From positions 64,835 to 128,834 of the forward strand of contig JBAZXG010000003.1 in the NCBI GenBank assembly GCA_041660005.1: a stretch of 64,000 nucleotides of DNA, read 5' to 3'. The notes under the pieces are model-generated. The model worked only from the letters and a program-made list of their open reading frames with translations. It was not told the origin of the DNA and made no database searches. Of the stretch, positions 1 through 64,000 are shown in pieces. Both the position numbers and the translations under genes were made by a program. Numbering within the stretch: position 1 is the first letter of the stretch; every line of letters starts with the position of its first letter. Source of the stretch: Patescibacteria group bacterium (GTDB taxonomy: Bacteria; Patescibacteriota; Patescibacteriia; GWA2-46-9).

Positions 1-495
1 CACAAAAATATTGAGGAACTTCTGGATGCATGGGTTGCGGTAGGTGAGCACCATAAAGTTACGTTGGTGCTTGTAGGCCCTGAAGACAGTTTTGCGAAGC
101 GGCTGCAAGATCGGCTTCGGAAAATGGAGTCCTCAGTTAGTCGGCATGTAGTTTTTATGGGCGCAGTCGGCGACGAAGAACTACGCGAGCTTTACCGCAA
201 GGCTCTATTCGTTCTCTTTCCTAGTCTCTATGAGGGCTTTGGCCTCCCGGGCGTAGAGGCATCATTGTTGGGAAAAAGTATTGTTTCTTCGGCGCGATCT
301 GTTCTTCCGGAGTCGTACGGTCGGAGTGCTGTTTATGTACCTGCTGGGAATACAGTTTATTTGGCTCGTGCATTGAACGCATTACTAGCTGACGCGCGTA
401 GCACAACGGAGCGACCCCCCATAAGTACAACTTCCATTGAACAGTTTAGGGATCAGTTACTGGTCGTGTATGACCGGGCCCTTCAGAATAAATGA
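1..495 (+). CDS. Glycosyltransferase family 1 (GT-B fold), C-terminal part; 5' end outside window
   Basis: Frame 1 is open from base 1 into ORF 64..495. It carries the C-terminal GT1/GT4-type motif EGFGLPGVEA. Confidence 0.7.
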   Translation, partial: HKNIEELLDAWVAVGEHHKVTLVLVGPEDSFAKRLQDRLRKMESSVSRHVVFMGAVGDEELRELYRKALFVLFPSLYEGFGLPGVEASLLGKSIVSSARSVLPESYGRSAVYVPAGNTVYLARALNALLADARSTTERPPISTTSIEQFRDQLLVVYDRALQNK

Positions 496-3035
496 CCATG
501 CAAAAAAAATCAGAAAAAAAAAGAAGCCAGGCAACTAAACAGAAATCCGTGATGCCTTTAAAGCGGGAAATACCCATTCGAATTACCACTGGACCGCATC
601 GCGTATCAGAATTTTTAGTAACGACGAGGCCAGCATTATTTTCTGAACCAGTATACAGAAAAAACGTACCAACAAATGCGCGGTTTAATGTTCGTGGTAT
701 TTGGATTGCGGTTCAACCCTATGTCTTTCAAATTAGCACAACGACGCTTTTCGCTTTTTTAGGATGGGTTATTGTCAGAATAGCTGTTTTGGTTTTTTGG
801 CTGCCGGATACTGCTGGCGTGATGCCGCGTGTTATTGCGGTTAAAGAAAAACGACAAAGCATTTTTGCGGGCGTACTCGCGAGCGCCAGGACTTCATTTG
901 CAGCTGTTGCTACTTCTACGAGACCAGCTACGGATGTGACGCTCTCGCCAGTCAGCCCTTTGCCTAAGCAGAGGTTACCGAAGAAGAGTACGGAACCTGC
1001 TTGGTCGTTTCAATTTTTCTCAATATGGAGAGCATTGATTCCGCGCTCACTTAGTTTTGCGGCGTTTTCCTTTGCGTTGGCGTTACCGATTTGGTTTGTC
1101 GGTCAAATTTCTATAGTGAAAGCAGTAAGTACGGACGTCATTGGTTCAATGAAAGTTGGAGTACAGTCCTTTGTGGACGGAGCTTCTTCGTTTCAGCTTG
1201 GCCAGTACGACGCAGCCGGAAGTACGTTTGAAGCGTCTCTGGAAAATTTTAAGCAAGCCAAACAACAGCTGGACAAACTACCAGTGGGTCTGACCTTCGC
1301 CGCAGCAGCTCTACCTCAGGGAGAAACGCTTGCCTCTGTTCGACATGTTATTGATGCAGCGAATGATTTGGCGGCCGTTGCTTCTGAAGTAACAACCTCA
1401 CTCGCTCTTTTTGAAAGTGAACAAAATAAAGCAGTAGGTGATGATGTCGGGTCGGCTCTTACTGCGCTGAGAAGCTTGGCAGAAAAAGCCATACCGCAAC
1501 TTACCAACGCAACTCAGTCTCTGTCTCTTGTTGATGCTGAGTCCTTGCCGCAACCGTACGCAGAATTTTTTGGCAACCTTCAGGGTGTTATTTTGCCGCC
1601 ACTCAAAGAAGCGGTGCAGAGTTTGACTTTGATTCAATTTATTGAGCCGCGACTACTTGGCGTTGATCGTCCGCAGCGCTATTTGTTTGTTTTTCAAGAC
1701 GATTACGAACTACGTGCCAGTGGCGGGTTTATGGGTAGTTTTGCTCTTCTGGATGTTTCCAAAGGGAGTATTCAGAACATTGAGTTTCCTGGCGGTGGCA
1801 GCTATGACCTTGAAGGATCTCTCGCTGTGCAGGAAAAGCCGCCACACCCACTCAGCTTAGTTGCCAGTCGGTGGGAGTTTCAAGATGCAAATTGGTGGGT
1901 AGATTGGCCGACCTCAGCAAAAAAGATTGCTTGGTTTTATGACCATTCTGGCGGCAGCACGGTTGACGGCGTTATTGCAGTCGATACTCAGTTTATGAAG
2001 CGCGTTTTGTCTATTACTGGTCCTATTGATATGCCAAAGTATGGCATTATGGTCGATGAACATAATTTCATAGAGCAAATTCTGAATCAGGTTGAAGTGC
2101 ACTACGATCGCACAGAAAATAAGCCAAAGCAAATATTAGCAGATCTTTTACCAATCGTTACACAAAAACTTTCTGAAAGATTGCCACATGATGGCATCAG
2201 CGTGTTGACAGCACTACGACAATCGCTCGCAGAAAAGCACATACTTGTTTATAGTCGAGATGCAGCGACTGAGCGGGCGCTTGATGGTCTTGGCTGGGCT
2301 GGTGCTCTTGTTGAGAGAGCTCCCCAGTCTGATTCGTTAAGCGTCGTCAACACGAATATTGCCGGACAAAAAACAGACGGGGTCATAACGGATTCGGTTG
2401 TACATAACGTAACGGCCAACAGTGACGGATCATTAGAGGTCTCTCTGGCGATCACTCGTCAACATAATGGCGTGAAAGGTACGCCGTTTACGGGCGTGCG
2501 AAATGTTGATTATATGCGCATTTATGTTCCCGAGGGTAGTCAGTTAGTGAATGCCGTTGGGTTTGAAACAATTGATCCGTCGCTTTTTAAAAGTCCAGCG
2601 CCAAATACTGTTGACGACGCAGATATTCAAGCAACTACCGCGAGCGAACATTATGACATGACGACTGGCATTACTGATTACCGTGAGCTATCGAGAACCG
2701 TTTTTGCTGGTTGGCTTACCTTGGACCCAGGACAAAAGAAAACAGTGCAACTTACTTATCGTTTACCTTGGCGTTTTTCAGAAGTTAGCAATCGCGCGAG
2801 TGTTCCTTGGCTGACTTTTTTAACTTCTGAACCCTCTAATTTAGGGTATACTTTCTATTGGGAGAAACAGCCCGGTACAGTTGAAACCACACTTAGTCAT
2901 TATTTTGTGGCGCCTGGAGAGAACCTTGATCTCGTACGCTCGTCAATTCCGCCGGTGCGAAGTGACACGGGTTGGTTGTGGCAGCTCGTTCCACGAACGG
3001 ATACAGCATTTATAACTCTATTTAAAAAGCGTTAG
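492..3035 (+). CDS. DUF4012-like membrane protein (envelope locus)
   Basis: 847-aa ORF whose ATGA start overlaps the upstream stop. It has N-terminal hydrophobic segments. The core RYLFVFQDDYELRASGGFMGSFALLDV...PGGGSYDLEG matches my recollection of the DUF4012 signature. Confidence 0.65.
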   Translation: MTMQKKSEKKRSQATKQKSVMPLKREIPIRITTGPHRVSEFLVTTRPALFSEPVYRKNVPTNARFNVRGIWIAVQPYVFQISTTTLFAFLGWVIVRIAVLVFWLPDTAGVMPRVIAVKEKRQSIFAGVLASARTSFAAVATSTRPATDVTLSPVSPLPKQRLPKKSTEPAWSFQFFSIWRALIPRSLSFAAFSFALALPIWFVGQISIVKAVSTDVIGSMKVGVQSFVDGASSFQLGQYDAAGSTFEASLENFKQAKQQLDKLPVGLTFAAAALPQGETLASVRHVIDAANDLAAVASEVTTSLALFESEQNKAVGDDVGSALTALRSLAEKAIPQLTNATQSLSLVDAESLPQPYAEFFGNLQGVILPPLKEAVQSLTLIQFIEPRLLGVDRPQRYLFVFQDDYELRASGGFMGSFALLDVSKGSIQNIEFPGGGSYDLEGSLAVQEKPPHPLSLVASRWEFQDANWWVDWPTSAKKIAWFYDHSGGSTVDGVIAVDTQFMKRVLSITGPIDMPKYGIMVDEHNFIEQILNQVEVHYDRTENKPKQILADLLPIVTQKLSERLPHDGISVLTALRQSLAEKHILVYSRDAATERALDGLGWAGALVERAPQSDSLSVVNTNIAGQKTDGVITDSVVHNVTANSDGSLEVSLAITRQHNGVKGTPFTGVRNVDYMRIYVPEGSQLVNAVGFETIDPSLFKSPAPNTVDDADIQATTASEHYDMTTGITDYRELSRTVFAGWLTLDPGQKKTVQLTYRLPWRFSEVSNRASVPWLTFLTSEPSNLGYTFYWEKQPGTVETTLSHYFVAPGENLDLVRSSIPPVRSDTGWLWQLVPRTDTAFITLFKKR

Positions 3036-3037
3036 CA

Positions 3038-4855
3038 ATGGGTAAAAGAAACATTCAGAGAAATTATCAGGATTTGGAGAGAATCTATCGCTCAGAAGGT
3101 GGTGGCAAGATGGAAACGGTTTTTGAGCAGCGTACGTCACATTCCTGGAGACGCCTGACATTTTTTCTTTTTATCCTCTTGGTCGCCGCGAGCGCTGCTG
3201 CTTGGCTGGGATTTTATGCATTTAGGACTTTGCAGCAAAATAACGGGGGAGCAGTAACGTTGCAAATTATCGCTCCTACGGAAGCGTCGGTTGGTTCAGC
3301 TGTTACCTACCGTTTCCTGGTTAATAATAAAGCGTCTGATGTGGTTAATAATGTTAATCTCAGGGTCAATTATCCGAGCGGTTTCTTGTGGCACGCCTCA
3401 AGTATTACGCCCGACGGAGAAAGTAAGAATACGTGGTCACTCGCTGCCATCCAACCGGGTGAGTCCAAAGAGGTGGATGTTGACGGGACGTTACTAGGCG
3501 AGGCGGGGAGTCTCGGCACGGTCTTTGGCACATTGACCTATAAGCTAGCGAATTTTCAGTCCGAGCTGCAAACGAGCGATTCCGTTTCTACTGCTCTCAC
3601 CACTGGAAATCAAACGCTTAGCTGGGAGGGGGACGCGCAGGCGGTTCCCGGAACAGAAGTGACGTATGTTCTTCATTACGCAAACAAGAGTAACGAACCT
3701 TTGCCACCTGCGGTACTACGCATTAATAATGTTGATGGTTTTAGCGTAACAAGTACTGATCCAAAAGTTGACGCAACGAGCGACGGTGTTTCCTGGAATA
3801 TCGATGCGTTGCCCCCGGCTGCGGAAGGGAAAGTCAGTCTTATTGGAAAGTGGAATAATACAACCGTGGGTGAGCATGCGCTTACTGCAACACTTGAAGT
3901 AGCGGGAGATCAGGGGAAGACGAATGTTATCACCAGCGCAGAGTTGAAAGTAACGGCAGTTGGTGGGGAAGCCCTCCTCAGTTTGACGGTGAATGGTCAG
4001 CAGAACCAACCAGTCGCTTCTTTAGGTGATACACTTCACCTGAACTTACATTATCAAAATATATCTGATGTTTCACTCGGCAATGCTACGGTCAGTGTGT
4101 CGTTTGATTCGAGCGTCATCAATTGGCCCGAGGTCAATCTCAGCGATGGTTCTGTTGACGGTTCGTCCACTGTTTGGACGAGTAAAGACCTTCCGATATT
4201 GGCACGCATCGTTCCTGGAGGAGGCGGGGACATCAGTTGGGATATGCCTCTTAAAAATCAGGTAAGCGTAGGAACAAATTTATCACTAACGGTGACACCG
4301 ACCCTTCATTACGAAAAGCGAGACAATGACGTTAAGCCAAACGATATTGAAGGTGCACCCGTAATCATAGCCGTAAATACGGGGTTGAATCTTGATGCGA
4401 GTGCGCGTTACTTTTTGAGCGACGGCACACCGGTTGGGTCGGGGCCGCTGCCGCCCCGAGTCGGCAGTGAGACGAGTTATCAGATAACGTGGAAGTTAAG
4501 CAGTAGTGTGCATACGCTTACCTCGGTCATTGTTACGGGCAATTTACCGACGAATGTGAAGATAGGGAGCGGTAGTGCTAGTGTTGGAACGTGGCAGAAC
4601 AATAACGGACAGCCAGAGTGGCACATTACTTCACTGCCGCCAGGGTTAGAGCCCGAAGCTCATTTTACGGTTACACTTCGTCCCGTGTCAGCCGATGCAG
4701 GGAAAATTCTTATTCTGGCGGGGAAAAACGCATTGACCGCCAATGACGATGTTACAAAAGGTCAGGTTTCTATTGCGGGCAACACCGTGACTACCAATCT
4801 CGACGGAGATACGGTAGCTAGCGGCAAGGGAATTGTTGCCGCTGGTACGCCATAA
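3038..4855 (+). CDS. Membrane-anchored surface protein with DUF11/CARDB-like repeats
   Basis: 605-aa ORF with one N-terminal TM helix (LTFFLFILLVAASAAAWLGFYAF). It carries repeated beta-rich modules of the type G-x-VTY-x-n-N-x-n-V-x-V-x-x-P-x-GF. Confidence 0.5.
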   Translation: MGKRNIQRNYQDLERIYRSEGGGKMETVFEQRTSHSWRRLTFFLFILLVAASAAAWLGFYAFRTLQQNNGGAVTLQIIAPTEASVGSAVTYRFLVNNKASDVVNNVNLRVNYPSGFLWHASSITPDGESKNTWSLAAIQPGESKEVDVDGTLLGEAGSLGTVFGTLTYKLANFQSELQTSDSVSTALTTGNQTLSWEGDAQAVPGTEVTYVLHYANKSNEPLPPAVLRINNVDGFSVTSTDPKVDATSDGVSWNIDALPPAAEGKVSLIGKWNNTTVGEHALTATLEVAGDQGKTNVITSAELKVTAVGGEALLSLTVNGQQNQPVASLGDTLHLNLHYQNISDVSLGNATVSVSFDSSVINWPEVNLSDGSVDGSSTVWTSKDLPILARIVPGGGGDISWDMPLKNQVSVGTNLSLTVTPTLHYEKRDNDVKPNDIEGAPVIIAVNTGLNLDASARYFLSDGTPVGSGPLPPRVGSETSYQITWKLSSSVHTLTSVIVTGNLPTNVKIGSGSASVGTWQNNNGQPEWHITSLPPGLEPEAHFTVTLRPVSADAGKILILAGKNALTANDDVTKGQVSIAGNTVTTNLDGDTVASGKGIVAAGTP

Positions 4856-4859
4856 TACT

Positions 4860-5228
4860 ATGGTGGCATCTCGCAGCGTACCCGTTATTGCTCGCTCAGT
4901 AATCGTAGAGCTTGCTTACAGCCCTTTCTGGTGGTACACCATCGGTTTATCTTTGCAGTTCAAACGGTTAGCCAAAGCATTGCATTACGCAAACGAATCC
5001 TCTGGATTTTCCTTGTGGTTAAAGAACCTTTTTGTGCCCATGTTCGGGCAGAATGATTTTGCGGGCAGAACGATCAGTTTTTTTATGCGAGTCTTTCAGC
5101 TGTGCGTTCGCTTCGTCATATATGTTTGTTACGTGGCGTGGGCCGTTGCGTTATTTTTACTGTATATTATCGTTCCCCCTATTATTTTATGGAAGCTCGC
5201 GGAGTCAACACTGAACTTCATAGCGTAG
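4860..5228 (+). CDS. Small integral membrane protein, hypothetical
   Basis: ORF 4833..5228. The first ATG after the upstream stop (4855) is at 4860. The C-terminal half is hydrophobic, with two predicted helices. Confidence 0.4.
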   Translation: MVASRSVPVIARSVIVELAYSPFWWYTIGLSLQFKRLAKALHYANESSGFSLWLKNLFVPMFGQNDFAGRTISFFMRVFQLCVRFVIYVCYVAWAVALFLLYIIVPPIILWKLAESTLNFIA

Positions 5229-7930
5229 GAGGCATCCCAACGCAGCAGCTGATTGTTTGCGATCAGTGTTTAGGATCGGGCATTTATCGCGGAAAGAAAT
5301 GCCGTTCGTGTTTTGGTGCTGGCACAGGGATAACCCTTGGCGGTATTAAAGCGTACGTTCCTCGAGATTTGAGCACGCGGCTACTAGAGGATGACCGCGT
5401 CTATTTACTTGCCCAAAGCGCAGTGCGCTTTACTTTTTTTATTATTGCCGTTATTTTTTTGGTTTACACAGCAGTGCGCGTGGTGGTTGGGTTAGTTGAG
5501 CAGTCGTATGGTGAGGTATATTCCATCGTGAACGCCACGGCAGGAAGTTCATTATTTTGGTTTGGAGCATTGGCTGCTCTTTACGTTTATAGCAGCATGG
5601 AGAGAGACTTGGCTGGAGCCGCGAAGGTTCCTCATAAAACATATGAACAAAAAAATATTTTTTCGTTCTTTCATCGGCAACCTAGAGCAATTAATATTTA
5701 CTCAGTATTAAGTGCTGACGCCAAGTTGCAGCTACTTCGCGCTACCCGTTTAGCCAGACGAAGAAAGGAGCATTTTTATTCTGAGCATCTTTTTCTTGCG
5801 TTGACTGTTGTTGGCAGTGTCCGCGAAATGTTTTCGCGCCTCGGCGTTGATGTCATTTCTGTTCGGGAAACGGTTGGTAGGGTACTTCGTGAGCAGGCCC
5901 ATGCAAAAACGACAACGTACGATGAGCTGGTGAAGATTTTACTTTTTTCCTATCGCGAAGCGTATATAGACCGCGGAACTAATATAGATATACCTTGTCT
6001 TTTTCTGGTAACAGCAATTGAGAGTGAACTTGTTCGCGAAGTGCTTTACGATTATGGCATCGACGATCAGAAATTGCGAAACGTCGTCCTCTGGCAACAA
6101 AACGAAAGGCTTTTGCGAAGCAGGTATCGTTATGTACGTTCTCGTAGTCGTATGCGTCCTAAAGGAAAACTTGATCGCGCCATGACGGCCCTGGCAACGC
6201 CGATGCTTGATCACTTTTCTGAAGATCTTACCGCATTAGCGCAGCGGGGTTATTTTCTCCCTGCGGTACGGCGGCAAGATGAAATTGATGCTGCTCTCCG
6301 TATTTTTGAAGGCGGTGGCGCACCCATACTGGTTGGTGAGGCGGGTGTCGGTAAGCGCAGCATACTTGAGGATATTGCTGATCGGATGGTGACCGGAGAG
6401 GTACCTGCTGTTTTGCAGGATAAACGGCTTGTTAGTTTATTGCTACCGCGAGTTGTCAGCGGAGTTACGCCCGCAGAGGCCGCCGAGCGCGTGCAGCGTC
6501 TTTTGTATGAGGCTGCACGAGCGAGGAACATTGTCCTCGCTATTAATGATGTGCATGGAGTTCGTGGTATTACGAGCGGTGGTGAAGGCAGTGTAGACTT
6601 AGCCGAGGTTTTAGCCGCAAATTTACGAACCCGGCGCGTGCCGTACTTAGCTACCAGTAAGCCCGACGAGTACCGTAAGTATCTTGAAGGTACTTCGCTT
6701 GCGGGCGTTTTTGAAACGGTACTGGTGCAAGAACCAACGATCGACGATACGATAAAAATAGTTCAGTCCCGTTTGACGATCACTGAGTTTAAACAGCATG
6801 TTTATTTTTCGTATGATGCTATTCAAAGACTTGTGAATCTGGTCAGCAAGTTTATGCCCGAGCGCCGTTTACCTAAGAAGGCGATTGAACTTCTCGATGA
6901 ACTTGCCCTTTTTGTTCGTCAGAAGAAAGGAGAATACAGCGTTATTTTGGCGGGTGACGTAGAGATGTTTTTGAGTAGTAAATTGAACATGCCGATTAAG
7001 CGCGTTGACAATAAAGAATCGTCGCTGCTTCTTTCCTTTGAAGACAGAGTACATGAACGGCTTGTCGACCAAGAGGAAGCCGTGAGCGCCGTTGCCAACG
7101 CACTCAGGCGTGCACGAGCTGAAGTTCGTGACGTGAAGAGGCCGGTCGTCAATTTACTTTTTCTTGGACCAACGGGCGTCGGTAAAACGGAGCTTGCTAA
7201 AACGGTTGCCGCTCTATACTTTGGCGACGAAGGAAAAATGGTTCGTCTTGATATGTCAGAGTTTCAAGACGCGGGTAGTGTAACGAAACTCATAGGCGGA
7301 GAAAGAAGCGGGGAACCGGGTATATTAACGCAGGCAGTCCGCAATAATCCCTTTTCCTTAGTGCTGCTTGATGAAGTTGAAAAAGCGAGTCCGGGAGTGC
7401 TCAATATATTTCTCCAAGTGATGGATGACGGACGGTTAACATCTGGCGCCGGTGAAACGATAGATTTTACGAACGTCATTCTGATTGCAACATCTAACGC
7501 TGGTGCGGCATATATTCAAGATGCAGTTCGTAATAGTGTAGCGTTTTCTGTGATTGAAAAAAATTTACGCCAGCAAGAACTCGGTAAGTTTTTTCAGCCG
7601 GAATTCATTAACCGATTTGACGGTGTCATTATGTTTAAACCGTTAACGCTTGAACACGTTTTGCAGATTACTCGTTTGCTTCTGGTGAAAATTGCCAAGA
7701 GGCTTTCTTCACAAGGAATTTATTTCGAACCCAGCGAAGAGGCGGTTGTAGAGTTAGCGCAAAAGGGCTACGACCCTGAGTTCGGTGCTCGTCCGTTACG
7801 CCGTGTTTTGCAGGACACTGTTGATTCTGAGATTGCTCGCTATCTACTTGACGGAAGGGTTAAGCGCCGCGATACTATTGTTCTTGAAGCGGGCGGAGTA
7901 ATACGTGTCAAAAAGGCAAAAAGCTTATGA
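5189..7930 (+). CDS. Clp/Hsp100-family double-AAA+ ATPase with N-terminal DnaJ-type zinc finger and two TM helices
   Basis: ORF 5102..7930; the start is uncertain and the ATG at 5189 is used here. The N-terminus has CDQCLGSG and CRSCFGAG motifs, two hydrophobic helices and a Clp_N-like repeat. NBD1 reads GEAGVGKRS / INDVH. NBD2 reads GPTGVGKTELAK / LLDEVEKA, followed by GARPLRRV near the C-terminus. Confidence 0.8.
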   Translation: MEARGVNTELHSVGGIPTQQLIVCDQCLGSGIYRGKKCRSCFGAGTGITLGGIKAYVPRDLSTRLLEDDRVYLLAQSAVRFTFFIIAVIFLVYTAVRVVVGLVEQSYGEVYSIVNATAGSSLFWFGALAALYVYSSMERDLAGAAKVPHKTYEQKNIFSFFHRQPRAINIYSVLSADAKLQLLRATRLARRRKEHFYSEHLFLALTVVGSVREMFSRLGVDVISVRETVGRVLREQAHAKTTTYDELVKILLFSYREAYIDRGTNIDIPCLFLVTAIESELVREVLYDYGIDDQKLRNVVLWQQNERLLRSRYRYVRSRSRMRPKGKLDRAMTALATPMLDHFSEDLTALAQRGYFLPAVRRQDEIDAALRIFEGGGAPILVGEAGVGKRSILEDIADRMVTGEVPAVLQDKRLVSLLLPRVVSGVTPAEAAERVQRLLYEAARARNIVLAINDVHGVRGITSGGEGSVDLAEVLAANLRTRRVPYLATSKPDEYRKYLEGTSLAGVFETVLVQEPTIDDTIKIVQSRLTITEFKQHVYFSYDAIQRLVNLVSKFMPERRLPKKAIELLDELALFVRQKKGEYSVILAGDVEMFLSSKLNMPIKRVDNKESSLLLSFEDRVHERLVDQEEAVSAVANALRRARAEVRDVKRPVVNLLFLGPTGVGKTELAKTVAALYFGDEGKMVRLDMSEFQDAGSVTKLIGGERSGEPGILTQAVRNNPFSLVLLDEVEKASPGVLNIFLQVMDDGRLTSGAGETIDFTNVILIATSNAGAAYIQDAVRNSVAFSVIEKNLRQQELGKFFQPEFINRFDGVIMFKPLTLEHVLQITRLLLVKIAKRLSSQGIYFEPSEEAVVELAQKGYDPEFGARPLRRVLQDTVDSEIARYLLDGRVKRRDTIVLEAGGVIRVKKAKSL

Positions 7931-9018
7931 TTTATGCGGTTGTTTTCATTTTTGCGGCAGTATTAACAACGGCGGTAACGCCGTTTGTTATGCGTTTCGC
8001 GCGGCGGTTTCATGTCGTAGACGATCCAAGTGTTGAAGGTGACCGGCGGATTCACGTGACTCCAGTTCCTCTTCTCGGCGGAGTTGGTATTTGGCTCGTG
8101 CTGGTTATTTGTATTGGGTATTTATCTTTTTTTAGACCGGAACTTATTTTTTACTATATTAAGCCTGTTCAGCTCGTTGGGTTTTTGGTTGGTGCAAGCA
8201 TTCTCATGGTTGGCGGCTATCTTGACGATCGTTACAAGCTTAAAACGGTGTGGAAAATTTTATTTCCTTGTGCGGCCGCGCTCTTAGCGATTTTGAGCGG
8301 CATCGGTGTTAATTTTATTACTAATCCTTTTGGCGGCGTGTGGAGGATTGATAGCATTGTGTGGTCAGTTCTTCAATATGGAAATTTTAATTACGTTCTG
8401 AGTATCGGAACGGTTTTTTTTACGCTGGTGTGGTTGATGGCCGCAATGTTTACAACAAAAGTCCTCGATGGTTTGGACGGCTTAGTTACTGGCATTGCCG
8501 CTATTGGCGCTTTAATCATTGTGGCGCTTTGCTTAAGGCCGCCGGTACTGCAGAGTGACACTGCAATTTTTGCCACAATGATTGCCGGTGCGTTTGTGGG
8601 TTTTTTGCCGTTTAATTGGTCCCCGGCAAAAATTTTTTTGGGTGAAGGGGGTAGTTTATTGGCGGGCTACACTCTCGGCATTCTCGCCGTTGTGGCCGGA
8701 GGAAAAATTGCAACCGCGGGAATTATTTTAGCGATACCGCTATTCGATGCCGTCTGGGTCGTTTTGCGCCGTGTCTTTCTAGACCGTCGTTCTCCCGTTT
8801 CTCCTGATCGTTCGCACTTGCATTTTGCGCTAATTGATCTTGGTTTAAGTGTTCGTCAGGTTGTTTCGTTCTTTTATATGATAACTCTGGCGTCTGGCCT
8901 CTTAGCACTCTTTTTACCCTCTCTGCAGAAGCTTTACGCGGTGTTCATTCTCGGTATGTTATTTTTTGTCGGTGCCGTCTATCTTTTGTTTCGAGATTTG
9001 AAAACTTCACGAGGGTAA
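7927..9018 (+). CDS. MraY/WecA-family polyprenyl-phosphate HexNAc-1-phosphate transferase
   Basis: 363-aa polytopic membrane ORF. Motifs present are DDPSVEGDRRIH, LDDRYKL, LDGLDGL and FLGEGGS. Confidence 0.8.
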   Translation: MIYAVVFIFAAVLTTAVTPFVMRFARRFHVVDDPSVEGDRRIHVTPVPLLGGVGIWLVLVICIGYLSFFRPELIFYYIKPVQLVGFLVGASILMVGGYLDDRYKLKTVWKILFPCAAALLAILSGIGVNFITNPFGGVWRIDSIVWSVLQYGNFNYVLSIGTVFFTLVWLMAAMFTTKVLDGLDGLVTGIAAIGALIIVALCLRPPVLQSDTAIFATMIAGAFVGFLPFNWSPAKIFLGEGGSLLAGYTLGILAVVAGGKIATAGIILAIPLFDAVWVVLRRVFLDRRSPVSPDRSHLHFALIDLGLSVRQVVSFFYMITLASGLLALFLPSLQKLYAVFILGMLFFVGAVYLLFRDLKTSRG

Positions 9019-9021
9019 TGT

Positions 9022-10506
9022 ATGACTAATCGCCAGCAGTATCGACTATTAGAAATGATCCCAGGCACACTGGTCTGGTTGACCTTTGCTTTGGCTATTA
9101 TTCTTTCTTTAACAAAACCACTGTGGGCTATTAGTTTAGTTATCGTGTACGATTTATATTGGCTGTTCCGTGTTAGCTATTTTGTATTTTATTTGATCCA
9201 CGCTTGGCGCCGTTACCGGCGGGAGATTAAACGAGACTGGACTCAAGAGTTACAGGAACGCTTTCCAGCAGTCAAGGAGTACTTTCATGTTATTTTTTTG
9301 CCGACCTATAAAGAACCATTTTCGGTTGTTGAGGGCACAATTGAGCGCTTAACAAAGGTCAGCTACGACCCGAAAAAATTTATTATTGTCTTAGCTGGCG
9401 AGTCAAGGGATGAAGCAAACTTTTTGCGTTATGCTAGTGACGTCATTACTCGCTATGGAGATTCATTCAAGAAAATTATTGTTACAGTGCATCCGTCGGA
9501 CTTGCCCGATGAAGTCCCTGGAAAAGGTTCAAACTTGCACTGGGCAGGTCAAAAGACCAAAGAGTACATTGACGAAGTGGGAATAGCGTATGATCGCCTC
9601 ATTGTGTCGGCCTTCGATATTGACACTATCGTGCATCCGCAGTATTTCTCCTGTCTTTCCTACACCTACCTCAGCTATCCCGATCCGCAGCATGCCAGTT
9701 TTCAACCGGCGGTTCTTTATAACAATAATCTTTGGGAGTCACCGGCGCTTGTTCGTATTGCCGCATTGGGTACAACATTTTGGCTCATGACTGAACTTGC
9801 GCGTCCGGAACGTCTCTTTACATTTTCATCACATAGCATGAGCTGGCAGGCGCTCGTAGACGTTGGTTTTTGGGACAAAAGAATTGTTACAGAAGATTCT
9901 AGAATTTTTTTGCAATGTTTCTTGCGCTATGAGGGTAACTATACCGTTGTTCCCATTTACGTGCCGGTTTCCATGGACATGGTTTCAGCAGGGAGTTATA
10001 GCGCGAGCTTGCTTGAGCTTTACCGTCAGCAGCGGCGGTGGGCCTGGGGCGTAGAGCATTTGCCATTCATGCTGTGGAATTTTCGTAAACATCCGCAAAT
10101 TCCTTGGCGCAAAAAATTGCATTATCTTTGGAATCTTGGAGAGGGGATGTATACCTGGGCAACAGCGCCAATACTGATAACTGCCCTCGGACAGTTGCCG
10201 CTCTTCTTGTCGCGCGGCGTAGTCAATGAGACGGTTTTTGCGCAAAACGCCCCAGCGGTGCTGGCGCTCTTAATGCAGCTTGCTATGGTTGGTATTTTTG
10301 TCAGCGGCATATTGGGCATGTTCCTTTTGCCGCCACCGCCGTCCGACGCAAAAGTTCATCACTATATCTTAATGCTCTTACAGTGGGCGCTGCTACCATT
10401 CACTTTGGTATTGTTTGGTTCTATTCCGGCAGTGGACGCTCAAACAAGATTAATGATTGGACGTCCGCTTGGTTTCAATGTAACTAAAAAAGTAAGATCT
10501 TCATGA
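9022..10506 (+). CDS. Membrane-embedded processive GT2-type glycosyltransferase (cellulose/chitin-synthase-like)
   Basis: 494-aa ORF with TM helices at both ends. It carries D-containing motifs (FDIDT, VTEDSRIF) and QQRRWAWG, a Q-x-x-R-W motif. Confidence 0.6.
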   Translation: MTNRQQYRLLEMIPGTLVWLTFALAIILSLTKPLWAISLVIVYDLYWLFRVSYFVFYLIHAWRRYRREIKRDWTQELQERFPAVKEYFHVIFLPTYKEPFSVVEGTIERLTKVSYDPKKFIIVLAGESRDEANFLRYASDVITRYGDSFKKIIVTVHPSDLPDEVPGKGSNLHWAGQKTKEYIDEVGIAYDRLIVSAFDIDTIVHPQYFSCLSYTYLSYPDPQHASFQPAVLYNNNLWESPALVRIAALGTTFWLMTELARPERLFTFSSHSMSWQALVDVGFWDKRIVTEDSRIFLQCFLRYEGNYTVVPIYVPVSMDMVSAGSYSASLLELYRQQRRWAWGVEHLPFMLWNFRKHPQIPWRKKLHYLWNLGEGMYTWATAPILITALGQLPLFLSRGVVNETVFAQNAPAVLALLMQLAMVGIFVSGILGMFLLPPPPSDAKVHHYILMLLQWALLPFTLVLFGSIPAVDAQTRLMIGRPLGFNVTKKVRSS

Positions 10507-11492
10507 CGGTAACTGTAGCAATTGTCACGAGAAATGGTGCAGCTTATTTGCCAAAGTTGCTGCAAAGTCTTGATGAACAAACTTTTCATGATTTCGAAAC
10601 TTCTTTCTTGGATAACGCCTCAACTGACGCATCGGTAGAAATAGTGAAGGAGTGGTTAAATAATCATCAAGGATTTCTGACAGAGGAGAGGGAGAATACT
10701 GGTTTTGCCAGCGCTTACAATAAGTTAATTCAAGATGTTACGACACCGTACATATTGGTATTAAATCAGGATGTCGTTCTTGATAAGGAATATCTTTCAA
10801 GACTCGTATCACAAGCGGTTATTGATAAGCAGGTAGGGGTATTCTCCGGTATACTTTTGCGGTTTAACATGACGAGTACTCGGCCCATTTTTACGCAGGT
10901 CATTGACGCCTTCGGTTTAAAGTTGTTTAGAACACATCGCGCCGTTGAATGGTTGCGCGGTCAAGACGTAACTGTCGCACCGAAGATCTCAATGCCTGTT
11001 TTTGGGGTGCCCGCTACTGCTGCGTTGTACAGAATGGATGCGTTAAAGAGTGTAGCAATTCAGCGATCCCATAAAACGTTATATTTTGATGATTTGTTTT
11101 TTGCTTATAAAGAAGACGTTGATATTGCCTATCGTTTGCAGTTGAAAGGGTGGGGTAGTGTAGTGGTGCCTCAGGCGGTGGCTTATCATTACCGGACGGT
11201 GAGAGGCGAGGTAGACTCAGGTTCGCTCTTTAACAGTGTTACGAAAAGCGCTAAGGTGCGGCAGGAACGCTCTGAGTTTAACAAGTACCAGTCTTACCGT
11301 AATCACTTGTTTTTTCTGTTTGGTACAGTAAAAGTGTCATTCTTTTCCCTATCTTTTTGGCTTACGCTCATATACGAAGTTGGGAAATGCGCCTATCTTA
11401 TATTTACATCATCGTCGCATTTACGCGCCTGGAAAGAGGTTTACCAAGTAAGGCGTGAACTTCGAGAAAAAAGACTTCAGGTGCAAGGATAA
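10503..11492 (+). CDS. Glycosyltransferase family 2
   Basis: The N-terminus VAIVTRNGAAYLPKLLQSLDEQTF...DNASTD is typical GT2. The start overlaps the upstream stop. Confidence 0.75.
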   Translation: MTVTVAIVTRNGAAYLPKLLQSLDEQTFHDFETSFLDNASTDASVEIVKEWLNNHQGFLTEERENTGFASAYNKLIQDVTTPYILVLNQDVVLDKEYLSRLVSQAVIDKQVGVFSGILLRFNMTSTRPIFTQVIDAFGLKLFRTHRAVEWLRGQDVTVAPKISMPVFGVPATAALYRMDALKSVAIQRSHKTLYFDDLFFAYKEDVDIAYRLQLKGWGSVVVPQAVAYHYRTVRGEVDSGSLFNSVTKSAKVRQERSEFNKYQSYRNHLFFLFGTVKVSFFSLSFWLTLIYEVGKCAYLIFTSSSHLRAWKEVYQVRRELREKRLQVQG

Positions 11493-11515
11493 AATAGTTT
11501 AATATTGAGAGTAAT

Positions 11516-12334
11516 ATGGTGGATACAATAGCTACAAGTTTATCAATTGTCATCGTGAACTATAAGACGCGCGGTCTACTGCGGCAGTTACTTTTAAGTA
11601 TTCGCAAGTTTCCACCGTCGGTACCCTATGAAGTGATTGTGGTGGACAATCATTCAATGGACGGAAGCATAGAAATGCTCCAGAGTGACTTTCCTGAAAT
11701 CGAGACTTTAGCGCTTAAGAGTAACTTAGGGTATAGCAAAGGCACGAACAAGGGTGTCGAGAGAGCGAAGTCGTCGTTTGTTCTTTTGGTAAACACGGAT
11801 ATCGTTTTTGATGGCAAAATTATCGATGGGTTAGTGCATTATTTTACACGTCACGAAGAAGTGGGCGCTGTCTCACCGCGGTTGCATAACGCTGATGGTA
11901 CACTGCAACATTCTGCGTTTCGATTTTATCATTTTATGACGCCGCTTTACCGCCGTAGTTTTCTTGCCAATACCAAAAAAGGTAAAGCCGAAATTAATAG
12001 ATTTCTTATGCTGGATTGGGATCATTCCTCGACGCGGCCGGTAGACTGGCTCATGTCGAGCTGCCTACTCATCCGTAAAAAAGCGTTCGACGAAATTCGT
12101 GGCTTTGACGAGAGATTTTTTGTTTACCTATCCGACACTGATTTTTGTCGTCGTCTGTGGTTAAAGAATTGGCAGGTGCATTATGTGGCTGACTTAGTCT
12201 TGGTTCATTATCATCGTCGAGAGTCAGCCGAGCGATTTCAGGTTAGTCTCATTCATGCGAAGGATTTTGCCGCATATTTTTTGAAATGGTCAGGAAAACC
12301 TTTGCCGCAGTATAAAATGGATCGATTGTCATAA
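11516..12334 (+). CDS. Glycosyltransferase family 2
   Basis: SIVIVNYKTRGLLRQLL...VVDNHSMDGS...NLGYSKGTN is a typical GT2 (rhamnosyltransferase-like) pattern. Confidence 0.75.
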   Translation: MVDTIATSLSIVIVNYKTRGLLRQLLLSIRKFPPSVPYEVIVVDNHSMDGSIEMLQSDFPEIETLALKSNLGYSKGTNKGVERAKSSFVLLVNTDIVFDGKIIDGLVHYFTRHEEVGAVSPRLHNADGTLQHSAFRFYHFMTPLYRRSFLANTKKGKAEINRFLMLDWDHSSTRPVDWLMSSCLLIRKKAFDEIRGFDERFFVYLSDTDFCRRLWLKNWQVHYVADLVLVHYHRRESAERFQVSLIHAKDFAAYFLKWSGKPLPQYKMDRLS

Positions 12335-12378
12335 CCCTTGCCAGTAGGGCTAGACCTTGGGTATACTGTAGTACCTTT

Positions 12379-13386
12379 ATGATTTTCAAAAAGATAGCTA
12401 TTGACCTTGGTACAACGAATACTTTAGTTCATTTACCAAAGCGGGGCATTGTCATCAACGAACCTTCGGTCGTGGCTATTTCTATTGTGGACAAAAAAAT
12501 TCTGGCCGTTGGCAACGAGGCAAAAGAAATGCTTGGCCGAACACCAGACACCATTACGGCGTTGCGGCCACTCAAAGAGGGAGTTATTGCCGACTATCGA
12601 ACAACTGAAGCCATGCTTCGCTATTTTATCAATAAGGCGCTTGGTGGTGTGCGTTTCTTTCGACCGGAGGTTATGGTGGCTGTGCCGGCGGGTATCACCG
12701 CGACCGAACGTAGAGCAGTTATTGATGCTTGTATGGCTGCAGGTGCCAAAGCTGCATTTATCATTAAGGAGCCCATCGCAGCCGCCATTGGTGCGAATAT
12801 TCCAATTGGTTCCGCTTCGGGTCATATGATTATTGATATTGGTGGTGGCACTTCTGAGATGGCAGTCATTTCACTTGGTGGCATTGTTGCGAGCACGTCG
12901 GTGCGTATTGGTGGTACAAAATTCGATGCCGCCATTTCCGAGTACATTCGTAAAAAATATAACTTAGCAATAGGGGAACGTACCGCTGAAGATATTAAAG
13001 TCGAAATTGGCTCAGCTCTGTATCTTGAAGATAAACTGCACATGGATGTGCGCGGTCGCGACATGGTGACTGGTTTACCGCAGACGGTGACCGTTACGTC
13101 AGACGACATTACGGAAGCTATTCAGGCAGAGTTGGAGGGTATCATTGAAGCAGCAAAATCAGTGTTACAAAACACACCGCCAGAGTTGTCAGCTGACGTC
13201 ATTGATAAAGGTATGGTGCTTTCTGGTGGAAGCTCGCTTCTGCGTAATATCGATCAACTACTAAGTCGGGCAACTGGTGTGCCCGCCTATGTAGCGGACG
13301 ACGCCTTGCTTTGTGTCGCTCGGGGTACGGGTATTGCTCTTGAAAATCTTGATGCCTACAAACGAAGTATTTTGGCGACTCATTAA
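12379..13386 (+). CDS. mreB: Rod shape-determining protein MreB
   Basis: IAIDLGTTNT...VINEPSVVA...DIGGGTSE...GIVLSGGSSLL are actin-like ATPase motifs. The 335-aa length is full. Confidence 0.92.
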   Translation: MIFKKIAIDLGTTNTLVHLPKRGIVINEPSVVAISIVDKKILAVGNEAKEMLGRTPDTITALRPLKEGVIADYRTTEAMLRYFINKALGGVRFFRPEVMVAVPAGITATERRAVIDACMAAGAKAAFIIKEPIAAAIGANIPIGSASGHMIIDIGGGTSEMAVISLGGIVASTSVRIGGTKFDAAISEYIRKKYNLAIGERTAEDIKVEIGSALYLEDKLHMDVRGRDMVTGLPQTVTVTSDDITEAIQAELEGIIEAAKSVLQNTPPELSADVIDKGMVLSGGSSLLRNIDQLLSRATGVPAYVADDALLCVARGTGIALENLDAYKRSILATH

Positions 13387-13389
13387 GAG

Positions 13390-13418
13390 TTGACAGGAGT
13401 TGTCTGATTAGGTAAAAT
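13390..13418 (+). promoter_or_regulatory. Sigma70-like promoter upstream of rplU
   Basis: TTGACA (13390-13395), a 17-nt spacer, then TAAAAT (13413-13418), 28 nt upstream of the rplU ATG. Confidence 0.4.
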
Positions 13419-13445
13419 CTTCTAACTTATTCTTTTTCTGATTCT

Positions 13446-13760
13446 ATGCAGGCGGTAATTAAAACAGGCGGAAAACAATACCTTGTCGCTGAAGGTCAAC
13501 GTCTCAGCATCGAGAAAATCGATGGAGAGGTTGGTGCAGTAATTAATTTTGACGAAGTACTATTGGTTGCCGATGGGGACAAAGTGGTTATTGGCACTCC
13601 TAAGGTTTCAAAGGCAAAAGTGTCGGCAAAGGTTGAAACTCAAGGAAGATCGCGAACAATTGATGTCATTAAGTATAAGGCGAAGGTGCGTTATCGCCGA
13701 AAAATTGGGCATCGGCAGCATTTCACAAAAGTGCTTATCAACAAAATTATGACCTCATAA
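13446..13760 (+). CDS. rplU: 50S ribosomal protein L21
   Basis: MQAVIKTGGKQYLVAEGQRL...GHRQHFTKV is the canonical L21 pattern; 104 aa. Confidence 0.92.
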   Translation: MQAVIKTGGKQYLVAEGQRLSIEKIDGEVGAVINFDEVLLVADGDKVVIGTPKVSKAKVSAKVETQGRSRTIDVIKYKAKVRYRRKIGHRQHFTKVLINKIMTS

Positions 13761-13777
13761 CGAGGTCATAATTTTTT
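13743..13777. terminator. Bidirectional hairpin terminator shared by convergent rplU and recR
   Basis: A 14-bp perfect stem AAAATTATGACCTC / GAGGTCATAATTTT with loop ATAAC. A/T runs flank both sides, and the stem overlaps both stop codons. Confidence 0.55.
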
Positions 13778-14371
13778 GGTATTTTTTCTTTCGGTAATCG
13801 CAGCGCCTAGAGTCACTTCGTCGGCGTACTCAAGCCGATAGCCCGCGGGCAAGCCGCGAGCAGGCTTCGTGATAGGAATGCCGTACTTTCGCAATTCTTC
13901 GACTAAGTAGGAAGCAGTCGCCTCGCCATTGGTGTCTGCATCGAACACTAAAATAACTTCCTTAACGGTTTTGTCCTCTAGGCGACGATGCAGAGACGAA
14001 ATTGAAAGCTGATTAGGGGTAATGCCGTCTATGGGGTTTAAAACACCGCCAAGGACAAAATAGAGCCCATGGTAGATGCCTGTGTCCTCGATGGCGTTGA
14101 GTGTCCTGTCGTCAGCCACAATGCAAAGTAATCCCTGCTCGCGAGAGGTAGTCGAGCAGATGACGCAAGGATTTTTTTCGCTAAACGAGTTGCACCTTTG
14201 GCAGCGAATGAGGTTTTGATGCAGACCAAGAATGGCCTCGGCCAGAATTGCAGCATCTTTTGCATTGCCGTGTATGAGCGAGTAAGCAAAGCGTATGGCT
14301 GTGCGGCGACCAATACCGGGCAGTATTAAGAAAGCATCAATCAACCGCTGTACTGGCTGCGGGTAGCGCAT
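13766..14371 (-). CDS. recR: Recombination protein RecR
   Basis: LPGIGRRTAIRFA helix-hairpin-helix, a C-x2-C...C-x2-C zinc finger (CQRCNSFSEKNPCVIC) and a Toprim region; 201 aa. Confidence 0.9.
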   Translation of the reverse strand: MRYPQPVQRLIDAFLILPGIGRRTAIRFAYSLIHGNAKDAAILAEAILGLHQNLIRCQRCNSFSEKNPCVICSTTSREQGLLCIVADDRTLNAIEDTGIYHGLYFVLGGVLNPIDGITPNQLSISSLHRRLEDKTVKEVILVFDADTNGEATASYLVEELRKYGIPITKPARGLPAGYRLEYADEVTLGAAITERKNTKKL

Positions 14372-14373
14372 GT

Positions 14374-15771
14374 TTAGAATGTTGGGCCGGCGGTTTGCTC
14401 TCGGCGTTCGAGGTTTTGGAAACTAACGCGACCTTCGTCAAAGTAAAGTTCGATTTTACCCGTTGGGCCATTGCGGTGTTTTTCGATGTGAATTTCGGCA
14501 ATGTTTTTTTCTTCAAGGGACAGGTCTCGAATACTCTTATCCATTGATTTTCTGTAGATAAACATGACCACGTCTGCGTCTTGTTCGATGGCGCCAGAGT
14601 CGCGAAGATCGGCAAGTTTAGGAATAGCCGGACTACGCGCTTCAACGGCACGCGACAGCTGCGACAGCGCTAGTACAGGAATTTGCAGTTCACGAGCTAA
14701 GCCCTTGAGGGCACGGCTAATTTCTGAAATTTCTTGAACACGACTCTCTGCTTTGCCGCGTCCTTCCATAAGCTGCAGGTAGTCAATAATGAGGAGGCCA
14801 AGTCCTTTCTCCATCTGTAGTCGGCGAGCACGCGCGCGAATATCCATGACGTTGGCGCTCGCCGCGTCATCAATATAAATTGGCGCTTCGGCAAGTACGC
14901 CCATGGCTTGCCCAATGCGAGTGAAGTCATCATTTTCGCCTTTGTCAGTAAGACGCCCAGTGCGCATTTTCCAGAGGTCAACGCCGGCCTCAGCGCAAAG
15001 AATTCTGTCGACGAGTTGCTCTTTGGACATTTCAAGACTAAAAATACCAACGGGAATTTTACCCCGCACTGCAATGTGCCTTGCTAAGTCAAGAGCGAAC
15101 GAAGTTTTACCCATGGACGGGCGAGCTGCCAAAATAATTAAATCTGATTTTTGGAACCCAGCTAGCGTGTGGTCAAGATCCTTATAGCCCGTTGGGATAC
15201 CACGTAATTTGCCACCTTGGCGGTGGAGTTCATCAATACGATCGAACGCTTCAGTGAGCAAAGACTTCATGGGACGGAAGAGGTGCTGCATGTAGCGCTG
15301 TGTCACCGACATCAATTTTTGCTCTGCTTTGTCGAGCGCTACATCAATCTCTTCATCTTCTTCAAACCCCAGGCCAGTAATTTCTATGCCGGCTTCAATG
15401 AGGCGTCGCAGTGTAGCTTTGCGCTGCACGATTTTTGCATAGTGGCTGACGTTTGAAGCTGAAGGTACGTTATTAGAAAGACTTGCTAGGTAAGAACGAC
15501 CGCCAATTTTTTCAAGTTGGTTCCTTCCTTCGAGCTTTGACGAGACACTGAGTACGTCAATCGGCTCATGTTTTGCAAACAGGTCCTGCATGGCCTCAAA
15601 GATAAGGCCATGAATTTCGCGATAAAAGTCAGCCGGCGCCACCATATCTGTCACCTGGACAATGGCATCTTTGCTGAGTAAAACAGCACCCAAAAGTGAC
15701 TGCTCGGCTTCTAGGCTTTGTGGTGGTATTTTTGAGGAATCTTCACCTTGTGTTTTTGCCATAAAGGTCAT
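14374..15771 (-). CDS. dnaB: Replicative DNA helicase DnaB
   Basis: PPQSLEAEQSLLGAVLL N-terminus, Walker A ARPSMGKTSFAL, Walker B LLIIDYLQLM. The ORF-track start at 15915 runs through tRNA-Lys, so the ATG at 15771 is used (15762 is also possible). Confidence 0.9.
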   Translation of the reverse strand: MTFMAKTQGEDSSKIPPQSLEAEQSLLGAVLLSKDAIVQVTDMVAPADFYREIHGLIFEAMQDLFAKHEPIDVLSVSSKLEGRNQLEKIGGRSYLASLSNNVPSASNVSHYAKIVQRKATLRRLIEAGIEITGLGFEEDEEIDVALDKAEQKLMSVTQRYMQHLFRPMKSLLTEAFDRIDELHRQGGKLRGIPTGYKDLDHTLAGFQKSDLIILAARPSMGKTSFALDLARHIAVRGKIPVGIFSLEMSKEQLVDRILCAEAGVDLWKMRTGRLTDKGENDDFTRIGQAMGVLAEAPIYIDDAASANVMDIRARARRLQMEKGLGLLIIDYLQLMEGRGKAESRVQEISEISRALKGLARELQIPVLALSQLSRAVEARSPAIPKLADLRDSGAIEQDADVVMFIYRKSMDKSIRDLSLEEKNIAEIHIEKHRNGPTGKIELYFDEGRVSFQNLERREQTAGPTF

Positions 15772-15842
15772 TACACTGTAGCGCCAACTCCGTATACGTT
15801 CAAGTTGCGGAATTGGGTATCTTTCAATATACTGCAGTCCAT

Positions 15843-15914
15843 GCCCCGGTAGCTCAGTGGTAGAGCAGTGGCCTTTTAAGCCAATGGTCGCAAGTTCGAT
15901 CCTTGCCCGGGGCA
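15843..15914 (+). tRNA. tRNA-Lys (anticodon UUU)
   Basis: Manual cloverleaf: acceptor GCCCCGG/CCGGGGC, D arm GCTC-AGTGGTA-GAGC, anticodon loop CTTTTAA, T arm GCAAG-TTCGATC-CTTGC. No CCA is encoded. Confidence 0.92.
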
Positions 15915-15924
15915 AAAAAACTTT

Positions 15925-15949
15925 AAGGAAAACCGCCTGGGTTTTCCTT
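15925..15949 (+). terminator. Hairpin downstream of tRNA-Lys
   Basis: 9-bp stem AAGGAAAAC / GTTTTCCTT with loop CGCCTGG. The downstream T-tract is weak. Confidence 0.4.
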
Positions 15950-16120
15950 AATATTCCTTTCCCTCCTTAGAGGACGTTCGAATTTTTCTTCGCTTCCACA
16001 ACTGTCATAGCCAGATTGTGGTTCTCGAAAAATTCTCACTCAGCAGTAGACCTTTCGATACAACTTCATGCCTGTCCGCCTTTGGCGGAGCTTTCTAGAA
16101 TAACTCTTTCCCTTGCCATT

Positions 16121-16924
16121 ATGAATCAAAAGAAATTTATCATAACAGTGTTCGCTGTCTGTGCAATAATTGTCATTGGAGCAGTTGGGTATGTTGTTGT
16201 AAATACGCGAGTAGCTGCGCCAACTTCCAATACAGTATTTACTCCAACACCAGTTTCTACGCCAACTCCGACGACAGGGGAATCTTCAAACTTACTCACG
16301 GCACCATTGGCTGGTGGTGAAGTTAACACAAGTGGGTACCGGTATGAGTTTGCACATAAGCAGGATCCGCCTGGGAATACGTTGAATGACCACTTGGTTT
16401 TTGTATCACCATCTGGAGAGAAAACCGTTGTTCCTGATAGCATCTGGTTTCAAATTTATGCAGCAACTGCTTTTGATAAAACCGAAAAGCAGGGTGGTCA
16501 AAACTTAACAAGTTTTTATATGCCCGTTCACCCCACAAACAAGGATATAATTTTTCTATCAACAGAAGAACCTTTAGTTGAAACATTTTCAAGAATAACA
16601 AATAGGATTTACTCTTATAATCTGAAAACTTCTGAGCTGAAAGAGGTTTATTCTGAAACCGTTGAAAATAATTCTCCAATGAATCCGCATAGTGCTAGAA
16701 TTTTGAGAACTGTAGGTACTGATGGTTCTAAGGTTCTTGTGCTTTATGATGATTATGAGAATTCTCCCGGACCTTGCACAAAAATTTGGTACCACTACAA
16801 AGACCGAGTGGCATATCTCGAACTCGCTGATGTGCAAGGGGGATTAAAGTCGTACACTGTACCTTCATACAAAGTTGAAGAAGGTCGAGTCGACTCTGAC
16901 AAGTGCTTACAAGAACTTCAGTAA
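16121..16924 (+). CDS. Hypothetical membrane-anchored or secreted protein
   Basis: ORF 16016..16924. The internal ATG at 16121 gives MNQKKFIITVFAVCAIIVIGAVGYVVV (signal anchor) followed by a T/P-rich linker. No family recognised. Confidence 0.45.
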   Translation: MNQKKFIITVFAVCAIIVIGAVGYVVVNTRVAAPTSNTVFTPTPVSTPTPTTGESSNLLTAPLAGGEVNTSGYRYEFAHKQDPPGNTLNDHLVFVSPSGEKTVVPDSIWFQIYAATAFDKTEKQGGQNLTSFYMPVHPTNKDIIFLSTEEPLVETFSRITNRIYSYNLKTSELKEVYSETVENNSPMNPHSARILRTVGTDGSKVLVLYDDYENSPGPCTKIWYHYKDRVAYLELADVQGGLKSYTVPSYKVEEGRVDSDKCLQELQ

Positions 16925-17009
16925 GTGTTGAGGAAGAAAAAATCAATAGCGGGAACTTTGAATTACGTTGACGAAAGCAGTAAATTTTGGTACTCTCGAA
17001 GTAATATTT

Positions 17010-17414
17010 ATGCGTCGATACATTGCAGGTCTCACAATCATCATGCTTCTGGCACTTAGTGTCGGCTATACAGTTATGCCAATGGATATGGATGACATGG
17101 TTATGGATAAAATGGCTGCAACTGGTTCAGTGATTATGTCAGCCGTACACTGCTCAATGGACGGGTGCTTAACAGAAAGCTCTGCCACGGTACCCAGCGT
17201 GTCATGTTTGGAACATTGTTTGGCAGCGGGCAGCAAAGCGTTACCGAATAGTCTCCCTATGACGGAGCGTACTATTGGAATCAGTCTCATTTTTGGTTTA
17301 GCTGCAGCTTTTGCTTTTGTAAAACCACGAACCAAGAAGTTGCAGCAGCGCCTTCTTGCTTTTCAAGAACTATTTCGTTTGCAACAATTGTCGACCGTTG
17401 TACTGCGCGACTAG
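17010..17414 (+). CDS. Small membrane protein with Met-rich and Cys/His-rich segments (possible metal-binding accessory protein)
   Basis: ORF 16968..17414 with an ATG at 17010. It has an N-terminal TM helix, MPMDMDDMVMDKM, then HCSMDGC...SCLEHC and a second TM helix. It lies directly upstream of the copper locus. Confidence 0.4.
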   Translation: MRRYIAGLTIIMLLALSVGYTVMPMDMDDMVMDKMAATGSVIMSAVHCSMDGCLTESSATVPSVSCLEHCLAAGSKALPNSLPMTERTIGISLIFGLAAAFAFVKPRTKKLQQRLLAFQELFRLQQLSTVVLRD

Positions 17415-17477
17415 CGATATCACGGACTAGCTAGGCTTTTGTATTAAGGCCTGGATTTATTTACTGTGATTTATGCT

Positions 17478-19085
17478 ATGCGCATATTAAAGTTTAACGT
17501 TACAAATCTTCATAAGGACAACGCAGCATCGTTTGAGACTGCGTCTCTTGCGCACCCTGGGGTTAAGCAAGTGGAGACCTGGCAGGGGCGTGCTGAGATT
17601 AAAGTTGATGATTCTGCAAATCAGTCCGCTCTCATAAATGAGCTCAAAGCAAACGGTTTTGAGTTGGTGGTCAGAGAGCAGGTGGACAAACCAACGAGTG
17701 TAACTAAAGTGCATGTTGATGGTATGACGTGCAGAAGTTGCGAACTAACTATCGAGCGGAAGCTCATGAAATTACCTGGTGTGGCAAAGGTGGACGCCAA
17801 CGCGGGAAATGGAAAGGTACGTTTGTTCTGCTACGACGCCGCGCCGAACTTGAAAGTACTACAGAATGCTCTTGGTGATGAGAAATACACTGTGCGTCCG
17901 TTTGAAAGCAAGACTGCTCATCAGAAAAGTCAGCTCAGCAAGCAAAACGAGGGTAGGCCATCGTTTGGTAAACTAATTGTTTTGTTTGGCGGCGTTTTTG
18001 TTGTTGGGTGGTTCCTCTCTCGACTAGGGCTCTTCAGTTCTAATTATCAAATTGGAACGAGTGTCGGTTTCACTGCTGCTATTGTGTTGGGCCTTATTGC
18101 CGGCAGCTCGTCTTGCCTTGCGGTTGCTGGAGGGCTCTTACTCTCATCAGCTTCAAAGTTCCACGAACGGTATGGCAACCAGACATTTGTACATCGCATG
18201 CGCCCTGTTGGTCTCTTCATCACTGGTCGCATTCTTTCGTACGGAATGCTAGGAGGACTCATTGGATACCTCGGCAAATCGTTAACACCGTCGCCATTAA
18301 TAACGGGCGCACTCACCATACTCGCTGCGCTCTACATGTTGACGATGGGTCTCGACATGCTTCACTTAGCGCCACGCTGGCTAAAAGCATTGATGCCGAG
18401 AATGCCGAAATCAATCGGTCACAAAATTATGGATGCCGAAGGTAAAGATCACTGGGTTACCCCGTTTTTGCTGGGCGGCGCAACATTCTTTTTGCCGTGT
18501 GGCTTCACACAATCTCTGCAGCTCTACGCCCTAACTACCGGTAGCTTTACGAGCAGTGCCATAACCCTCGCTGCGTTTGCCTTAGGAACAGCTCCGGCAC
18601 TCTTTGCTCTCGGCTGGGCTTCGAGCTCACTCAAAGGCAAGTCCGGTCGATTATTCTTTCAGTTCGCTGGCGCAGTTGTCATTGTTCTTGGCCTCCTCAA
18701 CATTCAGAACGGGTTAGCAGTGAGTGGCTACTCTTTGTCACTGCCGAGCTTTGCCGTTAGTAGCCGAACTGCAACGGCAGGAAGCGTTGATGATAGCAAT
18801 GTCATTTTTGACGGCAAGACTTCGAACATCAAGATGCGGCTCACTGATTCTTCTCCATACTATTCGCCAAGCGATGAATTCACTGTTCGGGCAGGATACC
18901 CTGTGCACATACAAATTGACGGCTACGGTACAGGATGCCGGGCGGTGTTCCAAATTCCTCGTCTTAACGTTGAGACACTTCTAGATAAGCAAGTAAACAT
19001 CGTTGATTTTACTCCGACAAGGGCAGGCGACTATACGTTCAGCTGTTCCATGGGTATGTATCGCGGCACCTTACGTGTCATTTAA
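17478..19085 (+). CDS. Fusion protein: degenerate HMA-like repeat + HMA (GMTCRSC) + 6-TM DsbD_2/TauE-like domain + C-terminal cupredoxin-like domain
   Basis: ORF 17466..19085 (GTG at 17466 or ATG at 17478). It has the HMA motif VDGMTCRSCELTIE, TM helices with FFLPCGFTQS, and a C-terminus ...GTGCRAVF...YTFSCSMGMYRGTLRVI. Confidence 0.7.
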   Translation: MRILKFNVTNLHKDNAASFETASLAHPGVKQVETWQGRAEIKVDDSANQSALINELKANGFELVVREQVDKPTSVTKVHVDGMTCRSCELTIERKLMKLPGVAKVDANAGNGKVRLFCYDAAPNLKVLQNALGDEKYTVRPFESKTAHQKSQLSKQNEGRPSFGKLIVLFGGVFVVGWFLSRLGLFSSNYQIGTSVGFTAAIVLGLIAGSSSCLAVAGGLLLSSASKFHERYGNQTFVHRMRPVGLFITGRILSYGMLGGLIGYLGKSLTPSPLITGALTILAALYMLTMGLDMLHLAPRWLKALMPRMPKSIGHKIMDAEGKDHWVTPFLLGGATFFLPCGFTQSLQLYALTTGSFTSSAITLAAFALGTAPALFALGWASSSLKGKSGRLFFQFAGAVVIVLGLLNIQNGLAVSGYSLSLPSFAVSSRTATAGSVDDSNVIFDGKTSNIKMRLTDSSPYYSPSDEFTVRAGYPVHIQIDGYGTGCRAVFQIPRLNVETLLDKQVNIVDFTPTRAGDYTFSCSMGMYRGTLRVI

Positions 19086-19096
19086 CTAAGTAATAT

Positions 19097-19309
19097 ATGG
19101 CTACAACATCATTCAGTATCACTGGCATGCACTGTGAGTCATGCAAAGGTCTCATCGAAGACGTGGTAATGGACGTGCCGGGCGTTATGAGTTGCAGTGT
19201 CAATCAGGAGACGAATTCTGGTACAATAGAGCATAGTGAATCGTTTAATTTTGGTGACCTCGTGAAAGAGATTGAAGCACTGGGTCCTTACCGAATAGCA
19301 AAAATATGA
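19097..19309 (+). CDS. copZ: Copper chaperone CopZ-like HMA protein
   Basis: 70 aa with [14 protein letters not shown] (GMxCxxC). It is adjacent to and overlaps copA. Confidence 0.8.
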
Positions 19310-21489
19310 AAACCGTAACTTTCCAGATTAGCGGAATGCATTGCGCTTCGTGCGTCATAAAAAACGAGCGCAGCTTAAAGAAGATTGCTGGTGTCCAAAA
19401 CGCTAGCGTCAACTTTGCCATGAGTAACGCAACGGTAGAGTTCGATGAAAAATTGGCTTCAGAAAAGGCGCTGCATCACGCAGTCGAAAAAAATGGTTAC
19501 AAAGTGCTGACCGAAGAGCATGCCAAGGACCACAAAGACCACATGCAGCATGAGTTCAAGGCGACAAAACAGCGTGCGCTTGTCGCTCTGGCGCTTGCGC
19601 TGCCGGCAGTGGTGCTAGCAATGTCAGGAGTTGTTCTTCCGTACTCACTCGCCGGGTACAATCTTAGCGTGTTGCTGCAAGCTATTTTTGGAAGTACCGT
19701 TGTTTTGGTTCTTGGTTGGGAGTTCCATGTGAATATGTTGAAGCAAGCTAAAATGCTTTCGGCTGACATGGATACGCTGATTTCAATTGGCACGCTCGCA
19801 GCAGTCGGCTATAGCGTATGGGCAGTTGTGACAGGGTTAGCGCAACTTTATTTTGAGACGGGCGCTGTGATTACTGCGCTCATTTTGCTCGGGCGCTACT
19901 TCGAGGCGAAAAGCCGCGGACAAGCAAGTGAAGCCATTGAAAAGTTGCTAGAGCTCGGCGCAAAAAGTGCACGATTGATTGATGCGGAAGGACATGAGAA
20001 GGAAGTGCCAATTGAAGCCGTAAGAATAGGCGACATTTTGCTCGTAAAACCCGGAGAGAAAATTCCTGTGGATGCAACAATTACTCAAGGGGCGACCAGT
20101 ATTGATGAATCGATGTTAACCGGAGAGAGTATGCCCGTTGATAAACAGGTTGGCGACAGTGTTTTTGGTGCAACCATTAACATCAATGGTGCGGTGCAAG
20201 TTCGTGCCGAAAAAATTGGTAGCGATACCGTTCTTGCTCAAATTGTAAAAATGGTGAATGACGCGCAGGTACAAAAAGCGCCCATGCAAAAATTGGCAGA
20301 TAAAGCATCGAGCATCTTTGTACCATTTGTTCTTGTCTTTGCCGTACTCACCGGGGTTGTTTGGTATTTTTTGACTGGGGACATTACGCAAAGCATTATT
20401 CCAGCCGTAGCTGTTTTGGTCATTGCCTGTCCTTGCGCCTTGGGTTTGGCAACGCCGACGGCAATTATGGTGGGCACTGGTTTAGGTGCTAAGCGGGGCA
20501 TTCTCATAAAGAACGGCGAGTCACTAGAGCGCGGAAAGAAAATTGACGCAGTGCTTTTCGACAAAACAGGAACGCTTACAGAGGGAAAGCCAATTGTGAC
20601 CGATGTTGTTACCCTTTCAGAGTTATCTGAGGACAGTATTCTGCTCTACGCGGCGAGCCTCGAAAAACTTTCGGAACACCCTCTAGCTTCAGCTATTGTC
20701 AACGCCGCGACGGACAAAAAAATTGCCTTAAAAAAGGCAGACGCTTTCAAGAACGAAGCAGGCAAAGGTGTACGAGCTATAGTAGACGGAGAAAACATCA
20801 TCGTCGGTAGTACGCGTCTCATGGCGGAAGCTGGAATTTCTTCGGGGGATTATCTTTCAAAAGTTGAGGCGCTTGAGCTGCAGGCAAAAACAGTAATTGT
20901 GGTCATTAAAAATAACGTTCTCGTTGGTCTCATTGCGATTGCCGATACCTTAAAGTCAGATGCCAACGATGCGGTAGCGAAACTTCGTGCTATTGGTATT
21001 CAAACCATCATGATTAGTGGCGACAACCAAAAAACAGCGGAGGCGATTGCGCGTAGTGTCGGGATTGAAAAAGTTTTTGCTGGAGTGCTGCCACACGAAA
21101 AGGCAATCAAAGTGAAAGAGTTACAGCAAGCCGGTCTTAAGGTGGCATTTGTTGGAGATGGTATTAACGATGCGCCAGCGCTGGCAGAGGCCGATCTTGG
21201 CATCGCCATGGGCACAGGAACGGACATTGCGATTGAATCAGGTAATATCGTTCTCGTTAAAGGTAATCCTTCGAAGGTTGTTGAGGCACTTCTTTTGTCT
21301 CAGTTAACCTTTCGAACGATTAAGCAAAATATGTTTTGGGCGTTCTTCTACAATATCGCTGCGCTACCCCTAGCAGCGCTTGGGCTCTTGAATCCGATGA
21401 TCGCAGCGGGGGCTATGGCGTTTTCGAGCGTCAGCGTTGTTGGAAATAGTCTTCGCATCAAAAGGTTTAATAGAGCGAATGCTCGCTAA
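19306..21489 (+). CDS. copA: Copper-translocating P1B-type ATPase
   Basis: N-terminal HMA GMHCASC, TGES, the CPC motif ([12 protein letters not shown]), DKTGTLT and GDGINDAP; 727 aa. Confidence 0.92.
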
Positions 21490-21499
21490 CTATTTCTTT

Positions 21500-21643
21500 A
21501 TGTTTCATGAAGAAGTGTCCCCGTCCGAGGCAACTGAAGAAAATGCGAAAATGTATTTTTTTTCCGGCGTTGCCGTTGGTATTCTTTCGCTTTGCACTAT
21601 CGGATTTTTCGTGCTTCTTGCGGTGATGTTTGCGTCTAAGTAG
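21500..21643 (+). CDS. Possible 47-aa single-TM peptide downstream of copA
   Basis: ATG at 21500 within ORF 21437..21643, with the hydrophobic segment FFSGVAVGILSLCTIGFFVLLAVMF. No other support. Confidence 0.25.
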   Translation: MFHEEVSPSEATEENAKMYFFSGVAVGILSLCTIGFFVLLAVMFASK

Positions 21644-21671
21644 TTAGGGCAGTTTGTTTGCCCTCGTTTGC

Positions 21672-21749
21672 AGCGGTAACGTTTCTCTCTAAAAGGTCGT
21701 GTCGTATTCGATCCATGAGGGCGAAAACGTTACCGCTTTCGGTTTTTTT
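21672..21749 (+). terminator. Long-stem hairpin plus T-run closing the copper locus
   Basis: 13-bp stem AGCGGTAACGTTT (21672-21684) / AAACGTTACCGCT (21725-21737) around a 40-nt loop, followed by TTCGGTTTTTTT. Confidence 0.4.
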
Positions 21750-21763
21750 GTTACAATTCATGC

Positions 21764-22402
21764 ATGACCAAAAGTTCTCCTATTGAACTTCGAGAGAGCG
21801 AGCGCATTATAGAGGTGTTCAGCCAATACTGGCTTCGCTTCGGACTTATATTGGCTTCGCTTGTTGTTCTCTTCACGCTGCCATTTTTCTTTCTTTGGCC
21901 TCTCTTTAAGCTTGGCTACTTTGGCTTAGCTATCTTTGCGTTTCTTGTGTTTACTCTTGCTGTGCTTATGCTTCGCGAATTCTATAAGTGGAGAAACACC
22001 ACGCTTATTGCTACCACGAAAAGGATTGTCGTTAAGGAGCAGCGGGCACTTTTCAACAGTATTACCTCGGAGGTTGCGCTTACCACTCTAGCCGACGTTG
22101 AGGAGCAGAGAAGGGGATTTTGGCAAACCGTTGCCGGTTATGGCACGGTCATTCTGCGAGCCGATGGTCGAACTGACCCTATCTACTTTCATCATGTGGG
22201 TCGCCCTCATTTTGTGCGTCAGATGCTTTTGGAACTACGAGATACAACACCCGACAATGTTACAGAGCTTACCGGTGAGTGGTGGTGGGACAGATTTGTT
22301 CAGCTTGAAGGTAAGGAACAACACACCTTACTCGCAAAAGCGCGCTCACTTATGGGTGAAGATAAATGGCGAGAACTTTTTCGACCATACCCTGACGCAT
22401 AG
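21764..22402 (+). CDS. Membrane protein with bacterial PH-like (bPH_2/YdbS-type) domain
   Basis: Two N-terminal TM helices, then TTKRIVVKEQRALFNSITSEVALTTLADVEEQRRGFWQTVAGYGTVILRADG, which resembles the bPH_2 pattern. Confidence 0.55.
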   Translation: MTKSSPIELRESERIIEVFSQYWLRFGLILASLVVLFTLPFFFLWPLFKLGYFGLAIFAFLVFTLAVLMLREFYKWRNTTLIATTKRIVVKEQRALFNSITSEVALTTLADVEEQRRGFWQTVAGYGTVILRADGRTDPIYFHHVGRPHFVRQMLLELRDTTPDNVTELTGEWWWDRFVQLEGKEQHTLLAKARSLMGEDKWRELFRPYPDA

Positions 22403-22404
22403 TT

Positions 22405-22794
22405 ATGAAATTACCCGTTTTACGTTTGAACAGAGAACAATTATTACCATGGGGTCTTGGCCTGCTTATTGCCCTTCTGGTTATTGGGAATGTTAAATTG
22501 GTGATTAAGCGCTACCAAATACAGAAAGAATCTGATAAGTTATATGCGGAGCAGCAAAAGCTTCGGGACTCCAATAGTGATTTAAGTAAGTTACTGGAGT
22601 ACGTGCGTACTCCGGCATTTGTTGAAGAGGAGGCAAGACTACGTTTTAATTTGGCAAAACCAGGAGAAAAAATTTTTATTGTTCCAGAGGGAAACGAGAA
22701 TGCAGAGGGTACAAATAGTGAAACAGGGGGTTCCAGTAGTAACAATGGCACCTGGTTTTCTAACTGGTGGCAGCATTTTTTTGGTAATAAATAA
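22405..22794 (+). CDS. Septum formation initiator family protein (FtsB/DivIC-like)
   Basis: One TM helix, a coiled coil, then RTPAFVEEEARLRFNLAKPGEKIFIV, typical of FtsB/DivIC. Confidence 0.65.
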   Translation: MKLPVLRLNREQLLPWGLGLLIALLVIGNVKLVIKRYQIQKESDKLYAEQQKLRDSNSDLSKLLEYVRTPAFVEEEARLRFNLAKPGEKIFIVPEGNENAEGTNSETGGSSSNNGTWFSNWWQHFFGNK

Positions 22795-22796
22795 CT

Positions 22797-23726
22797 ATGT
22801 CTGACAGTAAAGAAAAAGATTTGAACAAGCCGGCATTTGATGAACCGACAAGGAAGCGGATGCATGAAGTGGTTCTCGCTTGGTTGCAGAAACACGGTTC
22901 GGAAAGTAATGTCAGCACGCCAACTATCGCGTCTGCGCGAGTACCATCGAGCCCTTTACCTGTTGAGGAGAAGCCCAAAAAAGAGCTGAAGACAGCCGTG
23001 CGTCGGCAAACGAGCGCACCGCAAGAAATAAAAAAACAAGCCGTGATACTCGACCCGTCACACGAGCTTGCTTCTCCGCGCATGCCACTTCTGTTAACGT
23101 CGGGTAGTCACCTGCATACACTACTTAGAAAATTCGTTACTGTTGCGGTGTATGCATTTGTTGGTGTTCATATTTTGGCCGCGCTACTTGTTTACGGGTT
23201 TAAGCAAACGAACGGTGTCGCGCAAGTGTTATCCAACTTTGTGCCGTTGCCTTACGCTTTTGTGAGTTATCATCCAATTTTTTATAGCGAAATCAATAAA
23301 GAGACTGACGCACTCGACCTTTTCTACAGTCAACAGACGGCTCAGAATGTTCGCCGACCAACAAGAGACGACATTCATAGATTGGTCACTACTGCTATAA
23401 CGCGGCGACTCGTTGCAGAGGAATTGGCGCGTCGTCGAGGAATTTGGGTTACAGAAAAGGATATTGATGCGGCACTCGCAAAAGTTGTTGAACAGGCAGG
23501 TTCACTTGATAAAGTTAAAGGCTCTATCAAACAACTTTGGGGCTGGCGCCTCAGCGAATATCGCTACTACGTACTTCGTCCGTATCTTGTTAAGGAGCAG
23601 TTGTTGGTTGCGTTCTCTGAGGACCCGATTATCAAGCGCGAGTTACCAGCCGGTAGCAGCATCCAGTCGCTCGATCGCTACCTCGATAAAGTTGCCCCTA
23701 CAATGCTGAAGCAAGTTGGCCCGTAG
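22797..23726 (+). CDS. Hypothetical membrane-anchored protein
   Basis: 309-aa ORF with a central TM helix (VAVYAFVGVHILAALLVYGF). No family recognised. Confidence 0.4.
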   Translation: MSDSKEKDLNKPAFDEPTRKRMHEVVLAWLQKHGSESNVSTPTIASARVPSSPLPVEEKPKKELKTAVRRQTSAPQEIKKQAVILDPSHELASPRMPLLLTSGSHLHTLLRKFVTVAVYAFVGVHILAALLVYGFKQTNGVAQVLSNFVPLPYAFVSYHPIFYSEINKETDALDLFYSQQTAQNVRRPTRDDIHRLVTTAITRRLVAEELARRRGIWVTEKDIDAALAKVVEQAGSLDKVKGSIKQLWGWRLSEYRYYVLRPYLVKEQLLVAFSEDPIIKRELPAGSSIQSLDRYLDKVAPTMLKQVGP

Positions 23727-23986
23727 GGTCGACTATTAGGGGGCTTTATTTTAGTCCAATACCTCGACGGCTTGCCGCGAAATTAAAATAAAACTAAAAT
23801 ATCCCGCGTAGCTCCCTGACCGGCCGTAGCCTTGCTGTGTCCTGCCGTAGTTTTGTACGAAGGAGGAGCGAAGGAGGTTAGCGAAGTGGGATTACTTATG
23901 CACATACCCCGTCCGCACGCGGCGGGGGTGATTGATCAGTTGATTTACTCGTGTCATAATTAGTTCATTATTTAACATTCAAAACT

Positions 23987-24550
23987 ATGAAAAAAGGACT
24001 AATAATAGGAGCAGTTATCGTTGTTGGTTTGTTTCTTTACAGCTTCAGCATTTACAACCGCATGGTGACCAGTTCCGAGGCGGTGGACGGGCAGTGGGCT
24101 CAAGTTGAGACGCAGTATCAGCGCCGATTTGATTTGATTCCAAACTTAGTGGAGTCAGTGAAGGGGATTTTCGAACAAGAAAAGTCAGTCTTTGGTCTTA
24201 TTGCAGAAGCGCGCACCAAGTACGCCGGTGCTGTGGCTAGCGGAACGGTTGCCGAAAAAGTAGCGGCCACGAACCAAGTTGAGTCGGCCTTAGCTAGACT
24301 CTTGGTTGTGGTAGAGAATTACCCTGAGCTTCGTTCTTCAGAAAGTGTGCAGACCTTAATGGCGCAACTAGAGGGTACTGAAAACCGGGTAAGCGTTGAG
24401 CGGAAGCGCTTTAACGATCAGGTGCGCGATTACAACGTTCTCATTAAGCGTTTTCCAGCAAGCGTGCTAGCGCGCATGTACGGATTTGACGTCAAAATAT
24501 ATTTTGAGTCAGTGAGCGGCGCAGAGACAGCACCTAAGGTTGAATTTTAG
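23987..24550 (+). CDS. lemA: LemA family protein
   Basis: N-terminal TM helix, then YNRMV...EAVDGQWAQVETQYQRRFDLIPNLV...ENYPELRS...RKRFNDQVRDYN, the canonical LemA pattern. Confidence 0.9.
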   Translation: MKKGLIIGAVIVVGLFLYSFSIYNRMVTSSEAVDGQWAQVETQYQRRFDLIPNLVESVKGIFEQEKSVFGLIAEARTKYAGAVASGTVAEKVAATNQVESALARLLVVVENYPELRSSESVQTLMAQLEGTENRVSVERKRFNDQVRDYNVLIKRFPASVLARMYGFDVKIYFESVSGAETAPKVEF

Positions 24551-24576
24551 CGACAATTTTGTAGCTTCGTTTGTTC

Positions 24577-25446
24577 ATGCGTAAAAAATACGCCGCCGCG
24601 CTATTTGCGTTACTCTTAACGCCGTTAATAGCGGCGGCGTATTTTAGTCCTGGTATACCAACGGGGTTTGTTAATGATTTTGCCAGTGTTTTGTCTGCTG
24701 ACCAAAAGCAATCACTGGAGTTAAAACTTTCCAATAACAATAAAACAAGCGGCAATGAAATTTCGGTCGTAACAATTCAAAGTTTGAAAGGGGATACGGT
24801 TGAAAACTATGCAGTAGAATTATTTAAAGAGTGGGGGATTGGTAAAAAGGGGAAAGACAACGGCGTTTTGCTACTCGCTGCAATAGAGGACAGAAAAGTA
24901 AGAATAGAGGTTGGCTATGGTCTTGAAGGGTCGCTCACAGACGCACAAAGTTATTGGATCATTCAAAATGATATTGTCCCAAATTTTAGGAGCACGAAAT
25001 ACTACGCAGGATTAAATTTGGCAACGAACCATATCATTGCGGTAACCAGCGGCGAGCAACTGCCAGTAGCGCAAGACCAGTCTTCAAACACACTTCCCGT
25101 AGACTGGAAACTGTTCGCTTATTTAATTTTCTTTATTCCCTTGTGGTTGGCTAGTGTTCTCGGTCGATCAAAGTCATGGTGGACCGGTGGACTTCTTGGT
25201 GGTGCTGTGGCGATTGTCGGTGGCTTAATAATGGGTTTTTTGTATTTTGGTTTAATTGCTTTTGTTATTTTGGTTCCACTGGGTCTTTTCTTTGATTTTA
25301 TAGTTTCTAAATCGTACACAAAAGGTAAGGCACGTGGGCATATCCCTTGGTGGATTGGCGGCGGCAAAGGTGGGATGGGTGGCGGAGGTTTCGGCGGATT
25401 TGGCGGCGGTTCATCTGGTGGTGGCGGTGCAAGTGGGGGATGGTAA
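24577..25446 (+). CDS. TPM domain-containing protein with Gly-rich C-terminal tail
   Basis: Signal peptide, VNDFASVLSADQKQSLE...EISVVTIQSL...NGVLLLAAIEDRKVRIEVGYGLEG, TM helices and a GGGGFGGFGGGSSGGGGASGGW tail. This is the usual lemA neighbour. Confidence 0.8.
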   Translation: MRKKYAAALFALLLTPLIAAAYFSPGIPTGFVNDFASVLSADQKQSLELKLSNNNKTSGNEISVVTIQSLKGDTVENYAVELFKEWGIGKKGKDNGVLLLAAIEDRKVRIEVGYGLEGSLTDAQSYWIIQNDIVPNFRSTKYYAGLNLATNHIIAVTSGEQLPVAQDQSSNTLPVDWKLFAYLIFFIPLWLASVLGRSKSWWTGGLLGGAVAIVGGLIMGFLYFGLIAFVILVPLGLFFDFIVSKSYTKGKARGHIPWWIGGGKGGMGGGGFGGFGGGSSGGGGASGGW

Positions 25447-25477
25447 TTAAAATCGGGCGGCGGAAAACTAATTTAGG

Positions 25478-25506
25478 TTGACGGACACGATAAAATGTGC
25501 TAGTAT
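25478..25506 (+). promoter_or_regulatory. Sigma70-like promoter with extended -10
   Basis: TTGACG (25478-25483), a 17-nt spacer, then TGcTAGTAT (-10 at 25501-25506), 31 nt upstream of the ATG at 25538. Confidence 0.4.
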
Positions 25507-25537
25507 ATTGATGTTAATTCATATATAAATAACTTAT

Positions 25538-25999
25538 ATGGGAGAACGCGAGCACACAGGTGACATTCCTGCAGATTGGAATAAAGATGCAAAGGAAGTT
25601 AGTCCTGATGATTGGGCGAGGGCTCGAATGGGTCTTGGTACGCCACCACAAGTTGAGGTTGATAAAGTTCGATCAGTGAGCGAACAGCTCAAAAATTTAC
25701 GTGATGCTTTACCTATTGCTGGGAAGCTTGAGTTTGTCGATCGTTTCCGGAAGAAATATCCGGATGCAGGAGCCGATATAAACCCACGTCAAGATATAAC
25801 CGCAGAAGAAGTCGATGAGTTATACATGAAATGTCTTACACGAGTCATGGACATAGAAGCACAAAGAGGGGGTAGTCGCTATGCTTATGAGGAACCACTA
25901 CAAAAACTTAGAGAGGAAGCGCCTGTTGTTTTTACAGAACCCACAAAGGCACAAGCACCCGAATCAACCGATGCTGCTGAGGTAAGTAGTGCGGAATAG
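25538..25999 (+). CDS. Hypothetical acidic protein
   Basis: 153-aa ORF bracketed by its own promoter-like element and a strong terminator. No family recognised. Confidence 0.4.
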   Translation: MGEREHTGDIPADWNKDAKEVSPDDWARARMGLGTPPQVEVDKVRSVSEQLKNLRDALPIAGKLEFVDRFRKKYPDAGADINPRQDITAEEVDELYMKCLTRVMDIEAQRGGSRYAYEEPLQKLREEAPVVFTEPTKAQAPESTDAAEVSSAE

Positions 26000-26021
26000 T
26001 TAGAAAAGAACACTCAACAAA

Positions 26022-26049
26022 AGAGCGACCACAAGGGTCGCTCTTTTGA
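26022..26049 (+). terminator. Rho-independent terminator
   Basis: 10-bp stem AAGAGCGACC / GGTCGCTCTT with loop ACAAG, followed by TT. Confidence 0.65.
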
Positions 26050-26113
26050 TTATGTTTAATTTATATATAAGTCCTCTTAATACAGTCTTCAAACCAAGTT
26101 TAACTTGGTACTC

Positions 26114-26171
26114 ATCTTGGCCCAGTCAAACTGGGCACACCTGCGTCAAACCAAGTTTGACTTGGTGGAGC
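26114..26171. repeat. 58-bp hairpin-rich repeat, copy A (abuts the 3' end of tRNA-Thr)
   Basis: ATCTTGGCCCAGTCAAACTGGGCACACCTGCGTCAAACCAAGTTTGACTTGGTGGAGC is identical base-for-base to 27282-27339. It contains the hairpins CCCAGT-CAA-ACTGGG and ACCAAGT-TTG-ACTTGGT. Confidence 0.95.
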
Positions 26172-26241
26172 CACCTCCCGGATTTGAACCGGGGACCTCT
26201 ACTTTACGAAAGTATTGCTCTACCAGCTGAGCTAAGGTGGC
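26166..26241 (-). tRNA. tRNA-Thr (anticodon CGU), CCA encoded
   Basis: The reverse complement folds as GCCACCT-TA-GCTC-AGCTGGTA-GAGC-A-ATACT-TTCGTAA-AGTAG-AGGTC-CCCGG-TTCAAAT-CCGGG-AGGTGGC-T-CCA. Confidence 0.92.
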
Positions 26242-26263
26242 AAAAGTTGTTTCAACTATGTTA

Positions 26264-27199
26264 TTAGTTATTTGGCTGTGTCCAGCAATGTATTCCGCTC
26301 GACATTGTTGCACAGAGTTTGTAGTGTTGTCCATCCTCAGAGGCGACATAAGTAAAACGTTTGAGCTGAATTTGATTGTCTTTATCTGTTGACTCGTCTA
26401 ATGTAATTTGCGCTTCAAGGAGTGTTTTCGGGTAAATCTTATATCTCAAGTAGAATAAATCAAGTTCAGCTCGCAAGAATTGACTCTTTCCCGATAACAT
26501 TTCGTCACTTGTATTAATTGAAACATTCACTTGTTGAATCATGTTAACAATTCCAAATGCAATTACTAAAACAACGACAATTATCGATACACCCGTAACA
26601 AATTGTTCAACTGCAAGGGATTTTCTGGATCGATTAATAATTATTTCTTTGTGCTGGAAACAATAAAGCAGCAGATAGTAAACGACAATAATATCAACCC
26701 CATGCAAACAAGTAAGATATGAATTGATTGAGTTGTAAGAAATAAGGAGATAGAGAAGAAAACCAAAAATATTGATTCCGGTAACCCAATTAACAATTTG
26801 TTTTGATCGGGTAGCATCAATTTGGCTTGTCTTAATTACACTATTTGTTGCAATCCAAATTGCAAACGAACTTGCCGAAAGATAAAGAAGTGCCACGAGT
26901 AGTAGTAGTGCTGCACGTGTTAGTTGCTGAGTAACGTCAGGAAGAAAAAAATTAACTAAGATACTGCCGAAGGTAAATACAAACGAACCGACAGCTAGTC
27001 GTGTAATTATTATGGTCCTTACTTGCCAGAATAAGCTTCGTTGAGATGGTAGGATGGGTGGTGTTGTAGGAGAAACTTCCATAAGGGTAAGGGTTATTTT
27101 CTTGGAGCGCTGCTTATCGCGAGACAATGACCTTATCATCAGGCAGTGGTTCATTCGATAACTCTGAGTACCGCAAACGTAATATTTATTGCTATCCAT
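26264..27199 (-). CDS. Hypothetical polytopic membrane protein with pilin-like C-terminal module
   Basis: 311-aa low-GC ORF with an uncertain start and about 5 hydrophobic helices. The last ~130 aa resemble a type IV pilin-like module (see findings). Confidence 0.5.
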   Translation of the reverse strand: MDSNKYYVCGTQSYRMNHCLMIRSLSRDKQRSKKITLTLMEVSPTTPPILPSQRSLFWQVRTIIITRLAVGSFVFTFGSILVNFFLPDVTQQLTRAALLLLVALLYLSASSFAIWIATNSVIKTSQIDATRSKQIVNWVTGINIFGFLLYLLISYNSINSYLTCLHGVDIIVVYYLLLYCFQHKEIIINRSRKSLAVEQFVTGVSIIVVVLVIAFGIVNMIQQVNVSINTSDEMLSGKSQFLRAELDLFYLRYKIYPKTLLEAQITLDESTDKDNQIQLKRFTYVASEDGQHYKLCATMSSGIHCWTQPNN

Positions 27200-27205
27200 A
27201 TGCCT

Positions 27206-27222
27206 GCGACGTCTGACGTCGC
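27206..27222. promoter_or_regulatory. Perfect 8+1+8 palindrome just upstream of ORF 26264..27199
   Basis: GCGACGTC-T-GACGTCGC, 7 nt upstream of the annotated ATG on the minus strand. Operator-like; its function is unknown. Confidence 0.35.
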
Positions 27223-27281
27223 ATACATAAAATATAATTACCTATCCCGTCAAACAAGACAGAATGTTTGACTTGCTAGGA

Positions 27282-27339
27282 ATCTTGGCCCAGTCAAACT
27301 GGGCACACCTGCGTCAAACCAAGTTTGACTTGGTGGAGC
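27282..27339. repeat. 58-bp hairpin-rich repeat, copy B (abuts the 3' end of tRNA-Gly)
   Basis: Identical to 26114-26171. Similarity continues in degenerate form for about 20 bp to the left (GTTTgACTTGcTA vs GTTTaACTTGgTA). Confidence 0.95.
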
Positions 27340-27407
27340 GGGATACGGGAATCGAACCCGTGCCTAAACCTTGGGAAGGTCTCGTACTGCCATTATACTA
27401 ATCCCGC
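27334..27407 (-). tRNA. tRNA-Gly (anticodon CCC), CCA encoded
   Basis: The reverse complement folds as GCGGGAT-TA-GTAT-AATGGCA-GTAC-G-AGACC-TTCCCAA-GGTTT-AGGC-ACGGG-TTCGATT-CCCGT-ATCCCGC-T-CCA. Confidence 0.9.
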
Positions 27408-27582
27408 GCAAAGGAACAGCTAAAACGTTAAATGTAAAAGGACTTTGCGTCCCGAGTGTATCGAGGGGCTACCTTAATCTTAACGCCCTGAGCGAAGTCG
27501 ACCTATGGTGAGCGTATAATTACTAGCTATTCGCTTTTTTCAATCATCACAATTTGCTATACTATATTGTACCAAACATCAG

Positions 27583-28302
27583 ATGACAAGCGAACCAAAA
27601 AATAAACAAAAAAATCAACCCATGATAGAGCTGAAAGGCGTGAGCAAGCTCTATGGGGACAATATTACTGCATTGCAAAGTGTCAGTTTTAGTATTGTTC
27701 CTGGAGAACTCGTGTCCGTCGTCGGCAGATCTGGAGCTGGCAAGAGCACTATTGTTCGGTTATTACTTGCTGAGGAGAAGGTCTCGCGCGGCAGCATCAG
27801 CGTCGGTGGCTGGGACATAACAAATGTTTCGCGTCGCGACGTACCGCAGTTGCGTCGGCAGATTGGCACGGTTTTTCAAGACTTTAAATTGCTTCCCAAA
27901 AAAACTATTTTTGAAAATGTTGCCTTTGCGCTCGAGGTGAGTGGAGAAGCATCAAAGATTATTCGTGAAGTGGTGCCGCAAGTTTTGCAACTGGTCGGTT
28001 TAGGTAACCGCTTGCATCAATACCCGGCGCAACTTTCTGGCGGTGAACAGCAGCGTGCCAGTATTGCGCGTTCACTCATCCATCGTCCGAAGCTGTTACT
28101 TGCTGACGAACCGACAGGGAATCTTGACTCGATTAACACCGCAGAAATTATTGATCTTCTAAAAAAGATTAATGATCTTGGCACCACCGTGGTGCTGGTA
28201 ACGCACAACCGCGACGTAGTGAATACTTTGCGTAAGCGCGTTATCACGCTCGACAAGGGAACTATTATTTCAGACCAAGCTGTTGGTCGTTACGTTTTAT
28301 AA
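27583..28302 (+). CDS. ftsE: Cell division ATP-binding protein FtsE
   Basis: Walker A GRSGAGKST, ABC signature LSGGEQQR, Walker B LLLADEPTGNLD. It is followed directly by ftsX. Confidence 0.9.
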   Translation: MTSEPKNKQKNQPMIELKGVSKLYGDNITALQSVSFSIVPGELVSVVGRSGAGKSTIVRLLLAEEKVSRGSISVGGWDITNVSRRDVPQLRRQIGTVFQDFKLLPKKTIFENVAFALEVSGEASKIIREVVPQVLQLVGLGNRLHQYPAQLSGGEQQRASIARSLIHRPKLLLADEPTGNLDSINTAEIIDLLKKINDLGTTVVLVTHNRDVVNTLRKRVITLDKGTIISDQAVGRYVL

Positions 28303-28320
28303 TTGAGAATTGAGGTCATT

Positions 28321-29235
28321 ATGATTGCTGCTACACATAGAGTCCTACGTTTTGCTCTCCAGTCAATGTGGAGAAATTTATGGTTGACCATTGCCACAGG
28401 CGCCACAATTGCCCTCACGGTTTTTTCTCTGAGCAGTCTTCTGGCTATTCACGTTGGCATTGCACAAGTTGTTCGGTCGGTCGAGAGTCAGCTTGATCTT
28501 ACGTTGACACTTTACCCAACCGTCACGGAGTCACAAGCAAATACCCTCGTTGTTGCCATCAATGGACTCCCAAATGTAAAGAAAGTTACCTACGTATCTA
28601 AGGAGCAAGTGCTCGAAGAGCAAAAACAAAGTGGCGACGCCGAAGTGCTACGGTCGCTAGAAGCGATCGGGGAGAACCCTTTTGGCGCGTCACTCATTGT
28701 TGAAGCCACAGACTCGAAGGCGTATCTCGCGATCATTGACGAGCTAAAAAAAGAGCAGTACTCCGCGCTTATCGAAGGCCAAGAAAAGCACTTTGAAGAG
28801 AACAAGAATTTTTTGCAGAATTTCTCCAATTTTGCCGATAAGGTCCGCTATGCAGCACTGGCTGTAACGGCTGTATTTGCCCTTATAAGCGCCTTAATGG
28901 TGTTTAATGCCGTACGGGTAGCGATTTACACACAGAGGGAGGAAATCACGGTTATGCGCCTCGTCGGAGCGACAAGTTCATTCATTCGTGGACCATACCT
29001 CGCCGAACTATTTATTTACTCTGTTACGTCAGTCATTATTGGCGGTGCGTTATTCATGGGTCTGCTGTATGCCGGCCAACCCTATCTATCAACGTATTTT
29101 GGTCAGGAAAATGTTAACTTACTCGGATATTTCCAAGACAATGCACTCCTTATTTTTGGCGCTCAATTTGTAGGGCTAATGCTTTTGAGCATGGTCAGCG
29201 CGTCACTGGCAGTGCAGCGATATTTGAGCGTTTAG
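28321..29235 (+). CDS. ftsX: Cell division permease FtsX
   Basis: ORF 28303..29235. The ATG at 28321 is preceded by GAGG. Topology is TM1, a periplasmic loop domain, then three C-terminal TM helices, typical of FtsX. Confidence 0.85.
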   Translation: MIAATHRVLRFALQSMWRNLWLTIATGATIALTVFSLSSLLAIHVGIAQVVRSVESQLDLTLTLYPTVTESQANTLVVAINGLPNVKKVTYVSKEQVLEEQKQSGDAEVLRSLEAIGENPFGASLIVEATDSKAYLAIIDELKKEQYSALIEGQEKHFEENKNFLQNFSNFADKVRYAALAVTAVFALISALMVFNAVRVAIYTQREEITVMRLVGATSSFIRGPYLAELFIYSVTSVIIGGALFMGLLYAGQPYLSTYFGQENVNLLGYFQDNALLIFGAQFVGLMLLSMVSASLAVQRYLSV

Positions 29236-29296
29236 TGTATCTAAACGCCCGCTGTTTACTGAAATCACAATAATCGTTACTATAAGGCGCACCTGA

Positions 29297-29370
29297 TGGG
29301 GGATCGTCTAATGGTAGGACAGCGGCCTTTGAAGCCGTGAATCATGGTTCGAATCCATGTCCCCCAGCCA
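29297..29370 (+). tRNA. tRNA-Gln (anticodon UUG), CCA encoded
   Basis: TGGGGGA-TC-GTCT-AATGGTA-GGAC-A-GCGGC-CTTTGAA-GCCGT-GAAT-CATGG-TTCGAAT-CCATG-TCCCCCA-G-CCA. The U1-A72 pair is typical of bacterial tRNA-Gln. Confidence 0.92.
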
Positions 29371-29407
29371 AAAATCCTGGGCCCCCTTTACGGGGCTGAG
29401 GATTTTT
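29371..29407 (+). terminator. Hairpin terminator immediately after tRNA-Gln
   Basis: AAAATCCT-GG-GCCCC-CTTTAC-GGGGC-TG-AGGATTTT followed by T. Confidence 0.6.
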
Positions 29408-29418
29408 GATTGTAGGAG

Positions 29419-29681
29419 TATAATGGATTCGAACTTAGCATCACCCCGTGGCGGGTTTCTCGAGGGCCGAGGGGCCCTCGAAGTGGGGGTCGGGGTGAGG
29501 CGGTATGGTTCTAGGAGCTCCGCTAGCCGGCGGGGCGACGGAATCCTGTCCCCAGGTTGGAGATTTTTTGTTTGAGAGATACAATGAATTCGAAGCGGGA
29601 AGGTGTTCCGCCAGAGGCGGACAGGATGGGAAGCGAAGCGACTGGTTCTAGGCCCGTTTAACGGGCCGGAATCCATGTCCC
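29419..29681 (+). repeat. Two tandem GC-rich structured units carrying degraded copies of the tRNA-Gln 3' end
   Basis: Unit 1 is 29419-29553 and unit 2 is 29580-29681. Each reads TAyAAT-GrATTCGAA ... stable hairpin ... TGGTTCTAGG-hairpin-CGGAATCC(A)TGTCCC. Compare tRNA-Gln CATGGTTCGAATCCATGTCCCCCA. Confidence 0.6.
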
Positions 29682-29789
29682 TTCAACGAGCACCGGCGAA
29701 GTTGGTACAGAGCGCACCAGCGCGAATGTAATACTTTGCCAATGGACTATCTGCGTATAAGGCGGTTCGAATTGCTTGTTAATTGACCT

Positions 29790-30515
29790 ATGTTATTCAC
29801 GAAAAAAGAAATTTTAGATGAAATAAGACGTACCGCAGAAGAAAACGGGGGTATACCCTTAGGCATGGACAGGTTCAAAAAAGAAACTGGGATAGGCCCA
29901 TTTGACGTAAGCAGATATTGGCCACGCTTTGGTGATGCGATAAGTGAAGCTGGATTGACGCGAAACGAACGATGGACACGTTATTCTGACGATCTTTTAA
30001 TAGAGAAGTCAATTGAAAAAATAAGGAAGTATGGTAGGTACCCAACCTTGAATGAATTATTTGTGGAATTTAATCAGGGTGATGATTTTCCGTTTCACAT
30101 ATTCAAAAAACGTTCTCAACCTTACATGGTAAAGAAAATACTTGAATACTGTCATAGTAGAAACGGTTATGAAGATGTCATTCAGGCTTGTGAACCTATT
30201 CTTAAAAAATTGAACAGTAAGGATGACCTATATAGTGATACCAAAAAGACCGAAAAAATTGGTGAGGTTTATCTCTTTAAATCCGGTAAATACTATAAGA
30301 TTGGAAAAACAAATGATACCGTGCGACGTGGAAAAGAACTTCGAATTCAACTGCCTGAAAATTTAAAGCTAATTCATTCAATTAAAACTGATGACACAAG
30401 TGGTATTGAAACATATTGGCACAAAAGGTTTGAGGGTAAGAGGATGAACGGTGAATGGTTTGATTTAAGTGCAGCAGATATTAAATCCTTTAAAAGCTGG
30501 AGGCGTATAGCTTAG
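29790..30515 (+). CDS. GIY-YIG superfamily (T5orf172/MUG113-type) protein with two N-terminal homing-endonuclease-associated helical repeats
   Basis: N-terminal repeats KKEILDEIRRTAEENGGIPL...RFGDAISEAGL and a second degenerate copy. The C-terminus reads GEVYLFKSGKYYKIGKTNDTVRRGKEL...YWHKRFEGKRMNGEWFDL. Confidence 0.65.
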   Translation: MLFTKKEILDEIRRTAEENGGIPLGMDRFKKETGIGPFDVSRYWPRFGDAISEAGLTRNERWTRYSDDLLIEKSIEKIRKYGRYPTLNELFVEFNQGDDFPFHIFKKRSQPYMVKKILEYCHSRNGYEDVIQACEPILKKLNSKDDLYSDTKKTEKIGEVYLFKSGKYYKIGKTNDTVRRGKELRIQLPENLKLIHSIKTDDTSGIETYWHKRFEGKRMNGEWFDLSAADIKSFKSWRRIA

Positions 30516-30594
30516 GTTCATTTATTATCTTAAGGTAGGTTTCGCATTCCGAAGAGTATTGGATTAATTGTGCGTGTTTTAATGAAATTGTTAT

Positions 30595-31140
30595 ATGGAT
30601 GAGAAAAACGAAGAAAGACTAGCTCCAGATGGTCTGCCGAAGCATTTTAAGATTGAGTGGAATGAGCCATTTTCTGTCTCCACTGGATCAACACCAGGAT
30701 CGTATTCTTCTGTTTCGATTCCAGTTGATTCCACAAAGTTGAAATCGGCAAAAATAAACACAGGTGGTAGTGGCGGTGTGATATTCGAAGATACGCCAGT
30801 ATATAAGTTTAAAACTACAAATTTAAAAATTAAAGACGGTAACTCTTGGGCCCATGTACGTACAAAAGTTGATTCAAGGGGAGATTATATTGATGTAATT
30901 TTTGGAAATTCAATAAACCCTCGACATTCACACATAGGATTTGAATTATCAGCTCCGCTTTTTTTAGAAATGCGAAACAAAGGCACTATTAATACAGAAT
31001 CTGCCGCTGAGGAAGGTGTAGGAGTGACCGCAGGTTCGCTTAGCTTAAAGGATACTCCTACAGGGAAATTAGTAAGACTCGACTTCGCATTAAATCTAAG
31101 TAGTAATGAAATAGAGATAACTGATTTTATTTTTATTTAG
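30595..31140 (+). CDS. Hypothetical protein (cassette gene B)
   Basis: 181-aa soluble, beta-rich ORF in the low-GC block. No family recognised. Confidence 0.45.
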   Translation: MDEKNEERLAPDGLPKHFKIEWNEPFSVSTGSTPGSYSSVSIPVDSTKLKSAKINTGGSGGVIFEDTPVYKFKTTNLKIKDGNSWAHVRTKVDSRGDYIDVIFGNSINPRHSHIGFELSAPLFLEMRNKGTINTESAAEEGVGVTAGSLSLKDTPTGKLVRLDFALNLSSNEIEITDFIFI

Positions 31141-31152
31141 TGTTTAAAGACA

Positions 31153-31629
31153 ATGACAAATATAGCTTGGAATTTAAGAAGCATCGTAATTTATGAAAAA
31201 ATCACTAACAAAGAATCCGGAAATTCAGGAGAACAAGAGATTGTGGATCTTGTACCGTGTCCGAATTGCGGTAAGAAGTTGATGAAACTTCCCCCGAACT
31301 ATCCTTTATATGACGTTCAATGCACGGGGTGCTCTTTTCGTGCCCAAGTAAAGACAAACCAGAGCAAACCAAAGTCCGTCGTTTTTGGTGCAGGATGGCA
31401 AATTATGAACAAGGTGTTGAAGTCTGGTTATATGACACCGCCCCTATTTCTTAATTTTAAGTGGCTAGAAAAAAGCATTCAAAGACAGGAAGTCCGTTTT
31501 TATCCGTTTGTACCTAAAAAGAATCTCTCCAACTACCGTCTTTCTAATACAGCCAGACGCGCCAACTACGAAATGTTTACTTATACAGGGATGGACAAAC
31601 TTCCATATTTTTCAGTATTTAAAAAATGA
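31153..31629 (+). CDS. Zinc-ribbon PD-(D/E)xK-like nuclease, DpnI/Dam-replacing-family-like catalytic domain only (cassette gene C)
   Basis: CPNCGKKL...YDVQCTGCSFRAQVKT...GAGWQIMNKVL...PPLFLNF...LSNTARRANY is colinear with my recollection of the DpnI N-terminal domain. There is no winged-helix C-terminal domain. Confidence 0.5.
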   Translation: MTNIAWNLRSIVIYEKITNKESGNSGEQEIVDLVPCPNCGKKLMKLPPNYPLYDVQCTGCSFRAQVKTNQSKPKSVVFGAGWQIMNKVLKSGYMTPPLFLNFKWLEKSIQRQEVRFYPFVPKKNLSNYRLSNTARRANYEMFTYTGMDKLPYFSVFKK

Positions 31630-31662
31630 TAAGGTGTTTAGAAATTATAATTAGTGAATAAT

Positions 31663-32535
31663 ATGGATCAGTCTTCCGTGTTGGCTTTAGCAAGTTTATC
31701 AAAAGATATAGCACAGCTTAATTTAGGATACTTAGGAATATCAGTAGCAATTCTTGGTGCGCTTGGTGGGGTTTTTGTTTATTTTAACTTAAATCCCTTG
31801 AAAGAAAACTTAAGCAAACAAGAAAAGAAAATCGAAGATTTAAAAGCCGAAGCACACAGCTTATTAGATGAATCAAAAGTTCAATCTGAGAAAACACTTG
31901 AAGATTTTGCAATAAGTCAGTTTGATAAAACGAGCCTACTTCTTAAACAGCAAAAAAATGAAATTGACTTAGAGACAAAAAATAAGATACAAGATTCTCA
32001 TAGTTTGTTATCGGATAAAATTGAAAATATTTCAGAAAGTAAAGACCTGAAACTTAAAGAAATTATTCTTTCGGAGTCTAATAATAATTTAGCTATCCTA
32101 GACAAAAATCTAACCCTGAAAATTAGTACGACCAAAGAGGATGTTCTTAAAGAAATTAAGTTAGTGAATGCTGGGATAAATGCAAAAATTAAGGAATTAA
32201 GTGAAAAAGTCATAGAATTGCAGGTTTATAAATACAGTAAAGAAGGACAGATGGGTGCAATAATTTATTCTATTGAGTTGCTTGAAAATGCGATAGAAGA
32301 TTATTTTAAAACGAAAAAAGAACTTGTTAATAAGTTGGAAAATTCATCTGACGACAAGACGTTTGGGTGGAAAGTTAATTATAGGTTAGAGGGTTTAATA
32401 AAGGAAATTGGTGATTCCAAATTGGAGGAGGATGAAGTCAAAAAAATTCTTATACAAATATCAAAAATTGAAAATGAAAGTGTTTTTAAGGTTTTAGCTG
32501 GAGAACTTAAGAAAAAAGTTTTGTATAAAAATTGA
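31663..32535 (+). CDS. Single-pass membrane protein with long K/E-rich coiled coil (cassette gene D)
   Basis: TM helix LGYLGISVAILGALGGVFVYF, then about 240 aa of heptad-like K/E/L-rich sequence. GTG at 31654 is an alternative start. Confidence 0.5.
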   Translation: MDQSSVLALASLSKDIAQLNLGYLGISVAILGALGGVFVYFNLNPLKENLSKQEKKIEDLKAEAHSLLDESKVQSEKTLEDFAISQFDKTSLLLKQQKNEIDLETKNKIQDSHSLLSDKIENISESKDLKLKEIILSESNNNLAILDKNLTLKISTTKEDVLKEIKLVNAGINAKIKELSEKVIELQVYKYSKEGQMGAIIYSIELLENAIEDYFKTKKELVNKLENSSDDKTFGWKVNYRLEGLIKEIGDSKLEEDEVKKILIQISKIENESVFKVLAGELKKKVLYKN

Positions 32536-32590
32536 AGTTCCATTTTATCTGCAAACATACTAACTTGTAATAGATAATTTACCAATAAAT

Positions 32591-33538
32591 ATGGAAAATA
32601 TTGCAGAAAAATTCTTCAATTCCTTTACTAAAATGGAAGATATCGAAAAATTAATTAGCGAAGGAGAAACCGAAGGCCAATATCTAGAATGTAAAAGCCC
32701 TCAGGGTCCATATTTTGACAAAGGATTGAAATCACAGCTAGCAAAAGAACTCTCTGCTTTCGCTAATGCAGGTGGTGGGGTTATTTTATTTGGTGTTTCT
32801 ACCACAAAACATAAGCATTCTGAAACAGATGTTTTGTCTCAGATTGAAGAAGTGGGAGCAGTTAAAAAATTTAGAAAAGAACTTGACGTGATCACAACAA
32901 CCTTAATTGAACCATCTATAATATCTTGTAGGTCAAAAGTTATTTTTAGAAATCCTTCTGATTCTAGGGGAGTAGTAGTAACTTTTGTTCCTCCAACTCC
33001 TGGTGATCCAATTAGAAGTAACCTTGACCGTGAGTTTTATATAAGAATTGGGGATGATTCAAGCAAAATGCCATATGAAACCGTAAAAAAAATGTTTGCT
33101 GGGACAGCAGGTCCAGAATTATCAGCGTTGTTTAATGACAGATTAGTAAAGTTAGAAGGTGATGGATCATGGAAAATTCCAATAATTTTAAGTAACGAAT
33201 CTAGTGCTGCAGCCAAAGACACAGAAGTTTCAGTCACGGTAATAAATGGTAGTGCCTGTGAAACTATTAGTGGAGAAATCTTCAAGGATCAGTCAAATGT
33301 AAACCCTGGGTCAAAAGTATTTATGACTGATATCGATAAGCCAATTTTTAGGGGAAAGAACGTTGTGGTCGGCTATATAGTTGTAAAAATGAAAAAAGCA
33401 AAGTTTTATAAAAGAAATTTAAATCTCAAAATAGATATATTTGCTAGTAATATGAGGGCTAAAACATATACGATAACAATAAAACTCGCAAAAAAGGGCT
33501 TTTCTGTAATGAAAACTAAGTCTGAATATTTATACTAG
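32591..33538 (+). CDS. AlbA_2/Schlafen-type putative nucleic-acid-binding domain protein with unknown C-terminal domain (cassette gene E)
   Basis: EGETEGQYLECKSPQ...LAKELSAFANAGGGVILFGVS matches the AlbA_2 (PF04326-like) pattern as I recall it. The C-terminal ~170 aa are unassigned. Confidence 0.55.
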   Translation: MENIAEKFFNSFTKMEDIEKLISEGETEGQYLECKSPQGPYFDKGLKSQLAKELSAFANAGGGVILFGVSTTKHKHSETDVLSQIEEVGAVKKFRKELDVITTTLIEPSIISCRSKVIFRNPSDSRGVVVTFVPPTPGDPIRSNLDREFYIRIGDDSSKMPYETVKKMFAGTAGPELSALFNDRLVKLEGDGSWKIPIILSNESSAAAKDTEVSVTVINGSACETISGEIFKDQSNVNPGSKVFMTDIDKPIFRGKNVVVGYIVVKMKKAKFYKRNLNLKIDIFASNMRAKTYTITIKLAKKGFSVMKTKSEYLY

Positions 33539-33689
33539 GATCATACTCGAGGCGCTTTCTTTTGCCGTAACAAAAGAGTCAGCAATAACATTGTAAAGTA
33601 ACGAGTCAAAAGGTTAGTGCTCGAAAACGGCAGCAAAAATTCCTCCCTCCACGGTTGGAACTTTCCCCCTCGCGAGATACAATTTAAAC

Positions 33690-33935
33690 ATGCCTAAAAC
33701 AGCCCCATCTTTCACACATAAAGTTCCAGCGGACTTCCGAAGGGCTATTGGCTCTACCCCTCGCGCGAAAGCGGTATGGGATGATATCACTCCAATAGCA
33801 CGCAATGAGTGGATTTGCTGGGTAACATCCGGCAAAAAAGCCGAGACGCGAAATATCCGGATCGCAAAAGCACTTTCAAAACTAAGTGGAGGAATGCGCA
33901 GACCTTGCTGTTGGGCCAGCTGTCCGCACCGTTGA
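33690..33935 (+). CDS. YdeI/OmpD-associated family protein (short form)
   Basis: VPADFRRAIGSTPRAKAVWDDITPIARNEWICWVTSGKKAETRNIRIAKALSKL...RRPCCWASCPH is a typical YdeI C-terminal domain. Its GC is normal, unlike its neighbours. Confidence 0.7.
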   Translation: MPKTAPSFTHKVPADFRRAIGSTPRAKAVWDDITPIARNEWICWVTSGKKAETRNIRIAKALSKLSGGMRRPCCWASCPHR

Positions 33936-33973
33936 GAAAAACAGGTAAGTTTTCTGCCATAGTGGTAACAAAT

Positions 33974-34495
33974 ATGCAGCCCTATAGATTTAGTCCAATA
34001 GAAAATAAAGAACAGTTGTTAGAAGCTATAGAATATACGCATTTTAAATGTTTTGAGTTATGCAAAAAGAACTTTGGCAGATATCTTCCCGTTGCCGGTA
34101 ATATCGGAATATTTTCTCATTATGATGATGAGTATGAGTTTCTTACAAAGTTAAGAGAAGAACTAACTGAAAAGTCCGATAATTGGAACCATAAGTATTA
34201 CCGTCTTCTCGAGCCTATAAGAATTGCCGCAAAGGGTGATGTGCCTGATACTGTATATACTTATCTCTATATTCGTAAACCAGATAAGCATAAGGAAGTT
34301 GGCGATGTTGATTTTGTCTTGGGTCTCAATGAATTTAGTGAATTAAAAGACTCTTTACATCACAGCAAGGAAATCAAAGGTATAGAAGTATTCGACCGCG
34401 TTGACCTTGATCTAATTAAACTGTTCGACTCCGATACTGATGTCCTTTCTTTTATCGGGACGAAGAACATGACCGAAAATATACGACCATTATGA
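33974..34495 (+). CDS. Hypothetical protein
   Basis: ATG at 33974 inside ORF 33809..34495; the upstream part overlaps ydeI in another frame. Low GC. No family recognised. Confidence 0.4.
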   Translation: MQPYRFSPIENKEQLLEAIEYTHFKCFELCKKNFGRYLPVAGNIGIFSHYDDEYEFLTKLREELTEKSDNWNHKYYRLLEPIRIAAKGDVPDTVYTYLYIRKPDKHKEVGDVDFVLGLNEFSELKDSLHHSKEIKGIEVFDRVDLDLIKLFDSDTDVLSFIGTKNMTENIRPL

Positions 34496-34749
34496 CCCCA
34501 TACAAACACACGCAAATTGGATATCTGATGCTGGTTGTTACGTTTTGTGTGCTGGTGCTCTTCGCATGGGCGCAAATTACGGTTCGGCTTGAGCCGCCCT
34601 CTGCCGACTCTGGAGCAAATTTTGCCATTACTGCGATAATGGTATTAGTTCTGTTTATTGTAACCGATTTCCACCGTCAAAATAAGACCGGAATCATGTC
34701 CACGGGGGCTATGGCCTATACCGTGCTTATCCTCTTATTCTTGTGTTAG
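34492..34749 (+). pseudogene. Truncated duplicate of the 5' part of gene 36310..36774
   Basis: The first 168 nt (34492-34659) are about 89% identical to 36310-36477 by hand alignment with 18 mismatches. The reading frame then diverges and stops after 85 codons. Confidence 0.6.
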
Positions 34750-34779
34750 TTCCAATTATAGTATATAATTTAAACCAAA

Positions 34780-34799
34780 GGTACCCATATTTGGGTACC
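34780..34799. promoter_or_regulatory. Inverted repeat (candidate AbiEi operator) upstream of abiEi
   Basis: GGTACCCA-TATT-TGGGTACC, 48 nt upstream of the ATG at 34847 and just downstream of a TATAGTATATAAT stretch. Confidence 0.45.
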
Positions 34800-34846
34800 A
34801 ATATCGTACAAATCATCAATTTACTTGTAGTGAGCAAAGTCGCACT

Positions 34847-35494
34847 ATGGAAAAAGACTACATTTTAGACTTAATGAGATCAAAGAAGACTGTCTTTACT
34901 TTTAAAGACCTTATTTTGCTTTGGGGAGAATCTGACGTCAATTTTGTTAAGAAGAAGATTCATCGCTATGTTAAAGCTGGCAAAATGAACGCTGTACGCA
35001 GAGGCATTTACTCCAAAGATAAAAATTACGATAAATACGAGTTAGCTACAAAAATATATACTCCTTCATACGTCAGCATGGAGACGGCTTTAGGCGCGGC
35101 CGGAATTACTTTTCAGCTGTACGGGCAGATTTTTATTGCGTCATATACCACCAAAGAAATTGAGTGTGATGGGCAGAAATATTCTTATAAGAAAATAAAG
35201 GATACCATTCTCACCAATCAGGCTGGTATAGAGTCAAGAGAAAATTACAGTATCGCTTCGCGCGAAAGAGCATTTTTGGATGTTATCTATCTCAATAAGG
35301 ATTATCATTTTGATAATCTCTCGGCTTTGAATTGGGAAAAAGTATACGAAATCTTACCCATTTATCGTGGTAATAAACGTATGGCTAAGATGGTGAAAAT
35401 GTACCATAAAGCATTTTCTGCCGACTTGTCCGCCGAAGCCGCAGCGCAGGCGGGAGGAGGTCCGCCTCTAGCAGAAAGAATTCCAACTAGATAA
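34847..35494 (+). CDS. AbiEi-family type IV toxin-antitoxin antitoxin
   Basis: The N-terminal wHTH-like segment (FTFKDLILLWGESDVNFVKKKIHRYVKAGKMNAVRRGIYS) and its position directly upstream of an AbiEii gene support the call. Confidence 0.75.
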   Translation: MEKDYILDLMRSKKTVFTFKDLILLWGESDVNFVKKKIHRYVKAGKMNAVRRGIYSKDKNYDKYELATKIYTPSYVSMETALGAAGITFQLYGQIFIASYTTKEIECDGQKYSYKKIKDTILTNQAGIESRENYSIASRERAFLDVIYLNKDYHFDNLSALNWEKVYEILPIYRGNKRMAKMVKMYHKAFSADLSAEAAAQAGGGPPLAERIPTR

Positions 35495-35501
35495 TAATCA
35501 T

Positions 35502-36206
35502 ATGGCTCTTGATACCGCAAAGCATAAAAATGTTCTCATAAAAATCCTCAAGGATATCTATACTGACGCAACCATTAGTCCGATCTTAGGATTTAAGGGT
35601 GGGACAGCTGCTACATTTTTCTATAACCTCGACCGCTTCTCGGTGGATTTGGATTTTGATTTACTTGATTCAGACAAAGAGAACTACGTGTTTGGTCGTG
35701 TTAAAGCAATTATTGAGAATTATGGCAAATTAAAAGAGTCACGAAAGAAAAGATTCAATCTTTTTTATATTCTTTCTTATGACGACAAAGATATTAACGC
35801 CCAAAACGTCAAGGTAGAAATTAATCGCCGTGAATTCGGTTCAAAATATTCGGTGGAATCATTTCTTGGTATCTCGATGCAGGTGATGGTGAAAGAAGAT
35901 ATGGTTGCACATAAACTTTGTGCTATGTACGAACGGATTGGTAAGACGAATCGCGACATTTTTGATGTTCAGTTTTTCCTTTCGCACGACTGGCCTGTTA
36001 ATAAAAAAATTGTTGAGAATCGTACAGGTGTCTCGTATGCAGAATTTTTGAAAAAGTGTATTGATGTAATGGAAAAATTCGATGACAGCAATGTACTTTC
36101 CGGTATGGGTGAATTACTCACTGAGAAACAGAAAGCATGGGCAAAAACAAAGCTTAAGTCAGAGGCGTTGTTTTTGCTTAGGTTAGCTCTGGAGAAGGAA
36201 AAGTAA
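35502..36206 (+). CDS. AbiEii/AbiGii-family nucleotidyltransferase toxin (DUF1814)
   Basis: LGFKGGTAATFFYNLDRFSVDLDFDLLD is the characteristic GGTA...R.S.D.D motif block; 234 aa. Confidence 0.85.
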   Translation: MALDTAKHKNVLIKILKDIYTDATISPILGFKGGTAATFFYNLDRFSVDLDFDLLDSDKENYVFGRVKAIIENYGKLKESRKKRFNLFYILSYDDKDINAQNVKVEINRREFGSKYSVESFLGISMQVMVKEDMVAHKLCAMYERIGKTNRDIFDVQFFLSHDWPVNKKIVENRTGVSYAEFLKKCIDVMEKFDDSNVLSGMGELLTEKQKAWAKTKLKSEALFLLRLALEKEK

Positions 36207-36309
36207 ACTTATATGCCAAATATAATCGCCGACAAAACCAAAAAACAGACTTACTATAAGTGCACTTCACTCACTATCCTCGGCAATAAGGTGATCACAG
36301 AATAGATTT

Positions 36310-36774
36310 ATGACTTCCTACAAACACACGCAAATTGGATATTTGATGCTGGTTGTCACGTTTTGTGTGCTGATGCTTTTCGCATGGGCTCAAATTACGG
36401 CCCGGCTTGAGCCACCCTCTGTCGACTCTGGAGCAAATTTTGCCGTTACGAGCATCATGGTATTAGTTCTGTTTATTCTTTCATCATTTGCGACGCTCAC
36501 AGTGTCGATTGATGAAAATTATCTTCGAGTTAAATTTGGCTATGGTATTTTCGCCAGGAAGTTTGAATTGAATCAGATAGCTTCAGTTAAAACAGTAAAG
36601 AATCACTGGTACTACGGATGGGGGATAAGGTTGTGGTTCTGGCCCAAAATGTGGATTTTTAATGTTTCCGGTTTTGATGCAGTCGAGCTCGTTATGAAAA
36701 ATGGAAAAATCTACCGCATAGGAACAGACGTTCCAGGAGAGCTTGAGACTGCGATCAAAGCGGTGTTAAAGTAA
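36310..36774 (+). CDS. Small membrane protein (two TM helices plus a soluble C-terminal domain), intact paralogue of 34492..34749
   Basis: 154-aa ORF beginning MTSYKHTQIGYLMLVVTFCVLMLFAWAQI, with a C-terminal beta-rich domain. No family recognised. Confidence 0.55.
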   Translation: MTSYKHTQIGYLMLVVTFCVLMLFAWAQITARLEPPSVDSGANFAVTSIMVLVLFILSSFATLTVSIDENYLRVKFGYGIFARKFELNQIASVKTVKNHWYYGWGIRLWFWPKMWIFNVSGFDAVELVMKNGKIYRIGTDVPGELETAIKAVLK

Positions 36775-36783
36775 TTTGGAATT

Positions 36784-37203
36784 GTGCCCACCAATAAACA
36801 AAAAATTCTAGAGTTCATCAAAGCACATCATATTGCCGTTGTTGCCACGACGGATACTGAAAAACCTGAAGCAGCAGTTGTTGAGTACGGCGAGACCGAT
36901 GAACTGGAACTCATTATTGATACCTTCATTTCTTCACGAAAGAGCAAAAATATTTTGCATAACCCAAACGTCGCTCTTGTCATCGGTTGGGACAATAACA
37001 TAACCCTTCAGTATGAAGGTGAGGCGACCGAACTAAAAGGTAGTGAGCTAGAAAAAAGCAAGGAGATATATTTTAAAAAGAACCCGCGTGCAAAAGAGTG
37101 GGACGGTCGTGAAGGAATAGTATATTTTAAAATCATTCCAAAATGGATCCGATATTCTGATTTGAATAAACACCCATGGGAAGTTTTTGAGATCAATCTA
37201 TAA
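36784..37203 (+). CDS. Pyridoxamine 5'-phosphate oxidase family (FMN-binding split barrel) protein
   Basis: IAVVATTDTEKPEAAVVEYG...NPNVALVIGWDNNITLQYEGEA...YFKIIPKWIRYSD fits the PNPOx-like pattern. GTG start. Confidence 0.65.
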   Translation: MPTNKQKILEFIKAHHIAVVATTDTEKPEAAVVEYGETDELELIIDTFISSRKSKNILHNPNVALVIGWDNNITLQYEGEATELKGSELEKSKEIYFKKNPRAKEWDGREGIVYFKIIPKWIRYSDLNKHPWEVFEINL

Positions 37204-37282
37204 ATGATTACTGGGTTATTAAACCTCTTTGATTTAGTACAATTTACAGGGTACACTCAGTTTCGATTGATAGGGTCAAAAT

Positions 37283-38215
37283 ATGATTGAAAAAAGAGGA
37301 CAATTTAATCCAGAGGTAAAGCTACCACCCGAAACTGAAAGCGACATGGCTTCAATTCGTTTGGAATTCTTTCGCCATGACGATAAAGAATCTGAAGCAG
37401 GTGACCCTTCGGTTCGTCTATCTCAACGTGGTCGGGTACATGCCACCGAAGCTGGCCTAACTAAAAATGCGCACGCGGAAGTCGCTTTAGCTTATGGCTC
37501 GTTAAAGGATAGAACAGCCGAAACAGCATTGCGACATGCGTTGGCGCGGCGAGAGGAAATTCAGCCAACGCACTCTTTGGAGGATATTCAGAGAATTGTT
37601 GATCAAGAATTAAATGTTGGGAAAAAAGGTAAAAAACTTATTAAAAACAGAGTATTACCGCAATTAAATTTGAATAATCGTGGTACGGCGCAATATCGTC
37701 AACAGTGGTTGCAGCACTACAAAGAAAGTAAGGATGCCTTGCGGTTTGTTTATCACGATAGTGATCGGTTAGCACAAGAGTTAAATGACAAAAAATCAAC
37801 TTCTTATTCCCGAGCAGCTGGTAATGTGGCTGAGTTAATTCAAAAGTATATTGGCATCCTGCCACGCTGGCAGGAAATTGTTAAACAGAATCCCGATAAG
37901 TACAAAAGATTCCGCGATGAGTTGCAGAGGTTTTTTTGTTCTCATCACGCCGTATTAGAGCCGTTCTTAATGAAAGTTATTGAACGGACCGAAGGGGAAG
38001 AGGGGGTTGAAAAATTTATTGAGTCGTTGCCAAACAAAAATGGGTTTGGTTTAAGTGAAGGTTATTCGGTTACCATAACAGGGCACGATGGTCAGCCCAC
38101 TGTTACTTTAAAGTACGGCGACAAGGAGTGGGTTATACCGACAGAAATGGTGAACGAAATTGTTCGAGAAAGAGATGAATTCAATCATCTGATAGATAAT
38201 AAATCTTCAGTATGA
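37283..38215 (+). CDS. Hypothetical protein, possible divergent histidine-phosphatase-superfamily member
   Basis: N-terminal IRLEFFRHDDKES...LSQRGRVHATEAG resembles the RHG...LT.G..QA motif block. The remaining ~200 aa are unassigned. Confidence 0.35.
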   Translation: MIEKRGQFNPEVKLPPETESDMASIRLEFFRHDDKESEAGDPSVRLSQRGRVHATEAGLTKNAHAEVALAYGSLKDRTAETALRHALARREEIQPTHSLEDIQRIVDQELNVGKKGKKLIKNRVLPQLNLNNRGTAQYRQQWLQHYKESKDALRFVYHDSDRLAQELNDKKSTSYSRAAGNVAELIQKYIGILPRWQEIVKQNPDKYKRFRDELQRFFCSHHAVLEPFLMKVIERTEGEEGVEKFIESLPNKNGFGLSEGYSVTITGHDGQPTVTLKYGDKEWVIPTEMVNEIVRERDEFNHLIDNKSSV

Positions 38216-38742
38216 AATTTATTTTTGTAAGGCACGGAGAAACGGATTGGAACAAAAAAGGTTTGTTGCAAGGTCATAATGACACAGAGTTAAACAAAAC
38301 GGGCATACAACAAGCGGTTCAGTTGTTGCCCACTCTGGAAAAATATCATTTTGACGTTATATACTCGTCATCCCTAAAACGTGCTTACGAAACAGCAAAA
38401 ATAATAAGTAATCACTTTAATGTGCCCATAATTATCAGCGATCACCTAAAAGAAAAGAATTTTGGCTCACTTGCGGGTAAAAGCTGGCAAGAAAACAGCG
38501 AAGCGACAGGAAAAGATTTAAAAACTATCGATCGGCGTCAGCAGTACGACTATAGTCCATATGGTGGCGAAACAGCAGAGGAAGTTAAGGCAAGAGTTAA
38601 AAAGTTTATTGAAGAGGTAAAAATAAGCGGTTACAAACAACCATTGGTTATTAGTCACGGAGGTATCATTAGAGTGTTGCGTCCTTATTCCGATGAGGTA
38701 CCGAAAGTTATGAATGCCTCGGTTCATCAATTTGATCTTTAG
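38212..38742 (+). CDS. Histidine phosphatase family protein (phosphoglycerate-mutase-like)
   Basis: FIFVRHGETDWNKKGLLQGHNDTELNKTGIQQA...SSSLKRAYETA...VISHGGIIR is canonical. The ATGA start overlaps the upstream stop. Confidence 0.85.
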   Translation: MKFIFVRHGETDWNKKGLLQGHNDTELNKTGIQQAVQLLPTLEKYHFDVIYSSSLKRAYETAKIISNHFNVPIIISDHLKEKNFGSLAGKSWQENSEATGKDLKTIDRRQQYDYSPYGGETAEEVKARVKKFIEEVKISGYKQPLVISHGGIIRVLRPYSDEVPKVMNASVHQFDL

Positions 38743-38751
38743 TGAATAATA

Positions 38752-39210
38752 ATGCGTACCATTAACCGAGACATCGTTTCTGTTTTGTTGCTTTCCAAAG
38801 AGGGTAAGTTACTTATTGGGCTGCAGTCTTTAAATGAATATAATGTTTACCCAGGATGTTGGGGTATTATCGGCGGAGGTGTCGACAACGGTGAAGACCA
38901 AAGAACTGCACTTAATCGCGAAGTATTAGAAGAGTCTGGTGTTGATATTCAAAAATACCATGCGGAGTTGATTGATGTAGCCGGTGGTGAAGCAGAAAAA
39001 ACTTTAAGAAACACGAATGAACGCGTTCTTGTAAAAATGAAGTTCCATGTTTACAGGGTCGTCATGGACGATAAAAACTCAAACGATATCACGGTAACGT
39101 TAAACGATGAGCACTCTGCATATCAGTGGCTATATTCATCTGAATTGAGTCAATTAAAACTTGCGCCTCCATCAGAAGCTTTATTTAAAAAACTTGGATA
39201 TTTGCAATAG
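38752..39210 (+). CDS. NUDIX hydrolase
   Basis: Nudix box GGGVDNGEDQRTALNREVLEESGV (G-x5-E-x7-REVxEExG). Confidence 0.85.
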   Translation: MRTINRDIVSVLLLSKEGKLLIGLQSLNEYNVYPGCWGIIGGGVDNGEDQRTALNREVLEESGVDIQKYHAELIDVAGGEAEKTLRNTNERVLVKMKFHVYRVVMDDKNSNDITVTLNDEHSAYQWLYSSELSQLKLAPPSEALFKKLGYLQ

Positions 39211-39221
39211 TGTAATTATCA

Positions 39222-39509
39222 ATGATCTCCCTACTCAAAAAACCGAGTGCCTGGATTCCAATAGTTATTCCGCTACTCTTTTTTGCCTATATAGTTATTG
39301 CAATTTCTTTTTTTGAAATAGTGCGAGAGAAAGACGAAGGAGTTGGTGCGCACCTTTTTCAGTTGTGGCTCCTCATTGAACCGTTTATGGTTGGATATTT
39401 TGCTATTCGTTGGTTGCCGCGTGCACCGAAACAAGCAGTTACGATTCTAGTCATTCAGGTTCTCGCTGCACTTTTGCCTATATCAACAGTTTTCGCTTTT
39501 AAGCTATAA
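39222..39509 (+). CDS. Small membrane protein, hypothetical
   Basis: 95-aa ORF with three hydrophobic helices. Confidence 0.4.
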   Translation: MISLLKKPSAWIPIVIPLLFFAYIVIAISFFEIVREKDEGVGAHLFQLWLLIEPFMVGYFAIRWLPRAPKQAVTILVIQVLAALLPISTVFAFKL

Positions 39510-39520
39510 AGAACGAAACT

Positions 39521-40348
39521 ATGAAAGTTCTGTTACTCGGAGCAAATAGTTATGTCGGTTCACGAGTTTATTTAGAACTAAAAAAGGATCATGAAGTAGT
39601 TGGCACATTTCACAACAAAAAACTTTTTACGAATCTCGTCTTTCTTGATGTTACCGATAGGCAAGCGGTAATGGATCTTATTATTAAAGAAAAACCGAAC
39701 GTAATCGTTCACTGTGCAAATCAGGCGAGTAATAGGTGGTGCGAAGAACATTTAGAAGATGCCGTTAAGATTAATCGGGAGGCAACAAAATTTATTGTAG
39801 AGGGGGCGAATATTGTTGACTCAAAAGTAATTTATGTTTCTTCCTTCGCGGCGATTTCTCCGACTAACTTGTATGGAATAATGAAAGAGGAGTCAGAACG
39901 GATGATTAAAACGGTTCGTTCGGGTTACGCAATAATCCAGCCGGGGGTAATAGTTGGTATTAGTCCAAAGATAAAAAAGGAAGATGGATTTTTTAGTTCT
40001 CTTATGGAAAATTTAAATGACAATAAGCCGGCCGAGTATGACAATATCAAAAAGTATCAACCAACCTATTTGGGTCATATTTGCGAAGTAATCAAGTTGA
40101 TTTTAGAAAGAGGTCTTTGGAATAAAACATTTCCCGTAGCATCACTAGGCGTTAAAACAAAGTATGAATTAGCAAAAGACATCTTATCTCCTTTTGGAAT
40201 AACAGTAGAAGAAGTTGAAGGTAGTCACACGATTACTAAGAAAAAGACACAAGGCCTAAAGGAACTAAACGAATCGAGTCTGCCGGTCTACACATATATG
40301 CAGACCATTGAGAAGGTTGTCGAAGAAATTAAAGCCAGTAACTGTTGA
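39521..40348 (+). CDS. NAD-dependent epimerase/dehydratase (extended SDR, RmlD-like)
   Basis: N-terminal Rossmann MKVLLLGANSYVGSRVY and a YxxxK-type region (NLYGIMKEESE). Confidence 0.65.
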   Translation: MKVLLLGANSYVGSRVYLELKKDHEVVGTFHNKKLFTNLVFLDVTDRQAVMDLIIKEKPNVIVHCANQASNRWCEEHLEDAVKINREATKFIVEGANIVDSKVIYVSSFAAISPTNLYGIMKEESERMIKTVRSGYAIIQPGVIVGISPKIKKEDGFFSSLMENLNDNKPAEYDNIKKYQPTYLGHICEVIKLILERGLWNKTFPVASLGVKTKYELAKDILSPFGITVEEVEGSHTITKKKTQGLKELNESSLPVYTYMQTIEKVVEEIKASNC

Positions 40349-40351
40349 ACT

Positions 40352-40963
40352 ATGAAAATCTTCCTCGCCACAACCAACGGTGGGAAAATTGAGCGGCTTA
40401 CGAAACTACTAAAACAGATCAACGTAGACATTGAAGTTTATACTCCGGCAGATTTACACATAGAAATTCCCGAAATTGTGGAAACTGGAAAATCTTTACT
40501 CGAGAATGCAAAGACTAAGGCCCGCGCATATTTTGGCAAAGTTCAAATGCCTATTCTTGCAAACGACACAGGTTTTTATGTAGAGGGGGAGGGGTTCATT
40601 GATGCGCCTAAACGGGAAGCGCTTGGAGAGGCCAGCGAGGGTACGTTGTCCTTAGAAGAGATCTCTAAAAAAATGGCAGATTTTTGGAAAGGTATAGCCA
40701 TTAAACACGGCGGCAAAGTAGACGCGTCATGGATTGAATCTTTTGTGGTTCTCTACCAGGACGGCACAATGAAAGAAGCTGAGTCCCGTAGAGATGTTGT
40801 TTTGACGAACCAAGAGTTTGGTACACCGCACGTACAAATGCCGGTACGTGCCCTCTATTACTCAAAAGTCACTAATAAACCCGCCATTCAACATACTAAA
40901 GAAGAGGAGATTCAAGAGATGAAGCCGATCATAGATGCTTTAGTCAATGTGTTAGAATATTGA
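40352..40963 (+). CDS. Non-canonical purine NTP pyrophosphatase (Ham1/RdgB/ITPase family)
   Basis: MKIFLATTNGGKIERL...ETGKSLLENAKTKA...DTGFYV is a Ham1-like pattern. Confidence 0.65.
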   Translation: MKIFLATTNGGKIERLTKLLKQINVDIEVYTPADLHIEIPEIVETGKSLLENAKTKARAYFGKVQMPILANDTGFYVEGEGFIDAPKREALGEASEGTLSLEEISKKMADFWKGIAIKHGGKVDASWIESFVVLYQDGTMKEAESRRDVVLTNQEFGTPHVQMPVRALYYSKVTNKPAIQHTKEEEIQEMKPIIDALVNVLEY

Positions 40964-41029
40964 TTTTGGAAGCGTAGGGATGGTATTTGGCGCTTGACAG
41001 TAAATAACCGTTGTATATACTATAGATAT

Positions 41030-41305
41030 ATGAAAACTATTATCAACGTGAAAGCAGATAGGGACACAAAAATTAAAGCGCAACGTTTAGCAAAAGAGCT
41101 TGGATTACCTCTAAGCGTTGTTATTAACCAGTATTTAAAGGACTTTATACAGCAGGGTAAAATTACATTTTCGCAACCCTTGATGCCAAATACCAGAACT
41201 CGAAAGATGCTTGATCGGGTATTGGCTGACATCAAGAAAGGTAAGAATGTATCTCAGAGCTTTAACAATGCAAAGGATTTGATTGCTGACTTAAGAAAGA
41301 AGTAA
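41030..41305 (+). CDS. RelB/DinJ-family type II antitoxin
   Basis: ATG at 41030 in ORF 40994..41305. MKTIINVKADRDTKIKAQRLAKELGLPLSVVINQYLKDF is a ribbon-helix-helix DinJ pattern. The stop overlaps the toxin start. Confidence 0.75.
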   Translation: MKTIINVKADRDTKIKAQRLAKELGLPLSVVINQYLKDFIQQGKITFSQPLMPNTRTRKMLDRVLADIKKGKNVSQSFNNAKDLIADLRKK

Positions 41306-41565
41306 TGTTGGTGCGTTATCACCGAGACTTTAAGAAGCAGTTTCAGAAATTAACTTTAAAGCAACAAAGCCAGTTTGATGAAAGGTTGGCCATTTTTAGC
41401 AATGATCCTTTTGCGTCGCAGTTGAATAATCATTCATTGCGGGGTGTTTACCAGGGCTGTCGCAGTATAAATATTTCCGGTGATCTACGAGTGATCTATG
41501 TTGCTGACAATGAAGGCGTTGCGTTACTTATAGCCATTGGAACGCATAGCCAGCTTTATGGGTAG
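41305..41565 (+). CDS. RelE/YafQ-family type II toxin (mRNA interferase)
   Basis: 86 aa with FKKQFQKL...HSLRGVYQGCRSINISGDLRVIY...IGTHSQLY, the typical RelE/YafQ pattern. Confidence 0.8.
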   Translation: MLVRYHRDFKKQFQKLTLKQQSQFDERLAIFSNDPFASQLNNHSLRGVYQGCRSINISGDLRVIYVADNEGVALLIAIGTHSQLYG

Positions 41566-41567
41566 CT

Positions 41568-42113
41568 ATGATTAAAGTTGTAACTGTTCATGGCAGGTTC
41601 CAGCCGCCGCTACATAAGAATCACTGGAACTATATTAAAGCAGCTTTTGGCGTTGCAGAAAAAGTTATTATTCTTATCACTAACCCCAACCTGTCTGAAA
41701 AAGCTGTACCTGAAGCTGAACACAGAAATAAAGCTGATAATAATCCGTTGTCGTACGATGAGAGAGTAAAAATCTTTAAATCTTTTTTTGACAACATTGG
41801 CATCGCAAAAAATAGGTATGAATTCAAACCTTTTGATATTACCGACGAGAAGGAGTGGAGGAAGTTAGACAAGGGCACTCCAAATATGGTTAACGTGTAT
41901 AGTGACTGGAGTAATTCGAAGCTAGAAAAATTTAAAACACATGATCTTAAGGTTATTCGACTAGATCTTCAGCCGTTGGACGGTGTATCTGGAACACGTA
42001 TTCGTGAAATAATCTGGCGAAATATTGACGCATCTCAGATGCGAAATGAGTTGTTAAAAGCAGGGTATATGGAAGAAGCAATTCCAGGTCTTTTTGAAGT
42101 ATTGGGTTATTAG
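41568..42113 (+). CDS. Cytidylyltransferase-fold nucleotidyltransferase, NMN adenylyltransferase-like
   Basis: VHGRFQPPLHKNH (variant of GRFQP.H.GH) and a C-terminal SGTRIRE (ISSTxxR-like) motif. Confidence 0.55.
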   Translation: MIKVVTVHGRFQPPLHKNHWNYIKAAFGVAEKVIILITNPNLSEKAVPEAEHRNKADNNPLSYDERVKIFKSFFDNIGIAKNRYEFKPFDITDEKEWRKLDKGTPNMVNVYSDWSNSKLEKFKTHDLKVIRLDLQPLDGVSGTRIREIIWRNIDASQMRNELLKAGYMEEAIPGLFEVLGY

Positions 42114-42135
42114 TAAGAAGTGATATAATACTTCT

Positions 42136-43182
42136 ATGACAAACACTCAAAACAATCTTCATAGTTTCTGGCAGCGCACCTCGTGGCTTACGGTTATATT
42201 GGCAATTTTAACGGTTGTTACTTTCATTGCTGTATCGAACCCGGGTGTTCGATATGCGGTGCAACTCGGAACGCGAGGAGTAATGATGGAAAATGCAGGT
42301 AGCTCAGGGGCGGTGCCTTCGGTGCCTGCTGATGTTTCAACGAAGAGTATTGATGGATTGAACTATCCCGAACAAGGCATGATGGATTTGAGTTATCCGT
42401 ATCCATACCAAAATCCTGATGTACCAGTGACCGATACGCGTGAACTCATGAAAACCTATTACAGCGCGTCAATGAGGACTCGCGACGTGCAAGGTCTCAC
42501 GCGACGCGTTGAAACAACGGTTCGTGGGTACAGTGGGCGGATAGATCAGCAAGCAAGTTCGCCAAAATACGGTTTCATTAGTTTTTCCGTACCGCAGAGT
42601 AAGTACGACGCATTCCGAACCGAACTTGAAAGTATGGTTGGTAGCCGTTTCCTCACAGTTAATATCTCATCTCAAAATCTTTTACCGCAGAAGCTAAGTA
42701 TTGAGGAACAACAAACGCAGGCCGACAAGGCCCTAGCGGATTACACTATGGCACGTGAAGATATTACAACCGCGCATACAGCTGCCGTGCAATCCCTGCA
42801 GTCGAAAATTGACGACGATGAACAGCAATTGATTGCACTTCGAGCCAAACCAGAAACACCAAAAATACTGGCAGAGATACAGGCGGTGTCGAGTGACTTG
42901 GCATTACAGAAAAGGCGGCTCGATAGTGAAAACGCTTTGTATTCGACGCGTCTAAAAAACGCTGATAGGAATATTAAGTTTGCAGAGGATCGGCAAAAGG
43001 CAGTTCAAACGCAAGATAAGACACTACTGGACAACGTTGCAACGGTAACCGGCATCGTTTCTGTTCAATGGATTAGTTTGTGGAATACTGTTCTGCTCTA
43101 TCTACCCGGTTACTCAATTCCATCAATTTTTGCCGTACTGACGATTTTTTCAGTTGTTTGGGACCGCCGAAAACTTAGCTAG
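42136..43182 (+). CDS. DUF4349-like membrane-anchored protein
   Basis: N-terminal TM helix, a central domain plus coiled coil, and C-terminal TM helices. The architecture and the YYSASMRTRDVQGLTRRVETTVRGYSGRI segment resemble DUF4349. Confidence 0.45.
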   Translation: MTNTQNNLHSFWQRTSWLTVILAILTVVTFIAVSNPGVRYAVQLGTRGVMMENAGSSGAVPSVPADVSTKSIDGLNYPEQGMMDLSYPYPYQNPDVPVTDTRELMKTYYSASMRTRDVQGLTRRVETTVRGYSGRIDQQASSPKYGFISFSVPQSKYDAFRTELESMVGSRFLTVNISSQNLLPQKLSIEEQQTQADKALADYTMAREDITTAHTAAVQSLQSKIDDDEQQLIALRAKPETPKILAEIQAVSSDLALQKRRLDSENALYSTRLKNADRNIKFAEDRQKAVQTQDKTLLDNVATVTGIVSVQWISLWNTVLLYLPGYSIPSIFAVLTIFSVVWDRRKLS

Positions 43183-43184
43183 GT

Positions 43185-43991
43185 GTGCATAGCTCACTAG
43201 CGGACAAAGAGTTTAAAGAATTCGCAGAAGACTTCGCAAGGCGCGCAGGCGGTATAATGCGCGAGAACTTCAGTTTGGGTATGCGAAAAGACTGGAAGTC
43301 AGACGGCGGTCCCGTTACTGAGACTGACTTAAGTATAAATTCTCTTTTGATTAGCGAGGTTAAAAAACGATTTCCAGACCACAGAATTTTAGCTGAGGAG
43401 CAAAGCGATTTAAGTGGTAGTTCCCCTTATACATGGGTCTGCGATCCTGTAGACGGCACTATACCATTTTCGCACGGTATACCAATTTCAACTTTTTCTC
43501 TCGCTTTAACTAAAAATGGTGAGAGTATCTTAGGTGTTGTTTATGATCCTTTTCAGAGTAGACTGTACTCGGCAGTCAAAGGTGAAGGCGCCTTTATGGA
43601 CGGGAACAAAATGCATGTTTCAACGAAAGATCAATTGAAGTTGTCCGCCGGAGAATATGAGATGTTTGAGATGGCGAAATACGATGTTAACAAACTACAA
43701 GAGCGGCTAACAAACGAGGGGGTTAAATTGATGCGGTTGTGTTCTGTGGTTTATCCGTCAGTATTAGTAGCCGCTGGGGAACTGGCTTTCACGATTTTTC
43801 CTCACACCACAGCTCATGATGGGGCTGCAATTAAAGTAATCGTTGAAGAGGCGGGCGGAAAGGTGACAAATATTTTCGGTGAAGAGCAAGCGTATGATAC
43901 AGAAATTGAAGGATTTATTGCCTCAAACGGTTTTCTACACAAAACGCTAGTTGACCTGTGCAAAGAACTAGTCGTACCGCAAAAAAAATGA
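43185..43991 (+). CDS. Inositol monophosphatase family protein
   Basis: ILAEEQS...WVCDPVDGT...VEEAGG motifs. GTG start. Confidence 0.85.
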   Translation: MHSSLADKEFKEFAEDFARRAGGIMRENFSLGMRKDWKSDGGPVTETDLSINSLLISEVKKRFPDHRILAEEQSDLSGSSPYTWVCDPVDGTIPFSHGIPISTFSLALTKNGESILGVVYDPFQSRLYSAVKGEGAFMDGNKMHVSTKDQLKLSAGEYEMFEMAKYDVNKLQERLTNEGVKLMRLCSVVYPSVLVAAGELAFTIFPHTTAHDGAAIKVIVEEAGGKVTNIFGEEQAYDTEIEGFIASNGFLHKTLVDLCKELVVPQKK

Positions 43992-44000
43992 AGCAGTCTG

Positions 44001-44354
44001 TTATCTTCCCGCCTGCCTGGTGTTGAAAATGTTCGGAGAATAGAAACCAGTAAATTGCTTGACCCTATGCATGTCGCCTGTTTCGTAAAGTACGGCGGCG
44101 AGAACTTCTTGATCACTCAGAATAGTTACTCTTTCACGTAGTGCACAATAAAGCGCAACCTCAGCCGGTTCTAAGGCAATGCCTGTATATCGAGCCATGT
44201 TTTCAGCCTGCCCACGCGAATTTGGGTTAAGCACGAATTCAGGATTTCCCGTAAGCTCACGAGCAGCTTGAAGCACGTCCTGGTTGAATTGCGGGCGGCC
44301 TTCAGTTGTGAGACCTCCGGGCGCGCCTTCGTGATTTTCGGGAGAATCTATCAT
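44001..44354 (-). CDS. Hypothetical protein
   Basis: 117-aa ORF convergent with the IMPase gene. No family recognised. Confidence 0.35.
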   Translation of the reverse strand: MIDSPENHEGAPGGLTTEGRPQFNQDVLQAARELTGNPEFVLNPNSRGQAENMARYTGIALEPAEVALYCALRERVTILSDQEVLAAVLYETGDMHRVKQFTGFYSPNIFNTRQAGR

Positions 44355-44460
44355 AGGATAAATATATGTTGAGTCTGTGAATTTAGCAACCAGTCAGCAA
44401 TTTGGAGATATTAACTTTGGGCGATACAATGTTTTCATAACATTCAAGAAGAATACCTCT

Positions 44461-45669
44461 ATGACAGAGCCGACACTAGATAAGCAAACAAACAAGAGAA
44501 TTTTTGGATTGCCAAAAAATATTTTCTTTCTTGGTCTCACCAGCTTTTTTAACGACTTTTCTTCAGAGATGGTGTTCTCGGTTTTTCCTGCTTTTTTTAC
44601 GTCGGTTTTGAAAGCCGGTGCTGGCGCTCTTGGCTTAGTCGACGGCATAGCTGAAGGGTTGTCAAATCTTTTCAAAATTTATTCGGGGGCTCTCTCTGAT
44701 AAATTTCAAAACAGAAAGCAGCTCATCGTTATAGGTTACACACTTTCTGTTCTTACCCGCCCTTTTTATGTTTTGACGTCAGTCGTTTCAGGTGCTCTCG
44801 GACTTCGTGTTTTAGATAGGGTAGGGAAGGGGCTTAGAGACGCACCACGAGACGCAATTATTTCACTCTCGTCACCAAAAGAAGAACTCGGTAGGTCTTT
44901 TGGGTACCATCGCACCATGGATACACTTGGCGCAATTCTCGGCCCACTGGTCGCTTACTTTATACTCAAGAATTATCCACTGCGTTTTAGTGCGGTTTTT
45001 ACGACTGCTTTTTTTGTTGGCATCATCGCCATTGGTACATTATTTTTTATTTCTGACATTGCGTTACGTACCTCAAGCCGCCCCGTAAGTATTACTGATG
45101 TTTTTAAAAAAATACCACCAAAGTTCAAAATTTTCTTGTTCTCCATTTTTGTCCTTTCACTCGGCAGCATACCAATTGCCATTCTTCTTTTGAAAACGCA
45201 ATCGATTGGTTTAATGATCGCTGATATCCCGTTGTTTTATATGGTCTACAACCTGTCATACGCAGGGTTCTCAATAACAGCTGGTAGGGTGAGCGATAAA
45301 GTCGGTGCGAAAGCCGTTATCTTTGTTGGCTACGCCATTCTCTTGGTGAGTTATTTATTTCTTTACGAAGCAAACACTGCCTGGGTATTAGTTGCTAGTT
45401 TTTTTATTCTTGGCCTCTTTCCTGCGCTTACTGATGGCGTGCAGCGATCTTTGGCGGCGCAACTGACAACAGAAGAACTTAGGGGCGGTGCGCTTGGCCT
45501 TTTGAATGCTGCAGTTGGTATCGGTGCGCTTTTTGCCGGCGTTGGTGGTGGTTATTTATGGCAAGTATACGGCTCGGGATTTGCATTCTTCGCTGCTGGC
45601 GTTGCTATCGTTATTGGGCTATTCTTGTTTTTCTATTCAACGAGAACTGAAAATGCAGTTACAAACTAA
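44461..45669 (+). CDS. MFS transporter
   Basis: ATG at 44461 in ORF 44377..45669. About 12 TM helices and MFS loop motifs (GALSDKFQNRK, GRVSDKVGAK). Confidence 0.8.
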   Translation: MTEPTLDKQTNKRIFGLPKNIFFLGLTSFFNDFSSEMVFSVFPAFFTSVLKAGAGALGLVDGIAEGLSNLFKIYSGALSDKFQNRKQLIVIGYTLSVLTRPFYVLTSVVSGALGLRVLDRVGKGLRDAPRDAIISLSSPKEELGRSFGYHRTMDTLGAILGPLVAYFILKNYPLRFSAVFTTAFFVGIIAIGTLFFISDIALRTSSRPVSITDVFKKIPPKFKIFLFSIFVLSLGSIPIAILLLKTQSIGLMIADIPLFYMVYNLSYAGFSITAGRVSDKVGAKAVIFVGYAILLVSYLFLYEANTAWVLVASFFILGLFPALTDGVQRSLAAQLTTEELRGGALGLLNAAVGIGALFAGVGGGYLWQVYGSGFAFFAAGVAIVIGLFLFFYSTRTENAVTN

Positions 45670-45700
45670 CTCGTGCCCGTATTAAAAGTAATTTCAATGC

Positions 45701-46474
45701 ATGAAAGTCATTAATAAAAAAATTCCGTCAAGTCAGGGCAACCTTGCCGCGGTTGTGCATTACCCGAACTCAGTGACGGATAAGCTTGCAATACTTTGCC
45801 CTGGTTTTTTAGATACAAAAGATTATGCACATCTGGTTGCTTTAGCTAACGAGCTTAGTAAAGTCGGGTATACCGTTGTTCGATTCGACCCCACAGGAAC
45901 ATGGGAAAGTGCAGGGTCGATTACCGACTACACCACAACTCAATATCTAGCGGATATTAAAAGCGTTCTTGAGTACATGCTCCAGGAGCGACCGTACACG
46001 CACGTTTTTCTTGGTGGGCATAGTCGCGGGGGTTTCATGTCACTATTGTATGCAGCTCGAGACACAAGAATCAATAAAGTTTTAGGAGTTATGCCGTCTT
46101 CCGGACGCAGATATACAGAGGATGTTCGTGATGCATGGAAAACAACTGGCTTTTACATCTCAAAAAGAGATGTACCTGGCAGTCCGAGCGAGATACGTGA
46201 ATTTCGTGTTCCTTATTCTCATCTGGAGAACAGAGACCAGTTCAATATTTTTGAAGATGTCAAAAAGATAACTTCTCCAGTTGTTTTGATTGCAGGTGAA
46301 AGGGATACGTTAGTGTTGCCAGTAGACGTTAAGAAGATTTTTGACAGCGCCAATGAGCCAAAGAAATTTGTCGTAATTCCAAAAATTGGGCACAGTTACC
46401 GTCACGACGAAAACGAAATCAAGGTTGTTAATAACATCATCTTGGACGAACTTTTGACTGAACGCGTGGTATAA
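45701..46474 (+). CDS. Alpha/beta hydrolase
   Basis: Nucleophile elbow GGHSRGG, a later D (GERDTLV) and H (GHSY). Confidence 0.75.
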   Translation: MKVINKKIPSSQGNLAAVVHYPNSVTDKLAILCPGFLDTKDYAHLVALANELSKVGYTVVRFDPTGTWESAGSITDYTTTQYLADIKSVLEYMLQERPYTHVFLGGHSRGGFMSLLYAARDTRINKVLGVMPSSGRRYTEDVRDAWKTTGFYISKRDVPGSPSEIREFRVPYSHLENRDQFNIFEDVKKITSPVVLIAGERDTLVLPVDVKKIFDSANEPKKFVVIPKIGHSYRHDENEIKVVNNIILDELLTERVV

Positions 46475-46482
46475 TTAGACTC

Positions 46483-47379
46483 ATGAAAACACTACCTCGT
46501 CTTGGCCTTGGTACCTGGAAATCTGAACCCGGCAAAGTCGGCGCTGCCGTAACGCACGCCATAACGAATTGTGGTTATCGGCATATTGACTCAGCCGCAA
46601 TTTATGGTAATGAAAAAGAAATCGGCGAGGCATTAAGTAAACTATTCACGACAAAGACCATCACGCGCGAAGAATTGTTCGTTACGAGCAAGCTCTGGAA
46701 TAACATGCATAAAAAAGAACGGGTGCGCATGGCCTGTGAGAAAACACTAAAAGACCTACAGCTTGATTATCTTGACCTTTACCTTATGCACTGGGGCGTA
46801 GCTATGCCCGAAAGTGGTCAGTCCTTTGATGAGGAAGGTCTTCTTGTCACCGAAAAAACATCAATTCGCGAAACCTGGGAAGCTATGGAAGAGTTAGTTG
46901 ACGCTGGCTTAGTGCGGAGTATCGGCGTTGCAAATTTTACCGCACCGATGCTTCTCGATCTTCTAAGCTACGCCAGGGTTTTACCAGCCATGAACCAAAT
47001 TGAGTTGCATCCCTATATTCAGCAACCCGAGCTCGTTCAATTTTGCACTGAGAGAGGCATACAGGTGACTGCTTATTCACCACTTGGCTCACGGGGTAAT
47101 ACTGAAAAACGAGGATTGCCTTCGCCGCTCGACGACGCAACAATCATATCTCTTGCAAAGCAACACAATAAAACGCCGGCGCAGATTGCACTTCGCTGGG
47201 CAATTCAGCGCAAAACAATACCAATACCGAAAAGCGTAACGCCGAAAAGAATTAAAGAAAATTACGATGTCTACGACTTTGAACTATCAGAGAGCGACAT
47301 GCAAGCAATACGGCAAATAGACAAAAATATGCGGTTCATTGATCCGAGTTTATGGTGGAAAATTCCTTACTTTAATTAA
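46483..47379 (+). CDS. Aldo/keto reductase
   Basis: LGLGTWKS...GYRHIDSAAIYGNE...SKLWN...LMHWG are canonical AKR motifs. Confidence 0.9.
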   Translation: MKTLPRLGLGTWKSEPGKVGAAVTHAITNCGYRHIDSAAIYGNEKEIGEALSKLFTTKTITREELFVTSKLWNNMHKKERVRMACEKTLKDLQLDYLDLYLMHWGVAMPESGQSFDEEGLLVTEKTSIRETWEAMEELVDAGLVRSIGVANFTAPMLLDLLSYARVLPAMNQIELHPYIQQPELVQFCTERGIQVTAYSPLGSRGNTEKRGLPSPLDDATIISLAKQHNKTPAQIALRWAIQRKTIPIPKSVTPKRIKENYDVYDFELSESDMQAIRQIDKNMRFIDPSLWWKIPYFN

Positions 47380-47398
47380 TAGGTACTAACTTTACAAA

Positions 47399-48331
47399 AT
47401 GAAAAAATCTTCTATTGGAGCATTGCTCATCATGCTAGCTGCCGCGCTCTGGGCGCTTGATGCGCTCATTCGCACAACATTGACAACGACGATTCCATCA
47501 ACCTGGATTGTTTTTATTGAGCACTTTGTCGGTCTCATTGTTCTTTTGCCATTTCTCATTCGTGAGCGGAGTGTTTATAAAACGCTGACAGTAAAAGATT
47601 GGCTCGTTGCCGTTGGACTCACGCTCGTGAGCAGTGTATTCGGTACATTACTCTTTACACAGGCGCTGGCACTGAGTTTTGTGAACTTCGATTTTGCAAC
47701 GCCGGTACTCCTACAGAAACTTCAACCACTTTTTACCATTGCCGTAGCGGGGCTTTTCTTAAGAGAGAGAGTGAGTCTGCGTTACCTGTTCCTAGTGCCT
47801 GGTGCATTTATTGGCAGCTACATGATCAGTTTCGGGACTGAGCCGATTACGTTTCAACTGGCCGGAAAGGAACTCGTCTATGTTTTAGCTATTGGGGCTG
47901 CAGCTGCTTGGGGGAGCGGTACGGTGCTAAGTAAGTCCTTACTTAATAAAATGAACTATTCAGCAGCCACGGCACTTCGGTTTCTTCTTGCGATTCCGTT
48001 AAGTCTTGGTGTTGCCCTATATCTCGATCCGCATTATTCCGTTATGGGCTTGCAGTTTGCCGAATTGTGGCGTTTTCTATTGATTGCCCTGACCACTGGA
48101 GCTGGCGCAATTCTTATCTACTATCGAGGGCTGCGCCATACAACCGCAAGTGTGTCGACTATTGCTGAGCTGACGTTTCCCATTGTGAGCATTTTGATTG
48201 CCATAACCTATCTCAACCCCTATGGAGAGCCGCAGCACCTTACACTCGCCAATATTTTTGGTATACTTATTTTGCTCTCCTCCATCTTAGGCATTGGTTT
48301 TGATAGGGAAGCAGTTAAACAACATAGCTAA
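47399..48331 (+). CDS. EamA/DMT-family transporter
   Basis: 10 TM helices in two EamA-like halves; 310 aa. Confidence 0.75.
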   Translation: MKKSSIGALLIMLAAALWALDALIRTTLTTTIPSTWIVFIEHFVGLIVLLPFLIRERSVYKTLTVKDWLVAVGLTLVSSVFGTLLFTQALALSFVNFDFATPVLLQKLQPLFTIAVAGLFLRERVSLRYLFLVPGAFIGSYMISFGTEPITFQLAGKELVYVLAIGAAAAWGSGTVLSKSLLNKMNYSAATALRFLLAIPLSLGVALYLDPHYSVMGLQFAELWRFLLIALTTGAGAILIYYRGLRHTTASVSTIAELTFPIVSILIAITYLNPYGEPQHLTLANIFGILILLSSILGIGFDREAVKQHS

Positions 48332-48333
48332 TT

Positions 48334-48678
48334 ATGTATCTACTCTACCGATGGTTACTCAGCGCGGTTGCACTGCTCCTGGCAGCAGCAATTATTCCTG
48401 GAATACACGTTGATGGTTTGTTTTACGCGTTGATTGTTGCCCTCATTCTCGGTTTTGCGAACGCGATTTTGCGTCCCATTATTGTCTTACTGACCTTACC
48501 GATCAACATTTTAACACTCGGCTTATTCACTTTTGTTATTAATGGATTTCTTTTCTGGTTTGTGTCCATTGTTACCGAAGGTTTTGTCGTTGATAATTTT
48601 AGCAGTGCCTTTTTAGGGGCAATCATTGTGTCGGCTATCAGTTGGTTTGGTAGTAAAACATTACTTGCGGAAAAATGA
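48334..48678 (+). CDS. Phage holin family 4 (YvlD-like) membrane protein
   Basis: GFANAILRPIIVLLTLPINILTLGLFTFVINGFLFW is the typical Phage_holin_4_2 pattern. Confidence 0.7.
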   Translation: MYLLYRWLLSAVALLLAAAIIPGIHVDGLFYALIVALILGFANAILRPIIVLLTLPINILTLGLFTFVINGFLFWFVSIVTEGFVVDNFSSAFLGAIIVSAISWFGSKTLLAEK

Positions 48679-49124
48679 GGAGGCGTAAACTCTACGGATC
48701 CCTCGCGTTTATTTGTCTGTTGCTCATAGTTGGCGTCTCTCTTGTATGGACAACAACTCGGTTGCCGAAAGCGAGTGTCCTCATTAATGGCGAACGAGTA
48801 AATGTAGATATTGCAACAACGGAAGCGAGTCGTCAGCAAGGACTTTCGGGTCGTCAATCAATTGGACCAAACAATGGGATGCTTTTTATTTTTGAGTCTA
48901 CGGGTCGACCAGGAATCTGGATGAAAGACATGCGGTTCGCTATCGACATTGTTTGGCTTGATGATACTTGGCTGGTCGTGGACAGCACAAAAAACGCTGC
49001 ACCCGCGAGTTATCCAGAAATTTTTGAAACCAAAATGGATGCCCGTTATGTCTTGGAGCTACCCGCCGGATGGCTCGACCGTCATAATGTAAAACTTCTT
49101 GATCACGTTTTGTTGATTCCGTAA
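48675..49124 (+). CDS. DUF192 domain-containing protein
   Basis: QGLSGR...GMLFIF...WMKDMRFAIDIVWLD...VLELPAG is the DUF192 pattern. Confidence 0.75.
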   Translation: MRRRKLYGSLAFICLLLIVGVSLVWTTTRLPKASVLINGERVNVDIATTEASRQQGLSGRQSIGPNNGMLFIFESTGRPGIWMKDMRFAIDIVWLDDTWLVVDSTKNAAPASYPEIFETKMDARYVLELPAGWLDRHNVKLLDHVLLIP

Positions 49125-49151
49125 AAAAATAAAATAGAATAAAATTTAGGT

Positions 49152-50834
49152 ATGCCAATCATTTTTATACAACTCAGCGCAGTTTTGTGCATCGCTACCC
49201 TTGTTTCGTGGCTGATGAAGCGGCTCGAGCAGCCGCTGATGGTCGGTTACATTCTTACCGGTATCATTATTGGGCCAGCTCTTCTTGGGTTGGTACACCA
49301 ATCAGATGCCATTGAAACGTTTGGAAAAATCGGTGTTGCCTTTTTACTTTTTCTCGTTGGTCTTCGGTTGAAGCCAAAGATGATTCGCGAGGTGGGAATG
49401 ATTGCTTTGTTGACCGGCCTCGGTCAAATTGCGGTAACAGCTTCTCTTGGTTTTTTGTTGGCTCAGTCCCTTGGTTTTTCGTTTATTCCTGCTCTTTATG
49501 TGGCTATTGCCTTCACCTTCTCAAGTACGATTGTTATTCTGCAGCTTCTGTACACGAAGGAGGAGCAGGACACATTGTACGGGCGCATCGCTACCGGCTT
49601 TATGCTGGTTCAAGATATTGTGGCCATGGTGCTTCTGCTTTTGTTATCGAGCACAGTCAAAAATGGAAGCATGAGTTTATTCATAGCCCTTGTTTTTGTA
49701 AAAGCGTTCGTCATCATTTTTTCAGTCTACCTTTTAACTGTTTACCTCATCCCAAAAATTGATCGTTTTTTTGCCGAATCACGGCAAGTGCTTTTTTTGT
49801 TTGCCCTCTCTGTATGTTTTTTGTTTGCCACCATTTTTTCGATTTTAGGTTTTTCTTTTGAGCTCGGTGCCTTTCTTGCGGGTGTCCTTCTTTCTGTCTC
49901 GCCGTACCATCGCGACATTGCCTCACGCATCAGTACGTTGCAGGATTTTTTTCTAGTGATGTTTTTCATTGTCCTCGGCACACAGGTCATTCCGGCGACG
50001 CTCGTTGGAAACTGGACGTGGATTATTTTGTTCTCACTCTTTATTCTGATTGCTGATCCCTTGGTTGTTATTTTAATCATGCGGCCGTTTGGCTACACCT
50101 TGCGCACCAGCTTTTACACAGGACTAACTGCGGCGCAAATTTCTGAATTTTCTCTTGTTCTTTTGGCTACCGGAGTGAATCTTGGTCATATCCCGGAAAA
50201 TATTTTTGGTCCAGCGACCATGGTGGCGCTCATAACCATATTTGCCTCATCGTACATGATTATGAATAATGAGCGAATTTACAATTTCTTTGAGCGCCCA
50301 CTCAAGTTCATTTTTGGTGTAGACGCAACTTGCGAAATACCTCAAGTGCTGCGAAAGGCGGACACGATTTTATTTGGCTGCCACCGACTTGGCTCCGGTA
50401 TTGTTGACGCACTGGAAACCATGCAAACAGATTTTTTTGTAGTCGACCATAACCCTGAAACGATAAAAATTTTGTCGCAGGGCAAAATTAAAAGCATATT
50501 TGGCTCAGCCGATGATGTTGCTTTTTTGGCTTCACTGCCGATTAAAAACGCACGTCTCATTATTTCAACCGTTCCAGAAGGGCAGGTTAACTTAACGCTC
50601 GTGAACTTTGTGCGCCAAATAAACAAGGATGCTGTTGTTATTTGCGTTTCCTATCACGAATCTCAAGCAGAAGAACTCTATGTCGCCGGTGCAACGTATG
50701 TTGTTATTCCCCCTTACCTTGGGAAACGCTACCTTATCGATCTTCTTAAAACACATCAATTTGATGACTCAAGCTACAGAAGAGAGCGACTAAAGCACCG
50801 AAAAGACCTTAAATATTTGAAAGAAATGCTGTAA
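49152..50834 (+). CDS. Cation:proton antiporter (CPA2/Kef-type) with C-terminal RCK/TrkA-N-like domain
   Basis: About 12 TM helices followed by the Rossmann-like ILFGCHRLGSGIVDAL...FVVDHNPE. Confidence 0.8.
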   Translation: MPIIFIQLSAVLCIATLVSWLMKRLEQPLMVGYILTGIIIGPALLGLVHQSDAIETFGKIGVAFLLFLVGLRLKPKMIREVGMIALLTGLGQIAVTASLGFLLAQSLGFSFIPALYVAIAFTFSSTIVILQLLYTKEEQDTLYGRIATGFMLVQDIVAMVLLLLLSSTVKNGSMSLFIALVFVKAFVIIFSVYLLTVYLIPKIDRFFAESRQVLFLFALSVCFLFATIFSILGFSFELGAFLAGVLLSVSPYHRDIASRISTLQDFFLVMFFIVLGTQVIPATLVGNWTWIILFSLFILIADPLVVILIMRPFGYTLRTSFYTGLTAAQISEFSLVLLATGVNLGHIPENIFGPATMVALITIFASSYMIMNNERIYNFFERPLKFIFGVDATCEIPQVLRKADTILFGCHRLGSGIVDALETMQTDFFVVDHNPETIKILSQGKIKSIFGSADDVAFLASLPIKNARLIISTVPEGQVNLTLVNFVRQINKDAVVICVSYHESQAEELYVAGATYVVIPPYLGKRYLIDLLKTHQFDDSSYRRERLKHRKDLKYLKEML

Positions 50835-50878
50835 ACTAACAGTAATAAGTAGTAAATAACAAATAACTGATTTACATT

Positions 50879-51979
50879 ATGCTAAATATCGTTTCCCACT
50901 CGCGAAGCGTTCGACCATCGCTCTACTTTGCTGCCGCGGGTTTTTTTATCGCCGTGGGTATATTAGTCAATGTTAGTCCCTTACGTTTATTGCGGGCAAC
51001 TGACACGCCGTCTCCTGAAGAATCAGCAATTGTGAGTATCATTGCACATTCGTTACCGAGTGTCGTTAGTATAGTCGGCGTACAGGACCAAGGTCAGACG
51101 AGTAGTGTTGTTGGTCGCGGTTCAGGTTTTGTTGTCAGCAAAGATGGCTTAATTCTCACAAACAAGCATGTTGTTGAGCAGCCGAACCTGACGTACCGCA
51201 TTTTTTTTGATGACGGTCGGAAATTCACCGCAAAGGTTGTAGCACGCGACCCATTGAACGATATCGCCATCCTTAAAATTCCTGGCAACAACTTTACGTC
51301 ACTAGCGCTTGGTAACTCAGACAATGTGAAAATTGGTCAAACAACGATTGCTATCGGCAATTCACTGGGAGCATACGAGAATAGCGTGACGAAAGGGATT
51401 GTTAGCGGTCTTGGGCGGTTTATCAATGCAAGTAATGATCTCACCGGTAGTACCGAGACGATCGAAGACGCTATTCAGACTGACGCTGCTATTAATCAGG
51501 GGAACTCCGGTGGGCCGCTTCTTAATTCGCGCGGAGAAGTGATGGGCATTAACACTGCCATCGTTTTACAGGGTAGGGGAGTAGGATTTGCTATTCCCAT
51601 TAACCTTGCTAAAAACGCCATTAGTTCTTACCAAAAAAACGGAAGAATTGTTGAGCCATACCTTGGTGTTCGTTACGTATCCATTAATGCAGAATTTCAA
51701 GAGACCAACAAACTACGCTACGACTATGGCGCCATGGTGAGCTCTGGCACTGATGCACGCTCGCCATCAGTGATAGCTGGAAGCCCCGCCGCGATTGGTG
51801 GACTGCAAGACGGTGATATCATCCTCAGTGTGAACAACGTGTTAATCCGTGGAAAAAATACGCTGCGTGACATTATTACAACGCATAAACCTGGTGATAA
51901 GCTAACGCTCGTGGTAGCTCGGGCTGGCAGTGTTTTGAACATAGTGGTTACGCTTGTTGAAGTTCCTGCAGCGCAGTAA
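50879..51979 (+). CDS. HtrA/DegP-family serine protease with PDZ domain
   Basis: Catalytic triad context TNKHVV, NDIAILK, GNSGGPLL, and a C-terminal PDZ (GLQDGDIILSVNN). Confidence 0.9.
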   Translation: MLNIVSHSRSVRPSLYFAAAGFFIAVGILVNVSPLRLLRATDTPSPEESAIVSIIAHSLPSVVSIVGVQDQGQTSSVVGRGSGFVVSKDGLILTNKHVVEQPNLTYRIFFDDGRKFTAKVVARDPLNDIAILKIPGNNFTSLALGNSDNVKIGQTTIAIGNSLGAYENSVTKGIVSGLGRFINASNDLTGSTETIEDAIQTDAAINQGNSGGPLLNSRGEVMGINTAIVLQGRGVGFAIPINLAKNAISSYQKNGRIVEPYLGVRYVSINAEFQETNKLRYDYGAMVSSGTDARSPSVIAGSPAAIGGLQDGDIILSVNNVLIRGKNTLRDIITTHKPGDKLTLVVARAGSVLNIVVTLVEVPAAQ

Positions 51980-53199
51980 TGGCAAAAAAAGTTCTTATCT
52001 TAGGAAGCGGTTTCGGTGCGGTTTACACCTATCGCGCCTTGCGAAAAGCATTCCGTACCGACAAGGAAATTACCGTCACTATTCTTGCCAAAACGAACTA
52101 CTTTTTATTCAGTCCAATGCTGCATGAAGTAGCGACGGGCGGGTTAGACCAACGTGATATCGTACAATCGATACGAGGCATATTGAACTGCTGCCAGGAT
52201 GCCTTTATTGAATGTGAGGTTAGTGGTATTAATGCTGAAACAAAAAGAGTTAGCACCAACAGGGGCGAGTTTTCCTATGATTATCTGGTTGTTGCGGTTG
52301 GTGCAAACGCATCCTTTTTTAATGTCCTTGGCGCCGCAGAGTTTGCGCTGCCCTTGAAAACTCTGCACGATGCGCTAGCTATTCGTTCCAAAATTCTGTC
52401 ACTACTTGAGGAGTCACTTTCAACAAAAGACCAGGAAGAACGTCGACGACTTTTACGCTGGGTTGTTGTTGGCGCTGGTCCAACAGGGGTTGAGCTTGCC
52501 GCTGAAATGGTGGAATTAGCTGAATCGTTCGCTAAGACTGCTCCAATGGGTACTAAATTTGAAATCGATACACAATTACATCAGTCAAGTAATCAGATAC
52601 TAGCAACCTTTGACCCTAAAGTGCAAAAAGTGGCCGCATCGGTTCTGAGAAAAAAAGGTGTAATCATAAATTTAAATAGCAAAATTATCGAGGTAAAGAA
52701 GAATGGCGTGACACTAGCAAGTGGAGAGTTTTTACCTGCGGGTGTCGTCATCTGGACAGCTGGAGTAGCAGCCGTTCCGCTCATCTGTAATCCAACGACT
52801 ATCCTGAATGACCGTCAGTGTATAAAAATTACGCAGTATTTAAACACTATAGAGTACCCAGAAATTTTTGCGGTTGGCGACGTTGCCTATGTACCCGGTG
52901 TCCCGCAAACGGCGCAGGCCGCCGTAGCTGAGGCCATAGTAGCAGGTAAAAATATTTTGGCTATGGTCAAAGACAAACCGCTTATTCCTTTTCACTTTAA
53001 AGAAAAAGGTACCCTTGTTTCGTTGGGTCAATGGAGGGCCGCCGGTATGCTCTATGGGGTTAAGATTGAGGGCAGATTTGCCTGGTGGCTATGGAGAACG
53101 ATTTATCTTTTTAAACTGATTGGCGTACGGAACCGCATTCGTGTTGCTATAGACTGGACGCTGAACCTTTTTTTCTTGAGAGATATATCGCAGATCTAA
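51979..53199 (+). CDS. Type II NADH dehydrogenase (NDH-2)-like FAD-dependent oxidoreductase
   Basis: Two dinucleotide folds, VLILGSGFGAVY and VVVGAGPTGVELAAE, plus GDVA near the C-terminus. Confidence 0.8.
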   Translation: MAKKVLILGSGFGAVYTYRALRKAFRTDKEITVTILAKTNYFLFSPMLHEVATGGLDQRDIVQSIRGILNCCQDAFIECEVSGINAETKRVSTNRGEFSYDYLVVAVGANASFFNVLGAAEFALPLKTLHDALAIRSKILSLLEESLSTKDQEERRRLLRWVVVGAGPTGVELAAEMVELAESFAKTAPMGTKFEIDTQLHQSSNQILATFDPKVQKVAASVLRKKGVIINLNSKIIEVKKNGVTLASGEFLPAGVVIWTAGVAAVPLICNPTTILNDRQCIKITQYLNTIEYPEIFAVGDVAYVPGVPQTAQAAVAEAIVAGKNILAMVKDKPLIPFHFKEKGTLVSLGQWRAAGMLYGVKIEGRFAWWLWRTIYLFKLIGVRNRIRVAIDWTLNLFFLRDISQI

Positions 53200-53325
53200 T
53201 CCGAGCGAGATTCACTGTGTTATGGCGCGTCAATTTTATGAATTTTTTAAAGCAATTGAGTTGACGAAAATGCTAATTTGGGTTAAACCTATAGGGCATT
53301 TATTTACCCGAACAGTCATTTTGCA

Positions 53326-53805
53326 ATGAATAATTTGGGCTCACAAGCTGTTTTAACGGAGAAGGGAAGGAAAAAGGCAGAGGAGGAGCTGTCATTGCTT
53401 ATAAATAATAAACGACCCGAAGTTTCTGAAAAAATTCGCACCGCTAAAGAAATGGGCGATATTTCTGAAAATGCTGAATATGCCGCAGCGAAAGAAGAGC
53501 AGAGCTTCAACGAAGCGAGAATCCTAGAATTACAAAATTTACTTAAGACCGCCGAAATTGTTACAAACACTGGGAGCGGAAAAAACAGTACGGTTAGTGT
53601 AGGTGGTACGGTGGTCGTTCGCGACAACGGAGGCAAAGAGCGAAGATTTACAATCGTCGGAGTTAACGAAGCGAACCCCAAAGAGGGAAAAGTAACCAAT
53701 GAGTCCCCGGTCGGACAAGCGCTCATTGGTCAAAAAAAGGGCGATACCGTTCAGGTTGAAACACCAAACGGAATAAAATCACTAACAATTCTTGAGATTT
53801 TGTAG
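53326..53805 (+). CDS. greA: Transcription elongation factor GreA
   Basis: LTEKGRKKAEEEL...AKEMGDISENAEYAAAKEEQ...SPVGQALIGQKKGDTV is the canonical GreA pattern. Confidence 0.9.
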   Translation: MNNLGSQAVLTEKGRKKAEEELSLLINNKRPEVSEKIRTAKEMGDISENAEYAAAKEEQSFNEARILELQNLLKTAEIVTNTGSGKNSTVSVGGTVVVRDNGGKERRFTIVGVNEANPKEGKVTNESPVGQALIGQKKGDTVQVETPNGIKSLTILEIL

Positions 53806-53811
53806 GTTACT

Positions 53812-55299
53812 ATGGCTGAACCACACGACGAGCTTACCGTAAGGCGAGAACGCTTGGAACATATTATTGCTAGTGGACTTGATCCTTATCCAAGTACCAG
53901 TAGCAGAACCCATGCTATTGACGCAGTTAAACAGGACTTCGATGCACTTCTAGCTGGAAAAGAAGTCGTTACTATAGCGGGTCGTGTTTTAGCCATACGT
54001 GAACATGGTGGCTCTACTTTTCTTTCCCTTAACGACGGGACGGGAGACTTGCAGGGCTACATGAAGCAGGATGTGGTTGGCGACACTAGTTATTTATTGC
54101 TTCAAGATTTAGACGTCGGCGATTTCATTGAAATAACGGGCACACTATTTATAACGAAGCGAGGCGAGAAATCAATTTTGGCCTCTGTTGGGCATCGTAT
54201 GCTCGCAAAATCCTTGCGACCGCTCCCAGAAAAGTGGCACGGGTTAGCGGATACTGAATTGAGACTCCGAAAGCGGTATCTTGACCTCATTGTGAACGAA
54301 GAGATGCGGGACCGCATGTATAAGCGCTCAGCAGTAATTTTGGCAATGCGAAATTTTATGAACAGTAACGGCTTTCTTGAAGTCGAGACGCCAACACTGC
54401 AGCCCATTTATGGCGGCGGTCTCGCTCGTCCATTTAAAACCTACCACAATACACTTAAAAGAGAGTTCTATTTGAGAATATCTGATGAGATGTACTTGAA
54501 ACGGCTCTTGGTTGGCGGCGTAGAAAAAGTCTATGAAATTACAAAAGTTTTCCGCAACGAAGGCATCGACAGAGATCACAACCCTGAGTTCACTATGTTT
54601 GAGTCGCAAACAGCATACAAAAATTACGAATGGGGGATGGACTTTTTCGAAGCTATATTCGAGCATGTGGCAACGTCCGTTTTTGGAAAAACAATAATTG
54701 AATACCAAGGAGTAGAGTTAAACTATAAGCGGCCATGGAAACGGGTGCGCTTTATTGATGCTGTTCAAGAAGTTACCGGCCTCGATGTTTCTAAATGCAG
54801 CACCCCAAAAATCGCTAAAGATGAAGTGAAGAAATTGTTACCAAAAGAACTGGCGGAAAAGCTTACGCCGCTCGAAACGGTGGGTGAAATACTGGCTTTA
54901 GCTTTTGAGGAATTAGTTGAATCCACTTTCATACAACCCACAATAGTTTATGACTACCCGGTTGAGGTTTCGCCACTGGCAAAGAAAACACCGGATAAAA
55001 AATTTGTAGAAAGGTTTGAAGCGTTCATTATGGGTAGTGAAGTAGGTAATAACTATTCTGAGCTCAATGACCCAGTGGACCTGGAAAAACGCTTTATTGA
55101 CGAGAAAAGGAAAGAAAAAGCTGGATTTACAGAAGCACACCAAACCGACTACGAATACCTGGAAACAATTCAGCATGGTATGCCGCCCGCTTGTGGTTTA
55201 GGAATTGGAGTGGATCGCATGATTATGTTCATGACGAACGCAAAGAACATTAAGGAGGTTATTCTTTTCCCAACGCTACGCCCTAAGGAAGACGAATAG
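53812..55299 (+). CDS. lysS: Lysine--tRNA ligase (class II)
   Basis: OB-fold N-terminus, RKRYLDLI, FLEVETPTLQ, FRNEG, GLGIGVDRMIM. Confidence 0.92.
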   Translation: MAEPHDELTVRRERLEHIIASGLDPYPSTSSRTHAIDAVKQDFDALLAGKEVVTIAGRVLAIREHGGSTFLSLNDGTGDLQGYMKQDVVGDTSYLLLQDLDVGDFIEITGTLFITKRGEKSILASVGHRMLAKSLRPLPEKWHGLADTELRLRKRYLDLIVNEEMRDRMYKRSAVILAMRNFMNSNGFLEVETPTLQPIYGGGLARPFKTYHNTLKREFYLRISDEMYLKRLLVGGVEKVYEITKVFRNEGIDRDHNPEFTMFESQTAYKNYEWGMDFFEAIFEHVATSVFGKTIIEYQGVELNYKRPWKRVRFIDAVQEVTGLDVSKCSTPKIAKDEVKKLLPKELAEKLTPLETVGEILALAFEELVESTFIQPTIVYDYPVEVSPLAKKTPDKKFVERFEAFIMGSEVGNNYSELNDPVDLEKRFIDEKRKEKAGFTEAHQTDYEYLETIQHGMPPACGLGIGVDRMIMFMTNAKNIKEVILFPTLRPKEDE

Positions 55300-55300
55300 T

Positions 55301-55732
55301 ATGGAAAAGAAAGTTCTGATTTTCGGGACCTTTGATCTATTGCATCCTGGACACCTTAGTTTTTTAAAAGAGGCAGGCGACATCGGTTCGGTTGTCGTTG
55401 CGCTGACGCCTGACGCATTGTTGGTTACCTACAAAGGAAGGCCTGCAGTTAACCCGTATGCCGTAAGAAAAAGACGCCTTGAACGGCTTACCTGGGTGCA
55501 GGAAGTAGTCAGCGCAGATGCAATCCCAAATACGTATAGTATTTTGATGCGGGTTAAGCCCGAAGTCATTTTGCTCGGTTACGACCAAGGACACCTAGCA
55601 AAGCAGCTCACTACCCGCATTCGTGAGTACCATCTGAAGATTGACATTGTTATCGCGCGTCCTTATAGAGCTTCTATTTACCGTTCGTCGCTTTTTCGTG
55701 TACCAATGATAAAGGTTAAAGCTGCTGTCTAG
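55301..55732 (+). CDS. Cytidylyltransferase-like nucleotidyltransferase
   Basis: VLIFGTFDLLHPGHLSFL contains the (T/H)xGH motif; 143 aa. Confidence 0.65.
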   Translation: MEKKVLIFGTFDLLHPGHLSFLKEAGDIGSVVVALTPDALLVTYKGRPAVNPYAVRKRRLERLTWVQEVVSADAIPNTYSILMRVKPEVILLGYDQGHLAKQLTTRIREYHLKIDIVIARPYRASIYRSSLFRVPMIKVKAAV

Positions 55733-55779
55733 TTGCGCTGATAGCAACACACGCTATACTTAAAACATGCTTGATAAGT

Positions 55780-57063
55780 ATGCTTGATATTGAGATTCTT
55801 CGTAAACAACCACAGATAGTCATCGCCTCACTGAAAAAAAGGGGAGGGGATGTGGTAAGGGTTGATGAACTGATTAAATTGGATAATGCTTGGCGTTCAA
55901 AAACTGAAGAAGTTGAAGCACTGCGTTCAAAGCAAAAAACTTTATCAAATGAGCGTCGCATTGATGAGGCAAAGATCAATAAAGAGGCTATTAAGCAGGC
56001 CGAGAGCGAACTTTTAGAACTTCAGAGTATGCGTGATGCCGCTTGGATCGCTATTCCAAACATCTTGCATGAGGATGTACCCGAAGGAAAAGATGATTCA
56101 GAGAACAAGGTTATAAAGACGTGGGGTGTGCAACCGGCATTTACCTTCCCGCCGAAAGATCATATGGCGCTCGGTGAGTCACTGGATATTATTGACATGG
56201 AGCGCGCGGCTGAGGTTACGGGTGCTCGGTTCTACTACCTTAAGGGAGATGGGGCGCTGCTGGAGTTTGCATTACTCCACTATGCTATGTCGCGCTTAAC
56301 TGACGAAGCATGGATAGCTAAAGTTGCAGCTGCTGCGGGTGACGGTGTCAGCACGAAAACTTTTATACCGGTTATTCCTCCGGTGATGGTACGTCCGGAT
56401 GTTTTCGTTAAAATGGCGCGCCTACAACCCGGCGTCGACGAAGATGAGCGTTATTATATCCCGTCTGATGACCAGTACCTCATTGGCAGCGCGGAACATA
56501 CACTGGGTCCGCTCCACATGAACTCAACACTGAACGAAGATGACTTGCCCATACGGTATGTCGGTTTTTCTACCTGTTTCAGGCGCGAAGCCGGCTCTTA
56601 CGGAAAAGACACCAAAGGTATGATTCGCGTGCATCAGTTTGACAAGGTAGAAATGGAGACTTTCGCTACTGCGGATATGGCCACGCAGGAGCAAAACTTT
56701 TTAGTCACTGTTCAAGAAACGTTACTACAAGAACTTGGCTTGCCGTATCAAGTCGTGGCAGTGTGCGGCGGTGATATTGGTAGCCCTGATGCTCGACAAA
56801 TTGATTTGGAGTGTTGGATGCCCGGACAGCAGAAATATCGAGAAACAAATTCGGCTGATTTGGTCAGCGACTACCAAGCAAGACGCTTAAATACAAAAGT
56901 TCGTCGTAAAGAAGGCGTTGAATTCGTGCATATGAACGACGCAACAGCTATAGCCATGAGTCGCATCATTGTCGCTCTTTTAGAAAACTACCAGCAAGAG
57001 GATGGCACCATTGCCGTTCCGCAGGTTCTTCGTCCATTTATTGGCAAAGATAGGATCAGCTAA
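55780..57063 (+). CDS. serS: Serine--tRNA ligase
   Basis: N-terminal coiled-coil arm and class II motifs (FRREAGS, RVHQFDKVE, NDATAIAMSR). ATG at 55780, or TTG at 55771. Confidence 0.92.
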   Translation: MLDIEILRKQPQIVIASLKKRGGDVVRVDELIKLDNAWRSKTEEVEALRSKQKTLSNERRIDEAKINKEAIKQAESELLELQSMRDAAWIAIPNILHEDVPEGKDDSENKVIKTWGVQPAFTFPPKDHMALGESLDIIDMERAAEVTGARFYYLKGDGALLEFALLHYAMSRLTDEAWIAKVAAAAGDGVSTKTFIPVIPPVMVRPDVFVKMARLQPGVDEDERYYIPSDDQYLIGSAEHTLGPLHMNSTLNEDDLPIRYVGFSTCFRREAGSYGKDTKGMIRVHQFDKVEMETFATADMATQEQNFLVTVQETLLQELGLPYQVVAVCGGDIGSPDARQIDLECWMPGQQKYRETNSADLVSDYQARRLNTKVRRKEGVEFVHMNDATAIAMSRIIVALLENYQQEDGTIAVPQVLRPFIGKDRIS

Positions 57064-57081
57064 ATTGCTGCAATTCTTGTT

Positions 57082-58251
57082 ATGCAGCTTGATCCGAAGA
57101 CCGTTGAACTATCAAAAATTAAACAGATAGAACTGCTAGCGTCGGCGAGGCCCGATACTGTCTCCTTGGCTCAAGGAATACCATCATTTGACACGCCAGA
57201 CGAAGTCAAGCGTTTTGCTATTCGTGCCATCGAAGACGGTCGCGTTGCTAAATATTCGCTCGCCCCTGGTCTCATTGAACTACGTGAAGCCATTGAAGAA
57301 TCGCTGATTAAAGACAGTATGCACTACGACTCCGAAGAAGAAATAATTGTAACCGCAGGTTCAATCGAGGCAATAAGTGCGACCATGCTGGCGTTGTTAC
57401 AATCCGGCGATGAGGTCATTCTGTTTTCACCCAGTTATGTTTCTTACCGTCAGTCAATTTTATTGGCAAAGGCCAAACCGGTTTATGTACCTCTCGACGA
57501 AGAGCATGAGTGGAGCATCAATTTTGAAGCGCTTCTTGCGGCACTTACTTCGAATACGCGAGTCATTCTGATTTGTAATCCTAATAACCCAACCGGCAGC
57601 ATTTTTAAAAAAGACGATCTTCTTAAAATCGCGCAAATCGCTGAGAGCCGTAATCTTTTCGTTGTACTCGATGAGGTGTATAAAGATTTTATATACGATA
57701 ATCGTACGTTTTACTCACTAGCTACCGAAAGCAAATACCGTGACCGCGTCATTCGCGTCTATAGTTTTTCAAAAGCGTATGCAATGACCGGCTGGCGTAT
57801 TGGTTATTTACATACAAGTAAGGAGCTAGCGAGAAGAATTTTGGCCGTTCATGACGGTTTGGTAACATGCGCTCCGGTTGTGTCGCAGTACGCCGCACTT
57901 GGCGCGCTGACTCTTCCCGCAGCATCTTGGCAGGTTTATCTTGGCGAGTATAAAGCCCGTCGGGACCTCCTTGCGTCTTACCTTGATAAAATTGTAGGGT
58001 TAACCTACACCATGCCAACTGCCTCGTACTTTTTCTTCCCAAAAATTAATCGAAACGTGGTTAACAATTATGCTGATTCCGAAACTTTTGCCCTGCAAAT
58101 GCTCAGTATCGCAGGCGTTGCAACTGTCCCGGGTTCTGCATTCGGCCCAAGTGGAGAAGATCATCTTCGCCTATCTTTTGGCAGGGATCGGGAAACAATA
58201 AGTAAAGGCATGGAAAGAATGATGACATTTTTTAAATCACATGCCGACTAG
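57082..58251 (+). CDS. Class I/II pyridoxal-phosphate-dependent aminotransferase
   Basis: NPNNPTG, DEVY and SFSKAYAMTGWRIGY (PLP lysine). Confidence 0.85.
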   Translation: MQLDPKTVELSKIKQIELLASARPDTVSLAQGIPSFDTPDEVKRFAIRAIEDGRVAKYSLAPGLIELREAIEESLIKDSMHYDSEEEIIVTAGSIEAISATMLALLQSGDEVILFSPSYVSYRQSILLAKAKPVYVPLDEEHEWSINFEALLAALTSNTRVILICNPNNPTGSIFKKDDLLKIAQIAESRNLFVVLDEVYKDFIYDNRTFYSLATESKYRDRVIRVYSFSKAYAMTGWRIGYLHTSKELARRILAVHDGLVTCAPVVSQYAALGALTLPAASWQVYLGEYKARRDLLASYLDKIVGLTYTMPTASYFFFPKINRNVVNNYADSETFALQMLSIAGVATVPGSAFGPSGEDHLRLSFGRDRETISKGMERMMTFFKSHAD

Positions 58252-58987
58252 CTTAGTTAAAAATATTGTTCGAGTTTATCTTGGTGTTCTCGCACGCACG
58301 CGGGTTTTACGCAGTCAGTCTTACGTTGTTGTCGTGTCGGGTATTAACGGCAAGACAACCACAAAACGAGCAATTTACGACGCACTTAAGGATAGGAACT
58401 GCAATGTCTTCATGTCGGAAATGAATTACAATACGGATATTGGTTTACCCTTAACGATTCTTGGCTTAACCCCTCCACCAAGAAAGGCAGGGGAGTGGGC
58501 TATTGCCCTCTGCAAGGCCGCGATGAGTTCTCTGTTTGGAAAGAAACTTCCAGAATTCTTAGTTGTGGAATTTGGTATTGCAGACAAGGGTGACATGAAT
58601 AAACTTCTCACTGTAGTGAAGCCAAACATTACTGTTGTTACGAATACTCATTATTCGGACTTTAACCCCAATACAACACTTGATGAACTGGCGCACGAAC
58701 TGTCAGTGCTTGCAGCCGCAACTTCTACCAGGGGTCTTGTGGTTCTCGGGGGCGATAATGCTTACGTTGATGCATTGCGCTCTGCTACCAAAGCAAGAAC
58801 GGTAACGTTCGGTTTTGAAAAAAATAACGACATTGTTATTTCAAAAACAGACGAGACGGTGGATGGTACAACCATTTTAATCAACAATAAAGAGTACACT
58901 GTTGCATCATCGGGGAATAATCATTTTTATGCTTTTACTGCTGCTCAGCTCGTCAGCGACTTCATTTTCAAAAAAATAAAAGAATAA
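58241..58987 (+). CDS. Short Mur-ligase-family protein (central ATPase domain only)
   Basis: P-loop SGINGKTTTK, VVEFGIADKGDM, VVTNTHYSDF. At only 248 aa it has no C-terminal Mur ligase domain. Confidence 0.55.
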   Translation: MPTSLVKNIVRVYLGVLARTRVLRSQSYVVVVSGINGKTTTKRAIYDALKDRNCNVFMSEMNYNTDIGLPLTILGLTPPPRKAGEWAIALCKAAMSSLFGKKLPEFLVVEFGIADKGDMNKLLTVVKPNITVVTNTHYSDFNPNTTLDELAHELSVLAAATSTRGLVVLGGDNAYVDALRSATKARTVTFGFEKNNDIVISKTDETVDGTTILINNKEYTVASSGNNHFYAFTAAQLVSDFIFKKIKE

Positions 58988-58992
58988 CGTGT

Positions 58993-59817
58993 ATGTTCGA
59001 TAAGCTACACTGGCGCTACCAACCAAAGAGAGTTTCGCCCTATAGAGACAATACTAAACAGGTGATAAAAAAGGGGTTGCGACCTTTCTGGATAGTTGTT
59101 TTTATTATTATCGCAGGTATTGTCTACCTACTCTTCGGCACTCGTTTTTTTTATATTAATAAGATCAATGTCCAGGGGACTCGCTATCTTGAAAAGCAAC
59201 AAATTGTCGACAAAGTTAACGCGCTATTACAGCATCGTCGTTGGTTCATTATCCCTGAGTCAAATATCTTCTTTACGCCAGTGGCGCAGATCCAGAGCGA
59301 CTTAACGGATATACGTTTAGAACGTATCAGCGTAACTCGCTCATTTCCAAGTACGTTGAATATTCAAATTACCGAGAAGCAGGCCAGTGCCTTCTGGAGC
59401 TCTGGTAACCGATGGTATGAGCTCGATAAAAACGGATTTATCATGAGCGAGGTGGTCAAACCCAGCGATAATAGTGTCAAAATTACCTTTGCGAACTCCT
59501 TAGAGCCGGCAGAAATTGGTAAGCAGGTAATAGACCCGAAACTTCTTGAGGAGGCGCTAGCTATTAAAGCGAACTTGCCAGACCTGCCAGTAACCGCGCT
59601 TGATGTATTTGTGATTGATCCTGCGAACCCATACACGATCAGTTTCAGAAACAAACAAGGTGCACTCATTTATTTTACGACCGAACTTTCGCTACAAACG
59701 CAACTTCAGAAACTGACAATTTTTAACAATGACAAAAATAGAACGGAAGCCGGTTGGCAGGATAAAATTCATTACATTGACTTAAGATACGGCACAACAA
59801 AAGTCTATTATCAATAA
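58993..59817 (+). CDS. ftsQ: FtsQ-type cell division protein (POTRA domain)
   Basis: N-terminal TM helix, then POTRA-like INKINVQGTRYLEKQQIVDKV and an FtsQ-like beta domain. Confidence 0.65.
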   Translation: MFDKLHWRYQPKRVSPYRDNTKQVIKKGLRPFWIVVFIIIAGIVYLLFGTRFFYINKINVQGTRYLEKQQIVDKVNALLQHRRWFIIPESNIFFTPVAQIQSDLTDIRLERISVTRSFPSTLNIQITEKQASAFWSSGNRWYELDKNGFIMSEVVKPSDNSVKITFANSLEPAEIGKQVIDPKLLEEALAIKANLPDLPVTALDVFVIDPANPYTISFRNKQGALIYFTTELSLQTQLQKLTIFNNDKNRTEAGWQDKIHYIDLRYGTTKVYYQ

Positions 59818-60393
59818 ATTATTGTGCGACACATAGATATTCTGCAGACGATCGAGAGGGCACAGAGTAGTTCGAATAGTCGAGTCTATATAAATGATGA
59901 TAGAAAGGACCCTGTCCTATGGACAAAAATCTTCAACGCAAGGCTTGCGTTAGTCATATTAAGTCCCGATGGACTATCTGGTTAATAACTTAAATTTAGA
60001 CTCAATTCAAGGCTTTTAAATGCCCTGGGCTGCGTTCAATCTGAACCAGCTAAGTGTTTATACCTTTGACACGTTCTTGTTGGACTTCGGTAATTATAAT
60101 CGTTGCTGATAATCAGACATGGAGAATTTCTACCTAGGCACACTCTCTATAAGAAAGAAGACACTAAACTAGAAATGTAGGGTCAGAAGAAAATGGGCGG
60201 TAACGACTTACTTATGGATAACCATTACTTTAGTGTCGTATAAGATATATTGTGCGACTCATACATAATATAACTTATGAAGTTAAAACTACTCCCCTAT
60301 AGTATTTACACCCGCGGAGATTGTCTGAATCTCGCGCGGGTGTAATCGTATCGCCTCCTTCTTGTAACTAATTATTGTCTGGTTGCGTGGCGG

Positions 60394-61485
60394 CTATCTT
60401 GTGGTGTGTAACTCGCCGGCGAATGTTCCCCGGAATTCGACTTGCGGCTCGTCTCCGCGGCGGTTCACCACTTGGCCTATCTGGATGGCAGACTCCCCGA
60501 CCGGTCGCAGGCGCGGTGAACAACGCAGCTCGCCGTTTTCGACCACGCTAACCATCTGGATACCTTGATTGAAGACGTGATCCATTTCATCAGGATCGAT
60601 CTGGCCGACGAATTGAGCCATCCGCAGTATCGGCGGCCGATCCCAGGCATCGCGATTCAGTACGACCTTGAGCGTCGACGGGAGAATGCGCGGGATGTTC
60701 TCGACGAGACCGCCGCCCGTGATGTGAGCATGAGCCGCAAAAACGGTACCCAGCTTACGCTCAGCCTCGCAGGCGTCGATGTACATCTGCGTCGGTACCA
60801 TCAGCGCGTCAGCGAGAGTGTCGTCGAGATCTGACCAGTACTTTGCAAGTCGGCGCAGAACAGTTCTCGGACCGGCATTCAGCCCGAAGACTCGCCGCAG
60901 TAGCGAATAGCCATTCGCTCCCGGTCCCTTCGAGGGCCAACCGTAGACACATTGTCCAGCTTTGACCGCTCCGGTAATCGTTCCGGCAGAAAAGCCGATG
61001 CCGAAAGCAGCGATGTCGAAACCGTTTGCTCTCCGGAACATTCCCGGATGCTCAGCTGTTTCTCCACCGATCAGTCTGCACCCGGCAGCCTTGCAGGCAG
61101 CGATGACGCCGTCGATCACCTCGATGTGGTCTTCTGGCACGAGCTTCGCGACCGCCAGATAGTCGAGGGCAAAGGCGGGTTGGTGGCCCGCGCAGTACAG
61201 GTCGACCAGAGCCATGGCGCCAGCATCGCTCCCGACCCCCTTGTAGTAGCCGCGACCAAGCACTGCAGCGATGTCCGGCTTTGTGCCCGCGCCATCGGTT
61301 GATGCCGCTAAGCGCGCTACCCGCCGACGAGCGCTCCGAGGAATCAATCCCCCGCCAGCAAACCCGCCGATTTCATCCCCTCCGCCTGGCCAGGCCTTCT
61401 CTATTCGTGCTTTCACGAGATCCTCGAAGACACCTGCCGCAGAAAGGCTGACTCCGGCTTGTTCGTACAGTCTTGCAGTTGTCAA
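60394..61485 (-). CDS. purM: Phosphoribosylformylglycinamidine cyclo-ligase (AIR synthase, PurM), compositionally foreign
   Basis: STDGAGTK, GGETAEHPGMF and HITGGGLVENIPRILP match PurM motifs. TTG start with an AAGGAG Shine-Dalgarno 9 nt upstream. A spot count gives 39/60 GC at 60661-60720. Confidence 0.85.
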   Translation of the reverse strand: MTTARLYEQAGVSLSAAGVFEDLVKARIEKAWPGGGDEIGGFAGGGLIPRSARRRVARLAASTDGAGTKPDIAAVLGRGYYKGVGSDAGAMALVDLYCAGHQPAFALDYLAVAKLVPEDHIEVIDGVIAACKAAGCRLIGGETAEHPGMFRRANGFDIAAFGIGFSAGTITGAVKAGQCVYGWPSKGPGANGYSLLRRVFGLNAGPRTVLRRLAKYWSDLDDTLADALMVPTQMYIDACEAERKLGTVFAAHAHITGGGLVENIPRILPSTLKVVLNRDAWDRPPILRMAQFVGQIDPDEMDHVFNQGIQMVSVVENGELRCSPRLRPVGESAIQIGQVVNRRGDEPQVEFRGTFAGELHTTR

Positions 61486-61677
61486 TGTCGTTCACTCCTT
61501 ATAGAAACGTCTCACGGTTGATCCGTGGCGGAAACATCTTATCACTTAACTCAAATTTTGCAATTGATTTTTTAATAACTACTGTACTCGTTGCGCCGCG
61601 TAGCTTTTGTTTCCCTTACTTTAATGCTTTAAAGTATTGATGTATTTCGAAAGACAATCAAGACTTAGCTTATTAAG

Positions 61678-62430
61678 CTACTCCTTGATCGACGCACTAA
61701 AACTTTCACCTCGAACGTAAAGATAGTCGCTGCTCGTCTCACGCTGATGACGGATAGACAAGTACACCATCAAAAAAGCGGCGCAGTACAGTATTCTAAA
61801 AACGACGAGTTGCCAGTCAGAAACAACCTTTGCGAGGTCAATAGCTCCTAAGAAAATATACAGAAGAATGGCACTGTTATACAGCAATTCATAACCCGAA
61901 GCCCTGCTTTTTTTCATTTTCCATTCACGGTATTTTGTTACTGAGTCATAGAGAAGTAAAAGCGCCAGCACCGCTATTGAAACGCGAAACAGTATGGCTG
62001 AAACCGGGTTAGCTACCGCTTCTGTTGTAAAAAAAGTTATGGGTTCAAAAATTACGCCGTTGGGTTGCGCCAAAAACCAACTCCCTATAACAGAAACAAT
62101 AAATGAAAGGAACGCTAAAATACGTGCAATGCGAACGTTTTTAAAAACTTTCAATCCTACGTAATAGTAGAGTGGTATACCGCTCAAAAAAACAGTCGCC
62201 TGACTGAAAACCGCTGAGGTAAAGCGTGGAAAATCCTCAACTCCAACTCCTAATAGAGTATTTCGGTACGCGTTCTGAGCCCATAGGAGGCCCGTAGCGA
62301 GCCAGAACAGCCCATAAGCACTCATAATATGGCTAAGATGCTTAGAAAAGAGCTCATAAACTAATATAAATGCAACCACTGATACGACAGCGGTTACAAA
62401 TGCATGGAAAATGAGCCCAATGCTTACCAT
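61678..62430 (-). CDS. Hypothetical polytopic membrane protein
   Basis: 250-aa ORF with about 7 hydrophobic helices. No family recognised. Confidence 0.45.
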   Translation of the reverse strand: MVSIGLIFHAFVTAVVSVVAFILVYELFSKHLSHIMSAYGLFWLATGLLWAQNAYRNTLLGVGVEDFPRFTSAVFSQATVFLSGIPLYYYVGLKVFKNVRIARILAFLSFIVSVIGSWFLAQPNGVIFEPITFFTTEAVANPVSAILFRVSIAVLALLLLYDSVTKYREWKMKKSRASGYELLYNSAILLYIFLGAIDLAKVVSDWQLVVFRILYCAAFLMVYLSIRHQRETSSDYLYVRGESFSASIKE

Positions 62431-62439
62431 GGTGAAATT

Positions 62440-63660
62440 TTACGGAAGGTAACGCACAGGGTCAACCGAAACGCCGTTTTCATGAACCTCGAAGTGAAGG
62501 TGCGGCCCAGAGCTGTACGGTCCGGTACCTGGTGCGCCAGGAGTAGCGCCAGAAAGTGCAATAACCTGACCCTGAGTTACAAAAGTATCTTGGGCAACAA
62601 GCGCGCTCGATATGTGGCCGTACACGGTCGTCAATCCACCGTCGTGAATCAAGGCAATATACCAATAATTTCGAGGGTTACCTGTTTTAATTTTTGCGAC
62701 ATAACCGGATGCCGCAGCCCGAATTGGTGTCCCCTGCGCAGCTCTAATATCGATTGCATTGTGCTCAAAAAGGTAACGAAGCGGATAGTCGGGGTCTCGG
62801 AAATTGGTTGTAACTTTGTTCTTGGGAACTGGCCAAATAAGTCTTGGTGCGGGACCGTTGGTTTGCACGCCTTCCGCCTTCAACTTATCACGGACAGTCT
62901 GTTCTAAAGCGGCAACTTCTCTATTGGCTTGCTCTTGCTGATCTTTAACTTGTTGCAATAGCGCTGAGAATCGTTGTTCGGAGGACTTTGTTTGATCCAA
63001 AACATATCTCTTCAAAGACTGCCGATCCTCTAAGTCTAGAGACTGCTGACGTAGATCATCTGTCGCTGAAATAAGCTCCCCGCGCTTATTTTCAATTTGC
63101 TTTTTTTCGTCAGCCAACGCTTGCCGTGTTGCGTCTACTTCAACAATGACATTGTCGAGCTTATTTTGAAGCGTTTGTAGGTTTTGCAGATGACTGTAAA
63201 AAGTAGAAAAATTTTGCGTCGTAAAAAGTGCTTGCAGTGGCGAACGGCTTCTCTCACGAACCAAATAACGAAGTAGCGAACCAAGATCTGCTCGAAGTGA
63301 AGTCAGTTTATCTTGCTTGTCGTTAATTTCAGTTTCCAGGTTGCTTATTTCTAAATTCACTTTTTCAATATTTAACTGACCAGTCTCAATGTTAATTTGG
63401 GTTTTAGAAATTTGGTCACTGAGTATGCCTAACTGGTTTGCCAAGGTACGTTTTTCACTTTGCTTTTGCTTCAAACTTTTTTGGTACTCTGCTGCTTGCT
63501 CCTGCAGCTTTTTCATTTCTTCTTGCTTGGCGTTTATCTGCTGCTGCAGTGCGGTTATTTCATTACTGTCTGCGGCAAATACGTTGAAGCTGTACATCGG
63601 CAACAGTGAAAAGATTACAGCCACAAAAATTGTTAGTATGCCGTGCTTAATCATTTGCAT
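62440..63660 (-). CDS. M23-family metallopeptidase with N-terminal coiled coil (EnvC/PcsB-like)
   Basis: Signal anchor, about 230 aa of Q/E/L-rich coiled coil, and a C-terminal M23 domain with HNAIDI and GPHLHFEV. Confidence 0.85.
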   Translation of the reverse strand: MQMIKHGILTIFVAVIFSLLPMYSFNVFAADSNEITALQQQINAKQEEMKKLQEQAAEYQKSLKQKQSEKRTLANQLGILSDQISKTQINIETGQLNIEKVNLEISNLETEINDKQDKLTSLRADLGSLLRYLVRERSRSPLQALFTTQNFSTFYSHLQNLQTLQNKLDNVIVEVDATRQALADEKKQIENKRGELISATDDLRQQSLDLEDRQSLKRYVLDQTKSSEQRFSALLQQVKDQQEQANREVAALEQTVRDKLKAEGVQTNGPAPRLIWPVPKNKVTTNFRDPDYPLRYLFEHNAIDIRAAQGTPIRAAASGYVAKIKTGNPRNYWYIALIHDGGLTTVYGHISSALVAQDTFVTQGQVIALSGATPGAPGTGPYSSGPHLHFEVHENGVSVDPVRYLP

Positions 63661-64000
63661 TGGTTAATTTTACGAGCGCACTGTCAATACGCTCCAGGAC
63701 AGACGCCTTTCCTATTACGCACGCAATGGTAAATGGACTTGGGCTAACCGCTTCGCCAGAAAGCGCAGTCCTGAGTGGCCACAGGGTCTCCCCTACTCCC
63801 AAATTGTCTTTGGTTATTGTAGCCCGTAATTCGCTCTCGAATTTTTGCTCCTCAAAAAAGTTATCACCTAAATTAGTTACCCACGCACGAATAGCACGTA
63901 ATCGTTCAATGGTTGTATCTTTATTTGATTTTTTGGGTACGAGGAGTGCTGGGTCGTAGTCAAAATTTGGATCAAGATAAACCTTCAGTGCGTCTGGTAG
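63647..64000 (-). CDS. gltX: Glutamate--tRNA ligase, C-terminal part; 5' end outside window
   Basis: The minus-strand frame is open from 64000 to a TAA at 63647-63649. Its translation ...ETLWPLRTALSGEAVSPSPFTIACVIGKASVLERIDSAL resembles the GltX anticodon-binding C-terminus. Confidence 0.6.
   Translation of the reverse strand, partial: LPDALKVYLDPNFDYDPALLVPKKSNKDTTIERLRAIRAWVTNLGDNFFEEQKFESELRATITKDNLGVGETLWPLRTALSGEAVSPSPFTIACVIGKASVLERIDSALVKLTNAND

Follow-up and report, generated by a model that had tools for sequence, protein, structure and literature searches.

The window, a stretch of 64,000 nucleotides from a relative of Candidatus Uhrbacteria, contains a tRNA-Gln(UUG) gene (64.9 bits against Rfam RF00005) that is followed by 420 nt of GC-rich DNA and, at 29790-30515, by a gene encoding a T5orf172/MUG113 protein. 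DpnI-like, Schlafen AlbA_2, and AbiEi/AbiEii genes lie beyond it and make up a defence island. An initial annotation of this DNA had found no credible open reading frame in the 420 nt, and the only two ORFs there (29308-29676 on the minus strand and 29357-29575 on the plus strand) indeed have no homologues except tRNA-antisense matches. It had also described two related units downstream of the tRNA gene, both of which were recovered with all of their features in place (W1 and W2; Table 1). A count of perfect GC-rich hairpins (stem length 6 bp or more), in which some loci are listed twice, returned 19 records in the window and 1-8 in shuffled sequences; six of the 19, representing three distinct hairpins, fall inside the 420 nt.

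Table 1. Features of the tRNA-Gln locus, in positions of the window.
Feature	Position	Strand	Basis
tRNA-Gln(UUG) with encoded CCA, putative insertion target	29297-29370	+	Rfam/ARAGORN
Long imperfect palindrome	29346-29435	.	fold: MFE -50.1 kcal/mol, z -7.25
Intrinsic terminator of tRNA-Gln, GGCCCC/GGGGCT stem and T-run	29380-29406	+	promoter/terminator scan, flank alignment
Unit W1, type I body	29419-29557	+	covariance model match, 84.8 bits
W1 -10-like TATAAT	29419-29424
W1 inverted T-arm, ATGGATTCGAAC	29423-29434
W1 helix, GCATCACCCCG/CGGGGTGAGGC	29438-29448 / 29491-29501
W1 inner 9-bp hairpin, TCGAGGGCC/GGCCCTCGA, nested in GCATCACCCCG/CGGGGTGAGGC	29460-29481
W1 split T-arm, TGGTTC	29506-29511
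W1 inserted hairpin	29512-29540
W1 GAATCC	29541-29546
W1 acceptor-like TGTCCCCAG	29547-29555
Truncated beta flank, 3′ half of terminator and T-run, GTTGGAGATTTTTTGTTTGAGAGA	29556-29579	+	flank alignment
Unit W2, type II body	29580-29686	+	covariance model match, 98.9 bits
W2 -10-like TACAAT	29580-29585
W2 inverted T-arm, ATGAATTCGAA	29584-29594
W2 hairpin, TCCGCC-AGA-GGCGGA	29607-29621
W2 split T-arm, TGGTTC	29643-29648
W2 inserted hairpin, including GGCCCG-TTTAA-CGGGCC (29651-29667)	29649-29668
W2 GAATCCATGTCCC, repeating tRNA 29351-29363	29669-29681
TATAAGGCG joined directly to GGTTCGAAT	29756-29772	+	repeat search

Both units open with an inverted copy of the tRNA T-arm (ATGrATTCGAA) and close with a direct T-arm copy that is split by a hairpin and followed by the acceptor 3′ strand. 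The unit 3′ end reads ...GAATCCATGTCCCCCAGCCA, and the hairpin is inserted exactly between C56 and G57 of the T-loop in W1 and W2 alike, in agreement with the earlier view that this ending mimics the T-arm and acceptor end of tRNA-Gln. The 5′ motif matches the reverse complement of the T-arm at 12 of 12 positions, a complementarity absent from the initial annotation. Two words, TAYAATGRATTCGAA (29419 and 29580) and TGGTTCTAGG (29506 and 29643), occur exactly twice each in the 64 kb. The proposed GGATTC/GAATCC pairing was found to close W1 in its minimum-free-energy fold, and the internal hairpins are present and GC-rich, although the fold z-scores of the single units are modest (-2.3 and -1.8). 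The shared -10-like TAyAAT start was likewise found in both units, but only W2 has a -35/-10 match in a promoter scan. An extra T-loop copy reported farther downstream, GGTTCGAAT, does lie at 29764-29772, and the 9-mer joined to it, TATAAGGCG, is a copy of the one upstream of tRNA-Gln (29281-29289); the composite is another remnant of a tRNA-Gln gene and borders the low-GC island.

The unit family is rare, with five copies in three genomes: W1 and W2 in the window, L5A and L5B at locus L005, and one type I unit at locus L046, in a Candidatus Liptonbacteria MAG, where no tRNA lies within the available sequence, the tail differs, and the -10-like hexamer is missing. At L005, the two units lie immediately 3′ of a tRNA-Gln gene that is 100% identical to that of the window and unlike that of the closest relatives; the T-stem allele CATGG/CCATG is common to both genes and to the units, and the unit-free loci L001 and L051 carry CCAGG/CCTGG. 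Comparison with relatives revealed that the units are polymorphic in presence. At four loci of the closest relatives, whose FtsX is 83% identical to that of the window (52% for L005), tRNA-Gln is followed directly by CCATCTTGAGATAGG and there is no unit; these loci are mutually near-identical in gene content, the sequence having been read in two and ARAGORN and gene tables used for all four. The L005 block ends in ATGTCCCCCAGCCA followed at once by TCTTGAGATAGG, that is, in a 14-nt direct repeat of the tRNA end and then the native flank of the relatives. Native flank and distal repeat were not found in the window, where only the unit ends serve as repeats.

Alignment of the window with L005 showed that flanks are 86-88% and units 78% identical, whereas identity falls to 47% upstream of the tRNA, approximately the level of unrelated sequences, which points to transfer or selection of the flanks and units. 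Flanks and bodies have been reshuffled, with the joint at the inverted T-arm: the alpha flank adjoins a type I body in W1 and a type II body in L5B, and the beta flank adjoins type II bodies, both in W2 and in L5A. The tRNA-Gln terminator of the window belongs to the alpha flank (88% identity with the flank of L5B), and the truncated beta flank, which leaves W2 without half of its terminator, is homologous to the complete terminator between tRNA-Gln and L5A. The L005 array also contains a copy of a tRNA-Lys trailer, ending ...TTCCCCCAGCCA. The region downstream of tRNA-Gln is variable in every genome compared, and synteny of the window with L001 breaks at tRNA-Gln and resumes at 46483, delimiting a 17-kb variable region. 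Elsewhere in the window, a 1.1-kb insert lies between tRNA-Thr and tRNA-Gly, flanked by a repeat of about 72 nt comprising the tRNA end and trailer. At related loci, tRNA-Gln 5′ fragments with D-loop hairpins were seen upstream of intact genes.

Folding predicts that the strongest structure of the region is a palindrome of about 90 nt, formed by the terminator, the 5′ motif, and the tRNA 3′ portion, with z-scores of -7.25 (window) and -8.61 (its L005 equivalent). It runs from the tRNA T-loop through the tRNA 3′ end, an A-run, the terminator hairpin, the T-run, and a diverged acceptor-strand complement to the perfect inverted T-arm, and its mismatched section coincides with the repeated ATGTCCCCCAGCCA segment. 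No unit has lost the perfect complementarity of its inverted T-arm, in contrast to the neighbouring complement of the acceptor strand, which has diverged. All five units have their T-loop split by the hairpin, which is thus ancestral to the family, rather than a late inactivating lesion. Type I units from the two Patescibacteria lineages share identical stretches of 12-35 nt, and their divergence is concentrated, and compensated, in the hairpins: the inner 9-bp hairpin of W1 differs from its Liptonbacteria counterpart by three compensatory pairs, and a stem varies in length. In the type II consensus fold, a D-like hairpin and a long T hairpin accompany an acceptor-like GGGG/CCCC stem. Several pairs are broken in L5B, which folds with a z-score of -0.46. 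Two candidate folds, a three-way junction and an extended T hairpin, were each about 90% paired, and covariation did not discriminate between them, since the columns that pair hardly vary. Assignment to a strand, or to RNA or DNA, was dropped too, as z-scores were similar on both strands and with both sets of energy parameters; with DNA parameters, unit folds were significant on both strands (z -2.7 to -4.7). The plus strand is G-rich and forms G-U pairs.

Further copies were sought in several ways. Within the 64 kb, the covariance model matched W1 and W2 alone, and in 11 related loci it added nothing to the copies already known. A pattern scan of genome contigs gave 36 matches, 35 of them by chance; the metagenome-contig scan recovered L005 and L046 and otherwise chance matches, and five scans of viral contigs gave chance matches only. 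Contigs in these collection scans held one or two copies. The hairpin TTCCGCCAGAGGCGGACA is present as an intergenic hairpin in four viral contigs, and similar small hairpins (TCCGCC-loop-GGCGGA, CCCG-loop-CGGG) turned up both in viral contigs and in the loops of further tRNA-Gln fragments. Searches through the spurious ORFs of the units matched only proteins reading antisense through tRNA-Gln (word-indexed search) or gave one weak, probably spurious match (full HMMER search). An empty site for the Liptonbacteria locus was sought through homologues of its neighbour HtpX: contigs of close relatives end just past HtpX, and more distant homologues have different neighbours. A candidate degenerate type II unit and a shared "X" segment upstream of the L046 unit were rejected as not significant (local score 20; shuffles averaged 17.5 and reached 25).

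The neighbouring genes differ among the three loci. The L005 units lie beside an unknown 405-aa protein with restriction-modification genes, and the L046 unit beside HtpX and a PaaX-like gene; no protein family common to the three loci was found, nor was a reverse transcriptase, a ToxN-like protein, or a Nop-domain protein among the neighbours at the three loci. No recombinase domain, whether of an integrase, a transposase, or another enzyme, was detected in the ORFs scanned at 29790-46474 (nearly all coding-strand ORFs of at least 95 aa, seven of them without a Pfam match) or in the ORF scanned beside the L005 and L046 units. A unit-carrying parent element was likewise not found in the viral, genome, and metagenome scans.

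Known RNA classes were tested, and no Rfam family, tRNA model, or tmRNA model fits the units. RF00005 and ARAGORN gave no match to the units even at E<=10, and only the true tRNA-Gln scores. The suggestion that the units are tRNA-like holds for the T-arm and acceptor 3′ strand only, the bodies not resembling a tRNA 5′ half significantly. Local scores of the five bodies against tRNA-Gln positions 1-51 were within the shuffle range, so that a whole-gene pseudogene was rejected, and an apparent GGGG-TTC..GGACA likeness to the tRNA 5′ half was within chance. No one-piece or permuted tmRNA was found in the window, L005, or L046 (ARAGORN, Rfam). Rfam 15, searched at the gathering threshold and at E<=10, returned nothing beyond tRNAs; the best non-tRNA match, Actinomyces-1, reached 28.5 bits, below its threshold of 39.1 (E 0.016 on 701 nt), and depends on a pairing absent from the Liptonbacteria copy. 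RNAs tied to a protein cassette (type III antitoxins, retrons, guide-RNA arrays) were rejected because no adjacent protein gene is conserved, and hammerhead, retron, bridge-RNA, TIGR, and split-tRNA candidates were dropped on inspection, no core motif or partner protein being present.

The reading tentatively preferred, with a probability of roughly 45%, is that W1 and W2 are miniature or decayed attachment-site modules left by serial recombination at the tRNA 3′ end. A small non-coding module, with a conserved core of about 110-125 nt (140-175 nt with its flank), would move horizontally among Patescibacteria and accumulate at the 3′ end of tRNA-Gln. A complete module consists of a bidirectional terminator hairpin, an inverted tRNA T-arm copy, a GC-rich hairpin body that is either type I or type II, a direct T-arm copy with its T-loop split by a hairpin of variable length, and a copy of the acceptor 3′ strand, and might be compared to cis-mobilizable elements (CIMEs). 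Modules would be added one by one through site-specific recombination within ATGTCCCCCAGCCA at the tRNA 3′ end, and each event would leave the tRNA intact with a new terminator while pushing a non-functional T-arm/acceptor copy outward. The two opposite T-arm copies might serve as recombinase-binding arms; they may pair mutually, or the inverted copy may pair with the T-arm of the tRNA itself, and the paired stem would imitate the target duplex, with the crossover segment in its mismatched part. The recombinase would act in trans or have been lost, and the modules may or may not still be active. The lack of a conserved gene partner at the three loci was counted in favor of attachment modules, and so was the tRNA-Thr/tRNA-Gly insert, as a second case in the window. 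The mosaic of flanks and bodies, the identity above that of neutral DNA, the tRNA-Lys trailer copy, the T-stem allele common to unit-bearing genomes, the palindrome, and published precedents were placed on the same side. The observations themselves (polymorphic presence, repeat with native flank, reshuffling, conservation, and preserved hairpins) are shown, whereas the recombinase and the role of the fold are inferred.

The original proposal of att remnants from serial integration is upheld in outline. Absence from the nearest relatives, the L005 repeat with its native flank, and the variable downstream region agree with it, but the units are not plain scars: the module recurs in three distant genomes, with flanks 86-88% identical where neutral intergenic DNA cannot be aligned, compensatory changes preserve the hairpins, and no integrase-bearing parent element was found. 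Several points weigh against attachment modules: no recombinase was detected in the scanned ORFs of the 17-kb variable region, the window lacks the native flank and distal repeat, the Liptonbacteria copy has a different tail and no nearby tRNA, and the family numbers five copies in three genomes only. An ordinary double-stranded attP needs neither a T-loop hairpin nor an inverted T-arm, and compensatory hairpin changes are not explained by protein binding to duplex DNA. A structure-specific recombination site of a new kind, folded as single-stranded DNA with a side hairpin at the crossover centre, is conceivable by analogy to CTXphi attP(+) or integron attC but quite unlikely. Antisense and split sense T-arm copies would pair in it to give a stem resembling the tRNA-gene target; gene-less mini-cassettes, and the islands that follow them, would then be captured at tRNA-Gln in Patescibacteria by a trans-acting recombinase.

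The main rival, itself somewhat unlikely, is that the units are independent tRNA-like small RNA genes on mobile DNA, transcribed from their own TAyAAT promoter and ending at a hairpin and T-run. Their product would adopt a three-way junction or an anticodon-arm-less tRNA-like fold and act in trans as a T-arm/acceptor mimic, or as a decoy for a tRNA-binding enzyme or nuclease. Invariant stretches beside a compensated 9-bp hairpin and a stem of variable length are the usual signature of a selected fold, the type II consensus is tRNA-like in outline, and the G-rich plus strand with its G-U pairs is in keeping with RNA. All four units of the window and L005 have a terminator and a -10-like hexamer before them and a hairpin with a T-run after them; however, a transcript beginning about 7 nt past the hexamer would leave out the closing stem's 5′ strand, a -35 match is lacking in W1, and the Liptonbacteria copy is without the hexamer itself. 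The broken pairs of L5B, the nearly equal folding of both strands as RNA and DNA, the failure of covariation to separate the junction from the extended T hairpin, the absence of an Rfam match, and the count of five copies also speak against it. It is very improbable that the units are regulatory or guide RNAs of the downstream cassette (the T5orf172 nuclease or the defence island), the link drawn in the initial annotation: adjacency to the T5orf172/MUG113 gene occurs in the window only, and the link is contradicted by the unrelated neighbours at L005 and L046.

Inert debris, in the form of partial and decaying copies of the tRNA-Gln 3′ end with its terminator that now function neither in recombination nor as RNA, is an unlikely explanation, although remnants of this kind do occur at the locus (the joined TATAAGGCG and GGTTCGAAT) and as 5′ fragments at related loci, L5B is visibly decaying, and W2 has half a terminator. 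Illegitimate recombination, together with palindrome extension or template switching, might produce such debris, and snap-back extension of the terminator palindrome would yield an inverted T-arm. Against it stand the concentration of divergence between the Uhrbacteria-related and Liptonbacteria copies in hairpins, where it is compensated, beside identical stretches of 12-35 nt, the persistence of a perfect inverted T-arm next to a diverged acceptor complement, and flanks that remain 86-88% identical where neutral intergenic DNA is unalignable. The inverted T-arm has also been considered as a cis-acting 3′ trailer of tRNA-Gln, which in read-through transcripts would base-pair with the tRNA's T-arm and acceptor strand, would thereby control tRNA maturation or reinforce termination, and would also insulate the island from tRNA-driven transcription. 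The palindrome of about 90 nt, the strongest structure of the region, is conserved in both genomes where a unit follows the tRNA, but a trailer function is improbable: the inverted T-arm lies beyond the terminator T-run and would rarely be co-transcribed with the tRNA, close relatives do without it, and W2, L5B, and the Liptonbacteria unit keep the motif without an intact upstream T-arm.

Patescibacteria (CPR) have tiny genomes, and their gain and loss of islands is poorly understood. At this tRNA-Gln hotspot, the boundary with variable and defence DNA is marked by very small non-coding modules common to distant lineages. As active attachment sites, they would suggest a recombination system in these bacteria that recognizes T-arm DNA itself, possibly in folded form, and would offer a sequence handle for locating the edges of islands in CPR metagenomes; as small RNAs, they would represent an undescribed form of T-arm mimicry. 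Five copies are a thin evidence base, and the present value of the family is that of a lead, not a result.

The units resemble several known systems in part. The folded single-stranded attP(+) site of CTXphi, used by XerCD, consists of two inverted target-like copies about 90 bp apart, and after its integration one target is functional again and the remaining copies are not, which makes tandem arrays possible (PMC3089051, PMC3442271). The units share this geometry, with opposite T-arm copies 50-75 nt apart, one with an enlarged central region, and the copies are predicted to pair into a forked hairpin with a target-imitating stem and an unpaired centre. They differ in that the target is a tRNA gene end rather than dif, no filamentous-phage genes or Xer-binding sequences accompany them, and the enlarged centre is a 16-29-nt hairpin; single-strand integration of the units is purely an analogy. 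The imperfect palindromes of the units fall within the size range of integron attC sites, and like attC the units conserve structure more than sequence, are serial, lie at the 3′ end of a short cassette, and carry GAAC...GTTC outer boxes. Unlike attC, type II bodies are not one long hairpin, neither IntI nor attI accompanies the array, and a tRNA serves as its anchor; with boxes TTCGAAC and GTTCTAG against RYYYAAC/GTTRRRY, and no integrase, this assignment was rejected.

In joining T-arm and acceptor-strand sequences to unrelated helices, the units recall the tRNA-like domain of tmRNA, YrlA/Y RNA-like molecules, and viral tRNA-like structures, but their T-loop is interrupted, an antisense T-arm segment lies at the 5′ end, unlike in anticodon-arm-less tRNA-like RNAs, and the acceptor stem, of no more than 4-6 pairs, is missing from the Liptonbacteria copy. 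MITE and REP elements are also small and non-coding, with inverted terminal motifs and GC-rich hairpins; membership was rejected, as many dispersed copies would be expected and the 64 kb hold two. The units number one or two per genome, lack the usual target-site duplication, and have terminal motifs that copy the target tRNA arm. Closest are the islands at tRNA genes, where foreign DNA entering the 3′ part of a gene regenerates it and leaves a displaced copy of its end as the far boundary (PMC4383910). New elements may integrate beside decayed ones that lack an integrase, giving tandem arrays (PMC5704250); such accretion at tRNA genes (PMC5704250, PMC4383910) and arrays of target-end repeats (PMC3146451) have been described. 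As in these islands, the L005 block has ATGTCCCCCAGCCA at both ends, with a regenerated target and native flank, relatives are unit-free, and target-end repeats are serial. The repeats and gene loss fit a CIME; no integrase was detected in the ORFs scanned, and no related integrase-bearing element was found in the viral, genome, and metagenome scans. The modules differ from islands and CIMEs in being gene-less, 140-175 nt long, and without an integrase nearby, in the conserved hairpin that splits the displaced T-arm, in the inverted T-arm that every module carries, and in a fold that is conserved across different Patescibacteria lineages.

Judged from its FtsX homologues, the window genome, one of the Patescibacteria (CPR), is related to Candidatus Uhrbacteria. 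Beyond the terminator that follows tRNA-Gln(UUG), approximately 400 nt are non-coding, with a G-rich plus strand and a GC content of up to 0.70, compared with ~0.45 in the surroundings. All the elements listed here by the initial annotation were recovered in place. The two units, W1 (type I body) and W2 (type II body), contain nested hairpins and end in copies of the tRNA T-arm and acceptor strand, the T-loop being interrupted by a hairpin exactly between C56 and G57 (29512-29540 and 29649-29668). Both 5′ motifs and both copies of TGGTTCTAGG are unique in the 64 kb. For the two ORFs overlapping this region, the only matches were to antisense tRNA. An Rfam search of the region gave no family match, even at E<=10, and the unit bodies show no recognisable derivation from the tRNA 5′ half. 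Many unrelated proteins predicted from other metagenomes (P0073-P0089) end in ...WLPDMDSNHDSRLQRPLSYH, an antisense translation of tRNA-Gln; one bears the source name site-specific DNA recombinase, and its conserved C-terminal region is common to several others. The genes encoding them would belong to unrelated integrated elements and extend, at the 3′ end, into tRNA-Gln.

Features of the tRNA-Gln region and of the compared tRNA loci (window positions unless stated)
Feature	Position	Strand	Remarks
tRNA-Lys trailer module (AAAAAACTTTAAGGAAAACC..GGTTTTCCTTAATATTCCTTTCCCTC...)	15916-16120; L005 4505-4640 and 11303-11480		
~72-nt stretches after tRNA-Thr and tRNA-Gly	26098-26170 and 27266-27338	minus	
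311-aa ORF in 1.1-kb segment	26264-27199	minus	no Pfam match
FtsX gene	ends 29235		upstream of tRNA-Gln
tRNA-Gln(UUG)	29297-29370		CCA encoded; ARAGORN and Rfam
Imperfect palindrome	29346-29435		paired T-arm, mismatched acceptor region, paired A/T runs, terminator stem
Variable region after tRNA-Gln	29371-46480; L001 10447-12030		
Canonical terminator	29380-29406		after tRNA-Gln
W1	29419-29557		type I body
W2	29580-29686		type II body
Low-GC defence cluster	29790-36206		HNH_repeat+T5orf172/MUG113 protein, DpnI-like methyl-directed endonuclease, Schlafen AlbA_2 protein, AbiEi/AbiEii pair

The 5′ motif had been described as GrATTCGAA, which is present, but the description was incomplete: ATGGATTCGAAC (29423-29434) matches the reverse complement of the tRNA sequence GTTCGAATCCAT at 12 of 12 positions, an inverted T-arm that had been overlooked. 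Every unit therefore carries two T-arm copies, the inverted one intact and the direct one interrupted, and the inverted copy can pair with the split T-arm of its own unit, giving a three-way junction, or with the upstream T-arm. Together with the terminator, the latter arrangement forms a ~90-nt imperfect palindrome, by far the most significant structure in the region (fold z of -7.25, and -8.61 for the equivalent in L005, a distant relative's locus with two type II units, L5A and L5B); isolated units in the window reach only -1.8 to -2.3.

Comparison with related genomes revealed tRNA-Gln without units in the nearest relatives. Their four loci (FtsX 83% identical, gene contents mutually near-identical) share the FtsE-FtsX-tRNA-Gln order and lack units, CCATCTTGAGATAGG following tRNA-Gln directly (sequence inspected for two of the four). 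Relative to the closest of these, L001, synteny is lost at tRNA-Gln and regained at an aldo-keto reductase gene (46483); thus, the tRNA borders a variable region of 17 kb, compared with 1.6 kb in the relative. A tRNA-end repeat was looked for at the right boundary of the window's variable region, and none was found. The T-stem allele CATGG/CCATG is common to both unit-bearing tRNAs and the units, whereas unit-free L001 and L051 have CCAGG/CCTGG.

At L005, FtsX is 52% identical and tRNA-Gln 100% identical to those of the window. After the tRNA come L5A, a spacer of 180 nt, the remnant of a tRNA end together with a terminator, L5B, ...ATGTCCCCCAGCCA, and then the native flank TCTTGAGATAGG; all ~510 nt of this block therefore constitute an insertion, with a 14-nt direct repeat of the tRNA end at its boundaries. 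Upstream of tRNA-Gln, the two genomes are unalignable (47% identity), whereas the post-tRNA flanks are 86-88% and the units 78% identical. Of two terminator-bearing flank types that precede units, alpha is followed by the type I body in W1 and the type II body in L5B, and beta precedes the type II bodies of L5A and W2, having lost the first half of its terminator in W2. Flanks and bodies have recombined with one another. The hairpin TTCCGCCAGAGGCGGACA, identical in W2 and L5A, lies just past a stop codon in four low-GC IMG/VR viral contigs, one with a sample accession near that of L005. At two other FtsX-tRNA-Gln loci (L052 1860-1955, L053 1330-1430), the intact gene is preceded by partial tRNA-Gln 5′ fragments whose D-loop contains an inserted small GC hairpin (CCCCGCGAGCGGGACAG; TCCGCCAATTGGCGGA). 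L053 shows, in addition, TCCGCCTCTGGCGGA followed by a T-run, the W2 hairpin in reverse orientation.

A pattern scan with one genome per species returned a single further copy, a type I unit in a Liptonbacteria MAG (L046), with no tRNA within the sequence examined around it. The metagenome scan returned only the known unit loci, and a covariance model built from the five units gave no additional match in the window or 11 related loci, which makes this a rare family, with five members in three genomes. Two contigs from close Liptonbacteria relatives end 50-150 nt past HtpX, within intergenic DNA that is rich in hairpins and homologous to L046 5400-5560, which suggests that this region is repetitive or variable.

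Trailers also move between tRNA loci, since the 180-nt spacer in the L005 tRNA-Gln array is a paralogue of the trailer conserved after tRNA-Lys in both genomes; that the units themselves serve as cis-acting trailers is highly improbable. The ~72-nt stretches after tRNA-Thr and tRNA-Gly, two minus-strand genes in the window, are nearly identical (discriminator, CCA, two-hairpin trailer) and flank a 1.1-kb low-GC segment between these genes, whereas in L005 these tRNAs lie ~150 nt apart with different trailers. The segment resembles a further insertion at the 3′ end of a tRNA, a second case of such recombination in the window.

The proposed link of the units to the downstream cassette was unsupported. 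A low-GC defence island, several ORFs of which have no family match, starts after the units, and the neighbours at the three unit loci share no protein family. No recombinase domain was found in the scanned ORFs of the variable region (nearly all plus-strand ORFs of at least 95 aa). These results remove the cassette link, and leave the integration reading without an enzyme. The AbiEi ORF closes at its 3′ end with GC-rich sequence (gtccgccgaagccgcagcgcaggcgggaggaggtccgcctctagc, 35420-35480), which gives it an odd C-terminal tail and may be another GC-hairpin insertion.

The main rival reading, that the units are an autonomous tRNA-like small RNA, is rather unlikely. The units do show signs of selection on their fold. 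Between W1 and the Liptonbacteria unit, stretches of 12-35 nt are invariant (GATTCGAAC, AGCATCACCCCG, GGGGGTCGGGGTGAGGC, GGTTCTAGGA, GCGACGGAATCCT), all three differing pairs of the inner 9-bp hairpin are compensated, and the T-loop hairpin differs in length by 13 nt. Type II units covary at one T-loop-hairpin pair (UA to GC), and several pairs are broken in L5B. The unit folds are similarly significant with RNA or DNA parameters, and on either strand. In the five-unit alignment, ~90% pairing was counted for the three-way junction and likewise for an alternative extended T hairpin, the columns being nearly invariant, so that pair counts do not separate the two. Inert debris is a still less probable account. 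A plain scar is at odds with three features: the conserved T-loop split and the obligatory inverted T-arm, both present in every copy, and the hairpins kept by compensation.

The initial observation was thus confirmed, and its interpretation partly supported: of the proposal that the units are att remnants of serial integration at tRNA-Gln, the outline, an origin by serial recombination, is supported, and a plain scar fits poorly. The units belong with the target-end repeats and mini-elements known from tRNA integration hotspots, and their conserved architecture is unusual. Their most likely origin (probability about 0.45) is as miniature or decayed attachment-site modules, produced by serial recombination within ATGTCCCCCAGCCA. 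Presence/absence polymorphism, the target-end direct repeat with native flank, serial tRNA-end repeats, mosaic structure, conservation far above neutral, and position at a variable-region boundary all agree with what has been described for tRNA-gene islands and for decayed elements that accrete in tandem (PMC4383910, PMC5704250, PMC3146451). The split T-loop, inverted T-arm, and compensated hairpins also recall folded single-stranded attachment sites. By analogy, the units might, with low probability, be sites of the CTXphi kind, in which attP1 and attP2, inverted, ~90 bp apart, and one with an enlarged centre, form a forked hairpin with each other, one target being restored on integration and dead copies left behind (PMC3089051, PMC3442271).

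Follow-up and report, generated by a model that had tools for sequence, protein, structure and literature searches.

We interpret the five co-directional genes A to E that follow a tRNA-Gln gene in the 64,000-nt window (the whole stretch of Patescibacteria DNA analyzed here) as a mosaic of independent genes at a tRNA-Gln-linked variable hotspot and not as an operon-encoded system, a reading to which we assign a probability of roughly 0.7. Each gene most likely acts alone. In the arrangement that we propose, the backbone would run ftsE-ftsX-tRNA-Gln-(slot 1)-C-(slot 2)-omdA; A and B would have inserted between the tRNA and C, beside an att-type scar, D and E between C and omdA, and an AbiE pair slightly further on.

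Layout and composition of the tRNA-Gln locus

The features of the locus, in window coordinates, are as follows.
27583-29235: ftsE/ftsX, encoding FtsE and FtsX by Pfam, upstream of tRNA-Gln
29297..29370, + strand: tRNA-Gln(ttg), ARAGORN; Rfam tRNA 64.9 bits
29371..29681, + strand: spacer, GC 0.54-0.70, strongly structured, the last 13 nt being a copy of the tRNA-Gln 3' end
29790..30515, + strand: gene A, T5orf172/MUG113 GIY-YIG-superfamily module, slot 1
30595..31140, + strand: gene B, 181 aa, all-beta, slot 1
31153..31629, + strand: gene C, DpnI catalytic domain, resident anchor
31654 (GTG) or 31663 (ATG, the NCBI start)..32535, + strand: gene D, transmembrane (TM) helix and helical region, slot 2
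32591..33538, + strand: gene E, Schlafen (AlbA_2) with Ig-like C-terminal domain, slot 2
33690..33935, + strand: OmdA/YdeI-domain gene, Pfam OmdA 1.8e-17, right-hand backbone marker
34847..36206, + strand: AbiEi/AbiEii pair, PADLOC AbiEi 4.8e-59 and AbiEii 6.1e-76, Pfam AbiEii 2.1e-15

All five ORFs called in an initial annotation are present at these positions on the + strand, and its intergenic gaps of 79, 12, 33 and 55 nt are correct, the third being counted from the ATG of D. No terminator-like sites were found between the A to E genes on the + strand; together with the shared direction and the short gaps, this makes co-transcription possible in the source genome. The low GC claimed for the block is borne out, with values of 0.36, 0.37, 0.39, 0.30 and 0.34 for ORFs A to E at a mean ORF GC in the window of 0.436 (sd 0.048); D is the lowest of the block (z = -2.9), followed by E (z = -2.0), and a count of 20/60 GC at 31801-31860 was reproduced. 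Flanks of about 45 to 50% GC had also been described, which is true of the upstream genes (0.45-0.49) and, on the right, of only the 246-nt OmdA/YdeI gene (GC 0.51), rightly called GC-normal, beyond which GC is 0.37-0.42 over about 8 kb. By GC3, A (0.31), B (0.26), D (0.25) and E (0.24) look foreign and C (0.39) host-like. The AbiE pair, a named type IV toxin-antitoxin (abortive infection) system, lies just outside the A to E block and has a copy of a 170-nt direct repeat on either side (34490-34659 and 36308-36477); in another locus (L131), AbiEi/AbiEii homologues immediately precede a C homologue.

The tRNA-Gln gene anchors the variable region. The "att-like debris" ascribed to it proved to be an exact second copy of the tRNA 3' end, GAATCCATGTCCC, found at 29351-29363 and repeated at 29669-29681, against a chance expectation of 0.07 copies. 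These repeats bracket only 305 nt, not A to E; no third copy was found downstream of E, and the A to E block holds no integrase. The intervening spacer has fold z-scores of -3.6 (+ strand) and -4.9 (- strand), matches no family in an Rfam search and was not found in any other locus compared. The segment 29371..29681 is an att-type scar from an earlier integration and not the boundary of A to E.

Synteny and conservation of gene C

A co-occurrence survey, called for in the initial annotation, covered about 180 related loci for B, C and E. For every gene surveyed, homologues never co-localize with other cassette genes elsewhere, the outcome that the annotation itself had named as counting against its proposal of one undescribed five-gene system. 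The full A to E arrangement is found only on the source genome's own contigs (L001 and L002), and none of 80 metagenome C loci and two further contigs carries a homologue of A, B, D or E. No neighbor of C is conserved, with 117 Pfam families among 150 neighbors, many of them housekeeping. The position of C itself is retained. One related genome (L088) has the order ftsE-ftsX-tRNA-Gln-42 nt-C, without A or B, at identities of 92% for C, 54% for FtsE and 31% for FtsX; a second (L091) has ftsEX followed further on by tRNA-Gln, C, two other genes and omdA, and each of the 11 closest loci has tRNA-Gln ahead of C, 34 to 4180 nt away. An OmdA homologue (62% identity) occurs about 1.5 kb past C in L090 and L091. 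What stands around C varies: in L088 and L091 an HNH protein gene comes right after C with a 4-nt overlap, and L093 has a large serine recombinase and a Rep protein in the gap from tRNA-Gln to C, with an EcoRI-like methylase and GmrSD after C. Type I restriction-modification (R-M) systems are among the neighbors of C in several loci. The place of C beside tRNA-Gln is older than the insertion of A and B.

C had been described as a zinc-ribbon PD-(D/E)xK nuclease domain resembling that of DpnI, and this assignment holds (Pfam DpnI 7.5e-11, CxxC...CxxC). It covers positions 25-151 of the 183 in the Pfam DpnI profile, is alignable to PDB 4esj and gives a PADLOC mREase_II match (9e-8). Like R.DpnI (type IIM, Gm6ATC-dependent; PF06044, "Dam-replacing family"; PDB 4esj/4kyw), to whose N-terminal domain's fold family it belongs, C has a CPNC...C..C zinc ribbon, the catalytic Asp and Lys, the Asn48 equivalent and the methyl-pocket residues Leu129 and Arg135, with Tyr standing for Trp138. 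Unlike R.DpnI, it consists of the catalytic domain only (zinc ribbon and PD-(D/E)XK core) without the C-terminal winged-helix reader (143-158 aa versus 254 aa), carries a 4-residue deletion that takes out the Gly140 region, and replaces D53 and E64-x-K66 by D54 and Q65-x-K67, so that a fixed Gln stands at metal ligand Glu64. A further difference is its extreme conservation across the whole superphylum and its synteny with tRNA-Gln.

The C family has more than 1353 members with 73-93% identity across Patescibacteria classes. Among the 207 distinct sequences on which motif conservation was scored, D54, K67 and Glu27 are invariant, at least 201 have Gln at the Glu64 position, and L..RRANY, which supplies the equivalents of Leu129, Arg135 and Trp138 (Tyr for Trp), is retained in about 198. 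The W138Y variant of DpnI keeps partial activity (PMC4117772), and some active PD-(D/E)XK enzymes have no acidic residue at the Glu64-equivalent position (PMC3025569); the fixed Gln in C could mean lost cleavage. The conserved core of C starts near 31195; with A6 instead of A7 here, the ancestral ATG (31192) has fallen out of frame, and the ORF is kept open from 31153. With dS at least 1.4 and mostly saturated, dN 0.04-0.11 and dN/dS about 0.03 or less, recent transfer of C is ruled out. C is an old resident gene, vertically inherited and strongly constrained, and not low-GC cargo; such extreme conservation is unusual for a restriction enzyme.

The variable genes E, A, B and D

E was correctly seen as an AlbA_2/Schlafen N-terminal domain (Pfam SLFN_AlbA_2 5e-12) joined to a beta-rich C-terminal domain; in the AlphaFold model (pLDDT 88), the latter (about residues 175-315) forms an all-beta Ig-like sandwich. 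Foldseek with the AF2 model of E returned the SLFN13 N-domain and Ig-like or cohesin folds. In the family of 85 full-length proteins, E28-x4-E33-C-K35 is invariant, and profile alignment places E28, E33 and K35 on the "sE....E.K" catalytic segment of SLFN8/12/14. The catalytic residues E17 and D22 of CbCash, a Schlafen that cuts tRNA (PMC13462974), have the same spacing as in the E motif. With mammalian SLFN11/12/13/14 and with prokaryotic Schlafens such as CbCash of type III CRISPR (PMC13462974) and SLFN-pAgo (bioRxiv 10.64898/2026.05.29.728809), E shares AlbA_2 with E-x4-E-x-K and an architecture in which the nuclease domain precedes a C-terminal domain of another kind; some relatives stand beside restriction genes. 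It differs in that its C-terminus is an Ig-like beta-sandwich and not Csx15/CARF, NACHT, ATPase or Argonaute, and in occurring solo, with no CRISPR or other conserved partner. Across 79 E-related genome loci (13 full-length), we found neither an A to D homologue nor a conserved neighbor; the three closest relatives (71%, 62% and 63% identity) likewise have no A to D homologue and no D-like neighbor by sequence or architecture, and the neighbors vary across the 13 full-length loci and these three. In one locus (L188), the E homologue comes after DUF4145 and Mrr, and in many phyla E occurs alone beside housekeeping genes. E is a solo gene that is passed between phyla. PADLOC has no model for E.

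For A, the predicted T5orf172/MUG113 module was recovered at about residues 160-237 (Pfam MUG113 9.5e-16, T5orf172 7.6e-7), but of two proposed homing-endonuclease-associated repeats, one is sub-threshold (HNH_repeat in the N-terminal helical region, 4.7e-4, 20.9 bits versus a cutoff of 26) and the second is undetectable. A is a singleton at 90% clustering, matches PHROG 8130 (7.9e-18), and is matched by two viral contigs over the T5orf172 part only; no A homologue is present in any C, E or B locus examined. Its C-terminal module resembles phage and mobile-element T5orf172/MUG113 proteins, with matches to several PHROG families as well as to the two Pfam models, and it departs from these proteins in an N-terminus that yields only the single sub-threshold repeat. 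A is probably a selfish or phage-derived GIY-YIG-family nuclease-like gene.

B was said to have no recognizable domain, and four profile libraries indeed gave no family. The family is very rare and conserves a Y-[LI]-D-[IV]-x-F-G...H-S-H-x-G-[FY] motif; at its six other loci (L082-L087, short contigs), neighbors are unrelated and no other cassette-gene homologue is present. In L084, a 195-aa TM-plus-helical protein of D-like architecture precedes the B homologue, and phmmer detected no similarity between it and D (E <= 10). D itself, as predicted, has a single TM helix by hydropathy, at residues 24-42, and beyond it a helical region rich in K, L, E and I. The orphan D forms a singleton cluster and has no significant family in profile libraries (SLATT_1 reaches only E = 0.023), and no relatives of it were found in viral contigs, plasmids, phages, the PDB or the 191 fetched loci.

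Alternative readings and the proposed tRNA-Gln hotspot

The reading originally put forward, in which A to E or B to E form a single undescribed anti-phage system that combines two nucleases with a Schlafen-like sensor and a coiled-coil membrane protein, we consider highly improbable. Co-directional genes with 12-79 nt gaps and no internal terminator-like site would fit it, as would the nuclease-rich, low-GC character of the block with an AbiE pair nearby; PADLOC also upheld the view that no named system is involved, with nothing beyond a partial single-gene match to C and a weak match to A. Yet in the roughly 180 related loci, homologues of B, C and E never occur beside one another or beside A or D; C is vertically inherited with host-like GC3 and is present without the others in syntenic genomes; E stands alone beside housekeeping genes in many phyla; and the arrangement is confined to the source genome's contigs. 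Lineage-specific pairs acquired into slots 2 and 1, namely D (membrane effector) with E (nuclease/sensor) and/or A with B, are unlikely. D and E have the lowest GC3, with 55 nt between them, the low-GC3 genes A and B share the interval from the att scar to C, and the protein preceding B in L084 has the architecture of D, but that protein has no detectable similarity to D, no E homologue has a D-like neighbor even at 62-71% identity, an A-like neighbor is absent beside every B homologue, and the E family is conserved full-length, as a solo gene, across phyla.

A further and tentative possibility concerns C, which instead of being a defence nuclease may read adenine-methylated DNA with its catalysis altered and have a candidate core cellular role in Patescibacteria (e.g. 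replication, repair or gene regulation), variable genes merely accumulating beside it and the tRNA. This would accord with identities of 73-93% across Patescibacteria classes at low dN/dS, with conservation exceeding that of FtsE and FtsX in the same genome pair, with Gln fixed at the Glu64 position while DNA- and methyl-contact residues are retained, and with C-tRNA-Gln synteny within a clade and diverse neighbors without an obligate partner. On the other side, Asp54, Lys67 and Glu27 are invariant, as an active site would be, active PD-(D/E)XK enzymes lacking that acidic residue exist (PMC3025569), and C stands beside type I R-M, HNH, GmrSD or AbiE genes in several loci.

The mosaic that we favor has a nuclease-rich, defence-island flavor. 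Integration hotspots linked to tRNA genes and defence islands are an established concept, and this locus shares with them variable genes adjoining a tRNA, a tRNA 3'-end direct repeat, deviant composition, enrichment in nuclease, toxin-antitoxin and R-M genes, and a recombinase-bearing element in the same slot of a relative. It differs in lacking, in this copy, both an integrase and repeats around A to E, and in being divided in two by the conserved resident gene C. Gene content, synteny, missing co-occurrence, motif conservation and selection on C were demonstrated; the biochemical activities that we propose are inferred. C would be a monomeric DpnI-type module that recognizes adenine-methylated DNA, probably at Gm6ATC or a related site, through the kept Leu/Arg/Tyr methyl pocket, and its altered D...QxK metal site would serve for cutting or nicking. 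E would be a Schlafen-type RNase that cleaves tRNA or other RNA once its Ig-like C-terminal domain senses a trigger, much as an abortive-infection effector does.

Composition of the tRNA-Gln locus and its att scar

The locus comprises the following features, of which A to E are the five genes that the initial annotation had read as one candidate, undescribed anti-phage system.
Upstream of tRNA-Gln: ftsE and ftsX, identified by Pfam
29297–29370: tRNA-Gln(ttg), upstream of A–E
29790–30515, + strand: gene A, GC 0.36, GC3 0.31
30595–31140, + strand: gene B, GC 0.37, GC3 0.26
31153–31629, + strand: gene C, GC 0.39, GC3 0.39
31654 or 31663–32535, + strand: gene D, GC 0.30, GC3 0.25
32591–33538, + strand: gene E, GC 0.34, GC3 0.24
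33690–33935: OmdA/YdeI-domain gene (omdA), 81 aa, downstream of E, GC 0.51, identified by Pfam

All five co-directional ORFs are present at the coordinates first assigned to them, with intergenic gaps of 79, 12, 33, and 55 nt (the 33-nt gap counted from the ATG of D at 31663, which is also the NCBI start), and the earlier spot count of 20 GC in 60 nt at 31801–31860 is reproduced. The window is part of a 154-kb contig from a Patescibacteria MAG, and its ORFs have a mean GC of 0.436 (sd 0.048); host genes have a GC3 of ≈0.40 to 0.45, and the GC3 of C is host-like. On the right flank, omdA is GC-normal, as originally stated, but only briefly so for the flank, since a GC of 0.37 to 0.42 persists beyond this gene. 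No terminator-like sites were found on the + strand within A–E, and read-through transcription of the five genes is possible in the window genome.

The first 305 nt of slot 1, the insertion space between tRNA-Gln and C, are GC-rich and strongly structured, and they close on 13 nt that repeat the 3′ end of the tRNA exactly (0.07 copies expected). This direct repeat encloses 29364–29668 only and, with the 305-nt stretch, is a classical att scar, as the earlier mention of att-like debris beside tRNA-Gln had anticipated. We found no further copy of the repeat downstream of E, and A–E are thus not bracketed by att repeats. A domain scan detected no integrase or recombinase domain in A–E or their neighbors; in L093, a related locus, slot 1 is occupied by a large serine recombinase and a Rep protein. 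The region shares with genomic islands a deviant composition and a variable presence among relatives, with A and B missing from the related locus L088.

Several other sequence elements were recorded in and around the locus. The spacer at 29371–29681, directly after tRNA-Gln, has a GC of 0.54 to 0.70 and fold z-scores of −3.6 and −4.9, and consists of two related subunits that start with TA(T/C)AATG(G/A)ATTCGAA and end with GGAATCC(A)TGTCCC; no related locus contains it. Its assignment to a known RNA was rejected, the one Rfam match, to Actinomyces-1, being subthreshold (28.5 bits versus 39.1) and the spacer itself missing from the other loci. A promoter-like element, GGTTGGA...GAGATACAAT, occurs in two copies that are 71% identical across 31 nt, one within the att scar (29555–29585) and the other immediately upstream of omdA (33653–33683), and may reflect chance or a host promoter consensus. 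A 93-nt repeat (26098–26190 and 27266–27358, 86% identical) spans the 3′ ends of two tRNA genes on the − strand, tRNA-Thr and tRNA-Gly, plus ≈70 nt downstream of each, and includes hairpin-forming sequence. An AIR-synthase–related ORF (60394–61485, − strand) is an outlier in the opposite compositional direction, with a GC of 0.60 against a window mean of 0.44 (z = 3.5), and may be foreign.

Co-occurrence of the five genes and the residence of gene C

Scans of A–E with PADLOC, Pfam, NCBIfam, and PHROGs gave no system-level match, in agreement with the initial view that the combination belongs to no named system. In PADLOC, C is a partial match to mREase_II (9e-8) and A a weak match to PDC-S57 (5e-4), with no match for B, D, or E. 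The only named-system match nearby is an AbiEi/AbiEii pair (PADLOC 4.8e-59 and 6.1e-76) just past A–E, and the defense-island flavor attributed to the locus is correct. The proposal that A–E form a single defense system is, however, not supported. In the loci surveyed, homologs of B, C, and E never occur beside another cassette gene, and the five-gene arrangement is seen solely on two contigs of the same organism (L001 and L002). More than 1353 relatives of C were found, and none of the 80 metagenome loci carries a homolog of A, B, D, or E near C; the 150 genes that flank C are spread over 117 Pfam families, with type I restriction-modification (R-M) most frequent. Nor did the neighborhoods surveyed for C and E contain conserved partner genes.

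Related loci indicate instead that C is a resident gene rather than cargo. In L088, the order is ftsE (54% identical), ftsX (31%), tRNA-Gln, 42 nt, and C (92%), without A and B, and in L091, another relative, ftsEX and tRNA-Gln are followed by C, two other genes, and omdA. All 11 closest loci, and 17 of those with an identity of 79% or more, have a same-strand tRNA-Gln 34 to 4180 nt upstream of C; more distant loci lack it there. Recent horizontal spread, which would also account for high sequence conservation, was rejected, as synonymous sites are saturated: measured against ten relatives, the window copy of C has a dS from 1.4 to saturation and a dN of 0.04 to 0.11, so its identity of 82 to 92% to them marks lineages that diverged long ago under very strong purifying selection, not recent transfer. 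From the residence of C, the backbone is therefore ftsEX–tRNA-Gln–[slot 1]–C–[slot 2]–omdA, where slot 2 denotes the insertion space between C and omdA. Slot 2 holds D and E in the window; in L088 and L091, a 232-aa HNH protein directly follows C with a 4-nt overlap, with one further uncharacterized gene between it and omdA in L091, and in L093 an EcoRI-like methylase and GmrSD follow C. The locus is thus a new example of a known arrangement, the tRNA-linked variable hotspot.

The AbiE pair (34847–36206) is flanked by a 170-nt direct repeat (34490–34659 and 36308–36477, 89% identical) that corresponds to the 5′ end of a membrane-protein gene, duplicated so that the gene is present as a truncated 85-aa copy (34492–34749) and a full 154-aa copy (36310–36774); the arrangement resembles an insertion accompanied by target duplication. 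In another locus, L131, an AbiE pair lies directly upstream of a C homolog.

Genes A, B, and D differ in what can be said of their origin. The domain call for A holds for MUG113 (9.5e-16; 58.6 bits against a curated cutoff of 22.3) and T5orf172 (7.6e-7; 30 bits against 20) but not for two homing-endonuclease–associated repeats: one falls below the Pfam cutoff, and a second HNH-associated repeat was not detected. At 90% identity, A clusters with no other protein, and relatives on viral contigs match its T5orf172 part alone; it looks like a phage-derived or selfish GIY-YIG–family gene. B, described at the outset as lacking a recognizable domain, indeed matches nothing in four profile libraries and has 12 relatives among 1.84 billion representatives. 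They form a real but very rare all-β family with a D...HxH motif and, in some members, an N-terminal zinc ribbon; a structure model (pLDDT 79.5) had no informative structural neighbor. Around the placeable relatives of B (L082–L087, all short contigs), the neighbors are unrelated and include no homolog of A, C, D, or E. In one of these, L084, a 195-aa protein (45–641) precedes the B homolog and has a D-like architecture, in which an N-terminal transmembrane helix is followed by helical sequence; it has no detectable sequence similarity to D. D itself has the single transmembrane helix first noted (residues 24–42), followed by K/L/E/I-rich sequence, and no significant profile-library match. Its assignment as a SLATT membrane effector was rejected (NCBIfam SLATT_1, 14.7 bits versus a cutoff of 41, E = 0.023), and D is an orphan among viral contigs, plasmids, phages, and PDB, none of which yielded a relative.

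Gene C as a single-domain DpnI relative

The DpnI-like nuclease call for C is upheld by Pfam DpnI (PF06044; 7.5e-11, 42.4 bits against a cutoff of 26.7) and PADLOC mREase_II, with the qualification that only the catalytic-domain part is matched (residues 27–151 on positions 25–151 of the 183-position profile); phmmer also matches C to PDB entry 4esj. Like the N-terminal domain of DpnI, C has a PD-(D/E)XK catalytic domain and zinc cysteines, with C36, C39, C57, and C60 invariant; a comparison of 207 distinct family members shows these cysteines conserved together with Asp54 and Lys67. Unlike DpnI, a type IIM restriction enzyme, C lacks the C-terminal winged-helix domain that provides a separate reading of Gm6ATC, as seen in an alignment with a full-length DpnI homolog (L100); C stops at residue 158, and family members are 142 to 151 aa long. 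Relative to the DpnI triad Asp53-Glu64-x-Lys66, C retains Asp and Lys (invariant D54 and K67) but has Gln at the Glu64 position, as do at least 201 of the 207 members. HinP1I uses a QXK motif. Active PD-(D/E)XK enzymes without an acidic residue at that position exist (ThaI; PMC3025569). In DpnI, for which the roles of catalytic and metal-binding residues have been described, Leu129, Arg135, and Trp138 form the methyl-binding cleft (PMC4117772). C has invariant L130 and R136, with Y139 aligned to Trp138, and the corresponding L..RRANY motif is found in ≈198 of the 207 sequences. DpnI homologs can carry Tyr or His at Trp138, and the W138Y variant is partly active (PMC4117772).

These features suggest that C reads adenine-methylated DNA as a single-domain protein and may also cut or nick it, in what could be either a defense or a cellular role. 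A more specific proposal, which we regard as unlikely (roughly one chance in six), is that the C family would be a previously undescribed, superphylum-wide single-domain DpnI derivative, with Gln at the metal-ligand position, an intact Gm6ATC methyl pocket, 73 to 93% identity, and purifying selection stronger than that on FtsE/FtsX. It would serve a core cellular function of Patescibacteria by reading or nicking adenine-methylated DNA, in the control of replication or repair for instance, rather than act as an ordinary restriction enzyme, and the variable defense genes would merely accumulate around C and tRNA-Gln. Our literature search found no paper on the C family. GATC avoidance was examined as a clue to the target of C, and the frequency in the window is unremarkable (observed/expected 0.88).

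C homologs often adjoin restriction-type genes. An HNH protein of ≈232 aa overlaps C by 4 nt in L088–L092 (4239–4937 in L088); a DUF4145 protein, an EcoRI-like adenine methylase, and GmrSD-HNH lie beside C in L093 (1–6900); and a type I R-M system with a SocA/Panacea gene does so in a Campbellbacteria locus (L190, 5830–10422). The start of C also varies. Relatives begin with ATG or TTG followed by A7 (M-K-K-I-T-N), and the window has ATG followed by A6 (window 31153–31215; L088 3795–3850; L092 5990–6040), so that the ancestral start (31192) is no longer in frame. In the window, an upstream ATG at 31153, 12 nt past the stop of B, keeps the ORF open and adds 15 residues. The A6 tract is also found on the Logan contig L001, and the difference could stem from slippage in the homopolymer (phase variation) or from an error in sequencing.

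The Schlafen-Ig protein E and the leads from the locus

The AlbA_2/Schlafen assignment of the N-terminal domain of E is borne out by Pfam (SLFN_AlbA_2, PF04326; 5e-12, 46.8 bits against a cutoff of 25.3). The C-terminal region, previously read as unknown and β-rich, is β-rich and can now be described as an Ig-like β-sandwich, which follows the N-terminal Schlafen core in an AlphaFold (AF2) model (pLDDT 88) that matches the SLFN13 N-domain (5yd0). Profile matches to SLFN8/12/14/5/11 range from 1.9e-6 to 7.5e-3. A set of 31 sequences has E28, E33, and K35 without exception (E-x4-E/D-x-K), and these residues align with the "sE....E.K" segment of SLFN8/12/14; the bacterial Schlafen CbCash, which cleaves tRNA, has catalytic E17 and D22 with the same spacing (PMC13462974). 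The family (≈315 aa) is well conserved and occurs in Patescibacteria, Zixibacteria, Anaerolineae, Desulfomonilia, Latescibacterota, and others. Across 79 genome loci of E (13 full length), there were no A–D homologs and no conserved neighbor, and the adjacent genes encode, among others, a P-type ATPase, ribonucleotide reductase, Mfd, ThyX, and a thioesterase. The three closest relatives (71, 62, and 63% identity) likewise have none of A–D nearby, and one follows DUF4145 and Mrr genes. E is best read as a putative solo, horizontally mobile Schlafen RNase in which the Ig-like domain would act as sensor or regulator, with both trigger and substrate inferred.

This locus illustrates that a tight, co-directional, low-GC cluster next to a tRNA can be a mosaic, with genes inserted independently around a resident one, and that a co-occurrence test quickly tells a mosaic from a system. 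It yields two leads, a hyperconserved DpnI-derived C family and a solo Schlafen-Ig family. The latter, found in many phyla, adds to the newly recognized prokaryotic Schlafen effectors and is small enough for a direct test. C is a small DpnI-domain protein whose conservation across Patescibacteria far exceeds what is usual for restriction enzymes and whose active site carries a fixed change; were it to read or nick methylated DNA, this would bear on the DNA methylation biology of these unculturable, reduced-genome bacteria.

Follow-up and report, generated by a model that had tools for sequence, protein, structure and literature searches.

The closest described systems are R.DpnI of Streptococcus pneumoniae (Type IIM; PDB 4ESJ, 4KYW) and the Dam-replacing proteins of Neisseria, in which a PF06044 catalytic domain is joined to a C-terminal winged-helix (wH) m6A reader (PF17726). 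The DpnI active site consists of E25, D53, E64 and K66, with alanine mutants of D53, E64 and K66 inactive (E64A thus abolishes activity), and zinc is bound by four Cys, one CxxC preceding D53 and the other lying in the D53-E64 hairpin (PMC3424567). The methyl-binding cleft, Leu129/Arg135/Trp138, lies inside the catalytic domain itself (Mierzejewska et al. 2014, PMC4117772) and forms a pocket for the two m6A methyl groups, with Arg135 also reading a guanine (PMC4117772, PMC3424567); a W138Y enzyme keeps partial activity, and Tyr or His occurs naturally at this position in Neisseria homologues (PMC4117772). The isolated catalytic domain cleaves Dam-methylated DNA and not unmethylated DNA (Siwek et al. 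2012, PMC3424567), and free wH domain added in trans inhibits cleavage rather than helping it (PMC3424567); in PMC11037411 the wH domain is viewed as a type IIE-like effector. Mrr-type Type IV enzymes are likewise solitary modification-dependent PD-(D/E)XK nucleases in which the (D/E)XK element has Gln, their catalytic domain being described as 'PD-QXK' (PMC11037411); they belong to another Pfam family, have no zinc site and carry their wH reader at the N-terminus. BisI-family enzymes (NhoI, Eco15I) act at 5-methylcytosine in GCNGC.

We analysed a window of 64,000 nucleotides (the whole stretch of Patescibacteria DNA given above), in which one CDS encodes a stand-alone DpnI-type nuclease domain, hereafter the window protein (Table 1). 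Its fold and Pfam family are those of DpnI and the Neisseria proteins, the sequence identity to DpnI is only about 20%, and no significant sequence similarity to the BisI family was detected.

Table 1. Features of the window around the DpnI-family gene (positions count from the first letter of the window).
Feature	Position	Strand	Remarks
DpnI-family (PF06044) stand-alone nuclease-domain CDS	31153..31629	+	158 aa, ATG start
E27 codon	31231..31233	+	Aligned to DpnI E25; in 197/198 family members
Predicted zinc element C36-x2-C39...C57-x2-C60	31258..31332	+	Invariant in the CPR clade and the canonical DpnI branch
D54	31312-31314	+	Equals DpnI D53 in the alignment; between the CxxC pairs
Q65-V66-K67	31345..31353	+	Equals DpnI E64-L65-K66 in the alignment; '(D/E)XK' element as QxK
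Loop 126-143	31528..31581	+	L130, R136 and Y139 aligned to DpnI methyl-cleft residues
tRNA-Gln	29297-29370		
Candidate structured RNA	29437-29543	+	GC-rich; just downstream of tRNA-Gln
Low-GC block	~30000-42000		31-41% GC vs about 46% around
Run of five co-directional genes	29790-33538		Closely spaced; includes the DpnI-family gene
T5orf172/MUG113 protein	29790-30515		Neighbour
Unannotated 181-aa ORF	30595-31140		12-nt gap to the DpnI-family gene
Unannotated 293-aa ORF	31654-32535		Neighbour
Schlafen AlbA_2 protein	32591-33538		Neighbour
170-nt direct repeat, first copy	34490-34659		89% identity between copies
Small membrane-protein gene, truncated copy	34492-34749		
AbiEi/AbiEii pair	34847-36206		Further on; bracketed by the 170-nt repeat
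170-nt direct repeat, second copy	36308-36477		
Small membrane-protein gene, intact copy	36310-36774		

The protein is identical to NCBI MFA5954471.1 ('MAG: DpnI domain-containing protein [Patescibacteria group bacterium]'), encoded on a 154,447-bp contig and likewise given there as 158 aa; the same protein occurs in two independent assemblies. For most homologues the start lies ~14 residues further in, where the window has no alternative start codon. JGI/IMG names the protein and its family 'DNA-directed RNA polymerase subunit RPC12/RpoP', a misannotation evidently caused by the zinc ribbon; the NCBI name is the correct one. The domain assignment was therefore already known, and the fold, active site and methyl cleft match those of an enzyme already characterised. 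Our literature search found no paper or functional study on the short CPR/DPANN clade to which the protein belongs, and at present the gene belongs to a domain family that is correctly annotated and still uncharacterised, and it does not represent a new kind of system.

A sequence-only reading of this DNA had noted the 158-aa ORF with its Cys pairs, nuclease-like motif and conserved blocks, and had proposed a similarity to the catalytic domain of DpnI. Every motif was found at its place and spacing: after C36-P-N-C39-G come exactly 17 residues and then C57-T-G-C60, with D54 just ahead of the second CxxC, Q65-V-K67 just after it, and the blocks GAGWQIMNKV, PPLFLNF and TARRA at residues 79-88, 96-102 and 133-137. 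The proposed similarity held as well. The PF06044 profile matched positions 25-151 of its 183 at 42.4 bits (gathering score 26.7; E 7.5e-11), nearly all homologues carry a precomputed PF06044 assignment, and DpnI was the sole meaningful sequence match in the PDB (E 0.006 with the single sequence, 7e-4 with a family profile). The PADLOC model 'Type II methyl-directed restriction enzyme' was matched in its N-terminal half only (positions 32-142 of 256). DpnI was already the top-ranked structural match of a first AlphaFold model (pLDDT 62.9), whose alignment was too shallow and which we replaced by a pLDDT-90 model built on an alignment that includes canonical DpnI relatives. The predicted fold is PD-(D/E)XK and closest to the DpnI catalytic domain, followed by NhoI, ThaI and PvuII; ThaI and PvuII are also the reported structural neighbours of the DpnI catalytic domain itself (PMC3424567). 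Further structural neighbours include Hjc resolvases and a homing endonuclease. That the window protein is a DpnI-family nuclease domain is almost certain.

Aligned with DpnI (residue numbers in the PDB chain are three higher, such that chain N51 is Asn48 and chain D56/E67/K69 are D53/E64/K66), the protein keeps the E...D...(E/Q)xK layout and, interleaved with it as in DpnI, the predicted four-Cys zinc site: the first CxxC falls between the helix Glu and the Asp, the second between the Asp and (E/Q)xK. Catalytic E25, D53, E64 and K66 correspond to E27, D54, Q65 and K67, retained in 197, 198, 198 and 198 of 198 unique clade members, and the four Cys are retained in 198, 198, 198 and 197. Cys invariance among the 80 genome loci that we retrieved by peptide patterns spanning the Cys motifs is partly ascertainment; the exhaustive HMMER set is free of this bias. 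Metal binding by the four-Cys site is a prediction from sequence. The cleft residues Leu129, Arg135 and Trp138 correspond to L130 (195 of 198), R136 (195) and Y139 (194, plus one His), nearly invariant in the clade; L130 and R136 are conserved in both branches, and the aromatic at the Trp138 position is Tyr, as in some Neisseria homologues (PMC4117772). In a joint alignment of 27 clade and 32 canonical proteins, nine columns were invariant: E27, the four Cys, D54, K67, L130 and R136. The loop that carries the cleft residues had low confidence in the shallow-alignment model, and the corresponding loop of DpnI is disordered without DNA (PMC3424567). Two positions that contact bases in DpnI are less constant: Asn48 corresponds to N49 (N in 157 of the 198) and Arg126 to N127 (varying among K, N, M and H, and thus not conserved). 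Gly140 corresponds to M141. Because the first two are not fixed and the third is Met, the target sequence may differ from GATC.

Of the catalytic residues and zinc ligands that the sequence-only reading would have aligned with DpnI, the four Cys, E27, D54 and K67 thus stand, and the one departure is Gln65 in place of Glu64. The same substitution is widespread: among 107 canonical full-length relatives (≥235 aa) position 64 is E in 67 and Q in 40 (37%), a proportion that may be biased by the Q-bearing query (P0251) with which they were retrieved, and nearly every full-length short relative from the exhaustive HMMER search reads 'AQVK/AQIK'. HinP1I may be another 'QxK' precedent. Because E64A abolishes DpnI activity, the argument for an active Q form is drawn from natural variation only.

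No PF17726 or other HTH match was found in the 158 residues by Pfam profile search, in agreement with the earlier description of a DpnI-type domain that lacks the C-terminal wH m6A reader. The same description placed the stop at the wH boundary; the wH domain is indeed absent, but the protein ends earlier than that, at about position 151 of the 183-position PF06044 profile, such that the ~30 last residues of the 182-residue DpnI catalytic domain are absent too. This does not make it a truncated protein, as had been supposed. A word-indexed search returned at least 1353 cluster representatives of the short form, nearly all of 142-148 aa, with PF06044 alone and 73-91% identical to the query, from sources that included Campbellbacteria, Kaiserbacteria, Paceibacterota, Buchananbacteria, WS5 and a Nanoarchaeota bin. 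The wH-less form of roughly 143 aa is the full-length, selected form of the CPR/DPANN clade, always alone. In the canonical branch, proteins are almost uniformly of 254-257 aa with PF06044 and PF17726, and the few stand-alone exceptions have 160-181 aa. Three of these exceptions (P0251, P0253 and P0254, 181 aa) are wH-less with QxK like the window protein, yet they span the whole 183-position profile, keep Trp at 138 and are rare in their branch, whereas the window clade is uniformly short.

Other arrangements of the module were seen among distant relatives. Two proteins (P0125 and P0246) fuse a HARE-HTH domain to the same catalytic module, with 'AQVK', in place of the DpnI_C winged helix; this winged-helix-type module is likewise absent from the window protein. 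Because such fusions exist, the DpnI-type catalytic module is one that is combined with different reader domains or used alone. Five further proteins of ~200-235 aa kept the CxxC...CxxC scaffold and lost the catalytic Asp and QxK; an FtsK-gamma winged-helix C-terminus was assigned by Pfam in two of them (P0201, P0242) and a similar pattern was read directly in the other three (P0216, P0235, P0241). These may be an inactivated, DNA-binding derivative of the DpnI fold.

A pattern scan of 185,579 species genomes confirmed 158 loci (a lower bound), almost all from Patescibacteria or DPANN MAGs, and this number points to an accessory rather than a core gene; 80 of the 158 loci were retrieved. The window clade is restricted to CPR/DPANN genomes. 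Depositor taxon labels are unreliable in this set: one locus labelled 'uncultured archaeon' (L054) has bacterial-type LeuRS and FtsZ on board, and several loci labelled Gammaproteobacteria or Methanosarcinales may be mislabelled in the same way. At least one context is truly archaeal (DPANN), since an Iainarchaeum locus (L083) encodes an archaeal Hef nuclease above the equivalog cutoff. A phage origin was rejected, as no relatives on viral contigs were found by pattern scan of IMG/VR and none in INPHARED phage genomes by tblastn.

The clade is far more conserved internally than the DpnI branch, in which matches to P0251 are only 32-44% identical. Its proteins are 62-93% identical although synonymous sites are saturated: pS exceeded 0.7 in 83% of 3655 pairs, and comparison of the window gene with its closest relatives (90-93% amino acid identity) gave pS of 0.71-0.91 against pN of about 0.05. 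Our estimate of selection relies on the three cleanest low-divergence pairs, where omega was 0.02-0.07; the omega of about 0.2-0.3 for pairs with pS of 0.45-0.55 is likely inflated, because shared AT-rich codon bias probably deflates pS. The GC content of the gene follows that of its locus or host (r = 0.77). Synonymous saturation and GC tracking together rule out recent horizontal spread as the source of the high identity and point to long-term purifying selection. Of all the observations on the short clade, its unusually slow protein evolution is the one of greatest interest.

A low-GC block just downstream of tRNA-Gln, which also carries the T5orf172/MUG113, Schlafen AlbA_2 and AbiE genes and looks like a defence-rich variable region, holds the gene in the window; the gene forms part of a run of five closely spaced co-directional genes with no predicted + strand terminator between them. 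The sequence-only reading had spoken of neighbouring cassette genes, a description that did not survive: no attC-like repeats (an inverted or direct family between ORFs) were found in 29-46 kb, no integrase among the scanned neighbours and no att-like tRNA repeat, and we rejected an integron or cassette context. A conserved partner gene was rejected too. BLAST found no homologues of the window's neighbours in the flanks of 85 other loci, clustering of ORFs within 2.5 kb gave no family present in more than about 11 of 86 loci, and bulk Pfam annotation of 55 tightly coupled neighbours (gap ≤30 nt) showed them to be heterogeneous. What recurs is a type of context. Type I hsdR is directly upstream in five loci, at least 15 of 82 non-redundant loci have hsdR or hsdM within 2.5 kb, and HNH, DUF262, DUF2726 or McrB-N genes are nearby in others; some loci lie among housekeeping genes, for example between dnaJ and rpoB. 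The E. coli mrr gene adjoins hsdR, and the adjacency at several loci of our clade resembles that arrangement. Such variable contexts, associated with R-M and defence genes, fit the pattern of a solitary, relocating defence gene rather than a subunit with an obligate partner. As for other solitary modification-dependent enzymes, there is no adjacent cognate methyltransferase: only once among 27 cases did a methylase lie tightly upstream, and a search of window ORFs of ≥150 aa for the (D/N/S)PP(Y/F/W) motif of N6-adenine methyltransferases found none, as would fit an unmethylated host. A test for GATC avoidance was uninformative (O/E 0.88).

Several other features of these neighbourhoods were recorded. 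In four of the closest relatives an HNH-motif ORF of 232-234 aa, with an unassigned N-terminal domain, lies directly downstream, overlapping the stop codon by 4 nt in three loci (L006 and L007, 5432-6130; L008, 5426-6124) and separated by a 9-nt gap in the fourth (L011, 5442-6146); it may be a second nuclease co-transcribed with the DpnI-type gene, and it is absent from the window. The only real repeat found in 29-46 kb is a 170-nt direct duplication that flanks the AbiEi/AbiEii pair. It corresponds to the 5' part of a small membrane-protein gene, with a truncated copy on one side and the intact copy on the other, and it looks as if the AbiE module was inserted with duplication of the start of its target gene. 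Just downstream of tRNA-Gln, a GC-rich segment gave a full-length but sub-threshold match to the Rfam family 'Actinomyces-1 RNA' (28.5 bits, gathering score 39.1, E 0.015) and folds more stably than its shuffles (-62 kcal/mol, z -2.98); it may be an unannotated structured RNA.

The length of the protein allows two readings of an incomplete enzyme. At 158 aa against the 254 aa of DpnI it could be a pseudogene or an assembly-truncated remnant of a full-length dpnI, but the intact ORF, the stop position conserved in more than 1300 clusters, the strong purifying selection and the identical protein in two independent assemblies refute this, leaving it a vanishingly small chance. The sequence-only reading had instead envisaged a truncated methylation-dependent nuclease whose specificity would be supplied in trans by a factor from adjacent cassette genes. 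The missing wH domain and the tight run of co-directional genes would suit such an arrangement, and wH mutations in DpnI do impair DNA binding at the catalytic domain (PMC4117772). Nonetheless we hold it to be very improbable, and our context analysis largely refutes it: none of the window's neighbours recurs beside the homologous loci, tight neighbours elsewhere are of mixed kinds, attC-like repeats were not found, and the short form is universal in the clade. Nor does the DpnI precedent call for a second factor, given that its isolated catalytic domain is already specific for both methylation and sequence, that free wH domain is inhibitory in trans (PMC3424567) and that the cleft is within the catalytic domain (PMC4117772).

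Two further readings accept a complete protein and differ over what it does. It could be a protein that binds DNA but has lost catalysis, for example one that reads or regulates methylated sites, in which the metal-binding Glu of ExK has become a Gln; Q65 has no negative charge, the E64A result fits, and conservation this strong would suit a protein that binds DNA in a housekeeping role. However, E27, D54 and K67 are still invariant, Q is common in the full-length canonical relatives sampled, Mrr is itself described as PD-QXK, and the truly degenerate relatives have lost D and K as well. In the FtsK-gamma fusions, which appear to have lost function, D and QxK are both gone, so retention of E27/D54/Q65/K67 points to selection for catalysis, and we judge a dead binder quite unlikely. 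An active DpnI-fold nuclease with another job, acting on unmethylated or differently modified DNA or serving a cellular role (in repair, in recombination, or in breaking down imported DNA so that auxotrophic symbionts can salvage nucleotides), is rather unlikely. Conservation far above that of the canonical branch, together with housekeeping loci such as dnaJ/rpoB, could point to a non-defence role, the equivalents of Arg126, Asn48 and Gly140 differ or vary, and the structural neighbours include Hjc resolvases and a homing endonuclease. Set against this are the conserved methyl-cleft equivalents L130/R136/Y139, the mere 158 relatives (a lower bound) in the species genomes scanned, the variable contexts enriched for R-M and defence genes and a hydrophilic N-terminus with no obvious export signal on direct reading of the sequence.

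We therefore lean towards a complete, self-sufficient, single-domain m6A-dependent restriction nuclease that acts in defence and needs no partner, a reading that we consider somewhat probable on sequence, structure-model and context evidence. In such an enzyme E27/D54/Q65/K67, in a zinc-stabilised PD-(D/E)XK domain, would bind a divalent metal and hydrolyse DNA, with loop 126-143 as the methyl sensor: its residues L130/R136/Y139 would close over the target and read two closely spaced N6-methyl groups and a flanking G, as the catalytic domain of DpnI does at Gm6ATC. Adenine-methylated foreign DNA would be cut and the host's own unmethylated DNA spared, such that the protein would work on its own as a restriction enzyme of Type IIM/IV, having neither a cognate methyltransferase nor an obligate partner. 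The equivalents of Arg135 and Leu129, with Asn48 mostly kept, suggest a Gm6AT-type core target; further out the specificity may differ, as the Arg126 equivalent varies and Gly140 is changed to Met.

If this is true, the DpnI catalytic module has repeatedly been kept alone in nature, an in vivo confirmation of the specificity that the isolated domain shows in vitro, and an enzyme of ~143 residues would be a possible compact reagent for detecting adenine methylation. We think it unlikely, though worth stating, that a self-contained m6A restriction enzyme of ~16 kDa is a lifestyle-specific adaptation of CPR/DPANN episymbionts across two domains of life, one by which they would tell DNA that arrives from methylating hosts, in phage propagated on the host or as imported host DNA, from their own genome, which would be unmethylated; were this so, it would be among the smallest modification-dependent restriction enzymes and a potential compact tool for m6A detection. 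More generally, if the preferred reading of an m6A-dependent nuclease is correct, the CPR and DPANN, reported to be low in recognised defence systems, would possess a methylation-dependent restriction gene that is widespread and that typing tools match only partially.
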